Below, piece by piece: positions 1-64,000 of a stretch of 64,000 bases of DNA. The translations under genes were made by a program, and so were the position numbers. The notes beneath the pieces were generated by a model, which worked only from the letters and a program-made list of their open reading frames with translations, searched no databases and was not told the DNA's origin. This DNA is from Mustelus asterias (Eukaryota), in the NCBI RefSeq assembly GCF_964213995.1, contig NC_135823.1, forward strand, positions 4,216,001-4,280,000, written 5' to 3'. How positions within the stretch are numbered: position 1 is the stretch's first letter; the number at the start of each line of letters is the position of its first letter.

Positions 1-290
1 GGTGCAACAAACAGGGGAAATAAAAAAGAACATCAGTGAAATTAGAGTCACTACATGGTGAGAGGACCTCTGGGACTGGGGTTCAAATGCCCAAATCCAC
101 CCTTGGGTCCGCATTCTGTCACACCTGGCCGTAATAGGAATCCTACTTATGGCAGTGCCATCCTCACCTTTAAATTCTCTCGATGGAAGAAGGAATTTCT
201 GCAACACTTGGACTTGGCAAGGGCATCTGACATCGGGAAAGGCTCTAAAATCAAGAGCCTTGATACTCTCCCATTTATAGTTAATATGTA
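1..290 (+). pseudogene. Decayed env-like (viral fusion protein C-terminus) fragment, truncated by window start
   Basis: Frame from nt 2 reads VQQTGEIKKNISEIRVTTW*EDLWDWGSNAQIHPWVRILSHLAVIGILLM. After a frameshift it continues AILTFKFSRWKK. This gives a heptad-like segment, a Trp-rich region, a hydrophobic span and a basic tail, just upstream of an LTR-like block. Confidence 0.35.
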
Positions 291-440
291 CAGTCACTTG
301 TCACTTGTACTGTTCATTGCTTTGCTTTGTATATACCCTATTTATGTATTGCCTACTTTATTATTTTACCTGATTTAAATTTTTTGATACTATTGTGGGT
401 TAGGGATGATACTATCACTCCCAGATTCAGGGTACTTGCT

Positions 441-1344
441 TGTTGAGATGCATTGGTAAGAATTGTGTGATCCAGTTCGCTGGCGCTCACTGGATCAAAA
501 GGAGGGCGCATGGTAATATAATCAGGGTCTAGTTTTAAGGCTGATTAAATTGGTTATCCTAAATTGAAGAATTGGGCATATTAATATCAAACAGCCAAAG
601 CTTGGGCAGGTCAGACTTGACGAAAGTCAAATAAAAAAAAGTCACAGGAACATGTCTGGGCCTAGCCCATCAATCACCCTTCAAGGAAGATTGCACTCTA
701 CTGAGACCCAGCAGGAGATCATCGCACCCCATTGAAATGCACCGGCCTATTGTTAGAAGCCCAGATCGGGCCAGACTTTCCGTCACCTAGAGTTCCTGCA
801 GTTACCTTGTCTGGCACCAGGTTACATGAAAGCAACAGCATGGAGATGGACACCTGGGGGTGGGCCCCGGTGTCCTGTCAGGCAGACATGAAGAAACCCA
901 CTGGATATTGGGGCCCGCTCCCGAGACCTCATTGGTTGGAAGCCAGAGAAGTTTCTGGAAAGGCAGGAAGGGAGGGGGATAAAGGTACGCATTTCAGACA
1001 CACCAGCAGCGAAGACTTGACGAGCGAGGCAACCTTGACCATCTGGAAGACTGACCAGAGAAGGAAGGAAGAAGCTGCCATTGATACCTTCATGACGACG
1101 GACCAGAGGGACTCAGGGATTCGGGCCTGCAGTTCAACCAAACCATCTTTGTGGGTAGTATACTTGAATCTGGGGTATCCTCTTGTTTTATGTGGGTAAT
1201 TTAAGGGTTAATGGTGTTATTATTAATAAACTTATTGAACCCTTACTTGTATTTGTCCTTTGTTCATCTTACAAATAAGGGCACCGGGGTAAAACTTTGA
1301 GTAAGTAAACTGGTCGAAAGTATCTGAGAATTACAGGTACAACA
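441..1344 (+). mobile_element. LTR-like sequence (3' LTR or solo LTR)
   Basis: Begins TGTTG and ends CAACA; AATAAA at ~1225; no clear TSD. Confidence 0.4.
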
Positions 1345-1632
1345 TTATGTTAGTAAGTCTGGAAATGTTTATTTGAACACAAAAGTTCATAATGTTTAGA
1401 ATTATAAACACATTAAAAATGGTTAAAATGCCATGGGAATTATAAGATTTTCCCTTCTCAGGCTGACAGAGTAAAAAAAGATAACAGGACTTGTTAACCT
1501 TGACTGGAGGAAATGAATCGGCTCCTGTTCAAGATGTCTCAACATTGAATGGCTGATGTTCACCAATTATTGGTCAACACTCAGGCTACCCCAAGGTAAG
1601 AGATATCGTTTTGTCTTAAAATTAAGACAACA

Positions 1633-2848
1633 GGGGCGATTTTACCATTTTCATTCTAAGTGCTGAATCTGGACGCAATTCAGATCCGACTTGGAAATCT
1701 GCGCTCAGGCATCCCCATACACACTCAGCCTGAAAAAAAAAATCGCGGAGTTGAATTGCATGGTGGGCGGGGCTTATCGCATCCGAAACGCTGCAGCCTT
1801 TAACTGTGCATGCGCAGTGAAAAAAAATTTGAAAAACGCTCCTCTGTCACATTGCTCCTGGGCTACAAAAAGCGGATAAAGTGATGGCCCCCACAGATAT
1901 CGCCCCACCCCCACAACATAACTGTCCCCCTTATCCACCCACCCCCCTGCTATCCAGACCGATCGCAAGCTCCTGCCCCCTTCCCTCCTCCACCGATCGC
2001 CCACAGAGTGGCAGCAGACCCTCCCCTGCCCCACCCCCTTCTCCCCACCAGAGATCCATCTGGCCTCCTCCTCCCCCCCCCCCCCACCCCCCACCAGCAG
2101 AGATCCATCTCGCCTTCTCCTCCACCCCTCCACCAGAGATCCATCTGGCCTCCTCCTCCTCCCCCCCTGCCACCAGAGGGCGATCTGGCCTCCCCACCGC
2201 CAGGGAATCATCTGGCCTCCCTCCCCCCCCCACCTCACCAGAGAATGATCGGGCCTTCCTCCTCCCTCCCACCAGAGAGTGAACTGGCCCTCTTCCCCTC
2301 CTCCCCTGCCACCAGAGAACCAGCTGGCTTCCCACCCACCCCACCCACCAGAGAATGGTCGGGCCTCCCTCCTCCCCCCCGCACCAGAGATACATCTGAC
2401 CCGCCTTTTCCTCCCTCCCCCCACCAGAGAATGATCTGACCCGCCTCCCTCCCTCCCCTCCCCCTACCCCCTCCCTCCCCCACCGATCTGAGTTAGAGAG
2501 CCATTAGAAGCTCTGAACTTAACTCGTCAGAAGCTGGAGCGCCCAAAACAGACCTTTGGCGAGCATGTCTGTTTCGTGCCGAATCTGGATGGGCGAACGC
2601 GATGGTAAAGGGGAAAATGCCGGTAAGATTGGACGTCCAGCTCATTAAGTCAATTTAAATGCATGCAACTGCATTTAAATTGACGTCGTGCCCATTTTGG
2701 ATGCGGTTCTGATCATGGCCATTTTCAGGCCTTGGCAAAGTGGGAATCTGCACGGATGTGGGTGCAGATTACGTTATTCATCAAACGCCTGACTTGGCCA
2801 AGATTTTGCGCCTGAAAACAGGCACAACGCAATGGTAAAATCGGGCTC
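1633..2848. mobile_element. Non-autonomous TIR element (MITE-like) with internal C-rich minisatellite
   Basis: Left end GGGGCGATTTTACCATT and right end AATGGTAAAATCGGGC are inverted repeats; no transposase ORF. Confidence 0.65.
2010..2485. repeat. C-rich minisatellite (~33-35 bp unit), G-rich on minus strand
   Basis: Recurring CCACCAGAGA(T/G/A)..ATCTGGCCTCCTCCTCCCCC units; source of the spurious Pro/Gly-rich ORFs. Confidence 0.85.
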
Positions 2849-2944
2849 AATTTGTGCAATTAGCTAAAAACCAAACCAATTTCTTCATTAACAAGTTATA
2901 GACCAATTGGCTACTTTCCAACAATTGGCTAATTTTGAAAGTAT

Positions 2945-4535
2945 AAATTTGATTTGATTTGATTTATTATTGTCACATGTATTAACATACAGTGAAAAGT
3001 ATTGTTTCTTGCACGCGATACAGACAAAGCATACCGTTCATAGAGATGGAAATGAGGGAGTGCGGAATGTAGTGTTACAGTCATAGCTAGGGTGTAGAGA
3101 AAGATCAACTTAATGCAAGGTAGGTCCATTCAAAAGTTTGACAGTAGCAGGAAAGAAGCTGTTCTTGAGTTGGTTGGTACGTGACCTCAGGCTTTGCATC
3201 GTTTTCCCGATGGAAGAAGGTGGAAGAGAGAATGTCCGGAGTGCGTGGGGTCCTTAATTATGCTGGCTGCTTTGCCGAGGCAGCGGGAAGTGTAGACAGA
3301 GTCAATGGATGGGAGGCTGGTTTGTGTGATGGATTCGGCTACATTCACGACCTTTTGTAGTTCCTTGCAGTCTTGGGCAGAGCAGGAGCCATACCAAGCT
3401 GTGATACAACCAGAAAGAATGCTTTCGATGGTGCATCTGTAAAAGTTGGTGAGAGTCGTAGCTGACATGCCAAATTTCCTCAGTCTTCTGAGAAAGTAGA
3501 GGCGTTGGTGGGCTTTCTTAACTACAGTGTCGGCATGGGGTGACCAGGACAGGTTGTTGGTGATCTGGACACCTAAAAACCTGAAGCTCTCGACCCTTTC
3601 TACTTCGTCCCCATTGATGTAGACAGGGGAATGTTCTCCTTTACGCTTCCTGAAGTCGATGACAATCTCGTTTGTTTTGTTGACATTGAGGGAGAGATTA
3701 TTATTGCCGCACCAGTTCACCAGATTCTCTATCTCATTCCTGTACTCTGTCTCATCATTGTTTGAGATCCGACCCACTGTGGTGTCATCAGCAAACTTGA
3801 AAATCTAATTGGAGGGGAATTTGGCCGCACAGTCATAGGTGTATAAGGAGTATAGTAGGGGGCTGAGAACACAGCCTTGTGGGGCACCGATGTTGACGAT
3901 GCTCGTGGAGGAGGTGTTATTGCATTTCCTTACTGATTGTGGTTTGTGAGTTCGGAAGTTCAGGATCCAGTCGCAGAGGGAGGAGCCGAGGCCCAAGCCA
4001 CGGAATTTGGAGATGAGTTTCGTGGGAATAATGGTATTGAAGGCTGAGCTGTAGTCAATAAGTAGGCCGAGTGGCCTAATTCTGCTCCTATGTCTTATGG
4101 TCTTACCTTGATTAATAAGGGGGTCAGGGGTTATGGGGAAAAGGCAGGAGAATGGGGATGAGAAAAATATCAGCCATGATTGAATGGCAGAGACTCGATG
4201 GGCTGAGTGGTCTAATTCTGCTCCTATATCTTATGGTCCAATAAATAGGAGTCTGACATAGGTGTTCTTGTTATCTAGGTGTTCCAAGGTTGAGTGCAGG
4301 GCCAGGGAGATGGCGTCTGCTGTGGACCTGTCGTGGCGATAGGCAAACAGTAGTGGATCCAGGTAGTCCGGGAGGCTGGAATTGATTTGTGCCATGACTA
4401 GCCTTTCGAAGCACTTCATGATGATGGATGTCAGAGCCACCGGCCGATGGTCATTAAGGCACGCTGCTTGGCTTTTCTTAGGTACCGGGATGATGGTCGC
4501 CTTCTTGAAGCAGATAGGGACCTCAGATTGTTGTA
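2945..4535 (-). mobile_element. Rex1/Babar-type LINE, 5'-truncated, disrupted RT
   Basis: ORF pieces [67 protein letters not shown]; (TCAAA)n tail at 2947-2966; interrupted by a CR1 3'-tail insert at ~4063-4238. Confidence 0.85.
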
Positions 4536-4894
4536 AAGAGAGTCTCGAAAAGGTAATTTGGTAGTGAGAGGTGGAGAGAGAGAGATGTTTACGGAGAAGT
4601 GTTGAGAGCTGTTGGTTTTACAAGCTATCCATGTTTTCAGAGCCGTCACTTCATGTCCTGGTCTGAGAGGGATGGAGAGAAGTCTGTTCAATTGTTAAAG
4701 TTAAGCTTTCTCCTCTTGCTGTTAATCAACACTTTGCTTTTGATCTTTCTGCCTTGTTACATTTTTAATGGTTAATAAACTTTCTGGATTGACAATTTAA
4801 AGTGTTCTTTCTTGCCCTATGGTTAAGTCACTAGAACCTGGTTTACAATTAGGGAGGTTACTGTAAACAAATGAACCCCAGAAATCTTAGTTCA

Positions 4895-5100
4895 AATAAA
4901 TCAAAGTTCTTACAAATGGAGTGCAATCCTTCATTATGAGAGAAACTGAACATTGAAGTAAAGATGTTTTGCTTCAGTTATGCAGGGCGTTGCTGAGGCT
5001 GCATCTTGAATACTGGGTCCAGCTTTGTCTCCTGTTTAAGAAATGATACAAATGCACTGAAAGTGGTTCAGAGGAGGTTTAATAGATTGCTTCCCAGTTC
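4895..5100 (+). mobile_element. Degenerate CR1-type RT fragment
   Basis: Similar to the LYRALxRPHLEYCVQF / VQRRFTR coding region of the other CR1 copies. Confidence 0.55.
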
Positions 5101-5134
5101 TTGACCCTCAGTATAAATTTTGTCCGATATTCCT

Positions 5135-5275
5135 TGTCTTCAGCTCTGACAAAGGGTCATCCTGACTCAAAATGTTGTCTCTATTCTCTCTCTACAGATG
5201 CTGTCAGACTTGTTGGAATTGTCAAGCATTTTCTGTTTTTGTTTCAGATTCCAGCAACAGCAGAATTTTGCCTTT
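5135..5275 (+). mobile_element. Penelope-like element 3' end (pLTR) fragment
   Basis: CTCTCTCTACAGATGCTGTCAGAC...TTTCAGATTCCAGCA matches the 3' end of the Penelope copy at 59160-59245; degenerate hammerhead core. Confidence 0.6.
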
Positions 5276-5338
5276 ATACCAACTTGTGTTGGGTAAGGGA
5301 ATCAAAAGTATCAGGTGTAGAAAAGTAAAGTAAAAGGA

Positions 5339-5598
5339 AAGTTTATTTATTAGTCACAAATGAGGCTTACATTAACACTGCAATGAAGTTACTGTGAAAT
5401 TCCCCAAGTCACCATAGTCCGACACCTGTCCGGGTTAATGCACCTAACCAGCATGTCTTTCAGAAAACGGAGCACCCGGAGGAAACCCATACAGAAACGG
5501 GGAGAACGTGCAAACTCCACACAGACAGTGAACCAAGATAGGAATCAAACCCGGGTCCCTGGTGCTGTGAAGCAGCAGTGCTAACTACTGTGCTACCA
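5339..5598 (-). mobile_element. V-SINE variant with Rex1-like tail (type 2)
   Basis: tRNA-like head and V-domain as in HE1, but with tail ...CAGTAACTTCATTGCAGTGTTAATGTAAGCC...GTGACTAATAAATAAAC. Confidence 0.75.
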
Positions 5599-5989
5599 TA
5601 AGGAGAATGTGAAATTCACCACAAACAGATCAGCCATGATCTAAATAAATGGTGGAACAGATTCAAAGGGCCAAATGGCCTACTCCTGCTCCTGTGTTGA
5701 ACGTTGGTCTCAAATTCTTGAAAATTGTGAAACAAGGCTGGAAGATTAGCCTTGCCTGTGTTAGTGGGAAAATGTCCAGGAGATTAAAGCTTGCCAGACT
5801 GGAAAGGGAAAACAATGAAATAAACCCTCAGAGAGTGAAGAATCACTTTGGACTCATTCTTGGAGAATTGGGTGTCAACATCCCAAGGCAGGGAAAATAT
5901 AACCATTGAGTGGTAGATTTGATTGTGTTCAGAGTAAAAGGGCAAAGTTCAATTTTACAGTTTAAGGGCTATGTTCTCTACAAAAAAGT

Positions 5990-6115
5990 GACTCACCTGA
6001 TGAAGGAGCAGCACTCTGAAAGCTCGTGATTCCAAATAAACCTGTTGGACTTTAACTTGGTGTTGTGATACTTCTTGCCTACCCCAGTCCAAAGCCAGCC
6101 GGCATCTCCACATCA
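5990..6115 (+). mobile_element. Short Penelope-type pLTR with minimal hammerhead ribozyme motif
   Basis: TCAC-CTGATGA-AGGAGCAGCACTCT-GAAA-GCTC-GTGA followed by CCAAATAAACCTGTTGGACTTTAAC...CATCTCCACATCA; same family as 15640, 28368, 37615 and 45007. Confidence 0.7.
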
Positions 6116-6325
6116 TTAAAAAAGTGTTTAGTCATTGTTGCTTCCAGTTTGTTTATTGGAGTAAAAGTCATGAAACTTGAAGATTTTTCATGTGATTCTT
6201 TAATTTGTTCACTGGGTTTAGAATTCATTTCTTTAAACTATTGATAATTACAGAGATTCTAACAGTTCATTTAAAACACCAAGTTTCGACTTCCCACTTG
6301 AGCTTGGGGCACCCTTCTGTCTCTC

Positions 6326-6699
6326 ATCATAGAAACCCTACAGTGCAGAAGGAGGCCATTCGGCCCATCGAGTCTGCACCGACCACAATCCCACCCAGGC
6401 CCTACCCCCACATATTTACCCGCTAATCCCTCTAACCTACGCATCCCAGGACTCTAAGGGGCAATTTTTTTTTTTAACCTGGCCAATCAACCTAACCCGC
6501 ACATCTTTGGACTGTGGGAGGAAACCGGAGTACCCGGAGGAAACCCACGCAGACACGAGGAGAATGTGCAAACTCCACACAGACAGTGACCCGAGCCGGG
6601 AATCGAACCTGGGACCCTGGAGCTGTGAAGCAGCAGTGCTAACCACTGTGCTACCGTGCCGCCCCTGTGCTACCGTGCCGCCCCTGTGCTACCGTGCCG
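6326..6699 (-). mobile_element. HE1-type V-SINE (tRNA-derived), full length
   Basis: A box (TAGCACAGTGG) and B box (GGTTCGATTCC), V-domain, HER1-like tail; TCTCTC TSD; triplicated 5' 19-mer. Confidence 0.9.
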
Positions 6700-6912
6700 T
6701 CTCTCTATTGCTTGTGTCAATGACAGCCAGGTGATGGAGCTGAGGGCTGAATTTAGCTGAGAATAATGAGGCATGCTCCCCAGTTGGGAAACTGCCCTGG
6801 GCGTTGCACTGATAGAGAGACAGGAAGGTGCTGGAGGTCTGAGTGGGAAATGGGCCTCCAACCAATTGTTATATCGGTCACTCAGAGCTAAAGAGAAACC
6901 CGTCTCTTGAAC

Positions 6913-7715
6913 GTCCGGACAAATGTGAGGTAATTCATTTTGGAAGGTCTAATACAGATTGGAATTATACAGTAAATGGCAGAACCCTTAAGAGTATTGA
7001 TAGGCAAAGGGATCTGGGTGTACAGGTACACAGGTCACTGAAAGTGGCAATGCAGGTGGAGAAGGTAGTCAAGAAGGCATACGGCATGCTTGCCTTCACC
7101 GACCGGGGTATTGAGTTTAAAAATTGGCAAGTCATGTTGCAGCTTTATAGAACCTTAGTTAGGCAGCACTTAGAATATAGTGTTCAATTCTGGTCGCCAC
7201 ACTACCAGAAGGATGTGGAGGCTTTGGAGAGGGTACAGAAAAGATTTACCAGGATGTTGCCTCGTATGGAGGGCATTAACTATGAGGAGAGGTTGGAGAA
7301 ACTTGGTTTGTTCTCACTGGAGCGACGGAGGTTGAGGGGAGACCGGATAGAAGTCTACAAGATTATGAGAGGCATGGACAGAGTGGATAGTCAGAAGCTT
7401 TTTCCCAGGGTGGAAGGGTCAATTACTAGGGGGCATAGGTTTAAGGTGCGAGGGGCAAGGTTTAAAGGAGATGTACGAGGCAGAGTTTTTACACAGAGAG
7501 TAGTGGGTGCCTGGAACTCGTTGCCGGGGGAGGTAGTGGAAGCGGATACGGTAGTGACTTTTAAGGGGCGTCTTGACAAGTACATGAATAGGATGGGAAT
7601 AGAGGGATATGGTCCCCGGAAGGGTAGAGGGTTTTAGTTAAGTCGGACAGCATGGTCGGTGCAGGCTTGGAGGGCCGAAGGGCCTGTTCCTGTGCTGTAA
7701 TTTTCTTTGTTCTTT
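6913..7715 (+). mobile_element. HER1/CR1 LINE 3' fragment
   Basis: ORF with DKCEVIHFGR, HLEYSVQFWSPHY and ERVQKRFTRMLP; tail GGGCCGAAGGGCCTGTTCCTGTGCTGT + (TTTGTTC). Confidence 0.9.
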
Positions 7716-8157
7716 AAATACATATCCAGCGAAGAGGCTGCAATGAAATCTGCCCCTTTTAACATGCACAACAGCAGGAACTGAAATTGACAGGCTATTG
7801 GAGGAGTCCATTCAGCCCATCATCCCCCTGCTATCTCTGAAATGACTCTCTCATTCATCCAACTGCTTTGCTCTTTCCCACAGCCTGACAAATTCTTCCC
7901 TTTCAAGTCTTTACCCTTTGGAAAGATTCTATTGAATCTGCTTTCAGACAAATCAGAACAACTCGCTGTGTCAAAAAATAAAATCTCATCTCCCCCTCTG
8001 GCTCCTTTGCCAATTACCTTAGAGAGACTCATTTTCTGTTAAAGAGCCTGCCAACCCCTCTCACCCACTTTCCCTAAAGTGCATCAATCCCATCGGGAAA
8101 AGTCCCGCAAAATTAGAGCTGTCCTTTATTCTGCCATTAACACTTACTCTGGACCAA

Positions 8158-8430
8158 TGCTTTGTTTCTTTACGACAACCATTACCTCTCCCTTTGCCTT
8201 TTGTTCCAGGACATTTTTGTCATTTAATCTCACCCGCCCTCTAACCAATCCCTGACTTTCCCTTTTGTTCTACCTGACCCTCCCCCCTTTCTCACCAGCA
8301 TCAAACCCATCACATTTCTCCCTCTCTTTAGTTCTGAAGTAGAGTTACATTGGACACAAAACATTAACTCTGATTCTCTCTCCACAGATGCTGCCAGATC
8401 TGCTGCGTTTCTCCAGTTCTTTCTGTATTT
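8158..8430 (+). mobile_element. Penelope pLTR relic in ZNF 3' flank (inverted copies at ~19490-19761 and ~47610-47770)
   Basis: CTCTCTCCACAGATGCTGCCAGA motif and degenerate hammerhead core; reverse-complement match to 19490-19761. Confidence 0.6.
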
Positions 8431-8721
8431 ATTTTAGATCAACCTGTAGTGGTAGGAAAAACACGATTTACTATCTAGGATAAAATAAATGTCCTTCGTC
8501 AGCTTTTGTGGATCATTTCAGTGGAAATGTGCTCTCCCAGGCTCAAAGAGCATCAGCCACTGGAAGCAAAGTTGTGAGACCGGCCAGTCCAGCAGAAAGA
8601 AACCCTCCCACTTCACCAACTGTCAGAATGAACAAAATACCATGGATATTGTTTCTGCTTTCAATTACAGCCCTGGATGTAATTGAGAGCAGAACAATAA
8701 CAGCAAAATCTAGCCCTATAA

Positions 8722-9732
8722 TCACTTGTGAACTCGCTGGTGTGCCCGCAGGTTGGATAACCAAGTAAATCCCTTCCCACACTGAGAGCAGGTGAATGGC
8801 CTCTCCCCAGTGTGAACTCGCTGGTGATTCAGCAGGGCAGATGAAATAGTGAATCCCTTTCCACACACAGAGCAGGTGAATGGTTTCTCCCCAGTGTGAA
8901 TTCGCTGGTGTACCCGCAGGTTGGATGATGTTTGAAACCTCTTTGTGCAGTGAGAGCAGCTGAACGGTCTCTCCTCAGTGTGAATGCGCTGGTGGGACAC
9001 CAGATCTCCAGAGCGTTTGAAGCTGCTCCCACAGTCAGAGCATTTAAAGGGTCTCTCCTGGGTGTGAGTGACTTTGTGTGTCAGCAGGGCAGATGACTGA
9101 GTGAATACCTCCCCACACTGAGAGCAGGTGAACAATCTCTTGCCAGTGTGAACTCGCTGGTGTTTCCGCAGCATGTGTGACCTTCTAAAACTCTTTGTGC
9201 AGTGAGAGCAGCTGAACGGTCTCTCCCCGGTGTGAATGCGCTCGTGGTCCCTCAGATCCGCAGCACGTTTGAAGCCGCTCCCACAGTCAGTGCATTTAAA
9301 AGGTCTCTCATTGCTGTGAGTGACTTTGTGTCTCAGAAGGTGGGATGAAGCAGTGAATGCCATTCCACACACAGAGCAGGTAAACGGCCTTTCCCCCGTG
9401 TGAACTCTCAGGTGCATCTGCAGGTGGTATGACCTTCTAAATCTCTTTGAGCAGTGAGAGCAGCTGAACGGTCTCTCCTCAGTGTGAATGCGCTGGTGGG
9501 ACACCAGTTCTCGAGAGCTTTTGAAGCCACTCCCACAGTCAGAGCATTTAAAGGGTTTCTCCTGGGTGTGCGTGACATTGTGACTCAGCAGGGTGGGTAA
9601 CTGAGTGAATCCCTTCCCACACACAGAGCAGATGAATGGCCTCTCCCCAGTGTGATTGCGTCGATGAGTTTCTAGCTCAGATGGGAACCTGAATCCCTTC
9701 CCACAATCCCCACACTTCCACAATTTCTCCAT
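8722..9732 (-). CDS. C2H2 zinc-finger protein ZNF-1, 12 fingers
   Basis: Uninterrupted CxxC-x12-HxxxH repeats with TGERP-type linkers; likely start ATG at 9732 (ACCATGG); the ORF track starts at an upstream TTG; ends HQRVHK*. Confidence 0.9.
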   Translation of the reverse strand: MEKLWKCGDCGKGFRFPSELETHRRNHTGERPFICSVCGKGFTQLPTLLSHNVTHTQEKPFKCSDCGSGFKSSRELVSHQRIHTEERPFSCSHCSKRFRRSYHLQMHLRVHTGERPFTCSVCGMAFTASSHLLRHKVTHSNERPFKCTDCGSGFKRAADLRDHERIHTGERPFSCSHCTKSFRRSHMLRKHQRVHTGKRLFTCSQCGEVFTQSSALLTHKVTHTQERPFKCSDCGSSFKRSGDLVSHQRIHTEERPFSCSHCTKRFQTSSNLRVHQRIHTGEKPFTCSVCGKGFTISSALLNHQRVHTGERPFTCSQCGKGFTWLSNLRAHQRVHK

Positions 9733-10124
9733 GGTGCGGGTGTCCTTGTGACTCTCCAGGTTAAACAATCAATTAAATCTCACACAGAACACGGGTACAG
9801 TCTCTCCCCGCTGTGAATGCTGCGATGTATTTTCAGGCTGTGTAACTGGTTAAAGCTCTTTCCACACACAGTTCACTGGAACACTCTCACTCAGGTATGT
9901 GTGTGTCTCGGTGCTTTTCCAGTCACACTGATGATTAAAGTCTTTTGAAGCCGACAGAACAGAGAAACATTTCTCCTTCTAGATTCAAAGGTCGATATAT
10001 TCAGGTCCCAATGAATTGAGTGAGTCTGTCAGATGTTGACATGTGGGAGTTTGTTTCAAGAATTCTGTCTGTAAATCCTCACCTTCTGATAATCTGTAAA
10101 ATGAGTTTGAAAAAGTCATCAGTG

Positions 10125-10335
10125 TCAGTACCGGATAGAAATTCAGAACAGACAATTCTAGTTTCTATGGAATATACTTTCCTCTCTCATTCCCCAAAAG
10201 CTGTAAATCTCATCCCACACACTCTCCCTCCATTCTCACTCTGTTGTATCTAATATTCACCCTCCCAATTCTCCTGAAGGTGCTGATTGAGGCTGATTGA
10301 CAGATCCATGCTCACTGCTTCCTGTCCTGAACACA
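10125..10335 (-). other. Conserved ZNF-cassette non-coding block (5' UTR exon/intron)
   Basis: Near-identical copies at ~17295-17510, 27205-27420, 32183-32378, 41684-41900 and 45898-46108. Confidence 0.8.
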
Positions 10336-10393
10336 GAGAGTTGAAAATCTCCATGCAGACTGCCAGCCTAACAGAAATATCGCTATATTCCTC

Positions 10394-11220
10394 AAAGAAC
10401 AAAGAACAGTACAGCACAGGAAACAGGCCCTTCGGCCCTCCAAGCCTGTGCCGCTCCTTGGTCCAACTAGACCAATCGTTTGTATCCCTCCATTCCCAGG
10501 CTGCTCATGTGACTATCCAGGTAAGTCTTAAACGATGTCAGCGTGCCTGCCTCCACCACCCTACTTGGCCAGGCCCCCACCACCCTCTGTGTAAAAAACG
10601 TCCCTCTGATATCTGAGTTATACTTCGCCCCTCTCAGCTTGAGCCCGTGACCCCTCATGATCGTCACCTCCGACCTGGGAAAAAGCTTCCCTCTGTTCAC
10701 CCTATCTATATCCTTCATAATCTTGTACACCTCTATTAGATCTCCCCTCATTCTCCGTCTTTCCAAGGAGAACAACCCCAGTCTACCCAATCTCTCCTCA
10801 TAGCTAAGACCCTCCATACCAGGCAACATCCTGGTAAACCTTCTCTGCACTCTCTCTAACGCCTCCACGTCCTTCTGGTAGTGCGGCGACCAGAACTGGA
10901 CGCAGTACTCCAAATGTGGCCTAACCAGCGTTCTATACAGCTGCATCATCAGACTCCAGCTTTTATACTCTATACCCCGTCCTATAAAGGCAAGCATACC
11001 ATATGCCTTCTTCACCACCTTCTCCACCTGTGTTGCCACCTTCAAGGATTTGTGGACTTGCACACCTCGGTCCCTCTGTGTTTCTATACTCCTGATGACT
11101 CTGCCATTTATTGTATAACTCCTCCCTACATTATTTCTTCCAAAATGCATCACTTCGTATTTATCCGGATTAAACTCCATCTGCCACCTCTCCACCCAAT
11201 TTTCCAGCCTATTTATATCA
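10394..11220 (-). mobile_element. HER1/CR1 LINE 3' fragment
   Basis: ORF 10467..11195 ([24 protein letters not shown]); (TTTGTTC)n tail. Confidence 0.9.
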
Positions 11221-11311
11221 ACTAAAAATATTTTTAATGGATTATTTCGGTTAGTGAAGATACAGGGGATTGTGATTGATGATCTTGAACTTGCTGCCTA
11301 TGAGGGTGGTC

Positions 11312-12115
11312 ATAGAGTTTTACAGCATGGAAAGAGGCCCTCAGCCCATCGTGTTTCTGCTGGCCATCTAATCCCATTTTCCACACTTGCTGCATAACCT
11401 TGTATGCTATGGCATTTCAAGGGCTCATCTAAATACTTCTTAAATGTTGTGAAGGTTCCCACCTCTACCTTTCAGGCAGAGAGTTTCAGATTCCCAACAC
11501 CCTCTGTGGGAAAAGGATTTTCCTCGCATCTCCCATTAACCTCCTGCCCCTGAACTTAAATCCATGCCCCTGGTTACTGACCCCTCTGGTAAAGAGAAAC
11601 GTTCCTTCCTATCCCCCCTATTTGTGCCCCTCAGAATTTTATACACCTCAATCTGGCCCCCTTCACCCTTCTCTGCTCCAAGAAAAACAACGCCAGCCTA
11701 TCCAGTCTCTCTTGATAGCTGAAACCTTCCAGCCCAGGGAACATCCTGGGGAATTTCCTCTTTGCCTTCTCCAGTGCAAACACATCCTTCCTATAGTGTG
11801 GTGACTAGAACTGCACACAGTACTCCAGCTGTGGCCTAACCAGTGTTTTATACAGCTCCATCATAGCCTCCCTGCCCTTATATTCAATGCCTCAGTTAAT
11901 AAAGGCAAGTATCCCATGTGCCTTCTGAACCACCTTATGTACTTGTCTTGCTGTCTTCAAAGATCTATGGACATACACACCAAGGTCCCTCTGATCCTCT
12001 GTACTTCCTAGGATCTGACCATTTAATTCTGCATTCCCTTGCCTTGTTAATCCTCCCAAAATGCATTACTTCAAACCTTTCAGGACTGAAGTACATTTGC
12101 CACTGTTTTGCCCAT
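11312..12115 (-). mobile_element. Older CR1 LINE 3' fragment
   Basis: Degenerate RT C-terminal coding sequence and CR1-type tail at ~11312-11350. Confidence 0.7.
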
Positions 12116-12123
12116 CGAACTAA

Positions 12124-12280
12124 AGTTTCAAAGTTTATTTATTAGTGCCACAAGTAGGCTTACATTAACACTGAAATGAAGGTACTGTGAAAATCCCCTA
12201 GTCGCCACATTCCGGCATGTGTTCAGGTACATTGGGAGAGAATTTAGCATGGCCAATGCACCTAACCAGCATGTCTTTCA
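12124..12280 (-). mobile_element. Type-2 V-SINE 3' half
   Basis: AAAGTTTATTTATTAGTG...ACATTAACACTG.AATGAAG.TACTGTGAAAATCCCC tail. Confidence 0.7.
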
Positions 12281-12357
12281 TAGAAACACAGAAGCTAGAA
12301 ACAGGAGTAGACCGTTTGGCCCTTTGAGTCTAAGTCTGTTCCACCATTCATTTTGAT

Positions 12358-13548
12358 CATAGAAACATAGAAAACGACAGCACAAAACAGGCCCTTCGGC
12401 CCCACAAGTTGTGCCGAACACATCCCTACCTTTTAGGCCTACCTATAACCCTCCATCCTATTAAGTCCCATGTACTCATCCAGGAGTCTCTTAAAAGACC
12501 CTGTTGAGTTTGCCTCCACCACCACTGACGGCAGCCGATTCCACTCGCCCACCACCCTCTGTGTGAAAAACTTCCCCCCAACACCTCTCCCCTGTACCTA
12601 CACCCCAGCACCTTAAACCTGTGTCCTCTTGTAGCAGCCATTTCCACCCTGGGAAAAAGCCTCTGAGAGTCCACCTGATCTATGCCTCTCAACATCTTAT
12701 ATACCTCTATTAGGTCTCCTCTCATCCTATGTCTCTCCAAGGAGAAAAGACCGAGCTCCCTCAGCCTATCCTCATAAGGCATGCCACTCAATCCAGGCGA
12801 CATCCTTGTAAATCGCCTCTGCACCCTTTCAACCTTTTCCACATCCTTCCTATAATGAGGCAACCAGAACTGAGCACAGTACTCCAAGTGGGGTCTGACG
12901 AGGGTCTTATATAGCTGCATCATTATCCCCGGACTCCTAAACTCAATCCCTCGATTGATAAAGGCCAGCACACCATACACCTTCTTAACCACCTCCTCCA
13001 CCTGCGGGGCCGATTTTAGAGTCCTATGGACCCGGACCCCAAGGTCCTTCTGATCCTCTACAGTACTAAGAGTCTTTCCCTTCATATTGTACTCCTTCAT
13101 CCCATTTGACCTGCCAAAATGGACCACTACGCATTTATCTGGGTTGAAGTCCATCTGCCACTTCTCTGCCCAGTCTTGCATCCTATCTATGTCCCTCTGT
13201 AACTTGACATCCCTCCAGACTATCCACAACCCCACTAACCTTCGTGTCGTCGGCAAACTTACCAACCCATCCCTCCACTTCCTCATCCAGGTCATTTATG
13301 AAAATGACAAACAGCAAGGGTCCCAGAACAGATCCCTGGGGCACACCACTGGTGACCGACCTCCATTTAGAAAAAGACCCATCTATACCCACTCTCTGCC
13401 TCCTTTGGGCAAGCCCGTTCTGGATCCACAGGGCAGCAGCCCCTTGGATCCCATGCCCTCTCACTTTTTCTAGAAGCCTTGCATGGGGGACCTTATCGAA
13501 CGCCTTGCTAAAATCCATATAAACCACATCTACCGCTTTCCCTTCATG
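12358..13548 (-). mobile_element. HER1/CR1 LINE fragment (RT domain)
   Basis: [25 protein letters not shown] and KFADDTK motifs; frameshifted. Confidence 0.9.
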
Positions 13549-13549
13549 G

Positions 13550-14905
13550 TCGATCAACAGAGATCCTGATCCTCCTCTATCCCTTGATCCCTTTCGCCCC
13601 AAAGCTATATCTAAATTCTTCTTGAAATCAGGCAAAGTTTTGGCTTCAACTACATTCGGTGGTAGTGAATTCCACACTCTCTCGGTGAAGAAATTTCTCC
13701 TCACCTCAGTTCTAAAAGGTTTACCCCTTATCCTCAAACTATGACTCCTAGTTCTGGACTCCCCCACCATTGGTAACATTCTTTCTGAATCTACCCTGTC
13801 GACCCCTGTTAGAATTTTATGTTTCTATGGGGTTCCCTCTCACTCTTCCGAACTCCAGGGAATATAATCTTAAGTGACTTAGTCTCTCCTCATGATAGGA
13901 ATCAGCCTGGAAAACCTTCGCTGTACTCCCTTTATACCAAGGGCGTTGTTCCTCAGATAAGAACACCAAAACTGTACACAATACTCCAGGTGTGGCCTCA
14001 GCAATGCCCTATATAATTGCAGCAAAAAATCCCTATCCCTGTACTCAAATCCTCTCGCTATGAAGGCCAACATACCATTTGCCTTCTTTACTGCCTGCTG
14101 TACCTGCACGCTTACTTTCAGTGACTGATGCACGAGGACTCCAAGGTCTCATTGAGTATCTACCTCTCTGAATTTACATCCATTCAAGTAATAATCTGTC
14201 TTCCTATTATTGCTTCCAAAGAGGATAACCTCACATTTATCCACATTATACTGAATTGGCCATGCAGATGCCCACACGCTCAGCCTGACCAAATCATGCT
14301 GAAGCATCTCTGCATCCTCCTCACAGCTTACCCTCCCACCCAACTTTGTATCATCTGAAAATTTGGAGATAATACATTCAGTTCCCTCTTCCAAATCATT
14401 AATATATAATGTGAACAGTTGGGGTCCTAGCACAAATTCCTGCGGAACTTCACAAGTCACTGACTGCCAATCAGAAAAAGAACCATTTATGCCAACTCTT
14501 TGCTTCCTGTCTGCTGACCAGCTTTCTATCCATCTCAAGACATTACCTGCAATCCCTTGTACTTTACATAGTAGTCTGTTATGTGAGACCTTATCGAAAG
14601 CCTTCTGAAAGTCTAAATAAACCACATCCACTGGTTCTCTTCAGTCAACTCTACTAGTTGCAACCTCAATAAAATCCAATAGATTCGTCAAGCATGATTT
14701 CCCTTTTGTAATTCCATGCTGACTTTGTCTGATTATACCACTGCCTTCCAAATGCTGAGTTATGAAATCCTTGATAATAGAGTCGAGCAACTTCCCCAGC
14801 ACTGACGTTAGGCTCACTGGTCTATAGTTCCCTGTTTCCTCTCTACCTCCCTTTTTGAATAGCGGGCTTACATTAGCTACCCTCCAATCTGTAGGAACTA
14901 TTCCA
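13550..14905 (-). mobile_element. CR1 LINE fragment (second subfamily)
   Basis: NYRPVSLTSV, LDFQKAFDKVSH and KFSDDTKLGG motifs with frameshifts. Confidence 0.85.
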
Positions 14906-14906
14906 G

Positions 14907-15040
14907 AGACTGTGGGAGAAACCAGAGCACCCAGAGGAATCCCATGCAGACATGAGGAGAACGTGCAGACAGTGACCCAAACCAGGAAGCACACCTGGGT
15001 CCCTGGCGCTGTGAGGCAGCAGTGCCACCATGCCGCCCCA
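14907..15040 (-). mobile_element. Partial degenerate V-SINE
   Basis: HE1-like head and V-domain remnants. Confidence 0.6.
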
Positions 15041-16250
15041 TCGATTTCGTCCTGTAATCTAAGGCTTTGCTCTTTGGTATTTACCACATCAACAATTTTT
15101 GTGTCATCTGCAAACTTCCTGATCACACCTCCTACATTCAGATCCAGATCATTAACGTACACTACAAATAACAAGGGACCCTGCATCAATCCCTGCGGAA
15201 CACCATTGGACACAGGCATCCACTCAAAAAAACAACCTTTGGCCATTAACCTTTGCTCTTGCCATGAAGCCAATTTTGGATCCAGTTTGGCAAATTGCCC
15301 TGGATTCCATGGGCCTCCCATATGAGACCTTGTCAAAAGTCTTATTGAAGTCCATGTAGACTATGTCAACGGTACTACCCTCACCTATACACCAGGTCAC
15401 CGCCTCGAAAATTCAAATTTGTAAGACATGATCTCCCTTTGCCAAAACCATGCCCCCTATCCCTGATTAATCCTTCCCTCCCCAAGTGGAGATTAATTCT
15501 GCCCCTCAGATTTTTTCCAATAGTTTCCCTACTGCTGAAGTTAGACTCAGTGGCCTGTAATTTGCTGCTTTTTCCCTACTTCCCATTTTGACTAATGGTA
15601 CCACATCAGCTGCCCTCCAGTCCTCTCGCACCTCTCCTATGATGTGGAGATGCAGGCATTGGACTGGGGTAAGCACTTCTTACTATGCTTACCCCAGTCC
15701 AACCTTCTTACTGTGCTTACCCCAGTCCAACCTTCTTACTGTGCTTACCCCAGTCCAACCTTCTTACTGTGCTTACCACAGTCCAACCTTCTTACTGTGC
15801 TTACCCCAGTCCAACCTTCTTACTGTGCTTACCCCAGTCCAACCTTCTTACTGTGCTTACCAGTCCAACCTTCTTACTGTGCTTACCCCAGTCCAACCTT
15901 CTTACTATGCTTACCCCAGTCCAACCTTCTTACTGTGCTTACCCCAGTCCAACCTTCTTACTGTGCTTACCCCAGTCCAAAACCGGCATCTCCACATCAC
16001 TTCTTACCTCTCCTGTGGCCAGAGAAGATTTGAAAATTATTGTCAGAGTCGCTGCAATCTCCTCCCTTGCCTCCCACTGCAGCCTGGGATACATCCCATC
16101 GGGAGCTGGACCCGCTAAAACCATTAATACCTCCTCGCTCTCAATGTTAAGTTGTTGAAGTGAATCACAATGCCCCTTCCTGGTTTCCACACCTACATCA
16201 TCCTTCCCCACAGTGAATACAGATGCAAAGTATTCATTTAAAACCTCACC
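15040..16250 (-). mobile_element. CR1 LINE fragment hosting a pLTR-derived insertion
   Basis: EVLNEYFASVFT, IFKSSLATGEV, GVPQG and KFADDTK motifs. Confidence 0.8.
15640..15999. repeat. Penelope-pLTR-derived element: terminal inverted repeats enclosing ~11 x 28-bp tandem repeat
   Basis: Ends TGATGTGGAGATGC..TTGGACTGGGGTAAGCAC / GTGCTTACCCCAGTCCAA..GCATCTCCACATCA; unit TTCTTACTGTGCTTACCCCAGTCCAACC; ACCTCTCCT duplicated in the flanks. Confidence 0.85.
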
Positions 16251-16252
16251 AA

Positions 16253-16588
16253 TCATAGAATCATAGAAACCCTACAGTGCAGAAGGAGGCCATTCGGCCC
16301 ATCGAGTCTGCACCGACCACAATCCCACCCAGGCCCTACCCCCACATATTTTACCCGCTAATCTACACATCCCAGGACTCTAAGGGGCAATTTTTTTTAA
16401 CCTGGCCAATCAACCTAACCCGCACATCTTTGGACTGTGGGAGGAAACCGGAGCACCCGGAGGAAACCCACGCAGACACGAGGAGAATGTGCAAACTCCA
16501 CACAGACAGTGACCCGAGCCGGGAATCGAACCCGGGACCCTGGAGCTGTGAAGCAGCAGTGCTAACCACTGTGCTACCGTGCCGCCCA
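16253..16588 (-). mobile_element. HE1-type V-SINE, full length
   Basis: Near-identical to 6326-6699 and 48737-49088. Confidence 0.9.
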
Positions 16589-16697
16589 GTCCAATGTCTC
16601 CCAGCTCCACACACAAATTGCTACATTGCTCCCTAATGGACCCAGTTCTTTCCCTGGTCACCTCCTTCCCTTCATATACTTATAGACACCTTTGAAT

Positions 16698-17135
16698 GGC
16701 CTCACAGATGTTGTACAGAGGAGTAAGTTTTAGTCTGAAGCTCATTGGCCAACCTCCAGTCCTCCCACAATTCCTATTGGTCAACACCTCAACAGGAAGC
16801 TCTGGGGTTGGGCGCCCTTCCGCACATGCGCAGCTTTCCCTCCCCTTGGACATGCGCACTCCCGGTCCGGGAGGTCACCGAGCAGCTCCTCGCTCTGGCC
16901 GGATCCTCAGCCGGTTGCCTGGAAACCTTGGGTGCTGGAGGTGCAGAGGAGGGGGAGCGGTAGGTGGGGCGGAGTTCCCGTGTTCGCGCGCCGGAACCCG
17001 GAGACGTCACCGTGGAGCAGTGTTTCTATTGGCTGATTCAGACAGATCTCTATTGTGACGTCACAACGTGGAAGTTGGCCAATGAGCTTCAGGCTAAACC
17101 TTCCTCCTCTGAGCAACATCTGTGAGGAAATCAGT
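16698..17135. promoter_or_regulatory. Bidirectional CpG-rich promoter A with mirrored first exons (ZNF-1/ZNF-2)
   Basis: ~53-bp inverted repeat ending in outward-facing GTGAGG donor-like sites (16705 -, 17122 +); CCAAT boxes; CRE TGACGTCA 17056-17063; NRF1-like GCACATGCGCA 16822; GC box ~16966. Confidence 0.75.
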
Positions 17136-17882
17136 GTTTCTCCCTTTCCATTTCTTATTCTGGGGGAAATTGGGGACTTGCAGCAACTGAAGGAAAAGGA
17201 AGTGAATCCAGTCTGTATATTGCACACATTTTTAGTCCAGTCATAGAGACATATATCTGTCTGGCCGCCTGCATGGAGATTTCCAGCTCTCTGTGTCCAG
17301 GACAGGAAGCAATGAGCATGGATCTGTCAATCAGCCTCAATCAGCACCTTCAGGAGAATTGGGAGGGTGAATATTAGATACAGCAAAGTGAGAATGGAGG
17401 GCAAGTGTGTGGGATGGAAATAGACGGCTTTTCGGGAATAAAAGAGGAAAGAATGTTTTATAGAAGCTAAAATTATCTGTTCTGAATATATCCTGTACTG
17501 ACTGTGATGTCTGTTGTAAATTTATTTTACAGGCTACCAGGAGGTGAGGATTTACGGTCAAAAATCTCAAGCCAAATGTCATGTCAAGATCTGACAGAGT
17601 CACTCAATTTGTAGGGACCTGAATATCATCAGTCTTTGGAAGCAGACAGGACAGAGAAATATTTCTCTTCTTTATTCAAAGATTTAATATGAGTGTGACT
17701 AGAAAAGCACTGAGACACACACACCTGAGTGAGGGTGTTGCAATGCAGTGTGTGTGGAGCCTTAACTAGTTACACAGGCTAAAAAAAGTTGCAGCATTCA
17801 CAGTGGGAAGACACCGTGTTCTGTGTGTGGACGAGGCTTCAACTGATCATCAAACCTGGAGAATCACAAGGACACCCGCAGC

Positions 17883-19226
17883 ATGGAGAAACGATGGAAA
17901 TGCGGGGACTGTGAAAAAGGATTCAGGTTCCCGTCTGAGCTGGAAATTCATCGACGCTGCCACACTGGGGAACGTCCATTCACCTGCTCTGTCTGTGGGA
18001 AGGGATACATTCAGTTATCCAGCTTGCTGAGTCACAATCTCACTCACACCAGTGAGAGACCCTTTAAATGCTCTGACTGTGGGAGTGGCTTCAAAACTTC
18101 TGGAGAACTGGTGTCCCACCAACGCATTCACACCGAGGAGAGACCGTTCAACTGCTCTCACTGCACAAAGAGGTTTAGAAGGTCATCCAATCTGCAGGTA
18201 CACCAGAGAGTTCACACTGGGGAGAGACCATTCACCTGCTGTGTGTGTGGCAAGGGATTCACTGCTTCATCCAGCCTGATCAAACACAAAGGCACTCACA
18301 GCAATGAGAGACCCTTTAAGTGCACTGGCTGTGGGAATGGTTTCAAAAATGCTGCAGATCTGATGGACCACCAGAGCATTCACACTGAGGAGAGACCGTT
18401 CAGATGCTCGCACTGCACAAAGAGGTTTAGAAGGTCATCCACACTGCGGAGACACCAACAAGTTCACACCGGGGAGAGACCATTCACCTGCTCTGTGTGT
18501 GGGAAGGGATTCACCCGGTTATCCAGCCTGCTGAGTCACAATCTCACTCATAAGGAGAGACCCTTTAAATGCTGTGACTGTGGGAGTGGCTTCAAAAGCT
18601 CTGGAGAACTGGTGTCCCACCAGCGCATTCACACTGAGGAGAGGCCGTTCAGCTGCTCTCACTGCTCAAAGAAATTTAAAAAGTCGTCCAACCTGCAGGT
18701 ACACCAGAGAGTTCACACTGGGGAGAGGCCATTTAGCTGCTCTGTGTGTGGGAAGGGATTCACTCATTCATCCAGCCTGCTGGTACACCAGCGAGTTCAC
18801 ACTGGAGAGAGACCATTCACCTGCTCTGTGTGTGGGAAGGGATACATTCAGTTTTCCAACCTGCTGAGTCACAATCTGACTCATACCAATGAGAGACCCT
18901 TTAAATGCTCTGACTGTGGGAGTGGCTTCAAAACCTCTGGAGAACTGGTGTCCCACCAGCGCATTCACACTGAGGAGAGACCATTCAGCTGTTCTCACTG
19001 CACAAAGCGATTTAAAAGGTCATCCAACCTGCGGGTACACCAGCGAGTTCACACTGGGGAGAAACCATTCACTTGCTCAGTCTGTGGAAAGGTATTCACT
19101 CAGTCATCTGCCCTGCTAAGGCACCAACGAGTTCACACGGGGGCAAGACCATTCACTTGCTCCGAATGTGGGAAGGGATTCACTCGGTCATCCCACCTGC
19201 AGAGACACCAGCGAGTTCACAAGTGA
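17883..19226 (+). CDS. C2H2 zinc-finger protein ZNF-2, 16 fingers
   Basis: 447-aa ORF made entirely of C2H2 fingers; starts MEK, ends HQRVHK*. Confidence 0.92.
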
Positions 19227-19495
19227 TGACAGGTTCTGCTGTTATTGCTGCTGTTAATCACATGCAGGACTGAACCATGTTCATTCTGACAGCTGGTGAA
19301 GTGAGAGGTTGGAGGATTTCTTTCCGCTGGACTGGCTGGTCTCACGACTTTGCTTCCAGAGGGCTGATGCTCTTTGAGCCTGGGAGAGCAAATTTCCATT
19401 GAGATGATCCACAAAAGCTGATGAAGGACATTTATTTTATCCTTGATAATAAATAGTGTTTTTCCTACCACTACAGGTAGATCTAAAATAAATAC
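19227..19495 (+). other. Conserved ZNF 3' UTR with AATAAA
   Basis: Homologous to 8430-8721(-), 40415-40693(-) and 47335-47610(+), and partly to 33449-33612(+), 25750-25829(-) and 23775-23940(-); AATAAA at ~19487. Confidence 0.75.
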
Positions 19496-20479
19496 AGAAA
19501 GAACTGGAAAAACGCAGCAGGTCTGGCAGCATCTGTGGAGAGAGAAACAGAGTTAATGTTTCATGTCCAATGTAACTCTGCTTCAGAACTAAAGAGAGGG
19601 AGAAATGTGATGGGTTTGATGCTGGTGAGAGAGGGGGGAGGGGGGTCGGGTAGAACAAAAGGGAAAGTCAGGGATTGGTTAGAGGGCAGTGAGATTAAAT
19701 GTCAAAAATGACCTGGAACAAAAGGCAAAGGGAGAGGTAATGCTTGTAAAGAAACAAAGCAATTTTGTCACTAGATTACTTTAATTGGATCCCCAATTAC
19801 TTGTCCCACTCTTTGTCATTATCAGGAATTCAATAGAACTGTTTCATACGATCCCTTTATCTGATTCTATACAATCCCTTATTCTCACAGTTTCAAATGT
19901 TGAGGCTAATCAGAGCTTGAAGGTCTCTCTTGCCAGTACATTTATCTTCATTCCACATTCTTTACATACACAGCAATTAAACTTTTACATTTTTACAGCA
20001 AATAAAACTCGGTCTTTCACTATAACTATTGATTCATTAACTATAACTCAATCAAGGATCACCATTTATTCAATTTATCTTACTGACTGGCAGCTAGTTA
20101 TTACGGGAATCCTTAATACATCTATGATTTTATTTCTTACATAATACATAATACATTAATACAAGATACACTGGTTCAAAAATACACTGAAAAACAATAG
20201 CTTTCTTTCTGACTAATCTTGATCATATTGAGTAATCAGCCTTATTCCTGAGCCAGACTTTGATAGAACGTAACGTCCTTTGGCTTATCAGAGTTATTGA
20301 ATAATTTTTTTGTTTCAATAACTTCTGCTTCTTCAGCAGTGTCTAGAGGCATTTAGCTTTATACAGTATTAATTCCTGCAATAAAAATCTTGTCACATTA
20401 GAGTTTAACATGGCTTCCTTGACCGTGTTTCTTGCAACTGTGAATACAAATGAGAGTGATAATTTTTATTTCTGAGGTA

Positions 20480-20590
20480 CCGCTTCAGTTTCCTACATCA
20501 CAGCAGTGACCACACTTCAAAAGAACTTGGCTGTAAAACACTTTCCAAGATCTTGTGGTCATGAAAAGAGCTGTAGAAGTTGGATTTCTT
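20480..20590 (+). mobile_element. Old DeuSINE/L2-type 3' tail remnant
   Basis: CAGTGACCACACTTCAAAAG...TGGCTGTAAAACACTTT...TGAAAAGAGCT resembles AmnSINE/DeuSINE-type tails. Confidence 0.4.
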
Positions 20591-22644
20591 TTTAGAAATA
20601 GTTCCCAAACTTGGATATATCACACTCAGTCCACTCATGGAGATCATTAGTAAAGACTGAGTCTTAATTTTGAGTAACAACCATGTCTTTCACTCCGTTT
20701 CCAAACCCCCTGTGAAAATCCAAACACAATATATCGTGAAATTACTTGTTTTAAAACAGAATGAGTTGTTTTGATTTGGAATTCACTGCCTGAAAATGGC
20801 GCAGGAAGAAAATTAAACTGTATCTTTCAAAAGGGAAGTGGACAGATTCAAAATGAACAATGGGATTACTGGGAGAGCTTGTTCAAAGGGATATCATGGG
20901 TACAATTGGTGGAATGGCCTGCTTCGCTGCTCTGAGACTCATTTGCATTTGAAGAAAGTGGTAAATACCTGGAAACCACTTCCTACGAGGGGGAGAAAAA
21001 ACAGAGCTGATGGAATGTTTCCAAAAAGAATTTGGATGGGCACTTGAAGAAAATAAACCGACAGGGATTCAGGGATAGAACAGGGCATTAGTTTAATCTA
21101 CAGAGAGCTGTCATGGACCCAATGAACTGAATGGCACCAACCCCAATCTTAATTCCTGACTGATCTAAAGAGAGCGTCACCTGATGGGTATCCATAAAGC
21201 AAATGAAGGCAGCAACAAAGGTTGATGGTTAAAAGAGCTAACTCTGTGTCAGGCTGAGGATTGTGGGAGCAGCAAACAGAAGGGGTTTTGCAGTGAAGAA
21301 TGGGCACAGGAGCTGATTGGATGGTAGCTGTTGCTCTGCCTCAAATAGACATTGAGTGAACATAGACCCCTGTGCATTGTGCTCCTGAGAGAAATGCCAC
21401 CCCATGAGAGAGGCACGACTCTTTTTGTGACTAAAAGACAGTGATTGATTAGCTGTAGAAAGAAAAGAAAAGGGCTATTATAAAATTGCCAGACTCTGCT
21501 AGGGTTTTTGTTTAATCAACTTCGATGTAGAATTCACTCTATCAATGGGGAGCGAGTTTGTTAGTAATTATAATGAGGTGTTTTAAATACTTTGTAGTTT
21601 TAAAAGTACATGTAATACCTTTAATTAGTCCATACATATAAATATATCTTTTATATATTTTTAGAAGTTAAACAAAGAAACTTAGATGCACAGTTACGGT
21701 GCCCTTTGATACCAAATATATGTTAGGTACATTCATTTAAAACACCCAACTGTTGGAATCACAAGGCCATAAAGGACGCTTAATTGCCTCACCAGACACC
21801 TTATCAGAAACAACTGATACAAGAATGAGTTTTAATAAGGCTGCCTTCACAGTTTCTAATCAAAACAGAGTCAGAAAGATATTAATGTCACTTAGTGGGA
21901 ACTGACAAGAATTAATGGTAACATAATGATACCCCTTGAAACTAGGTAGTGATAAAAAGCTCAGCCATTGAATTGATAAGCAATATGTACGTGTTTCATT
22001 ATGTTGGCAATAAACAAAACTTATTAGGGCTATAATTGGAGAATTTCCTGAAGGCAAGTTGAGTTGACCACATTCCTTAGCGATTCAGTTAACTTCACCA
22101 ACAAGGCCATAAAATATTAATGGCTTTTGTAGGCCCCCTTTATCAATTAAAGAATGCCTATGTAAGACTGTTTCAATGAAGATGCTTTGTGAGGCTGCTA
22201 TCAAAATAGAGACATGATGTCTGACTAAGAGACTAGAGGACAGGCTTAGGGATGATATATTGGGGTATCCCACAAGATATCGTGATCTCACAGATGAGGA
22301 TGGTTCAGTATTTTCATTCTATTGGATCAATATGTAAAGTATGTCATTTGTAACACTTTTGATTGGATTGTGTCCAACTGACATTGAGCTGCAGAATTGT
22401 ATAAACCATGATGATTTTCTTTGTCCGGTGGAGTGCAGTCTCTGGCCCATAAAGTCAAGACCCTCCTCCCCTTGCCAGCAAGTAAATAAAGACAATCTGT
22501 CGGTTAAGTATCCTGTGTTAAGGTGTGTTTGTGTTAAAGTCAAACTTGGAAGTCGAGATTTTGACATAGTGCCTAAAGTAAGAGTTTATTTATTAGTCAC
22601 AGGTAAGGCTTATATTAACACTGCAATGAAGTTACTGTGAAATG

Positions 22645-23100
22645 TTTGCTGTTCTGTGACTATGTGACTGGAAGCACATTAAAGACAGTGAGACCCCTAT
22701 TAGAAGACAACAAAGGGGTTTTGTCAGTGTTGACCTGCAGGAACAACCAATGCACGAAGAAAGGTCCCCCGAGTCCAGGACTCAGGGATGTTGGAACAGA
22801 AGTCCATCGGCAGGAAGTCTGATCAACTCGCCTCTCCTTGCAATGAGTATAATTTGAGTTTAAGCCGTGAGTTTTGTGTTTTGTTTAATCAGTATTTTAG
22901 CAAGTGTTGAGTAAAAAGGCAGTTCAAGTGTTTATTGAATGTTTGAAGGTCATTGGCTTTCCAGCAAGTTAAGGAAAGAATGGTTCATGTTCATTGAGTG
23001 TTTTTCTTTAACCTTAATAAAAATTGAGTTATGCAAAATATTCTGTGTCAGCGTTTCGTTGTCCGCCACGTTGGTTGATACCCTAGTCAGAGGGTCAACA
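22645..23100 (+). mobile_element. LTR-like remnant
   Basis: AATAAA ~23016, ends ...GTCAACA; start uncertain. Confidence 0.3.
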
Positions 23101-23249
23101 AGAGAAATTTCAGCTGCTCCATTCTCTCCAACTCACTGAAGTCCCTCATCCCCGGAGCCATTCTCGTAAATCTCCTCTGCACCCTCTCTGAGAACTTCAC
23201 ATTTTTCCTAAAGTGTGGGGCCCATATATAGGCTTCCATTCGAGAGGGA

Positions 23250-23940
23250 TAGAATTGAAAAACAGGGGGGTTATATTCAACTTGTTTTGAACTAGGGTTA
23301 GACGACACTGGGAGCACTGTCAACATTTATGATCTCCATTTAGAAAAAGGAAATAGAGGCACTGGAGAAGAAGCAACAAAGATTCACAAGAATAATCCCA
23401 GAACTGAGAGCATTTCACCCTCAGGAAAGGCTGGGGCTGCTTTTCTCTGGAAAAGAGAAGACTGAAGGGTGACCTGATGGAAGCCTTTAAGATTATGAAG
23501 GGGTTCAATAATCCAAGAGGGATTTCGGAGAGAAACCTCTTTACCCAGCGAGTGGTAAGAATGTGGAACTCACTACCACAGCGAGTGGTTGAGGTGAATA
23601 GCATGAATACATTGAAGTGGAAGCTAGATACGTGAGGGAGAAAGGAATAGAAAGATATGTTAATGGGGGAGATGAAGAGGGGTGGGTGGAGGCTCATGTG
23701 GAGCATAAATACTGACATAGACCAATTGAGTCGACTGGCCTGGCCCTGTGCTGTAGACTGAATGGAACAGAGACAAATGTATTTATTTTAGATCCACCTG
23801 TAGTGGCAGGAAAAACACTTATTTACTATCCAGGATAAAATAAATGTCCTTCATCAGCTTTTGTGGATCATTTCAGTGGAAATGTGCTCTCCCAAGCTCA
23901 AAGAGTATCAGCCCATTGGAAGCAAATGAGACCAGCCAGA
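23250..23940. repeat. Segmental duplication block (paralog at ~39620-40580)
   Basis: Colinear, high-similarity CR1 fragment plus distal ZNF 3' UTR; the second copy has an extra SINE at 40003-40272. Confidence 0.8.
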
Positions 23941-23949
23941 ATATACCCG

Positions 23950-25270
23950 TTGTAAAGAACCTTGGTTAGGCCACAGCTGGAGTACTGTGAGCAGTTTTGG
24001 GTCTTTACCTTAGGGAAGATATTACTGCTAGAGAGGGAGTGTAACAAAGATTCACCAGACGTCTTCCTGTACTATGAAAAGAGATTGGGGAAACTGGGAT
24101 GTATTGTCTAGAGTTGTGAATAATGAGAGGTGATCTCATTGAAACTTAGAGAGTACTTAAAGAATAGACAGAGTAGGAGCAGGTGAGATGTTTCCCCTGG
24201 CTGGGGAGTCTAGAATGAGGGGGCACAATTTCAAAATAAGGGGGAAGCTACTTGGAATCGGTCTCAGAGGAGACATTTCTTTACTCAGAGGGTTGTGAAT
24301 CTTTGGAATTCTCTCCCCCAGAGGGCTGTGGAAGCTCAGTCATTGAGAGTGTTTAAAGTAGAGAGCAACAGATTTCCAAATCTCAATAACACAAAGGGAT
24401 ATGGGGGTAGTGTGAGGAAAATGGCATTGAAGTGGATGATGAGCCATGATCGCATTGAATGGTGGAGCAGGCTTGAGGGGCCGAGTGGCCTACTCCTGCT
24501 CCTAATTCATATGTGATCGCATCCTTTATAATAGATTATAGCATTTTCCCTCCTATTGAGTTAGGGTAACAGGTGTGTGGTTCCCCATTTTCTTTCTCCC
24601 TCCTTAAACAATGGGACCACCTTACCACCTTCCAATCTGCAGCAACCATTCCAGAATCTATAGAATTTGGAAAGATGACCACCAATGTATCCACTATCTC
24701 TCCAGCCGCCTCTTTCAACACTCTGGGATGTAGATCATCAGTTTTTTGGGATTTATTCACTTTCAACCTCATTAATTTCTTTAGTACTACTTTTTCACTC
24801 ATACTAATCTCTTTTAGTTCCTCATGCTCACTACTCTCTTGGTTCTCTAGTGTTTTTGGGATGATTTCTGTATCTTCCTCCGTGAAGACAGACCCACATT
24901 ATTTAGTGTCTCTGCCATTTCCCGATTCCCCATTATAAACACTCCTGTCTCTGCCTGGAATGGACCCACATTTGTCTTTGTTAATCTTTTCCTTTCCACA
25001 CACCAATAGGAGCTTTTCCAGTTGGTTTTTATGTTTCTCTGTTTCTCACCAGTTTGTTCTCATATTCTATTTCTCTTTATCAGTTTCTTGATCCTCCTTT
25101 GCTGAATTCTAAAACAAGTTCCCAATCCTCAGGATTACTACTATTTTGGCCACTTTATGAGTCTCTTCCTTCAATCTAATGGAATCTTTAACTTTTCTTA
25201 TTTGCCACGGTTACTTCACTTCGCCAGTTGGATTTTTGGTTCCTTAAAGGAATCTATATTTGTTGTATCT
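23950..25270. mobile_element. Two degenerate CR1 fragments (23950-24515 +, 24520-25270 -)
   Basis: NLWNSLPQRAVEA and DDLHPRVLKEAA..IVD.LVVIF motifs. Confidence 0.7.
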
Positions 25271-25280
25271 ATGTGAAATT

Positions 25281-25505
25281 AAAGTCACCATAGTCTAAGA
25301 GGGCCACAGGCTGCTGTCCCCTTTGAGAGAGAGAGAGAAAGAGTGCTGACTGGTGGTGATTTAACCCGAAGGTCACCATACTCAGGGGAGGGGCAAGGCT
25401 GTGATGGCAGGGCCTTCACAGATAACCTCAGCCAGTACAGGAGTTGAACCCGCTCTGTTGGCATCACTCCACATCATGAATTAGCCATCCAGCCAACTGA
25501 GCTAA
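25281..25505 (-). mobile_element. tRNA-derived SINE, third family (copy also at 34884-35055)
   Basis: Minus strand has A box AGCTCAGTTGG and B box GGTTCAACTCC; body GACTGGTGGTGATTTAA..GAGGGTCACCA shared with 34884-35055. Confidence 0.65.
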
Positions 25506-25829
25506 CTGATCCCCTTCCAAATACATAATAATCACTAAAATATTAGCTAGCACCTTCCTCCCATTATACCCTTTAATGTAGTTTTCCAATGCACCTTAGA
25601 CAACATGCCCCTCATACTTTGGTGGTTTTCTTCTGTGAGAAACAACTAGATATATCAGACAAAAGAATCATGTAATTACAACAGCCCATCTCCATGGCAA
25701 TGTGGCATACTTTGGGGAGTTCCGAGCAGAAATACGAATTAAATATCTTCCAACTGTGAAAATGAACAAAATGCAGCCCTGGACGTAACTGAGAGCAGAA
25801 ACAATAGCAGCAGAATCCAGCTCCTGTAA

Positions 25830-26840
25830 TCACTTGTGAACGCGCTGGTGTCTCCGCAGACTGGACGAATCACTAAATCCTTTCCCACACTGAGAGCAGG
25901 TGAATGGCCTCTCCCCAGTGTGAACTCGCTGGTGTCTTCGCAGGTGGGATGGATCACTGTATCCCTTCCCACACTGAGAGCAAGTGAATGGCCTCTCTCC
26001 AGTGTGAACTCGCTGGTGTGTTCTCAGGTTGCGTGCATGCATAAATCCCTTTCCACAGTCAGAGCAGGTGAATGGCCTCTCCCCAGTGTGAACTCGCTGG
26101 TGTGTCAGCAGAATGGATGACAGAGTAAATCCTTTCCCACAGATGAAGCAAATAAATGGCCTTTCACCAGTGTGAACTCGCTGATGAGTCTGCAGGGTGG
26201 ATGAATGACTGAATCGCTTCCCACACTGAGAGCAGGTGAATGGCCTCTCCCCAGTGTGAACTCGCTGGTGTGTCCTCAAGTGAGATGAATCACTGAATCC
26301 CTTCCCACACTGGGAGCAGGCGAATGGCTTCTCCCCAGTGTGAACTCGCTGGTGTCTCAAAAGGTGGGATGAATCACTGAATCCCCTCCCACACACGGAG
26401 CAGGTGAATGGTCTCTCTCCAGTGTGAACTCGCTGATGTACCTGCAAGTGGGATAAGTAAATGAATCCCTTCCCACACACAGTGCAGGTGAACGGCCTCT
26501 CCCCAGTGTGAACTCGCTGGTGTGCCCGCAGGTTAGATGACCGAGTGAATCCCTTCCCACACCAAGAGCAAGTGAATGGCCTCTCTCCGGTGTGAGCTCG
26601 CTGGTGTTTCTGTAGATCGGATGAATATCTGAATTGCTTCCCACATGCAGAGCAAGTGAATGGCCTCTCCCCAGTGTGAACTCTCTGGTGTGTCTGCAGA
26701 GTGAATAACTTAGTGAATCCCTTCCCACACACAGAGCAGGTGAACGGCCTCTCCCCAGTGTGAATGCGTCGATGAGCTTCCAGCGCAGATGGGGCTCTGT
26801 ATCCCTTCCCACAGTCCCCACATTTCCACACTTTCTCCAT
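25830..26840 (-). CDS. C2H2 zinc-finger protein ZNF-3, 12 fingers
   Basis: Intact array with canonical TGERP linkers; ATG at 26840; ends HQRVHK*. Confidence 0.92.
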
Positions 26841-27632
26841 GATTTTGGTCTCCTGGTGCCTCTCCAAGTTGGACAATCAGTTGAAAACTTGACCACACAC
26901 AGAACACAGTCTCTCCCTGTTATTCAAGCTGTGTAACTGGTAAAAGTTATTTCCACAGAAAGTCCACTGGAACACTCTCACTTGGTTGGGTGTGTCTCAG
27001 TGCTTTGCCAATCACACTGATGTTTAAAATCATATGAAGCCAAAAAAACAGACAAACATTCCTCCTTCTGGATTAAAGGACCCATGATATTTAGGTTCAT
27101 AGGAATGGAGCGACTCTGACAGATCTATACGTGGTGTTTGAGATTTGTGTCTGTAATTCCTCCTCTTCCAGCGTCCTGTAAAAATAATTCATAAAAGTCA
27201 TGACTGTCAGCACAGGATAGAAATTCAGAAGTCAATTTCAGTTTCTATGGAACATTCTTTTCTCTCTCATTCCCCAAAAGCTGTAAATCTCCATCCCACA
27301 CACTCTCCCTCCATTCTCACTCTGCTGTATCTAATATTCACCCTCCCAATTCTCCTGAAGGTGCTGATTTAGTCTGATTGACAGATCCATGCTCATTGCT
27401 TCCTGTCCTGGACACAGAGAGCTGAAAATATTCAAGCTGACAGTCACGTTAAAGTTTTACATTTGGACATAAACGAGCAGACTGATGATGTGTGTAATAC
27501 ACTGTATTAGCTGTTAGAGATGCATGAAGAATGTGAGGAGGATCTTTATTTCAGCAGCGAGTGGTGACCTGGAAGTTAAAAATTGAAACCGAGAACGAGA
27601 AAAGAAACGGAGACGGAGAGAAAAGAAAATGT

Positions 27633-28220
27633 CTTACTCACAGATGTCGGCGACAGGAGGAAGTTTGAGTCTGTGTGAAGCTCAATGTTCATTCAGAGGG
27701 AGAGGAGCAGCAGCTTTGCTGGGCCGTGATGAACAGGTGAACAAGCTCATTGTCCAGCTTCCGCATTCAGACAATGGGGAGCTCTGATTGGTTGGAGGTG
27801 CAGAGTCCTTCCGGTCCTCCATAGTTCCCATTGGTCAATCCCCCGCAGACAGACAATGAGGGGCGGAGCCCCACGTGGGGGTGGGAGAGACTTTGCCCTC
27901 CAGCCGCGCTGAGCTGTGGTCCAATGGGAAAGGCTGCAAGACCGGGACAGAAAATGGTCAGCGCGCCGGCTTTGTCCCGGGTCCGCCCCTCACCCGCACA
28001 TGCGCATTCCCCAAAATCCCGCACATGCGCTTTATCCCCAGAAACCTGCACATGCGCACCGTCGATTCATTGCCTCTCATTGGCTTCGGCCAATAGGAAG
28101 AGTTGGAAGACCAGAAAGACTCTGGTCCTCCAGCCAATCAGAGCGCGGGCTTTGTGTGAATGAAGATGGGGCTTCAGACAGACTCAAACTTGCTCCTGTC
28201 GCCGACATCTGTGAGTAAAA
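27633..28220. promoter_or_regulatory. Bidirectional CpG-rich promoter B (ZNF-3/ZNF-4)
   Basis: Inverted CAGACTCAAACTT.CTCCTGTCGCCGACATCT|GTGAGT at both ends (donors 27641 -, 28211 +); three GCACATGCGC motifs (27996, 28021, 28047); several CCAAT and GC boxes. Confidence 0.78.
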
Positions 28221-28367
28221 CACTTTCTTTACTCCCCCTTTCCATTTCTTTTCTCATTCTGGGGGAAATTGGGGACTTGCAGCAACTGAAGGGAAAGGAA
28301 GTGAATCCAGGGAGGGGCAGACTCTGGAAAGGTTGGCCCAGGTCTCTCTCTGTCTCTTAAAGACATT

Positions 28368-28528
28368 GTAAGAAGTTTAACAACACCAGGTTAAAGTCCA
28401 ACAGGTTTATTTGGTAGCAAAAGCCACACAGTGTGGCTTTTGCTACCAAATAAACCTGTTGGACTTTAACCTGGTGTTGTTAAACTTCTTACTGTGTTTA
28501 CCCCAGTCCAACGCCGGCATCTCCACAT
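28368..28528 (+). mobile_element. Penelope-type pLTR insertion with perfect 62-bp inverted arms
   Basis: 28368-28429 is the reverse complement of 28431-28492; TSD CTTAAAGACATTG. Confidence 0.88.
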
Positions 28529-28669
28529 CTTAAAGACATTGACATCCTTTGCTCCCTCAGCTTGACACATTTATTTGTCTGCCTAAAAGGATGGTCTCTT
28601 TCCTAATGTTCACAATTAAAGGGCTGGTTTCCCCAGGAGACGGCTGACAGTAAATTAATAGTTGCACTT

Positions 28670-31330
28670 TTGATTAGGGAAAGCATCACGGCCGTACTGA
28701 GAGAGGAAATATCCGAGGGTTCAGTCACTGAGTCTATATGGGTAGAACTGAGAAATAAGAAGGGGGAAATCACTTTGATAGGGCTGTACTATAGGCCCCC
28801 AAATAGTCAGTGGGAAATTGAGGAGCAAATATGCAAGAAGATTACAGATAGCTCCAAGAAAAATAGGGTGGTAATAATCGGAGATTTTAATTTTCCCAAC
28901 ATTGACTGGGACAGCTTTAATATTAGAGGGTTGGATGGAGAGAAATTTGTTGAGTGTATTCAGGAGGAATTTCTCATTCAGTATGTGGATGGCCCGACTA
29001 GAGAGGGGGCAAAACTTGACCTCCTCTTGGGAAATAAGGAAGGGCAGGTGCCAGAAGTGTTAGTGAGGGATCACTTTGGGACCAGCGACCATAATTTTAT
29101 TAGTTTTAAGATAGCTATGGAGATTGATAGGTCTGTCCTAAAAGTTAATATTCTAAATTGGGGCAAGGCCAATTTTGATGGTATCAGGCAGGAACTTTCA
29201 AACATTAATTGGGGGAGTCTGTGGGAAGGCAAAGAGACGTCTGGTAAGTGGCATGCTTTCAAAAGTGTGTTAAGCAGGGTTCAGGGTAAACACATTCCTC
29301 TTAGAGTGAAGAGCAGGCTGGCAGAAGTCGGGAACCCTGGATGACTTGGGATATTGAGGCCCTGGTCAAGAAGTAGAAAGAGGCACATGGCATGCATAGG
29401 CAGCTGGGATCAAGTGAATCTCTTGAAGAGTATAGGGGGTGTAGGAGTAGAGTTAAAAGAGAAATCAGAAGGGCAAAAAGGGGACATGAAATTGTTTTGG
29501 CAGATAAGGCAAAGGAGAATCCAAAGAGCTTCTACAAATACATAAAGGGCAAAAGAGTAACAAGGGTGAGAGTAGGGCCTCTTAAGGATCAGCAAGGTCA
29601 TCTATGTGCGGATCCACAAGAAATGGGTGAGATCCTAAATGAGTATTTCTCATCAGTATTTACTGATGAGAAAAGCATGGATGTTAGGGAACTTGGGGAA
29701 ATAAATATTGATGTCTTGCGGAGTGTACATATTACAGAGAAGGAGTTGCTGGAAGTCTTAAAGCGCATCAAGGTAGATAAATCCCCGGGACCTGATGAAA
29801 TATATCCCAGGACGTTGTGGGAGGCTAGGGAGGAAATTGCGGGTCCCCTAGCCGAGATATTTGAATCATCGATAGTCACGGGTGAGGTGCCTGAAGATTG
29901 GAGAGTGGCAAATATTGTGCCTTTGTTTAAAAAGGGCTGCAGGGAAAAGCCTGGGAACTACAGGCCAGTGAGCCTCACATCTGTGGTGGGTAAATTGTTG
30001 GAAAGTATTTAGAGAGACAGGATCTACAGGCATTTAGAGATGCAAGGACTGATTAGGGACAGTCAACATGGCTTTGTGAGTGGAAAATCATGTTTCACAA
30101 ATTTGATTGAGTTTTTTTGAAGGGGTAACCAAGAAGGTAGATGAGGGCAGTGCAGTTGATGGACTTTAGCAAGGCCTTTGACAAGGTACCGCATGATAGG
30201 TTGTTGCATAAAGTTAAATCTCACGGGATCCAGGGTGAGGTATCTAAATGGATACAAAATTGGCTTCTTGACAGAAAGCCAGAGGGTGGTTGTAGAGAGT
30301 TGTTTTTCAAACTGGAGGCCTGTGACCAGCAGTGTGCCTCAGGGATCAGTGCTGAGCCCACTGTTATTTGTCATTTATGTTAATGATTTGGATGAGAATA
30401 TAGGGGGCATGGTTAGTCAGTTTGCAGATGACACCAAGTTTGGTGACATAGTGGACAGTGAAGAAAGTTATCTCCAATTGCAACAGGATCTTGATCAATT
30501 GGGCCAGTGGGCTGACGAATGGCAGATGGAGTTTAATTTAGATAAATGCGAGGTGATGTATTTTGGTAGATTGAACCAGGGCAGGACTTACTCAGTTAAT
30601 AGTAGGGCATTGGGGAGAGTTACAGAACAAAGAGATCTCGACGTACATGTTCATAGCTCCTTGAAAGTGGAGTCACAGGTGGACAGAGTGGTGAAGAAGG
30701 CATTTGGCATGCTTGGTTTCATCGGTCAGAACATTGAATACCGGAGTTGGGACGTCTTGTTGAAGTTGTACAAGACATTGGTAAGGCAACACTTGGAATA
30801 CTGTGTGCAATTCTGGTCACCCTATTATAGAAAGGATATTATTAAATTAGACAGAGTGCAGAAAAGATTTACTAGGATGCTACTGGGACTTGATGGATTG
30901 AGTTATAAGGAGAGGCTGAATAGACTGGGACTTTTTTCTCTGGAGCGTCGGAGGCTGAGGGGTGACTTTATAGAGGTCTACAAAATAATGAGGGGCATAG
31001 ACAAGGTAGATAGTCAATATCTTTTCCCAAATGTAGGGGAGTCTAAAACTAGAGGGCATAGGTTTAAGGTGAGTGGGGAGAGATACAAAAATGTCCAGAG
31101 GGGCAATTTTTTCACACGGAGGGTGGTGAGTGTCTGGAACAAGCTGCCAGAGGTAGTAGTAGTAGAGGGGGGTACAATTTTATCTTTTAAAAATCATTTA
31201 GATAGTATAGAGGGATATGGGCCAAATGCTGGCAATTGGGATTAGCTTAGGGGCTTTAAAAAAAAAGGCGGCATGGACAAGTTGGGCTGAAGGGCCTGTT
31301 TCCATGCTGTAAACCTCTATGACTCTAATA
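28670..31330 (+). mobile_element. HER1/CR1 LINE, long copy (APE endonuclease + RT, frameshifted)
   Basis: ESIWVEL, YYRPP, GDFNFP and SDH (endonuclease); NYRPVSLTSVVGK and FADDTK (RT); CR1 tail. Confidence 0.92.
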
Positions 31331-31419
31331 TAGGACAGAGATATATCTAGTGTTGTTCTGGTATATATTATTTATGGTTCTGTAATAAAACATTTATTAT
31401 TTCTCGTCTTGTAATATAG

Positions 31420-31925
31420 TACATAGAACATAGAACATTACAGCGCAGTACAGGCCCTTCGGCCCTCAATGTTGCGCCGACCAGTGGTACCAATCTAAAG
31501 CCCCTCTAATCTACACTATTCCAATATCATCCATATGTTTATCCAATAACCACTTGAACGCTCTCAACGTTGACAAGTCCACCACTGTTGCAGGCAGGGC
31601 ATTCCACGCCCTTACTACTCTCTGAGTAAAGAACCTACCTCTAACATCTGTCCTATATCTCTCACCCTCAATTTAAAGCTATGTCCCCTCGTGCTAGCCA
31701 ACACCATCCGAGGAAAAAGGCTCTCACTATCCACCCTATCTAATCCTCTGATCATCTTGTATGCCTCTATTAAGTCACCTCTTAACCTTCTTCTCTCTAA
31801 CGAAAACAACCTCAAGCCCCTCAGCCTTTCCTCATATGATTTTCCCACCATACCAGGCAACATCCTGGTAAATCTCCTCTGCACCCTTTCCAACACTTCC
31901 ACATCTTTCCTATAATGCAGCGACC
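31420..31925 (-). mobile_element. CR1 LINE 3' fragment
   Basis: ERVQRRFTRMLPG..LFSLERRRLRGDL; (TTCTATG)n tail. Confidence 0.85.
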
Positions 31926-32773
31926 GTTACTGAAGCTATGTTATATATCTCCAGTCATAGAGTTCTTACAACACAGGAGTCCATTTGACAATTGAATTGG
32001 TCCCATTCTGTAACTCTACAAATGCATTTTATTGCATTGCACATCCAATTTCACTTTGAAATAATTGACCATCACTGCTCGATTGCCCTCGTAAGCAGCA
32101 AGCTCAAAGTGAAGACCAATCACTGTCTAAGTAGAGATCTTTATCACAGACATCTGTATCTTCACCAACTGAAGCAGCCATGTACAGGAAGCAGTGAGCA
32201 TGGATCTGTCAATCAGCATCTTCAGGAGAATTGGGAGGGTGAATATTAGATACAGCAGAGTGAGAATGGAGGGAGAGTGTGAGGGATGGAGATTTACAGC
32301 TTTTGGGGAATGAGAGAGGAAAGAATGTTCCACAGGAACCAGACTTGTCTGTTCTGAATTTCTATCCTGTACTGACTGAGTTGGATTTTGTAAACTCCTT
32401 TTGCAGGATATTGGAAGTTGGAAATTACACAGATACAATTCTCCAAACAAACATCATGTGAGGATCTGACAGAATCACTCGATTCATCGGGACCTGAATA
32501 CCATTGGCCTTTGAATCTAGAAGGAAAAATGTTTGTCAATTCTTTCTGCCTCAGAAGATTTTAAACATCAGTTTGACTGGAACAGCACTGACGCACACAC
32601 ACACACACCTGAATGAAAGTGTTCCAGTGCACTTACTCTGGAAGATATTTAACCAGTTACACATCCTGAAAATAAATCACAGCATTCACAGCAGGGAAAG
32701 ACTAAATGTGTTCTTTGATGGACGAGGCTTCAACTGAACACTAAACCAGGAGAAACACAGGGACACCCATACC

Positions 32774-33448
32774 ATGGAGAAACCGTGGAAATGTGGGGAC
32801 TGTGGGAAGGGATTCCGTGCCCCATCTGATCTGGAGATTCATCGACGCAGTCACACTGGGGAGAGGCCGTTCACCTGTTCTGTGTGTGGCAAGGGTTTCA
32901 GTAAGTCATCCGTCCTGCAGACGCACGGGCGAGTTCACAGCGGAGAGAGGCCGTTCATCTGCTCTGACTGTGGGAAAGGATTCACTCATTCATGGAACTT
33001 GAAGACACACCAGAGAGTTCACACCGGGGAGAGGCCGTTCAGCTGTTCTGAGTGTGGGAAGGGATTCAGTCGGTTTTCCAGTCTGCAGACACACCGGCGA
33101 GTTCACACCAGGGAGAGGTTGTTCTCCTGTTCGGAGTGTGGGAAGGGATTCATTGATTCATCCAACCTGTGGAAGCACCAGCGAGTTCACACCGGGGAGA
33201 GACCATTCACCTGCTCCAAGTGTGGGAAGGGATTCTGTGATTCATCACATCTGCTGACACACCAGCGAGTTCACACGGGGGAGAGACCATTCAGTTGCAT
33301 TGACTGTGGGAAAGAATTCACTCAGTTCTCAAATCTGCTGACACACCGGCGACTTCACACTGGGGAGAAGCCATTCGTCTGCTCTGATTGTGGGAAGGGA
33401 TTCACTCAATTAATATGCTTGCAGAAACACCAGCGAGTTCACAAGTGA
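32774..33448 (+). CDS. C2H2 zinc-finger protein ZNF-4, 8 fingers
   Basis: 224-aa ORF; ACCATGG start; ends HQRVHK*. Confidence 0.9.
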
Positions 33449-34057
33449 TGACAGGGGTTGGATTCTGCTGTTATTGCTGCTGTTAACCACAGCCAGTGAC
33501 TGAACCATGTTCATTCTGATAGTTGGTGAAGCAGGAGGGTTGGAGGGTTTCTTTCTGCTGGATTGGCCAGTCTCAGGACTTTGCTTCCAGTGGGCTGATA
33601 CTCTCTGAGTCTTGTAGCAAAATTCTGGTTTCATGTTCCATTTGGATCACAGAATTAAGTGGTGTTTTTAAGACCAAATACAATCAGTTCGTGTTTATTT
33701 TTGCAACCTCCCAATTATGCCAGATTGCCATGGAACTGGGCAGTGGAGGTTCGGAAGGTTCTTTTATTTTATTTATCTGGGTGTTTCTCAGTGGATCATT
33801 GGAGATAGGGACATGTATAGTTTGTAGTCCACTTGGAGGTCATGCAATGGGAGAGGAGGCTGGAAAATTAGCATAGCTTGGAGCTAGAAATTTCCAGTGG
33901 TCTCCAAGTTGAAAGGTTGTAAGCCATTTGGCCAAAGGTAGTCAGCTTGAACAGTGAGCTTGGAATGAGCTGTGGAGAAGCTGTAGGAGCAGGCTGGGGA
34001 AAATAAGTCAGTTTGTGCAAATTCAGCTCAAGAAGACAGTGGAACATATCACATAGA

Positions 34058-34402
34058 GGTGAGGCGGTGCCATAATGGCACTGGACTAATAATCCAGGTT
34101 CAACATCCCACCATAGCAGATGGTGAAATTTGAATTCATTCAAAGAAAATCTGGAATTAGAAGTCTAATGATGACCTGAAAACCATTGTCATAAAAAACC
34201 AACTGGTTCACTCATGTCCTTTGGGGAAGGAAAGCTGCCATCCTTACCTGGTCTGGCCTACACATGACTCCAGAACCACAGCAATGTGGTTGACTCTTAG
34301 AATGGCCTCTGAAATAGCTGGGCAAGCCACTCAGTTCTGGGGCAATTAGGGACAGGCAAAAAATAACGTCCTGCCATGACGCCCACATCCCACGAACAAA
34401 TA
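34058..34402 (+). mobile_element. SacSINE1-like DeuSINE
   Basis: CTGGTTCACT.ATGTCCTTT.GGGAAGGAAA.CTGCCATCCTTACCTGGTCTGGCCTACA core and GGCAATTAGGGA...GACGCCCACATCCCA tail. Confidence 0.7.
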
Positions 34403-34409
34403 GGAAAGA

Positions 34410-35195
34410 AATACAAACCAGGAGTAGGCCACTCACCCCCTCGGGCCTGGTTCCATTCAATTAGATCATGGCTGATCTGTTTGTAACCTCAACCCCAGAT
34501 TCCTGCCTGCCGCTGTTCACCCTCTTGTTAATCAAGAATCTATCCAGCTCTGCCTTCAAAATATTCACAGACTCTGCTTCCACTGCCCTTTGAGGAAGAG
34601 AGTTCCAGAGACTCACCGCCCTCTGAGAGAAAACAATTCTCCTCATCTCCATTTTAAATGGACAACCCCTTATTGCTAAAGAGTGACCCCCTCCCTCCAC
34701 CAGGTCTAGATTCTCCCACAAGAGGAAACATTCTCTCCACATCCAAACTGTCAATACTCCTTAGCATCTTAAAGGTTTGATCAATTCACCTCTTACTTTC
34801 TAAACTCCAGTGGATATAAATGTAACATCTCCTACTTTGCCTAAGACAACCCGCCCAAGACTGGTGGTAGTTCAGTAAAAACGGTAAAGTTGCCATGGGC
34901 CCAGATGACTATGGGCTGTGACTGGTGGTGATTTAATCTGAGGGTCACCACATCTCAGGCGAGGGGCAAGGTTGATAATGTGGGCCCTTCATGAATCACC
35001 TCAGCTGGTGCGGGTATTGAACCCACAGTTCGTGTCACTCTGCATCAGTCATCCAGTGAACCTTCTCTGAACAGCTTCTAAACAATCGACATTGTTTATA
35101 AGGAGACCAATATTGTACACATTAATAAAGATGTGCTCTTACCAATGCTCTGTGCAACTGAAGCATCACCTCCTGACTCTTGTCATCAATTCTCC
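34410..35195 (-). mobile_element. Old CR1 3' fragment with nested SINE (34884-35055)
   Basis: FSQRAVSLWNSLPQRAVEAES motif. Confidence 0.7.
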
Positions 35196-35197
35196 TC

Positions 35198-37140
35198 TGT
35201 AGCTGAATGGTCTGCAGAGTTTTAACTTTGAATATGCTGAAAGATCTTCAATCAAGCAAACCTGATTTTTTGGTTAAAGTTTTTTTCGCTATGCTGGGAT
35301 TTCTTGTGGCCAGTGGCCTGGAATTTGTCAAAGGACAGAAGGTGTCAGATTTAACAGCTTGTACTTGGCAGGGGGGAGTTCTTTACAGACTATTTGAGCC
35401 AGTGTTTCTTGTCTGGGCATTGGAATGTAAACAGTATGCACTTAAAAGGCCTAAATATGATGGGGTCTGGAGTGACCAATGCCACTACTCTGGTTGCATT
35501 TGATTGGCCTAATTGAATGATGCAATTGGGGTTCCTGATTAATTCATTCGCTGCATGACAGAGAATCTTCCAGAAGCGAGTGGAGAATTGCGCAAAAAGA
35601 GACGGGCAGCCTTTGTTTGCCAGCGATAACTCAAAGAGACCAACCATCGCAAGAAGACCAGTACCCTGAAGGATGCTTCAGAGAACATCGAGGATATTTC
35701 TTGGCCAAGGTTTTCCTAAACTTGGTAGTATCTATTTTTAGTTAAATAGTTAAAGTTGATGTTCAGTTAAAAGTTAAAGTTGATGTGCAGTTAAAAGTTA
35801 AAGTTCAGTTGAAAGTTGATGTTCAGTAAAGAGTTAGTGAGTTGCATCTGCTTATGTTTGAGTTGGGACTGGAAGTATCAAAAATCTGTTGAATTACTGT
35901 CCTTGTTTGTCTCTTTAAATTGGAATGCTCAGAAGGTGTTTAAATTAAAAGCTGTATAACAATTCACAATAAACAAGCGCATTCTTTTATCTTTCCTAAT
36001 TACTCAGAATCACACAGCGGGAAAATGTGTTTACATATTTATTTATGGAAATGTCATGAAGTTATGGTATGTTATTATTAAATTTGTAATTAAAAATTAT
36101 TTGCACGGGTGATTTTAAAGCTGGTGCCATTAGCAGGGGGAAAGGAAAATGTTCAAAAATAGAATTACAATGTTGCAATGTGAAGTTAAAGTATTCCCGA
36201 TTTTTAGAAAACTCTTTGAAGGTTACACCGTGGACTGAGTTTAGTGAGGAACCTGGTTTTGAAAGAAATTGAATGTTGGACATACTCCCTCCTGAGTTAG
36301 TTTTTAAATCTGTGAAATTAATTTGAGGCTGTGAATGTGCCATTCTCCAATAAACCCATCAACGCAGGTCCAGCCGAGGACACCTGGAAAGGGAAGAGGT
36401 GCTTTGCAAATCAAAGTTAACAAAGAACTGCTGTTGCCAGGAGAAAGACTCTTACTGATTGGTTGACGAACACTGGGCCTGGGCCTAAGAGAAATATCTT
36501 TGAACATTTTTATGATTTCAAACTCTCAGGGGAGAGAGTGTGTGCCCCTGGAAATCAGGTTGCAAGAAGTTTCTCTTTCCCTCCCACCTTTCTTTTACAT
36601 GCGGTCTCAAGTGAGTTAACCTTTCAACCAAAACATCTCATTAGAACAAATCATGTTATTTGAAAGTCTGCAAAGTTGTGATAAATAAAAGTCAAGGACT
36701 GTTTCGCCAAAAATCTGTCTGAAAGAACTTCCAGATCTATTGTGACCAAATTCTGTCAGATCAACAGCATCGAGATCCTTGAGTTTTATCCTTTTAAAAT
36801 AAATTTCACAGACCCCCAGCTACTGCAGAAGACTGTGTATGTTTTGTCCAGTTTTGTATTTGTGAGTGTGTCTGGCGGTGTTCGATTCTGTTTTTTTAGA
36901 GGAAAGGGGAAGTCATTAAATTTCAAAATTACAACTTGTATGTTAACCAGTTTTATAACTTGTTTCTAAAAAGTTTGTTTTACAAAAATCAATAATTTCA
37001 CTGTGTTTACTGAAAGATGCCTGCGAATAATGACTTCAAAGGGGGACAATTGGCCGGTTTTGTGGGTTTAAACTGCTGTCATGACCTGTGGAGAAGCAGG
37101 GCTGGAATTGACTGTGCAATCCCCCGTCACCATCTGTCAG
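35198..37140 (+). mobile_element. One or two LTR-like non-coding elements
   Basis: TGT-starting blocks at ~35198 and 36052; AATAAA ~35969; internal (AGTTAAAGTTGATGTTC)-like repeats 35740-35835; no coding motifs. Confidence 0.35.
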
Positions 37141-37614
37141 AGTTTAAAAACTGTTTTCCAAATAGATTCCATGTGTCAGTGACTTTCTCCTGTGGATTCC
37201 GGCTGGAACCTCTTCCCAAGAGACAAAGACAATCTCTGACACATATAAACAAAAAGAGATATTTCACATTGTGAACATTCCCACAAGTGTCAATAAGATT
37301 CACCGGATTTGATGGTTTCCCTGCAGGAACAATGGAGACTAGACTTGGGAAGGTATTTGGGAATTGGAAAGTGCAATGGGATTACCGCTTCCCGCATTGG
37401 GAACCTGATTTGGGATTTTGACACGGTGGCTATCTTAGCTTGCCTGCCATAGAAGCAGAAAACGCAAAGCCAGCTGTCTGGACACAGACCCATCTCGGAA
37501 CAGCTTCAGAACAGCAGAGAGGAAACTGCTCCTCAACAGGGAGGGAGAGACAAAGAGAGAGACACCCAGAAAAAGCCAAGGCTTCTGCCGTCAGTAACTG
37601 GGCAGTTTGAGAGT

Positions 37615-37915
37615 CATGATGTGGAGATGCCGGCGTTGGACTGGGGTAAACACAGGAAGAGTTTTAACAACACCAGGTTAAAGTCCAACAGGTTTATTTG
37701 GTAGCAAATGCCATTAGCTTTTGGAGCGCTGCTCCTTCGTCAGATGGAGTGGAAATCTGCTCTCAAACAAGGCACAGAGACACAAAATCAAGTTACAGAA
37801 TACTGATTAGAATGTGAATCTCTACAGCCAACCAGGTCTTAAAGATACAGACAATGTGAGTGGAGGGAGCATTAGGCACGGGTTAACTGTGCTTTAACTG
37901 TGCTACCAAATAAAC
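37615..37915 (-). mobile_element. Penelope-type pLTR insertion with hammerhead motif and short 5' inversion
   Basis: TSD CAGTTTGAGAGT (37603-37614 / 37916-37927); minus strand reads CCAT-CTGACGA-AGGAGCAGCGCTCC-AAAA-GCTA-ATGG. Confidence 0.8.
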
Positions 37916-38097
37916 CAGTTTGAGAGTGCCATGCCCACACAACCAGGAGTGAGGAACCTTCTCTCCTCCCCGTGAACCCGATTCCATGCACTAAACTCAT
38001 CTCTGAAAGTAACCTCTGGTCATTCAGCAGTGGAAGGCATCGCAGCAGCAAAGACATGCTCAAAACCTTCACCTCAGACAACGCAACATCCCGACTT

Positions 38098-38525
38098 AGA
38101 GTCATAGAGGTTTACAGCATGGAAACAGGCCCTTCGGCCCAACTTGTCCATGCCACCTTTTCTTTTAAAACCCCTAAGCTAATCCCAATTGCCCGCATTT
38201 GGCCCCATATCCCTCCATACCCATCGTACCCATATAACTATCTAAATGCTTTTTAAAAGATAAAATTGTACCCGCTTCTACTACTACCTCTGGCAGCTTG
38301 TTCCAGACACTTACCACCTTCTGTGTGAAAAAATTCCCCCTCTGGACACTTTTGTATCTCTCCCCTCTCACCTTAAACCTATGCCCTCTAGTTTTAGACT
38401 CCCCTACCTTTGGGAAAAGATATTGACTATCTCGCTGATTTGTGCCCCTCATTATTTTATAGACCTCTATAAGGTCACCCCTCAGCCTCCTACGCTCCAG
38501 AGAAAAAAGTCCCAGTCTATCCAGC
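38098..38525 (-). mobile_element. HER1/CR1 3' fragment
   Basis: RLGLFSLERRRLRGDLIEVYKIMRG; same subfamily as 28670-31330. Confidence 0.85.
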
Positions 38526-38858
38526 CTCCCAACTTCAACAATCCCAGTCCGGCATCGTGCAATAGAGACTGAACGGATTGCGTTTTTATAAGTCTCATTT
38601 ATCTTCATCTGTAATTAACCTTTGTGTATGTGGAAGTTACCTCCAGAGCGTTAGTATGAAATAAAGTTAACTCTTTTGTGAAGTATATAGACTTTGCTGC
38701 TGGGTGCTTTTACATTAATTTACTCACTCCGAGGGTGAGATGTCCACACTCGCAGAGATTGTTCATGGGAAACTGGGAAAACACCTTTTAAAGCATCTGT
38801 GACACTGAAATGTTATTTTCCTTTTGTTTCCGGGCTTCACCATGAGACAAGCATTCTC

Positions 38859-39070
38859 TGTTACCAAGTTATGATCCTGACAGCCTCGTGGTGAAGGAAG
38901 GAACTGGAGCCAGTCTTTACTTGGTACAGATTTATTCACAGACTGAAACATTACAGGTATATAGCTCCTGACCCAACTCCACACAATGTCTCTCTCGATA
39001 GGTGCTCAACTGACCATCCAATCAATGCCCTTCACTTGTCTACACTGAACTCCAATTGGTACAATTAACA
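38859..39070 (-). mobile_element. Short LTR-like element (related sequence at 61996-62381)
   Basis: TGTT...AACA ends; minus-strand AATAAA ~38931; shared CCATCCAATCAATGCCC segment. Confidence 0.35.
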
Positions 39071-39099
39071 CCCACAGTCAGAGCATCTCAAAGTCTCTA

Positions 39100-39990
39100 A
39101 TGCAGGAAAATGTGAAGTTATGCACTTTGATAGGAAGAATAAAGGAGCTGGATATTAATTAAATGGAGAAAGACTGCAGAAAGCTGCAGCACAGAGGGAT
39201 TTGGGAGTCCTTGTGCATAAATCACACAAAGCTAGCAGGTAATGGGAAAGATAAATGCAATGTTGGCCTTTATTTCAAAGGGAATGGAGTATAAAAATAG
39301 AGAATTATTGCTAAAACTATACAAGGCACTAGTTAGACTACACCTGGAATACAATGAATAGTTTTGGTCTCCTGATCTAACGAAAGATATACCAGCATTG
39401 GAGGCAGTCCAGAGATGTTTAAGAGGTTGATCCTAGCATGGAGCGATTTTCTTATGAAGGGAGGTTGAGCAGGTTGGGGCCTGTACTCATTGGAGTTTAG
39501 AAGAATGAGAGGTGGCCTTATTGAGACATATCAGATTCTCAGAGGACTTGATAGGGTAGATGCTGAGAGGTTGTTTCCCCTTTTGGGAGAGTCTAGGACC
39601 AGACAGCCTAATCTCAGAGGAGAATTGAAAAACAGGAGGTAATGTTCAACTTGTTTAGAACCAAGGTTAGACTACACTGGGAGCACTGGCAACACTTGTG
39701 ATCTCCATTTAGAAAAAGGAAATCGAGGCCTGGAGAAGATGCAACAAAGATTCACAAGAATAATCCCAGAACTGAGAGCATTTAACCCTCAGGAAAGGCT
39801 GGCCTGCTTTTCTCTAGAAAAGAGAAGATTGAAGGGTGACCTAATGGAAGTCTTTACGATTATGAAGCGTTCACTAATCCTATAGGGATTTCAGGAGAAA
39901 CCTCTCTCCCAGCGAGTGGTGAGAATGTGGAACTCACTACCACAGCGAGTGGTTGAAGTGAATAACATGAATACATTGAAGGGGAACTAG
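39100..39990 (+). mobile_element. Degenerate CR1 fragments
   Basis: RT C-terminal motifs with many stops and indels. Confidence 0.7.
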
Positions 39991-40002
39991 ATATCTAAAA
40001 TT

Positions 40003-40272
40003 AAGGTTTATTGATTAGTCACAGGTAAGGCTTACATTAACATTGCAATGAAGTTACTATGAAATTCCCCTACTTGCCATATTCTAGCGCCTGTTCGGGT
40101 CAATGTGCTTAACCAGCACGTCTTTCAGACTGTGGGAGGAAACAGGGGCCCCCGGAGGAAACCCACGCAGACAGGAGAACGTGGAAACTCCACATAGACA
40201 GTGACCCAAGCTGCGAATTGAACCCAGGTCCCTGGCGCTGAGAGACAGCAGTGCTAACCACTGTGTCACCCA
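40003..40272 (-). mobile_element. Type-2 V-SINE
   Basis: Head, V-domain and Rex1-like tail; absent from the paralogous block at ~23630. Confidence 0.8.
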
Positions 40273-40693
40273 TATTCACAAGGGAGAAAGGATATGCTGA
40301 TGTGGGGAGATGAAGAGGGGTGGGTGGAGGCTCATATGGAGCATAAATACTGACATAGACCAATTGAGCCGACTGGCCTGGTCCTGTGCTGTAGACTCAA
40401 TGGAACAGAGACAAATGTATTTATTTTAGATCGACCTGTAGTGGTAGGAAAAAAACTATTTACTATCGAGGATAAAATAAATGTCCTTCATCAGCTTTTG
40501 TGGATCATTTCAGTGAAAATGTGCTCTTCCAGGCTGAAAGAGGACCAGACCACTGGAAGCAAAGTCTTGAGACTGGCCAGTCCAGCAGAAAGAAACCCTC
40601 CGACCCTCCCACTTCACCAACTGTCAGAAAGTACCTGGTTCAGTCCTGGATGTGAGTTACAGCAGCAATAACAGCAGAATCCAACCCCTGTAA

Positions 40694-41280
40694 TCACTTG
40701 TGAACTCACTAGTGTCTCTGCAGGAGGGATGAGTTTGTGAATTCCTTCCCACAGAGAGAAGCTGAACGGTCTTTCCTCAGTGTGAATGCGCTGGTGGATT
40801 ATCAGTTCCTGAGAGCTTTTGAAGCCACTTCCATAGTCAGAGCATCTAAAGGGTCTCTCCTGGGTGTGAATGACATTGTGCCTCAGGAGGTGGAATATCG
40901 AGTGAATCCCTCCGCACACACTGAGCAGGTGAATGGCCTCTCCCAGTGTGAACTCGCTGGTGTCTCTTCAATGTGCATGCCCTTCCAAACCTCTTTGTAC
41001 AGAGAGAGCAGCTGAACGGTCTCTCCCCGGTGTGAGTGCGCTGGTGGTCCATCAGATGCTCAGCAATTTTGAAGCCACTCCCACAGTCAGAGCATTTAAA
41101 GGGTCTCTCCTGGGAATGACTGACTTTGTGTCTCTGCAGGCTGGATAATCGAGTGAATCCCTTCCCACACACAGGGCAGGTGAATGGCCTCTCTCCAGTG
41201 TGACTGCGTCGATGAGTTTCTAGCTCTGATGGGGCTTTGAATCCCTTCCCACAGTCTCCACATTTCCACGGTTTCTCCAT
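40694..41280 (-). pseudogene. ZNF-5 C2H2 zinc-finger pseudogene (or truncated 4-finger gene)
   Basis: MEKPW start and four intact fingers; frameshift near 40940; internal deletion near 40755; original stop (…CACAAG-TGA) at 40694-40696. Confidence 0.8.
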
Positions 41281-42065
41281 GGTTCGTGTGTCCTTGTGAT
41301 TCTCCAGGTTTGATAATCAGTTGCAACCTCGTCAACACTGAGAACACAGATACAGTCTCTCCCCGCTGTGAATGCTGCAATGTTTTTTTCAGGCTGTGTA
41401 ACTGGTTAAATCTCTTTCCACAGTCAGTGCACTAGAACTACTCTCACTCGGGTGTGTGTGTCTTGGTGCTTCTCAGTGCTTTTCCAGTCACACTGATGTT
41501 TAAAACCTTCTGAAGTGGATAGAACAGAGAAACATTTATCCTTCTCGATTCAAAGGTCGATAATATTCAAGTCCCGAAGAATTGAGTGACTCTGCCAGAT
41601 GTTGATGTGAAGTTTGGTTTGAGATTTCTGTCTGTAAATCCTCACCTTCTGATATCCTGTAAAAGAAGTTTATAGAAGTCATCACTGTCAGTACAGGATA
41701 GAAATTCAGAACAGACAATTCTAGTTTCTATGGAACATTCTTTCCTCCCTCATTCCCCAAAAGCTGTAAATCTCCATCCCACACACTCTCCCTCCATTCT
41801 CACTCTGCTGTATCTAATATTCACCCTCCCAATTCTCCTGAAGGTGCTGATTGAGGCTGATTGACAGATCCATGCTCACTGCTTCCTGTCCTCGGCACAG
41901 AGAACTGAAAATCTCTATGCAGGCGGCCAGACAGATATCTGTCTCTATGACTGGATTAAGGATGTGTGCAATATACAGACTGGATTCACTTCCTTTCCCT
42001 TCAGTTGCTGCAAGTCCCCAGTTTCCCCCAGAATGAGAAAGGAAATGGAAAGGGGGAGACATTGA

Positions 42066-42540
42066 TTTCCTCACGGATGTTGTTTAGAGGAGGAAGTTTT
42101 AATCCGAAGTTCATTGGCCAGTTTCCGCGTTGTGACGTCACAACAGAACTCTGTCTTTAAGCAGCCACGAGCAATCATTCTGCTCCGTGGTGACGTCTCC
42201 GGGTTCCAGTGCGCAGGCCCCGCCTGTTCCCCCTCCCCCTGCGTCTCCTCGAGCCAAGGTTTCCAGGCTGACGGCTCCGGCCAGAGCGAGAAGCCACTCG
42301 GTGATCTCCCCCTCCCCAACGGCCCGGGATTGCGCATGTCCAAGGGAGGGGGAAGCTGCGCATGTGCGGGGGAGAGCCCACCCACTGACCTTCATGTTGA
42401 AGTATTGACCAATAGGAAAATTTGGAGGACCGGAAGGACACTGATCCTCCAGCCAATCAGCGTGTGATCTTTGTGTGAATGCTGATTGAGCTTCAGACAG
42501 ACTCAAACCTCCTCCTGTCGCCGACATCTGTGAGTAAAAC
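42066..42540. promoter_or_regulatory. Bidirectional CpG-rich promoter C (ZNF-5/ZNF-6)
   Basis: Outward donors GTGAGG (42074 -) and GTGAGT (42530 +); CRE 42133-42140; TGCGCATGT 42331 and 42357; CCAAT boxes. Confidence 0.75.
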
Positions 42541-42612
42541 ACTTCATTTCCCCCCCCCCCCCTTTCCATTTCTTTCCTCATTCTGGGGAAATTGGGGACT
42601 TGCAGCAACTGA

Positions 42613-45600
42613 TGATAAGAAATAGAAGCAGGAGTGGCCACCAGGTGCTTCAAGCCTTCCCCGCTATTCTGTCCGATCATGGCAGGCCAATGCCGGCCTC
42701 AACTCATTTTCTGTGCCCTTTCCCCATCGCCCTCTTCCTCAATCTATCAAATATTTATCCACCCCCAATTCTAATGATCCAACCTCCACCACCCTTTGGG
42801 GCAGAGAATTCCAGAGGTTCACCAACCTCTGCGAGATGAAATTTCTACGCACCTCAGGTTTAAATGACGAGCCCTTTATCTTGTTCGAGACCCTCCCACT
42901 CGTGAAAATATCTCACCATCTATCTTGTCAAGTCTCCTCAGGATCTTATATGTGTGAATAAGGTCACCCCTCACTCTGCTAAACTCCAAAGAATACAAAC
43001 CCATACTATTTAGTTTCTCTTGATAGGACAATGTTCTCCTCCCAGGAATTAGCCTGGTGAATCTCCTTTGGACTTTCTCCAATGTTACTATATCCTTTAT
43101 TAGATAAGGGGACCAAAACTGTGCAGTATTTCAGGTGAGGCATCTCCAGCACCCTGACCGCCCTGTTTTTAAACTCCAACCCATTTGCAATAAAGGTCAA
43201 AATGCTGTTTTCCTTCTTAACTACTTGTTGGACCTGCCGGCTAGCTTTTTGTGATTCATGCACGAAAACACCTAAATCCCTCTGTATTTCACTCACCAGC
43301 TGTACCTCTCCATTTAGATAATCCGCCTTTGAATACATGACCCCAACCCCCACATTAAACTCCAGTGGCCAGGGTTTTGTCCAGTCACCCAATCAATCTA
43401 TATCCTGTTGTAGAATCACAATATCCTCATCATAACATATCCTTCCTTCATGTCATCAGCAAATTTGAAAACCTTACATTCTGTTCCTTCCTCAAGGTCA
43501 TTAATGTAAATAGTGGACAATAGTGGGCCAAGAACTGATCCTTGCGGTACTCCACTAGTTGCATATTTCCACTCTGAAAAGAAAAAAGAAAATTACAGTG
43601 CAGGAACAGGCCCTTTGGCCCTCCAAGCCTGCACCAACCATGCTGCCCGACTGAACTAAAACCCCATACCCTCTCGGGGACCATATCCCTCTATTTCCAT
43701 CCTATTCATGTGTTCCTTAAGACGCCCCTTAAAAGTAACTATTATATTTGCTTCCACTATCTTCCCCGGCAACAAGTTCCAGGCATCCACCACCCTCTAT
43801 ATAGAAAACTTGCCTTGTACACCTCCTTTAAACCTTGTCCCTCACACCTTAAATGTATGCCCCCTAGTAATTGATGCTTCCATCTTGGGAAAAAGCTTCT
43901 GACTATCCACTCTGTCCATGCCCCTCATAATCTTGTAGACTTCTATCAGGTTGCCCCTCAATCTCCGTCGTTCCAGTGAGAACAAACCCTATTTCTCCAA
44001 CCTCTCCTCATAAATAATGCCCTCCATTCTGTACCTCTCCAAAGCCTCCACATCGTTCTGGTAGTATGGTGACCAGAATTGAATACTATATTCCAAGTGC
44101 GGCCTAACTAAGCTGCAACGTGACTTGCCAATTTTTAAACTCAATACCCCTGCCGATGAAGGCAAGCATGCCGCATGCCTTCTTGACTACCTTCTCCACC
44201 TGCGTTTCCACTTTCAGTGACCTGTGTACCTGTACACCCAGATCCCTCTGCCTATCAATGCTCTTAAAGGTTCTGCCATTTACTGTATATTTCCTATCTG
44301 TATTATTTCCAAAAAGCAATACTTCACATTTGTCCAGATTAAACTCCATCTGCCACCTCTCCGCCCAAGTCTCCAATCGATCTATATCCTGCTGTATCCC
44401 CTGATGGTCCTCATCGCTATCCACAAATCCACCGACCTTTGTGTCGTCCGCAAACTTACTAATCAAACCAGTTACATTTTCCTCCAAATCATTTTTATAT
44501 ATTACAAACAGCAAGGGTCCCAGCACTGATCCCTGAGGAACACCACTTGTCACACCCTCCATTCAGAAACGCATCCTTCCACTGCTACCCTCTGTCTTCT
44601 ATGACCGAGCCAGATCTGTATCCACCTTGCCAGCTCACCTCTGATCCCATACGACTTCACCTTCTGCACCAGTCTGCCATGAGGGACCTTGTCAAAGGCC
44701 TTACTGAAGTCCATGTAGACAACATCCGCTGCCCTACCCTCATCAATCATCTTTGTCACTTCCTCGAAAAACTCGATCAAGTTGGTGCGACACAACCTCC
44801 CCTTCACAAAACCACATTGTCTCTCGCTAATACGTCCACTTATTTCCAAGTGGGAGTAAATCCTGTCTTGAAGAATCTTCTCCAATAATTTCCCTACCAC
44901 TGACCTAAGGCTCACCGGCCTGTAATTACCTGGATTATTCTTGCTACCGTTCTTAAACAAAGGAACAACATTGGCTATTCTCCAATCCTCTGGGACCTCC
45001 CCTATACAGTAAGAAGTTTAACAACACCAGGTTAAAGTCCAACAGGTTTATTTGGTAGCAAAAGGCTTTTGCTACCAAATAAACCTGTTGGACTTTAACC
45101 TGGTGTTGTTAAACTTCTTACTGTGTTTACCCCAGTCCAACGCCGGCATCTCCACATCATGACCTCCCCTATAGCCAGTGAGGAAACAAAGATTTCTCTC
45201 AAGGCCCCAGCAATTTCCTCTCTTGCCTCTCAATATTCTGGGTTATATCCCATCAAGACCCATTTATTCCAATTCTCTGTTTTCTAGTGTCGGACAGTTT
45301 TCAATCGATGCTAACACACTTTCACCAATTCCATAGGCTTTTACTTTATGCACCAGTCTCTTAGGTGACACCTTGTCAAATGCCTTTTGGAAATCTAAAT
45401 ACACTACATCTACAGGTTCCCCTCGATCTACTCTCCCCTGTTACGTTCTGAAAGAATTTGAGAAAATTTGTCAAACATGATTTATGTTTCATTAAACCAT
45501 GTTGACCAGGTTTGATTAGCAAATGATTAGCTCTTTCCTCTTTGATTATTGACTCCAGTGTCTTGCAAATAATAGATGTTAAACTATTGGCTTATAGGTC

Positions 45601-45790
45601 CCTGCGTTCTGCCTTTCTCCCTTTTTAAACAAGGGAGTCACGTTGGCTGTTTTCCAATTTTCTGATACTCTCCTGAAATTTAGCGAGTTATGAAAAATCT
45701 CAACCAAAGTGTCCACTATCTTTTCAGCAACCTCCATTAAAAGCCTAGCGTGCAGTTCATTGGGTCCTGGTGACTTGTCCACCCTTAGCC
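42613..45790 (-). mobile_element. Nested CR1/HER1 insertions splitting the ZNF-6 5' leader
   Basis: ACTGA duplicated at 42608-42612 and 45791-45795, splitting GCAGCAACTGAAGGGAAAGGAAG; older CR1 (42615-43570, 45300-45790) with a younger HER1 (43575-45260) inside. Confidence 0.85.
45007..45160 (+). mobile_element. Penelope-type pLTR insertion with perfect ~59-bp inverted arms
   Basis: 45006-45064 is the reverse complement of 45066-45124; TSD GACCTCCCCTATA. Confidence 0.88.
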
Positions 45791-46491
45791 ACTGAAGGGA
45801 AAGGAAGCGAAACCAGTCTGTACATTCCACACATTTTTAGTCCTGTCATACAGACATATATCTGTCTGGCAGCCTGCATGGAGATTTTCAGCTTGCTGTG
45901 TCCAGGACAGGAAACAGTGAGCCGGATCTGTTAATCAGCCTCAATCAGCACCTTCAAGGGAATTGGGAGGGTGAATATTAGATACAGCAGAGTGAGAATG
46001 GAGGGAGAGTGTGTGGGATGGAGATTTACAGCTTTTGGGGAATGAGAGAGGAAAGAATGTTTCATAGAAACTAGAATTGTCTGTTCTGAATTTCTGGACT
46101 GACTGTGATGACGTTTGTAAATTCCTTTTATAGGATATCAGAAGGTGAGACTTTACAGACAGAAATCTCAAACCAAACTTCACATCAACAGCTGACAGAG
46201 TCCCTCAATTTATCTGGACCTGAATATCATCGGCCTTTGAATCGAGAAGGAGAAATGTTTCTCTGTTCTGTCTGCTTCTGAGATTTTAAAAATCAGTGTG
46301 ACTGGAAAAGCACCGAGACACACACACACCTGAGTGAGAGTGTTCCAGTGCACTGAGTGTGGAAAGAGTGTTAACTAGTTACACAACCTGAAAATACATC
46401 TGAGCATTCACAGCGGGGAGAGACTGTACCCGTGTTCTGTGTGAGATTTAACTGATTGTTTAACCTGGAGAGTCACAAGGACACCCGCACT

Positions 46492-47334
46492 ATGGAGAAA
46501 CCGTGGAGGTGTGGGGATTGTGGGAAGGGATTCAGGTTCCCATCTCAGCTGGAAATTCATCGACGCAGTCACACTGGGGAGAGGCTGTTCACTTGCTCTG
46601 ACTGCGGGAAGGGATTTATTTGGTTATCCCACCTGCAGACACACAAAGTCACTCACACCCAGGAGAGACCCTTTAAATGCTCTGACTGTGGGAGTGGCTT
46701 CAAAAGCTCCCAGGTACTGAGGGCTCACCAACGCATTCACACTGAGGAGAGACCCTTCAGCTGCTCTCACTGCACAAAGAGATTTAAAGGGTCATCTGAA
46801 CTGCAGCGACACCAGCGAGTTCACACTGGGGAGAGACCGTTCACCTGCTCTGTGTGTGGAAAGGGATTCACTCAGTTACCCACCCTGCTGAGACACAATC
46901 TCACACACACCAACGAGAGACCCTTTAAATGCTCTGACTGTGGGAGCGGCTTCAAAAGCTCTGGAGAACTTATAATCCACCAGCGCATTCACAGTGAGGA
47001 GAGACCATTCAGCTGCTCTCACTGCACAAAGAGATTTAAAAGGTCATCCACACTGCGGGAACACCAGCGAGTTCACACTGGGGAGAGGCCATTCACCTGC
47101 TCTCAGTGTGGGAAGAGATTCACTCAATTACCCCATTTGCAAACACACCAGCAACTTCACACGGGGGAGAAACCGTTTATCTGCTCTCACTGTGGGAAGG
47201 GATTCATTTGCTTATCCAACCTGCTGACACACGAGCGAGTTCACACTGGGGAGAGGCCATTCACCTGCTCTCAGTGTGACAAAAGATACACTCGGTCCTC
47301 CCACCTGCTGAGACACCAGCGAGTTCACAAGTGA
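46492..47334 (+). CDS. C2H2 zinc-finger protein ZNF-6, 10 fingers
   Basis: Intact array; ATG at 46492; ends HQRVHK*. Confidence 0.9.
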
Positions 47335-47834
47335 TTACAGGGGTTGGATTCTGCTGTTACTGCTGCTGTTAATCACATCCAGGGACTGAACCATGTTCAT
47401 TCTGACAGTTGGTGAAGTGGGAGGGTCGGAGGGTTTCTTTCTGCTGGACTGGCCGGTCTCATGACTTTGCTTCCAGAGGGCTGATGCACTTTGAGCCTGG
47501 GAGAGCACATTTCCACTGAAATGATCCACAAAAGCTGATGAAGGACATTTATTTGATCCTGGAGTGTAAGTAGTGTTTTTCCTATCACACAGATAGATCT
47601 AAAATAAATACAGAAAAGAAATGGAAAACCGCAGCATGTCTGGCAGCATCTCTGGAGAGAGAAACAGAGTTAATGTTTTCACGTCCAATGTAACTCTACT
47701 TCAGAACTAAAAAGACAGAAATGTGACGGGTTTGATGCTGGTGAGAGAGGGGGAAGAGTCAGGTAGAACTTCAGCTTGTTATGGACAAAGCAGTAGACAG
47801 TTGCAAAAAAAAGTTTAGGATTGGGGGAAGAGTG

Positions 47835-49520
47835 GATCTTATTTGTTTTTTATTTTCACATGTATTGATCTACAGTGAAAAGTATTGTATCTTGCGCGCT
47901 ATATAGACAAAGCACAATATACATAGAGAAGGAAAGGAGAGAATGCAGAATGTAGTGTTGCAGTCATAGCTCGGGTGTAGAGAAAGATCAACTTAATATG
48001 AGGTAGGTCATTCAAAAGTCTGATGGCAGCATGGAAAGAAGCTGTTCTTGAGTCGGTTCCTCAGACTTTTGCATCTTTTTCCTGACGGAAGAAGGTAGAA
48101 GAGAATATGTCCGGGGTGCATGGATTCCTGAATTATGCTGGCTGCTTTTCCAAGGCAGCGGGAAGTGTAGACAGAGTCAATGGATGGGAGGTGGTTTGAG
48201 TGGACTGGGCTTCATTCATGACTCTTTGTAGTTTTTTGCAGTTTAGGACAGAGCAGGAATCATTACCAAGCTGTGATACAACCAGAAAGAATGCTTTTGG
48301 TGTGAAGGTTGGTGAGAGTCCGAGAGGACATTCCAAATTTCCTTTGCTTCCTGAGCATGTAGAGGCATTGGTGGGTTTTCTCAACTAAAGCATCGGCATG
48401 GAGGGACCAGGACAAGTCATTGGTGATCTGGACACTTGAGAAATTTGAAGTTCTCGACTATTTCCATTTTGTCCCTGTTGATGTAGACAGGGACATGCCC
48501 TCCACTACCCTTCCTGAAGTCGATGACTATCTCCTTTGTTCTGTTGACATTGAAGGAGAGATTATTGCCATCATACTAGTTCACCAGATTCTCTATCTTT
48601 CCTGCACTCCGTCTCATCATTGCTTGAGATCTGACCCACAATGGTGGTGTCATCGGTAGCACAGTGGTTAGCACTGTGGTTAGCACTGTGGGCGGCACTG
48701 TGGGCGGCACGGTGGGCGGCACGGTAGCACAGTGGTTAGCACTGCTGCTTCACTGTGGGCGGCACGGTAGCACAGTGGTTAGCACTGCTGCTTCACAGCT
48801 CCAGGGTCCCGGGTTCGATTCCCGGCTCGGGTCACTGTCTGTGTGGAGTTTGCACATTCTCCTCGTGTCTGCGTGGGTTTCCTCCGGGTGCTCCGGTTTC
48901 CTCCCACAGTCCAAAGATGTGCGGGTTAGGTTGATTGGCCAGGTTAAAAATTGTCCCTTAGAGTCCTGGGATGCGTAGGTTAGAGGGATTAGCGGGTAAA
49001 ATATGTGGGGGGAGGGCCTGGGTGGGATTGTGGTCGGTGCAGACTCGATGGGCCGAATGGCCTCCTTCTGCACTGTAGGGTTTCTATCAGCAAATTTTAA
49101 AATTGAGTTAGAGGAGAATTTGGCCACACAGTCATAAGTGTATAAGGAGTATAATATGTGGCTGAGGACACAGCCTTGTGGGGCACCAGTGTTGAGGATG
49201 ATCGTGGAAGAGGTGTTGTTGCCTATCTTTACTGATTGTGGTCTGTGAGTTAGGAAGTCTAGGGTCCAGTCGCAGAGGGAGGAGCCGAGACCCAGGCCAC
49301 AGAGTTTGGAGATGAGTTTTGTAGGAATAATAGTGTTGAAGACTGAGCTGTAGTCAATAAATAGGAGTCTAACATAGGTGTCTTTGTTATCTAGCTGTTC
49401 CAGGTTGAGTGTAGGGCCAGTGAGATGGCATGTGCTGTGGACCTGCTGAGGCGATAGGCAAACTGTAGTGGATCCAGGCAATCTGGGAGGCCGGAATTGA
49501 TTTGTGCCATGACTAACTTA
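47835..49520 (-). mobile_element. Rex1/Babar-type LINE, degenerate, split by HE1 SINE
   Basis: [28 protein letters not shown] and KFAD motifs; homologous to 2945-4535. Confidence 0.85.
48654..49088 (+). mobile_element. HE1-type V-SINE with stuttered 5' head
   Basis: Full copy from ~48757, preceded by repeated partial heads. Confidence 0.9.
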
Positions 49521-51135
49521 GTAAAATAAGTCAGGATCTGGCCAAGGTAGACTGGGAACAGTTACTTGTGGGAAAATTTACAGAAGAGCACTGGGGGAAG
49601 GAAAAAGGGAATGGGGAGAGTACGTGCCCAGCATGTTCCCTCCAGGGTTATAGGAAGGAGTAACAAGCACAGAGAACCATGAATGAATGACCAGAGATAT
49701 TTAGGATATGATGAGAAGGAAAAGAGAGACCTTTAGCAGGTACAAGTTAAAGTTTATTTATTATTGTCACAACTAGGCTTACATTAGCACTGCAATGAAG
49801 TAACTATGAAAATCCCATAGTCACCACACTCTGGCACCTGTTCGGGTACACTGAGGGAGAATTTATCATGGCCAATGCCCCTAACCAGCACATCTTCCAG
49901 ACTGTGGGAGGAAACTGGAGCACCCGGAAGAAACCCTCCCAGACACGGGGAGAATGTGCAAACTCCACACAGACAGTGACCCAAGGCAGGAATCGAACCT
50001 GGGTCCCTGTGAGGCAGCAATGCTAACCACTGTGCCGCTGTGTCACCATGCTGCCCATCAGGGGAACAAATCATCAGAGGCATTAGTAGAATACAGAAAA
50101 TACAAGGTGGAGCTTAAGAAAGCAGGTAGAAGAGCAAAGAGGGAATATGAGAAAGCTCTGGCTGGTAAAAGTAGGGAAAATCCCCAGGATATTCTGTCAG
50201 TGTATCAATGGGAAGAGGATAACCAGGGAAAGAGAAGGGCCCATTTGGGACCAAGGGGGAAAACTAGGTGGAGCTAGAGGACATTGGCAGAGTGTGGAAC
50301 AACTATATCACTTCCGTCTTCACCTAAGAGAATGAGGATCAAGATATGAAACTTGGAGAGAGAATGCGAGGTTCATGAGCAAATTGACATAATGAGTAAC
50401 AGGGTATTGGAGGCGCTGGCAGCCCCTTAAAAATGGATAATTCTCCAGGTCCGGATGATTTGTGGCCCAGGCTGCTGAGGGAGGAAGTTGCAGGGGCTCT
50501 GACCCAAATTTTCGCTCCCTCTCTCGCCATGGGGGAGCTGCCAGAGGACTGGAGACAGTTAATGTGGTTCTGTTATTTAAGAAGGGTTGTAGAGATAAGC
50601 CAGGAACTACAGACCAATGAGTTTAACATCAATGGAGGGGGTGCAGAGGTGATTCACCAGGATGCTTCCTGTGATGGAACATTTAAGTTGTGAAGAGAGG
50701 TTGGATAGGTTTGGGTTGTTTTTGTTGGAGCAGAGAAATACTGAGGGGCGACCTGATCGAGGTGCACAAGATTATGAGAGACATGGACAGAGTGGATAAG
50801 GAGCAGCTGTTCCCCTGAATTGAAGGGTCAGTCATGAACAGACATAGGTTCAAGGTGAGGGGCAGGAGGTTTAGGGGGGATGTGAGGAAAAACTTTTTTT
50901 ACCTAGAGGGTGGCAACGGCCTGGAATGCGTTGCCTGGGAGGGTGGTGGAGGCGGGTTGCCTCACATCCTTTAAAAATTATCTGGATGAGCACTTGGCAC
51001 ATCATAATATTCAGGGCTATGGGCCAAATGCTGGTAGATGGGATTAGGTCGGTAAGTCAGGTATTTCTTGTGTCAGTACAGACTCGATGGGCCAAAGGGC
51101 CTCTTTTGCAATGAGCGATTCTGTGATTCCGTGTC
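49520..51135 (+). mobile_element. Deleted CR1 copy with nested type-2 V-SINE (49748-50050, -)
   Basis: SPGPDDLWPRLLRE and GELPEDWR motifs; CR1 tail ~51080-51130. Confidence 0.75.
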
Positions 51136-51207
51136 TTTTAATCAATGGGTAAAAACTCGGAGACAAACTGCTTAGTTTGTTTATGACTGTCACAAACTAT
51201 GATAATC

Positions 51208-51518
51208 ACGGGGTGGCACAGTGGTTAGCACTGCTGCCTCACAGCGCCAGGGACCCAGGTTCAATTCCGACCTTGGGTCGCTGTGTGGAGTTTGCATGTT
51301 GTCCCCGTGTTTGTGTGGGTTTCCTCCAGGTGCTCCGGTTTCCTTTCACAGTCCAGATATGTTCAGGTTAGGCGGAGTGGCCATATTAAATTTCCTCTTA
51401 GTATCGGGGAGATTAGCAGGGTAGCCTGGGGTTACGGGGATAGGGCCGGGTGGGATTGTTGTTGGTGTAGGCTCGATGGGGTGAGTGGCCTCTCCTGCAC
51501 TGTAGTGATTCTATGATC
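51208..51518 (+). mobile_element. Diverged HE1-type V-SINE
   Basis: A/B boxes, V-domain and HER1-like tail. Confidence 0.8.
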
Positions 51519-51619
51519 ATCCTTCAAAAAATCAATGTTAAAATCCCCACATACAAATCCCATCCTCTTTTCGTTAACCTTAGTTAACATTCTTTCCAGA
51601 CTATCTTTAAATGTCCCGA

Positions 51620-53027
51620 TGTTAAGAAAGGGAATAGAAATGACCCTGGTAATTATAGGCTGGTTAGTCTTACTTCGGTGGTCGGTAAGTTGATGGAAAA
51701 GGTCCTCAGGGATAGGATTTACGACCATTTAGAAAGATGCGGATTAATCCGGGATAGTCAGCATGGATTCGTGAAGGGCAAGTCTTGCCTCACAAATTTG
51801 ATAGAATTTTTTGAGGAGGTAACTAAGTGTGCAGATGAAGGTAGTGCAGTTGATGCCATATACATGGATTTTAGTAAGGCGTTTGATAAAGTCCCCCACG
51901 GTCGGCTTATGAATAAAGTAAGGATGTGTGGGATAGAGGGAAGTTTGGCCGATTGGATAGGTAACTGGCTATCTAACAGAAGACAGAGGGTGGTGGTGGA
52001 TGGAAAATTTTCGGACTGGAAACCGGTTACCAGCGGAGTGCCATAGGGATCAGTGCTTGGTCCTCTGCTATTTGTAATTTTTATAAATGACTTGGAGGAG
52101 GGGGCTGAAGGGTGGATCAGTAAATTTGCTGATGACACCAAGATTGGTGGAGTAGTGGATGAGGTGGAGGGCTGTTGTAGGCTGCAAAGAGATATAGATA
52201 GGATGCAGAGCTGGGCTGAAAAATGGCAAATGGAGTTTAACCCTGACTAATGCGAGGTGATTCATTTTGGTAGGACTAATTTTAATGTGGATTACAGGGT
52301 CAAAGGTAGGGTTCTGAAGAATGTGGAGGAACAGAGAGATCTTGGGGTTCATATCCATAGATCTCTGAAGGTTGCCACTCAAGTGGATAGAGCCGTGAAG
52401 AAGGCCTATAATGTGTTGGCGTTCATTAACAGGGGGTTTGAGTTTAAGAGCCGTGGGGTTATGCTGCAACTGTACAGGACCTTGGTGAGACCACATTTGG
52501 AATATTGTGTGCAGTTCTGGTCACCTCACTATAAGAAGGATGTGGAGACACTGGAAAGAGTGCAAAGGAGATTTACCAGGATGCTGCCTGGTTTGGAGGG
52601 TAGGTCTTATGAGGAAAGGTTGAGGGAACTTGGGCTTTTCTCTTTGGAGCGGAGGAGGTTGAGAGGAGACTTGGTAGAGGTTTATAAGATGATGAGGGGG
52701 ATAGATAGAGTGAACGTTCAAAGACTATTTCCTCGGGTGAATGGAGCGGTAACTAGGGGGCATAACTATAGGGTTCATGGTGGGAGATATAGGAAGGATG
52801 TCCAAGGTAGGTTTTTTACTCAGAGAGTGGTTGGGGTCTGGAATGGACTGCCTGCAGGGATAGTGGAGTCAGAAACTTTAGGAACATTTCAGAAGCTATT
52901 GGATAGGCACATGGAGTACTTCGGGATGATGGGGAGGAAATAGCTTGATCTGGGTTTCAGACAAAGCTCGGCACAACATCGTGGGCCGAAGGGCCTGTTC
53001 TGTGCTGTACTGTTCTACGTTCTATGT
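51620..53027 (+). mobile_element. Young HER1/CR1 LINE fragment (RT, two nonsense codons)
   Basis: Colinear ORFs 51678..52046, 52053..52250 and 52257..52943; ATGTT duplicated at the ends. Confidence 0.92.
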
Positions 53028-53419
53028 TAGTTCCTGGTCTCCTGGATACACAACTAACAGCCACATTTTTACCTTTCTCAATAATAATTTCCACAGTTAT
53101 GTTTTCCATCACGGCATCAGTATCAATGTCCGAGTGACTTCTAATTAAAAATTCTACCCACACACAAAGCCAGAACCCCTTTTTTATGTGTCCGATTAAT
53201 GTAGCTCATCTCATAGCCTTCAAATTCAAATTCATCACCCTCCCTAAATCAAGCCAAGTCACTGATACAGTGACCACATTCAACTGGGTTTTAAAATAAT
53301 TCAAATACTCTGATCTCCTGAATGTTTGAGTTTAAACTTCTAATACTAAGATGAATAAGTGGTACAACACCTTCCAAACTCTGAGTCACGTTAAATTATT
53401 CATCAGTATTAATAGTATT

Positions 53420-54830
53420 ATTTAAGAAGGGTAGGAAGGATAACCCGGGAAATTAGAGGCCGGTGAGCTTGACGTCCGTGGTCGGGAAGTTGTTGGAGAG
53501 GATTCTTAGAGACAGGATGTATGCGCATTTAGAAAGAAATAAACTCATTAACGATAGTCAGCAAGGTTTTGTGAGAGGGAGGTCATGCCTCACTAACCTG
53601 GTGGAGTTTTTTGAAGAAGTGACTAGAATGGTTGACGAGGGAAGGGCCGTGGATGTCGTCTATATGGACTTTAGTAAAGCGTTTGACAAAGTCCCTCATG
53701 GTAGGTTGGTGCAAAAGGTTGGATCTCATGGGCTAAAGGGGGAGGTGGCTAGATGGGTGGAGAACTGGCTTGGTCACAGAAGACAGAGGGTGGTAGTGGA
53801 AGGGTCTTTTTCCGGCTGGATGCCTGTGACTAGTGGTGTTCCGCAGGGCTCTGTATTGGGACCTCTGCTGTTCGTGATTTATATAAACGATCTGGAAGAA
53901 GGTGTAACTGGGGTGATCAGTAAGTTTGCGGACGACACGAAAATGGCTGGACTTGCAGATAGTGAGGAACATTGTCAGAGGCTCCAGAAGGATATAGATA
54001 GGCTGGAAATTTGGGCAAAGAAATGGCAGATGGAGTTCAATCCAGATAAATGCGAAGTGATGCATTTTGGTAGAACTAACATAGGGGGGAGCTATACGAT
54101 AAATGGCAGAACCATAAAGGGTGTAGATACGCAGAGGGACCTGGGTGTGCAAGTCCACAGATCCTTGAAGGTGACGACACAGGTGGAGAAGGTAGTGAAG
54201 AAGGCATATGGCATGCTTGCCTTTATAGGACGGGGCATAGAGTATAAAAGTTGGGGTCTGATGTTGCAGTTGTATAGAACGTTGGTTCGGCAGCATTTGG
54301 AATACTGCGCCCAGTTCTGGTCGCCACACTACCAGAAGGACGTGGAGGCTTTGGAGAGAGTGCAGAGGAGGTTTACCAGGATGTTGCCTGGTATGGACGG
54401 GCTTAGTTATGAGGAGAGATTGGGTAAACTGGGGTTGTTCTCACTGGAAAGACGGAGGATGAGGGGTGACCTAATAGAGGTGTATACAATTATGAAAGGC
54501 ATAGATAGGGTGAACGGTGGGAAGCCTTTTCCCAGATCGGTGGTGACGTTCACGAGGGGTCATAGGTTCAAGGTGACGGGGGGGGAGGTTTAACACGGAT
54601 ATCAGAAGGACGTATTTTACACAGAGGGTGGTGGGGGCCTGGAATGCGCTGCAGGCAAGGTGGTGGAGGCGGACACACTGGGAACGTTTAAGACTTATCT
54701 AGATAGCCACATGAACGGAGTAGGAATGGAGGGATACAAAAGAATGGTCTAGTTTGGACCAGTGAGCGGCGTGGGCTTGGAGGGCCGAAGGGCCTGTTCC
54801 TGTGCTGTATTGTTCTTTGTTCTTTGTTGT
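53420..54830 (+). mobile_element. Young HER1/CR1 LINE fragment (376-aa open RT)
   Basis: [22 protein letters not shown] and KFADDTK in a single ORF; (TTTGTTC)n tail. Confidence 0.93.
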
Positions 54831-54854
54831 TAATCACATTAGGTACATTACAGA

Positions 54855-55140
54855 GCTAGGGGTCATAGTTTGAGGATAAACCTTTTAGAACTGAGGTGTG
54901 GAGAAATTTCTTCACCCAGAGTGTGGTGAAGGTGTGGAATTCACTACCACAGAATGTAAATCAGGCCAAAATGTTGTCTGATTTGAAGAAGAAATTAGTT
55001 ATAGCTCTTGGGGCTAAAGGGATCTAGGGATATTGGCGGGGGGCGGCGAGGTGAGGGGAGGGGGGAATCAGGATATTGAATTTGATGATCAGCTATGATC
55101 AAAGTCACTGGCTCCGAATGGCCTCCTCCTGCTTCTGTTT
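54855..55140 (+). mobile_element. CR1 3' end fragment
   Basis: Same subfamily as the 3' end at 13550-13780. Confidence 0.7.
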
Positions 55141-55149
55141 TCTGTGTTT

Positions 55150-55515
55150 ACAGCTCTCTGGACTCAACATTGAATTCAACAACTTCAGACTTTGACCTTT
55201 CTGCATCTTAAACCTTATTTTAAAAAAAATTCCAATGCAAATCCCCCGCCCCCCCCCCCCCCCCCTCCCACACTGGGTCCCCCTCCCACACCGGGCCATC
55301 TGTCTTTTGTTCTCAAGGTTGCTAAATTTTGTTTCAGTCTCTCCCAGCTCCAGTTGAATATCTGACACATTCTCCCTCTCTCCAGTTCTGATGAAGAGCC
55401 AAAGTCACTCGAAACGTTGACTCTGTTTATCTCTCCCTGCAGATGCTGCCAGACCTGCTGAGTATTTCAGCTTTCTCTGTTCTTGTTTCAGATTCCAGCA
55501 TCTGCAATATTTTGA
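55150..55515 (+). mobile_element. Penelope 3' end/pLTR with intact-core hammerhead motif (55384-55422)
   Basis: AGTT-CTGATGA-AGAG..CTC-GAAA-CGTT-GACT followed by CAGATGCTGCCAGACCTGCTGAG...CCAGCATCTGCA. Confidence 0.7.
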
Positions 55516-55640
55516 TCACAATCACTACAATTAACAATTATACTGTGAAAAAAGTTGCTTCTGGGATCAATATTACACTTAAAGTCACACTGGTTACACT
55601 CTGTATAATTAAAGATCTTAAAACTTAACCAAAGTTAACC

Positions 55641-55842
55641 AAAGATGTGCGGGTTAGGTTGATTGGCCATGCTAAAATTGCCCTTAGTGTCCTGGGATGC
55701 GTAGGTCAGAGGGATTAGTGGGTAAATATGTAGGGATATGGGGGTAGGGCCTGGGTGGGATTGTGGTCGGTGCAGACTCGATGGGCCGAATGGCCTCTTT
55801 CTGTGCTGTAGGGATTCTAAGATATTCTAAGATTCTAAGATT
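55641..55842 (+). mobile_element. HE1 SINE 3' half
   Basis: AAAGATGTGCGGGTTAGG...GGGCCGAATGGCC, (ATTCTAAG)n tail. Confidence 0.85.
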
Positions 55843-55993
55843 AACCCTTCACACCTTTCATAAATATTATCTCATTTCATATCCCCATACAGAGATGAAT
55901 TCATATTTCTGAATCCAGCATCAATGCTATTAAATGGGAAGATTCCCACTCCCATAAAGGCTACTATACCTTTAAGAATTTTTTAAAAAATCA

Positions 55994-56814
55994 TGTTCTC
56001 TGCAGTTTGTTTGTAAGCAAGCCTGTTTGTGTCATTGTGGCACCAGCTGCCTGGCTAGATGTCCTTTGACTGCTGCTTAAATGGTTTAAATGGGGTTTTG
56101 TTTATTTTCACTCTGGGCCTAATGCACTTTCTGGGAGTTTACAACCTTTTGAAGTGTTGTGGGAAGATTGACAAGTCAAAGTCAGGTGGTTTTTACAGAG
56201 GAATCCAAGGATTCACTTTCAGTTTTAGTTAGGAGCTGTGTGGAATCCAGACTGAAAGGCAGTATTTCTGTGCCTCTCTCCCTGTTAGTAGAAATTCTAC
56301 TATGTTAGAAGCAGTTTTTTTTCACCTTCCTGGAGTGAAAATTCTGATGTTGGTGGTTTGCTAGCTAGAGGCCAGAATGACGTTATCCTGACCTCAAGGT
56401 GCTGGGAGTTCCGGAATGGAGAAGCCAGAGTTTCAATTCTCTATCCAAAGAACTCATTCACAGCAGGTATTGCTGAGCTGCAAAACAGGAGCATTCTCAT
56501 TTTCTGTACTAAATTTGGGACAGGTGTATGTTTATAAGGAGGTTTGTTGTATTGGAACAGTGCATTAAGTTGTTAAGGTTTGTACAATATCATGTTTTTG
56601 TTTGTAAATGCTAAAAGCTATTGCTAATTTTTGTTCTATGTGTTAAGTGTATTCTTCATTAAACTTTGTTTGATAAAAGCTCCCTGGTGGATTATTTGAA
56701 TCATACCTGAAGTGAAACATCTCGGGCTTAACCTAGCCAAGATTCAAAGTGCAAAACTTATGGTCTAGGCTGACTTCATAAAAGACCTTGGAATTTCTGA
56801 CCTGGATTATAACA
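55994..56814 (+). mobile_element. Solo-LTR-like element
   Basis: TGTT...AACA ends; ATTAAA ~56658; non-coding; no clear TSD. Confidence 0.4.
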
Positions 56815-56835
56815 CAATGATTACAGTCCCAATTA

Positions 56836-57007
56836 CAGTGCAGCCCCGTTGTAACACGATGGTTGGGGTCCATAAAATGTTATCGCGAATGTTATCGGGG
56901 TTGCGCTAAATCACTGAACCGGAAACTGCAAAAAAAGGGTCCAATGATTCATCCCGTCATATCCGATTTCGCGCTAAATTGGGGTGCGTAAAATCGGGGT
57001 TCCAGTG
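56836..57007. mobile_element. Tigger/TcMar-like MITE
   Basis: TA|CAGTGCAGCCCCG ... CGGGGTTCCAGTG imperfect TIRs; CpG-rich interior. Confidence 0.55.
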
Positions 57008-57385
57008 TGCTACTTTCCCTACCTGTGTTTCTGAGTTATATCGGAACACAATCTGTGCCTTCATGTTTTATGTATCGAACGCTCGATACTCACATTACTC
57101 ATAGTTTCTCTATGAATTCCACCTTGTAAAATGTGTCATTTGATGTTAATAAAATGCAGCCACAAATTCATTGCAGTAAATGTAACTTTATTTTGATCTA
57201 ATTGCATACGTTTTCACTTCTGAGATTCCTGTTCAATTTAACAAATAGCTTCCAGTTCCGAGTCCGAGCTGCTGGAATCATCTTCTGTTTCCTTATCGAC
57301 TGTGCATGTCTGCCGATGTCAGCGTTCCTCCTTGTGAGATGCTCATTGATACACATCAGATTCCTCCAATCTCTTGGCCTCTTTT

Positions 57386-57710
57386 CACACAGTGGTTAGC
57401 ACTGTTGCCTCACAGCGCCTGGGATCCAGGTTCGATTCCGGCCTTGGGTCACTGTTTGGGAGGAGGAGTTTGCCTGTGTCTGCCTGTGTCTGCATGAGTT
57501 TCCTCCTGGTGCTCCAGTTTCCTCCCACAGTCCAAAGATGTGCTGGTTAGATGCATTGACTGTGCTAAATTGACCCAAATTGATTCTGGGGATGAAAGGG
57601 TTGATGTATGAGGAGAGATTAAACAGTTTGGGCTTATTCTTGCTGGAGTTCAGAAGGATGAGAGGGGATCTGATTGAGATGTATAAAATTTTAAAAGGGA
57701 TTGATAAAGT
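57386..57710 (+). mobile_element. Partial V-SINE (57386-57575) joined to a CR1 fragment
   Basis: SINE head and V-domain, then YEERLNSLGLF..RMRGDLIE. Confidence 0.7.
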
Positions 57711-57714
57711 AAAG

Positions 57715-59250
57715 TATTTCAGGACCACTTCATGCTCTCATCTAGACCTGGAAAAAAATTATCAATTTGCTTCCAATTTCCACCGCTCTATCACCTTCAC
57801 ATGGTCCATCTCTGACACTTCTCTTCCCTTCCTTGACTTCTCTGTCTCCATTTCTGGTGATAAACTGTCCACTAGTATTCATTATAAGCCCACTGACTCC
57901 CACAATTACCTTGACTACAGCTCTTCACACCCCACATCCTGTAAGGATTCCATCCCATTCTCTCAGTTCCTTCGCCTCCGGCGCATCTGATCTGATTATG
58001 TCACTTTCCAAGATAGTGCTGCCAATATGGCTTCCTTCTTTCTCAATCGTGGTTTTCCACCCACTGTGGTTGACAGGGCTCTCAACCACGTCCAACCCAC
58101 CCCTGGACCACTGCTCTCAACCTCTCCTCTCCCTCCTAGAACCAGGATAGGGTCCTCCTTGTCCTCACTTTTCACCCCAACAGTCTCTGCATTCAAAGGA
58201 TCATCCTCCGCCATTTTCGCCAACTCCTACATGATGCCACTACTCAACACACCTTCCCCTCACCCTGCCCCCCCCTCCCCCTTCCCCATCCCCATCAGCA
58301 TTCCACAGGGATCGTTCTCTCCAGGACACCCAGGTCCACTCCTCCATCACACCCAACACCTCACCCCCTGCCCACAGCACTTCCTATGCAATCGTAGAAG
58401 GTGCAGCACCAGCCCCTATGCCTCCTCCCTGCTCACCATCCCAGGTCCTAAACACCCCTTTCAGGTGAAGCAGCACTTCACATGCACCTCCCTCAATCTG
58501 GTCTATTGCATTCACTGCCCAATGCGGTGCACTCTACATCGGAAAGACAAAACGCAGACTGGGTGACCGCTTTGCAGAAAACCTTTGGTCTGTCCACAAG
58601 CAGACCCAGACCTTCCTGTCGCTTGCCACTTCAACACACCACCCTACCCTCCTGTCCACATGTTCATCCTTGGCCTTTTGCAATGTTCTAGTGAAACCCC
58701 CACACAAACTGGAGGAACAGCACCTCATCTTCCCATTGGGCATTTTACAGCCGTCTGGACTGAACATTGTGTTCAGAGGATGAATTCTCTCCTCCACCTT
58801 CCCCCCCATTTCCATTTATTTTATTCCATTTCATTTCATCCTATTCATCCATTTTATCATCCTTTTTCACTTCTATTTTTCTACTTCTCCATTCCAGCTC
58901 TCCTTCTTTCCACACCCTCCCCCTCCTCACCCGGCAGTGCAACTGCCACATTCCTCAGGCAATCCTTTAGCAATCTGTACCTCTGTTCTACCATTCATTC
59001 ACTCTGATCACTTAATGGACACTTTTAGCACCTTCTAAGCCTCCTGTATCCTAATTTACGTTTCCTTTGTCCAACCACTCCTATCCCCCTGCACCCCAAT
59101 TTTCTTTGATTTTCTTTGCTCTGAGCTCTAACGAAGGCTCATATAAACCCAACATTCTATTCTCTCTCCACAGATGCTGTCAGGCCGGCTGAGATTTTCC
59201 AGCATTTTCTGTTTTTGTTTCAGATTCCAGCATCTGCAGTATTTCAATTT
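57715..59250 (+). mobile_element. Penelope-like element (RT C-terminus + GIY-YIG endonuclease), degenerate
   Basis: LPFLDF, YKPTDSHNYLDYSSSHP..CKDSIPFSQFLRLRRI, FFLNRGFP, FQVKQHFTCTSLNLVYCIHC; pLTR end. Confidence 0.88.
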
Positions 59251-59424
59251 TATCTTGATAAAGTAAATGCAGGCCAAATGTTTCCTCTTATGGAGGTGTC
59301 TAGAACAAGAGGTCACAGGTATAGGTTGAGAGGTGGTAGATTTAAAACTGAGATGAGGAGAAATTGCTTCTCGCAGAGGGTGGTAATTTCGTGAAACTCA
59401 CAGACCCATAGCGCATTTAGAAGA

Positions 59425-59757
59425 AATTTAGAAACCCTACAGTGCAGAAAGAGGCCATTTGGTCCATCGAGTCTGCACCGACCACAATCCCACCCAGGCC
59501 CTACCCCCATATCCCTACATATTTACCCACTAATCCCTCTAACCTACACATCTCAGGACACTAAGGGGCAATTTTTAGCATAGCCAATCAACCTAACCCG
59601 CACATCTTTGGACTGTGGGAGGAAACCGGAGCACCCGGAGAAAACCCACGCAGACATGAGGAGAATGTGCAAACTCCACACAGACATTGACCCAAGCCGG
59701 AAATCGAACCCTGGAGCTGTGAAGCAGCAGTGCTAACCACTGTGCCACCGTGCCGTG
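59425..59757 (-). mobile_element. HE1-type V-SINE inserted into a CR1 3' fragment (59270-59950 +)
   Basis: Full HE1 layout; flanks are contiguous CR1 3' sequence. Confidence 0.88.
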
Positions 59758-59957
59758 CGGTGGAGTCTGAATCGTTAAATGCTTTCAAGAAGAAGATAGA
59801 TATATTTTGAATAAAAAAGTGAAAGAGGGATACAGGGAACAGGTGGGGAGATGGATTTGAGACCAGGGAGAGATCAGCCATGATCTGATTGAATGGCAGA
59901 GTAGGCTCCAAGGGGTGAATGTGCCGACTTCTGCTCCTAATTCCTATGTTCCTTCGT

Positions 59958-60113
59958 GTCCAAAAGATGTGTAGGTTAGGTGCATTAGCCATGGTAAATG
60001 CGCGGGGTTATGGGGATCAGGTGAATGGGTGGCCTGGGTAAGATGCTCTTTTGCAGAGTCGGTGCAGACTCGATGGGCTGAGTGGCCTCCTTCTGCACTG
60101 TAGGGATCCTATG
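59958..60113 (+). mobile_element. V-SINE 3' half
   Basis: GGTGCAGACTCGATGGGC..GGCCTCCTTCTGCACTGT tail. Confidence 0.7.
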
Positions 60114-60117
60114 GTAA

Positions 60118-60415
60118 GTGAATCTTTTCATTACAATTCACCATTCTCATTATGATGGCTTCCTTTTCCTTTTTTTTTTTCTTCCACGGGGGAGTATGGC
60201 CTGCAGAAATATCATTCCTCTCTCTACTGATCCCTCTATCAGTGAAACAGCGAATCACTCTGTTTTCCAGGGGGGTTCAATTCACCCACCTATACATCAG
60301 GGTCACCTTGTTCAGGAGATGCTGCTCTTGTCGTGTCTGATGTCTGATTTCCAATCCATTGACGATGAGATCTTCCATCCTTGTCCATTGCTGCAACGTT
60401 TCCACTCAACCACAA
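60118..60415 (-). mobile_element. LINE ORF1p remnant (L2/Crack-like)
   Basis: Minus frame LQQWTRMEDLIVNGLEIRH...LENRVIRCF..RGI....DISAGHT..IIMRMVN resembles the RRM region of LINE ORF1p. Confidence 0.5.
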
Positions 60416-60759
60416 TGAAGACCACAAGACGCAGGAGCAGAAGTGGGCCATCCAGTCTGCTCCACCATTCAGTGAGATTGTGGTGACTTGAGATCACAAA
60501 TAAGGTAAACAAAAGTGTTGTTTCAAATGAGGAACTTCTTTATGTAAGTAAATAACAAAGGTTAATAATTCCAGTAACTTAGCAGAACAATGATTACAGT
60601 GAAAACAGGAGCACTTAGCAAAACAGGTCTTGCTTACAGGTCACGCTCTTGCAAACTGAAAAACTCGCTCAAAGCCTGCACATCTCAGAACCCTCAACAG
60701 AAGCCAGTAAAACAATTACAACAGCAAAAACACTCGTAGTCAAAATGACACTCGGTAAC

Positions 60760-61850
60760 AGAGATCATGACTGATCTGATGTGATAATCCTCAACTTCAC
60801 TTTCCCAATTTATCCTCATGGCCCTCGATTTCCTCACTGATTAAAAATCTGTCTATCTCAGCCTTGAACATACTTAACGACCCAGCCTCTACACAGCTCT
60901 CTGCGATAAAGAATTCCACAAATTCACTACCTTCTGAGAGAAGAAATCTTTTCTCATCTCTGTCCTAAAGGGATGACCCATTACTCTGAGATTATTCTCA
61001 CTCGTCCAGGACTCTTCCACAAGGGGAAACGACCTTTCAGCATCTACCTCTGTCAAGCCCCCTGAGAATTTCATGTGTCTCAATAAGCTCACGTCTCATT
61101 CTTCTAAACTTCATGAGTTACAGGCCCAACTTACTCAACCTCTCCTCATAAGAGAATCCCTCCATACCCAGGATCAACCCTTGGACTGTCCCCAATGCCA
61201 GTGTATATGTGCCACCAGGGCAGCACGGTGGCACAGTTGTTAGCACTGCTGCCTCACAGCGCCAGGGACCCGGGTTCGATTCCCAGCTTGGGTCACTAAC
61301 TGCGGAATCTGCGCGTTCTCTGCATGGGTATCCTCCGGGTGCTCCGGTTTTTCCCACAGTCCGAAAGACATGCAGATTAGGCGCATTGGCCATGCTAAAT
61401 TCTCCCTCAGTGTACCCGAACAGGTGCCGCCGTGTGGCGACTAGGAGATTTTCACAGTAACTTCATTGCAGTGTTAATGTAAGCCTACTTGTGACACTAA
61501 TAATAAATAAAATAAAATCTTTCCTTAGATAATTTGACCAAAACTGTTCATGGTATTCCAGTTGTGGTCTAACTAGTGTTTAGTTTTCCCTAATTTTATA
61601 CTCCATTCCCTTTGAAATAAAGGCCACCTTCCATTTGCTTCCCTATTACCTGCTGAATGTGCATGCTAGCTTTGTGTGGTTTATGCAAAAGGACCCCCAA
61701 ATCCCTCTGTGCTGCAGCTTTCTGCAGTCTTTCTCCATTTAAATATTATTCAGCTCCTTTATTCTTCCTACCAAAATGCATAACTTCACATTTTTCAACA
61801 TTAAATTCCATCTGCCAAGTTTTTATCCACTCACTTAACCTCCCTGTGTC
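60760..61850 (-). mobile_element. Degenerate CR1 with nested type-2 V-SINE (61219-61518, +)
   Basis: FRTEMRKDFFSQKVVNLWNSL; the SINE has A/B boxes and a Rex1-like tail. Confidence 0.8.
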
Positions 61851-62381
61851 CAAAAGAGTGAACCAATTAAACAAAGCAATGAGCACAAAGGACAAATAAA
61901 CCAATGGAGAAATTCATAAATTGAAAACGACACTGACAAACAACATAAATGCCAAAGTAAACTTGCCCCCCCCTCAATCGCCCGCTGCCTGGAACTGTTA
62001 GTAAGTTAGGCCAGGCCCAGTGGCAGGTTCACAAGGGGGTCCTCCTGCCTCCCAGCAACCCCCTCTGCATCGGGTGCTTGAAGATCAGGAGCATGGGAAT
62101 TAAGTAAAAACAAAACTGGAGTAAAAGCTTTTTCAAATAGCTGACAAGGGAGTGCAGTCCATTACAACTTACACACATACGGCTAATGAACTCCACAAGG
62201 CTGAAAAAGACACAGCATCTTGGGAATGTGTGAACCAATACAACCTATGGTTGAATGGGACTGCTGCGTGCAGTGCCCACCACACCAGGACTCCGATGGA
62301 AAACGCATTATATGGGCTCAAGTAACCATCCAATCAATGCCCTCCATCTATACAGACTTATCTCAGTTGATTCAATCAACA

Positions 62382-63565
<1,184 letters not shown>

Positions 63566-63868
63566 GGTGCGGGTGTCCTTGTGACTCTCCAGGTTAAACA
63601 ATCAGTTAAATCTCACACAGAACACGGGTACAGTCTCTCCCCGCTGTGAATGCTGCGATGTATTTTCAGGCTGTGTAACTGGTTAAAGCTCTTTCCACAC
63701 ACTGCATTGGAAGACTCTCACTCGGAAAGCACAATGTTTTTAAGAGAGACCTGGGCCAACCTTTCCAGAGTCTGCACCCCCCCCTGGATTCACTTCCTTT
63801 CCCTTCAGTTGCTGCAAGTCCCCAATTTCCCCCAGAATGAGAAAGGAAATGGAAAGGGGGAGACACTG

Positions 63869-64000
63869 ATTTCCTCACAGATGTTGCAGAGGAGGAAGTT
63901 TTAGTCTGAAGCTCATTGGCTAACTCGTGCACTGACGTCACAACGGAGTCCTGCCTGAATCAACCAATAAGAATCCGCCTGCTCCTCGGTGACGTCTCCG
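63869..64000. promoter_or_regulatory. Left half of bidirectional promoter D (truncated by window end)
   Basis: Same first-exon/donor motif (63878 -), CCAAT and CRE 63933-63940 as promoters A and C. Confidence 0.7.

What the first reader, a model, noticed from the sequence alone, without database searches (positions are those of the whole stretch)
9730..10090. 5' leader built from dead zinc fingers with a TGA fixed 13 codons before the start in all seven genes
Seen: an in-frame TGA at the helix -1 position of a finger (FN*xxNLExH) at 9769-9771, 17844-17846, 26877-26879, 32735-32737, 41317-41319, 46453-46455 and 63602-63604. A second TGA (SV*LEKH) is shared by the six genes retaining that region. 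Two or three degenerate fingers and an acidic segment (EGEDLQTEISNQ) lie upstream, with copy-specific frameshifts. Inference: the founder lost its N-terminus, and possibly its effector domain, through CGA-to-TGA stops before the family expanded. The relic may now work as a uORF/re-initiation leader; readthrough is less likely.
Basis: partly seen in the sequence, partly recalled or inferred. Interest (0 to 1): 0.7.

Follow-up and report, generated by a model that had tools for sequence, protein, structure and literature searches.

The report
Fossil zinc-finger leader in shark genes
A very large family of shark-type zinc-finger genes carries the decayed remains of its old protein start in front of the present start codon; the shared stop codons were likely inherited from one ancient founder and now behave mostly like ordinary untranslated sequence, with only a weak hint that one of them keeps a short upstream reading frame closed.

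Summary
Observation confirmed: all 7 genes have TGA 13 codons before the ATG and 6 have the second TGA. The family is genome-wide: 859 of 1177 start-motif copies have TGA there, none CGA. The leader is a former coding exon (acidic linker plus three fingers); a sister family keeps the third finger alive. Sawshark and horn-shark gene models end at the upstream stop and a white-shark model at the -13 stop, so the upstream stop likely predates the main shark split. The leader is not coding now (omega 0.85-1.23, frames randomised). The -13 TGA ranked first for conservation in 100 copies but not on replication (P 0.25; pooled 0.14), and a uORF ends there in only 13 of 212 copies. The upstream TGA shows weak uORF-linked retention (0 of 9 losses, 3.2 expected). 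No effector domain, SECIS or covarying RNA structure was found. The scan already noted this effector-less family on other DNA of this genome.

The parts
9769..9771 (-). g1 stop C: TGA 13 codons before the ATG, helix -1 of dead finger F3
9923..9925 (-). g1 stop B: TGA in dead finger F1
9733..10093 (-). g1 fossil leader, the 5' part of the last exon: acidic linker + F1 + F2 + F3; uATG at 9970 opens an 11-codon uORF; AG acceptor just upstream of 10093
   Evidence: acceptor use seen in relatives' contigs on g5
8722..9732 (-). g1 finger-only ORF, 336 aa, strong Kozak context at the ATG
16750..17200 (+). g2 CpG-rich promoter and first-exon region; donors near 17122 and 17200 inferred
   Evidence: relatives' contigs and S. 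torazame models join such sequence to the acceptor
17287..17366 (+). g2 putative 80-nt middle exon; reads as an open low-complexity linker in the ancestral frame, omega about 1
   Evidence: its splicing is inferred, not observed
17533..17882 (+). g2 fossil leader (stop B 17696-17698, stop C 17844-17846)
17883..19226 (+). g2 ZNF ORF, 447 aa
26841..27175 (-). g3 fossil leader (stop B 27014-27012, stop C 26879-26877); ORF 25830-26840
32407..32773 (+). g4 fossil leader (stop B 32574-32576, stop C 32735-32737); ORF 32774-33448
41281..41656 (-). g5 fossil leader (stop B 41490-41488, stop C 41319-41317); ORF frameshifted, 144 aa
46134..46491 (+). g6 fossil leader (stop B 46299-46301, stop C 46453-46455); ORF 46492-47334
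63566..63722 (-). g7 partial leader (F2+F3, stop C 63604-63602) joined to promoter-type DNA; broken ORF of 51 aa

Best explanation
The region is the decayed former N-terminal coding part (acidic linker plus three zinc fingers) of a finger-only C2H2 gene family, likely closed by stop codons in one ancient founder and since copied as 5' untranslated sequence by duplication of the whole gene. The present start codon sits where the sister family has the Gly codon of the TGEKP linker, so it likely arose there, in a strong Kozak context. Ribosomes would reach it by leaky scanning or re-initiation past short, dispensable uORFs. The -13 TGA is most likely a passenger of the founder; the upstream TGA may be under weak selection to keep the 11-15-codon uORF short.
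For: Former coding: alignment and translation of the leader; a white-shark model scores zf-C2H2 over the cut-off on F2; the sister family (428 motif hits) shares acceptor and acidic segment, translates F3 and has TGEKP where this family has TMEKP. Founder event: 190 of 212 scored copies have a stop at C and 191 of 206 at B; Pristiophorus and Heterodontus models end exactly at B and a Carcharodon model at C. Not coding now: spectrum-corrected omega 0.85-1.23 in four leader segments against 0.67 in the CDS; 91 of 118 distinct leader indels shift the frame (70 of 100 copies); acceptor-to-ATG phase is 78/57/65. C is dispensable: copies with a sense codon there keep good ORFs (18 of 22) about as often as copies with the in-frame stop (138 of 161); conservation rank 40 of 216 on replication and 61 of 513 pooled, context-matched P 0.14. 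The intron upstream is as conserved as the leader (mean rate 12.9 against 11.1-15.9). The acceptor and leader appear in contigs of related organisms.
Against: In the first 100 copies stop C was the most conserved of 158 triplets (base-matched P 0.001). Pooled, both stops lose stop status about half as often as 13 control TGA triplets (12.8 and 9.9 against a mean of 21.8) while TGA-to-TAA is at the normal rate; Fisher P 0.27 and 0.35. Stop B ranked 1 of 216 on replication and was never lost where a uORF depends on it. The leader is still recognisable across sharks that may have split more than 200 million years ago, which pure drift need not give. No translation data exist; the sequencing runs are of other organisms and only guessed to be RNA. 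Parsimony counts on paralogue trees are distorted by gene conversion.
Confidence: 0.68

Rival explanations
1. The fossil leader is a selected translational throttle: the ATG at the start of F1 opens an 11-15-codon uORF, the stops keep it short, and ribosomes re-initiate about 200 nt later at the finger ORF, holding down the output of thousands of DNA-binding proteins.
For: Stop B is intact in 80 of 80 copies where an in-frame ATG reaches it, but lost in 15 of 125 others (9 independent clusters; 0 in the dependent state, 3.2 expected from branch length; my binomial P is about 0.02, or 0.055 after allowing for the lower loss at control TGAs in those copies). Over all 13 stop triplets, 36 losses fall in the dependent state against about 49 expected (summed). 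187 of 195 leaders hold at least one uATG. Models in two distant sharks end at B.
Against: The uATG is present in only 139 of 192 scored copies and its G is fast-changing. Reading through B would add a median of 12 codons and still end before the main ATG in 79 of 81 copies. 30 of 195 copies tolerate an overlapping uORF. Stop C, the subject of the finding, shows no such dependence. The uORF peptide is not conserved (omega 1.23).
Confidence: 0.2
2. The TGA bases are conserved as part of a nucleotide element (RNA stem, branch point or protein-binding site), not as stops.
For: Stop B lies in one arm of a 10-bp complementary pair whose arms both change slowly; 88% of cells are paired in that helix. 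Stop C sits in a CTGAT that fits the branch-point consensus (recalled), and two Heterodontus models splice into a site just downstream (P0019, P0030).
Against: No covariation: 431 of 500 shuffles reach the observed score. RNAalifold predicts no pairs, fold z-scores are -0.40 and -0.09, and Rfam has no match. The candidate donor G and acceptor AG change faster than the true acceptor (about 23 and 6/9 against 2/3). No other model with that junction was found.
Confidence: 0.09
3. The TGAs are recoded (readthrough or selenocysteine), giving N-terminally extended proteins.
For: Both stops are TGA, and C is in frame with the ORF in 185 of 213 copies.
Against: The upstream frame is randomised by frameshifts. 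TGA changes to TAA (7 events) as readily as control G sites change to A. No SECIS or other Rfam match in the window. The site is a helix position, not a Cys ligand.
Confidence: 0.03

Closest known systems
Tetrapod KRAB-ZNF clusters and cyprinid FiNZ-ZNF genes (PMC10547256, passages read)
   Same: Hundreds to thousands of clustered tandem C2H2 genes, small upstream exons and one last exon with an acidic or low-complexity linker followed by the finger array.
   Different: No effector domain was detected; the linker and first fingers are closed by stops and translation is predicted to start inside an old TGEKP linker. That paper has no mention of cartilaginous fish in its main text; its supplements were not read.
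Sister shark family starting MEGKSTVHSGE (428 motif hits here; also Cetorhinus, Heterodontus and Pristiophorus models)
   Same: Same acceptor and acidic segment, also closed by family-wide stops; finger-only products.
   Different: Lacks F1 and F2, starts at a different ATG, and keeps F3 in its ORF with a variable codon (Q, H, R, E) at the -1 position.
uORF-containing 5' UTRs of vertebrate mRNAs (PMC13087467, passages read)
   Same: Short non-overlapping uORFs allow re-initiation; in humans, stop-loss variants that change uORF type are rarer than those that change only length.
   Different: Here the uORF derives from a dead zinc finger and is replicated across a family of more than a thousand copies; it is absent from about a quarter of them and its translation is untested.

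Membership tests
Tandem C2H2 (Krueppel-type) ZNF gene family | Array of C2H2 fingers joined by TGEKP-type linkers in one exon | tested here: met
   ORFs of 224-447 aa in five window genes; homologues carry PF00096
KRAB-ZNF | KRAB-A domain on an upstream exon in frame with the array | tested here: not met
The genome-wide KRAB search found 0 matches, but its control did not ring
FiNZ-ZNF / KRAB-like ZNF of ray-finned fish | Conserved translated N-terminal acidic domain | tested here: not met
   The acidic segment has omega 0.85 and 42 of 56 indels shift the frame; no FiNZ model was available for a direct comparison
Selenoprotein / programmed readthrough gene | SECIS element in the 3' UTR | tested here: not met
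   0 Rfam matches at gathering score in the window
Selenoprotein / programmed readthrough gene | Conserved open frame on both sides of the TGA | tested here: not met
   Phase to the ATG is randomised upstream of F3; omega about 1
Regulatory uORF / re-initiation leader | Conserved uATG with a conserved in-frame stop | tested here: inconclusive
   uATG in 139 of 192 copies; stop B kept in 80 of 80 dependent copies (P about 0.02-0.055); stop C has no uORF in 197 of 212
Regulatory uORF / re-initiation leader | uORF is translated and alters main-ORF output | not testable with these tools
   Needs Ribo-seq or reporters
Structured cis-regulatory RNA | Covarying base pairs | tested here: not met
   Covariation 0.074 against 0.079 shuffled, 431 of 500 shuffles as high; no consensus fold

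The most novel reading that the evidence does not exclude
Sharks replaced an effector-bearing zinc-finger gene with a finger-only one whose dead first finger became a family-wide uORF brake, kept for over 200 million years, that limits how much protein each of more than 2,000 rapidly duplicating DNA-binding genes makes.
Probability: 0.2. Interest if true: 0.65.

Novelty: new variant of a known kind. Interest (0 to 1): 0.36.

Why it matters
It gives an origin and a minimum age for a very large shark zinc-finger family: two sister subfamilies each closed the old N-terminus and started from a new ATG, so the predicted proteins have no silencing domain, unlike KRAB and FiNZ genes. It also explains many odd shark gene models, which end at these stops or splice round them. 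If the uORF brake is real, it would be a way to make mass duplication of DNA-binding genes tolerable, and it is cheap to test. The -13 TGA alone is probably an inherited scar.

Tried and rejected
Protein search with the read-through leader of L014 found 1 unrelated insect protein among 2 candidates; a search for the splice-round junction of P0019 found only itself. No RNA holder of this organism was listed; the runs laid are contigs of other organisms guessed to be RNA. The first laying was swamped by finger repeats, and in the second 159 letter rows and 53 joints were not shown, so neither tests the codon or the cryptic intron properly. The genome-wide KRAB search was uninformative. Ungapped base frequencies suggested no special conservation, but indels blur them; tree-based counts replaced them. 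Uncorrected N/S ratios of 0.5-0.7 in the leader disappeared after correcting for the mutation spectrum. The unmasked pooled run ranked stop B 73 of 216; it included copies with non-homologous upstream DNA, which masked. A hand-drawn two-helix structure pairing both stops failed the covariation test. A Myb-site reading of the bases before stop C (motif recalled) was considered and not tested. Literature: searches listed no paper on this family or its leader (titles and abstract starts seen; passages read in PMC10547256, PMC8455134 and PMC11603059); most subscription journals are not in the library and no supplements were read.

Full report
Observation. The seven C2H2 genes of the window each have TGA at -39..-37 of an ATG that begins MEKxW. 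Six also have the upstream TGA (stop B) in the first dead finger. A third site four codons before B (stop A) is TAA in 83 and CAA in 66 of 227 genome copies. Upstream lie an AG acceptor at about -360, an acidic segment and three degenerate fingers F1-F3. g7 has lost the proximal half and has a 51-aa ORF; g5 is frameshifted.

Family size. One exact start pattern matches 1177 places in the 3.68-Gb genome; two non-overlapping variants add 899 and 238. Many hits lie on small contigs as near-identical repeats, so the count may be inflated. At -39 the 1177 divide into 859 TGA, 35 VGR (22 AGA, 13 CGG from an indel-shifted clade, 0 CGA), 68 TGB, 56 TH (33 TAA by eye) and 159 VH, of which 100 were listed and many keep the TGA shifted out of frame. 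One shifted copy has CGA at the homologous site.

Gene anatomy. A CpG-rich, often bidirectional promoter lies about 1 kb upstream of g2 and g5, followed by a first exon, a putative 80-nt middle exon and the last exon that holds leader and array. In contigs of related organisms laid on g5, several break or join at 41659, beside the acceptor, and continue in first-exon-like sequence; others run through unspliced. One contig spans intron end, leader and CDS on g2 (record 27). Two S. torazame models join upstream exons to the acidic segment. These runs are only guessed to be RNA. So the leader is probably part of the mRNA; this is not shown for this organism.

Origin. A profile of the acidic segment (12 sequences) found 30 proteins among 1.84 billion. 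Of the 20 looked up, the 16 with a name are all from sharks. Models from Pristiophorus japonicus and Heterodontus francisci end exactly at stop B, and one from Carcharodon carcharias ends at stop C; only the protein end is seen, not the codon. Sawsharks are squalomorphs, and 10.64898/2026.02.13.705779 (passages read) dates the common ancestor of non-hexanchiform sharks and rays to 256 Ma (HPD 212-312), so stop B likely goes back to near that time. Open codons exist: W at B in S. torazame P0039 and unnamed P0013, R at C in Heterodontus P0034. They may be ancestral or reversions. CGA-to-TGA is therefore plausible for C and doubtful for B. A real CpG-decay site 12 nt upstream of C is polymorphic (CGA 56, CAA 35, TGA 25), unlike C.

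Sister family. A second start motif, MEGKSTVHSGE, matches 428 places. In 30 copies read it shares acceptor and acidic segment, has its own stops there, lacks F1-F2 and keeps F3 in the ORF; its TGEKP linker aligns with TMEKP here. The present ATG therefore likely arose inside a linker; A at -3 is kept in 96 of 100 copies. Each subfamily closed the old frame and began from its own ATG. No effector domain was found in 28 leader-bearing sequences. [quoted passage not shown] What lay upstream in the ancestor remains unknown.

Is the leader still coding? No. On a tree of 70 copies (30 of 100 dropped for non-homologous intron) omega corrected for the mutation spectrum is 0.85, 1.23, 1.01 and 0.93 for acidic, F1, F2 and the end of F3, against 0.67 in the CDS, and 91 of 118 distinct indels in these segments shift the frame. 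The phase from acceptor to ATG is 78/57/65. Rfam finds no SECIS. Readthrough and selenocysteine are rejected.

Is the TGA conserved beyond its neighbours? Results conflict. First 100 copies: stop C ranks 1 of 158 triplets, base-matched P 0.001. Independent set (122 of 131 kept): rank 40 of 216, P 0.25, while B ranks 1 of 216, P 0.002. Pooled with masking (227 of 231): C ranks 61 of 513, context-matched P 0.14; B ranks 16 of 513, P 0.024. Stop-destroying changes number 12 (C) and 9 (B), or 12.8 and 9.9 after correction for occupancy, against a mean of 21.8 (range 9.6-42.9) at 13 control TGAs; G-to-A is 7 and 5 against 6.9; Fisher P 0.27 and 0.35. An intronic TGA and an out-of-frame leader TGA are about as conserved. 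Copies with a sense codon at C keep good ORFs in 18 of 22 cases, against 138 of 161 with the in-frame stop. Gene conversion and clade bursts limit all these counts.

uORF test. An exon-3 ATG reaches C in frame in 15 of 212 copies; C is lost in 2 of these and in 20 of the other 197, so C does not act as a uORF terminator in most copies. For B, the ATG at the start of F1 (present in 139 of 192) gives an 11- or 15-codon uORF. B is intact in all 80 copies where a uORF depends on it and lost in 15 of 125 others, in 9 clusters, 3.2 expected in the dependent state (my binomial P about 0.02, or 0.055 after the control-TGA adjustment). Against a strong effect, loss of B would add a median of 12 codons and end before the main ATG in 79 of 81 copies. 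This fits the mild selection on uORF stops described for human leaders in PMC13087467 (passages read).

RNA structure. Complementary arms exist and include stop B, but 69 sequences show no covariation, no consensus fold and unremarkable folding energy.

Verdict. Shown: the stops, their family-wide spread, the fossil nature of the leader, the lack of coding constraint and the sister family. Inferred: a single ancient founder, de novo origin of the ATG, and translation by leaky scanning or re-initiation. Not shown: an effector domain, CGA origin, or any function of the -13 TGA. I found no paper on this family in six searches, but the scan has noted it on other DNA of this genome. New variant of a known kind; interest 0.36.

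Noticed in passing
window 63566-64000 (-); also L016, L021, L023, L030, L092, L096, L101: Promoter or first-exon-type DNA is joined directly to the distal half of the leader at the CA-repeat just before F2 in several copies, suggesting a recurrent breakpoint.
   Followed up: partly
L324-L353 (42 hits): Copies with ACG or AGG in place of the start ATG; several ACG clades keep 253-364-codon open finger frames in a strong Kozak context. Either recent amplification of dead copies or near-cognate initiation.
   Followed up: partly
L161-L190: The sister MEGK family has its own family-wide stops in the acidic segment and lacks about 157 nt (F1-F2), with short repeats at the deletion ends.
   Followed up: partly
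window 41660-41825 and equivalents: The 168-nt intron before the last exon is as conserved among paralogues as the leader, and relatives' contigs often read through it; it may be retained or hold a regulatory element or start site.
   Followed up: partly
window 42100-42620 and 27580-28350: CpG-rich promoters with first-exon homology on both sides, between head-to-head genes g5/g6 and g3/g4.
   Followed up: no
window 7050-7637, 10467-11180, 12426-13779, 29392-31245, 51693-54593: Many fragments of reverse-transcriptase-like (LINE-type, label recalled) ORFs between and inside the ZNF genes, often in the first intron.
   Followed up: no
G000 contigs C87-C4236: The same ZNF clades recur as near-identical copies on many small contigs: either large recent segmental amplification or redundant assembly.
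   Followed up: no
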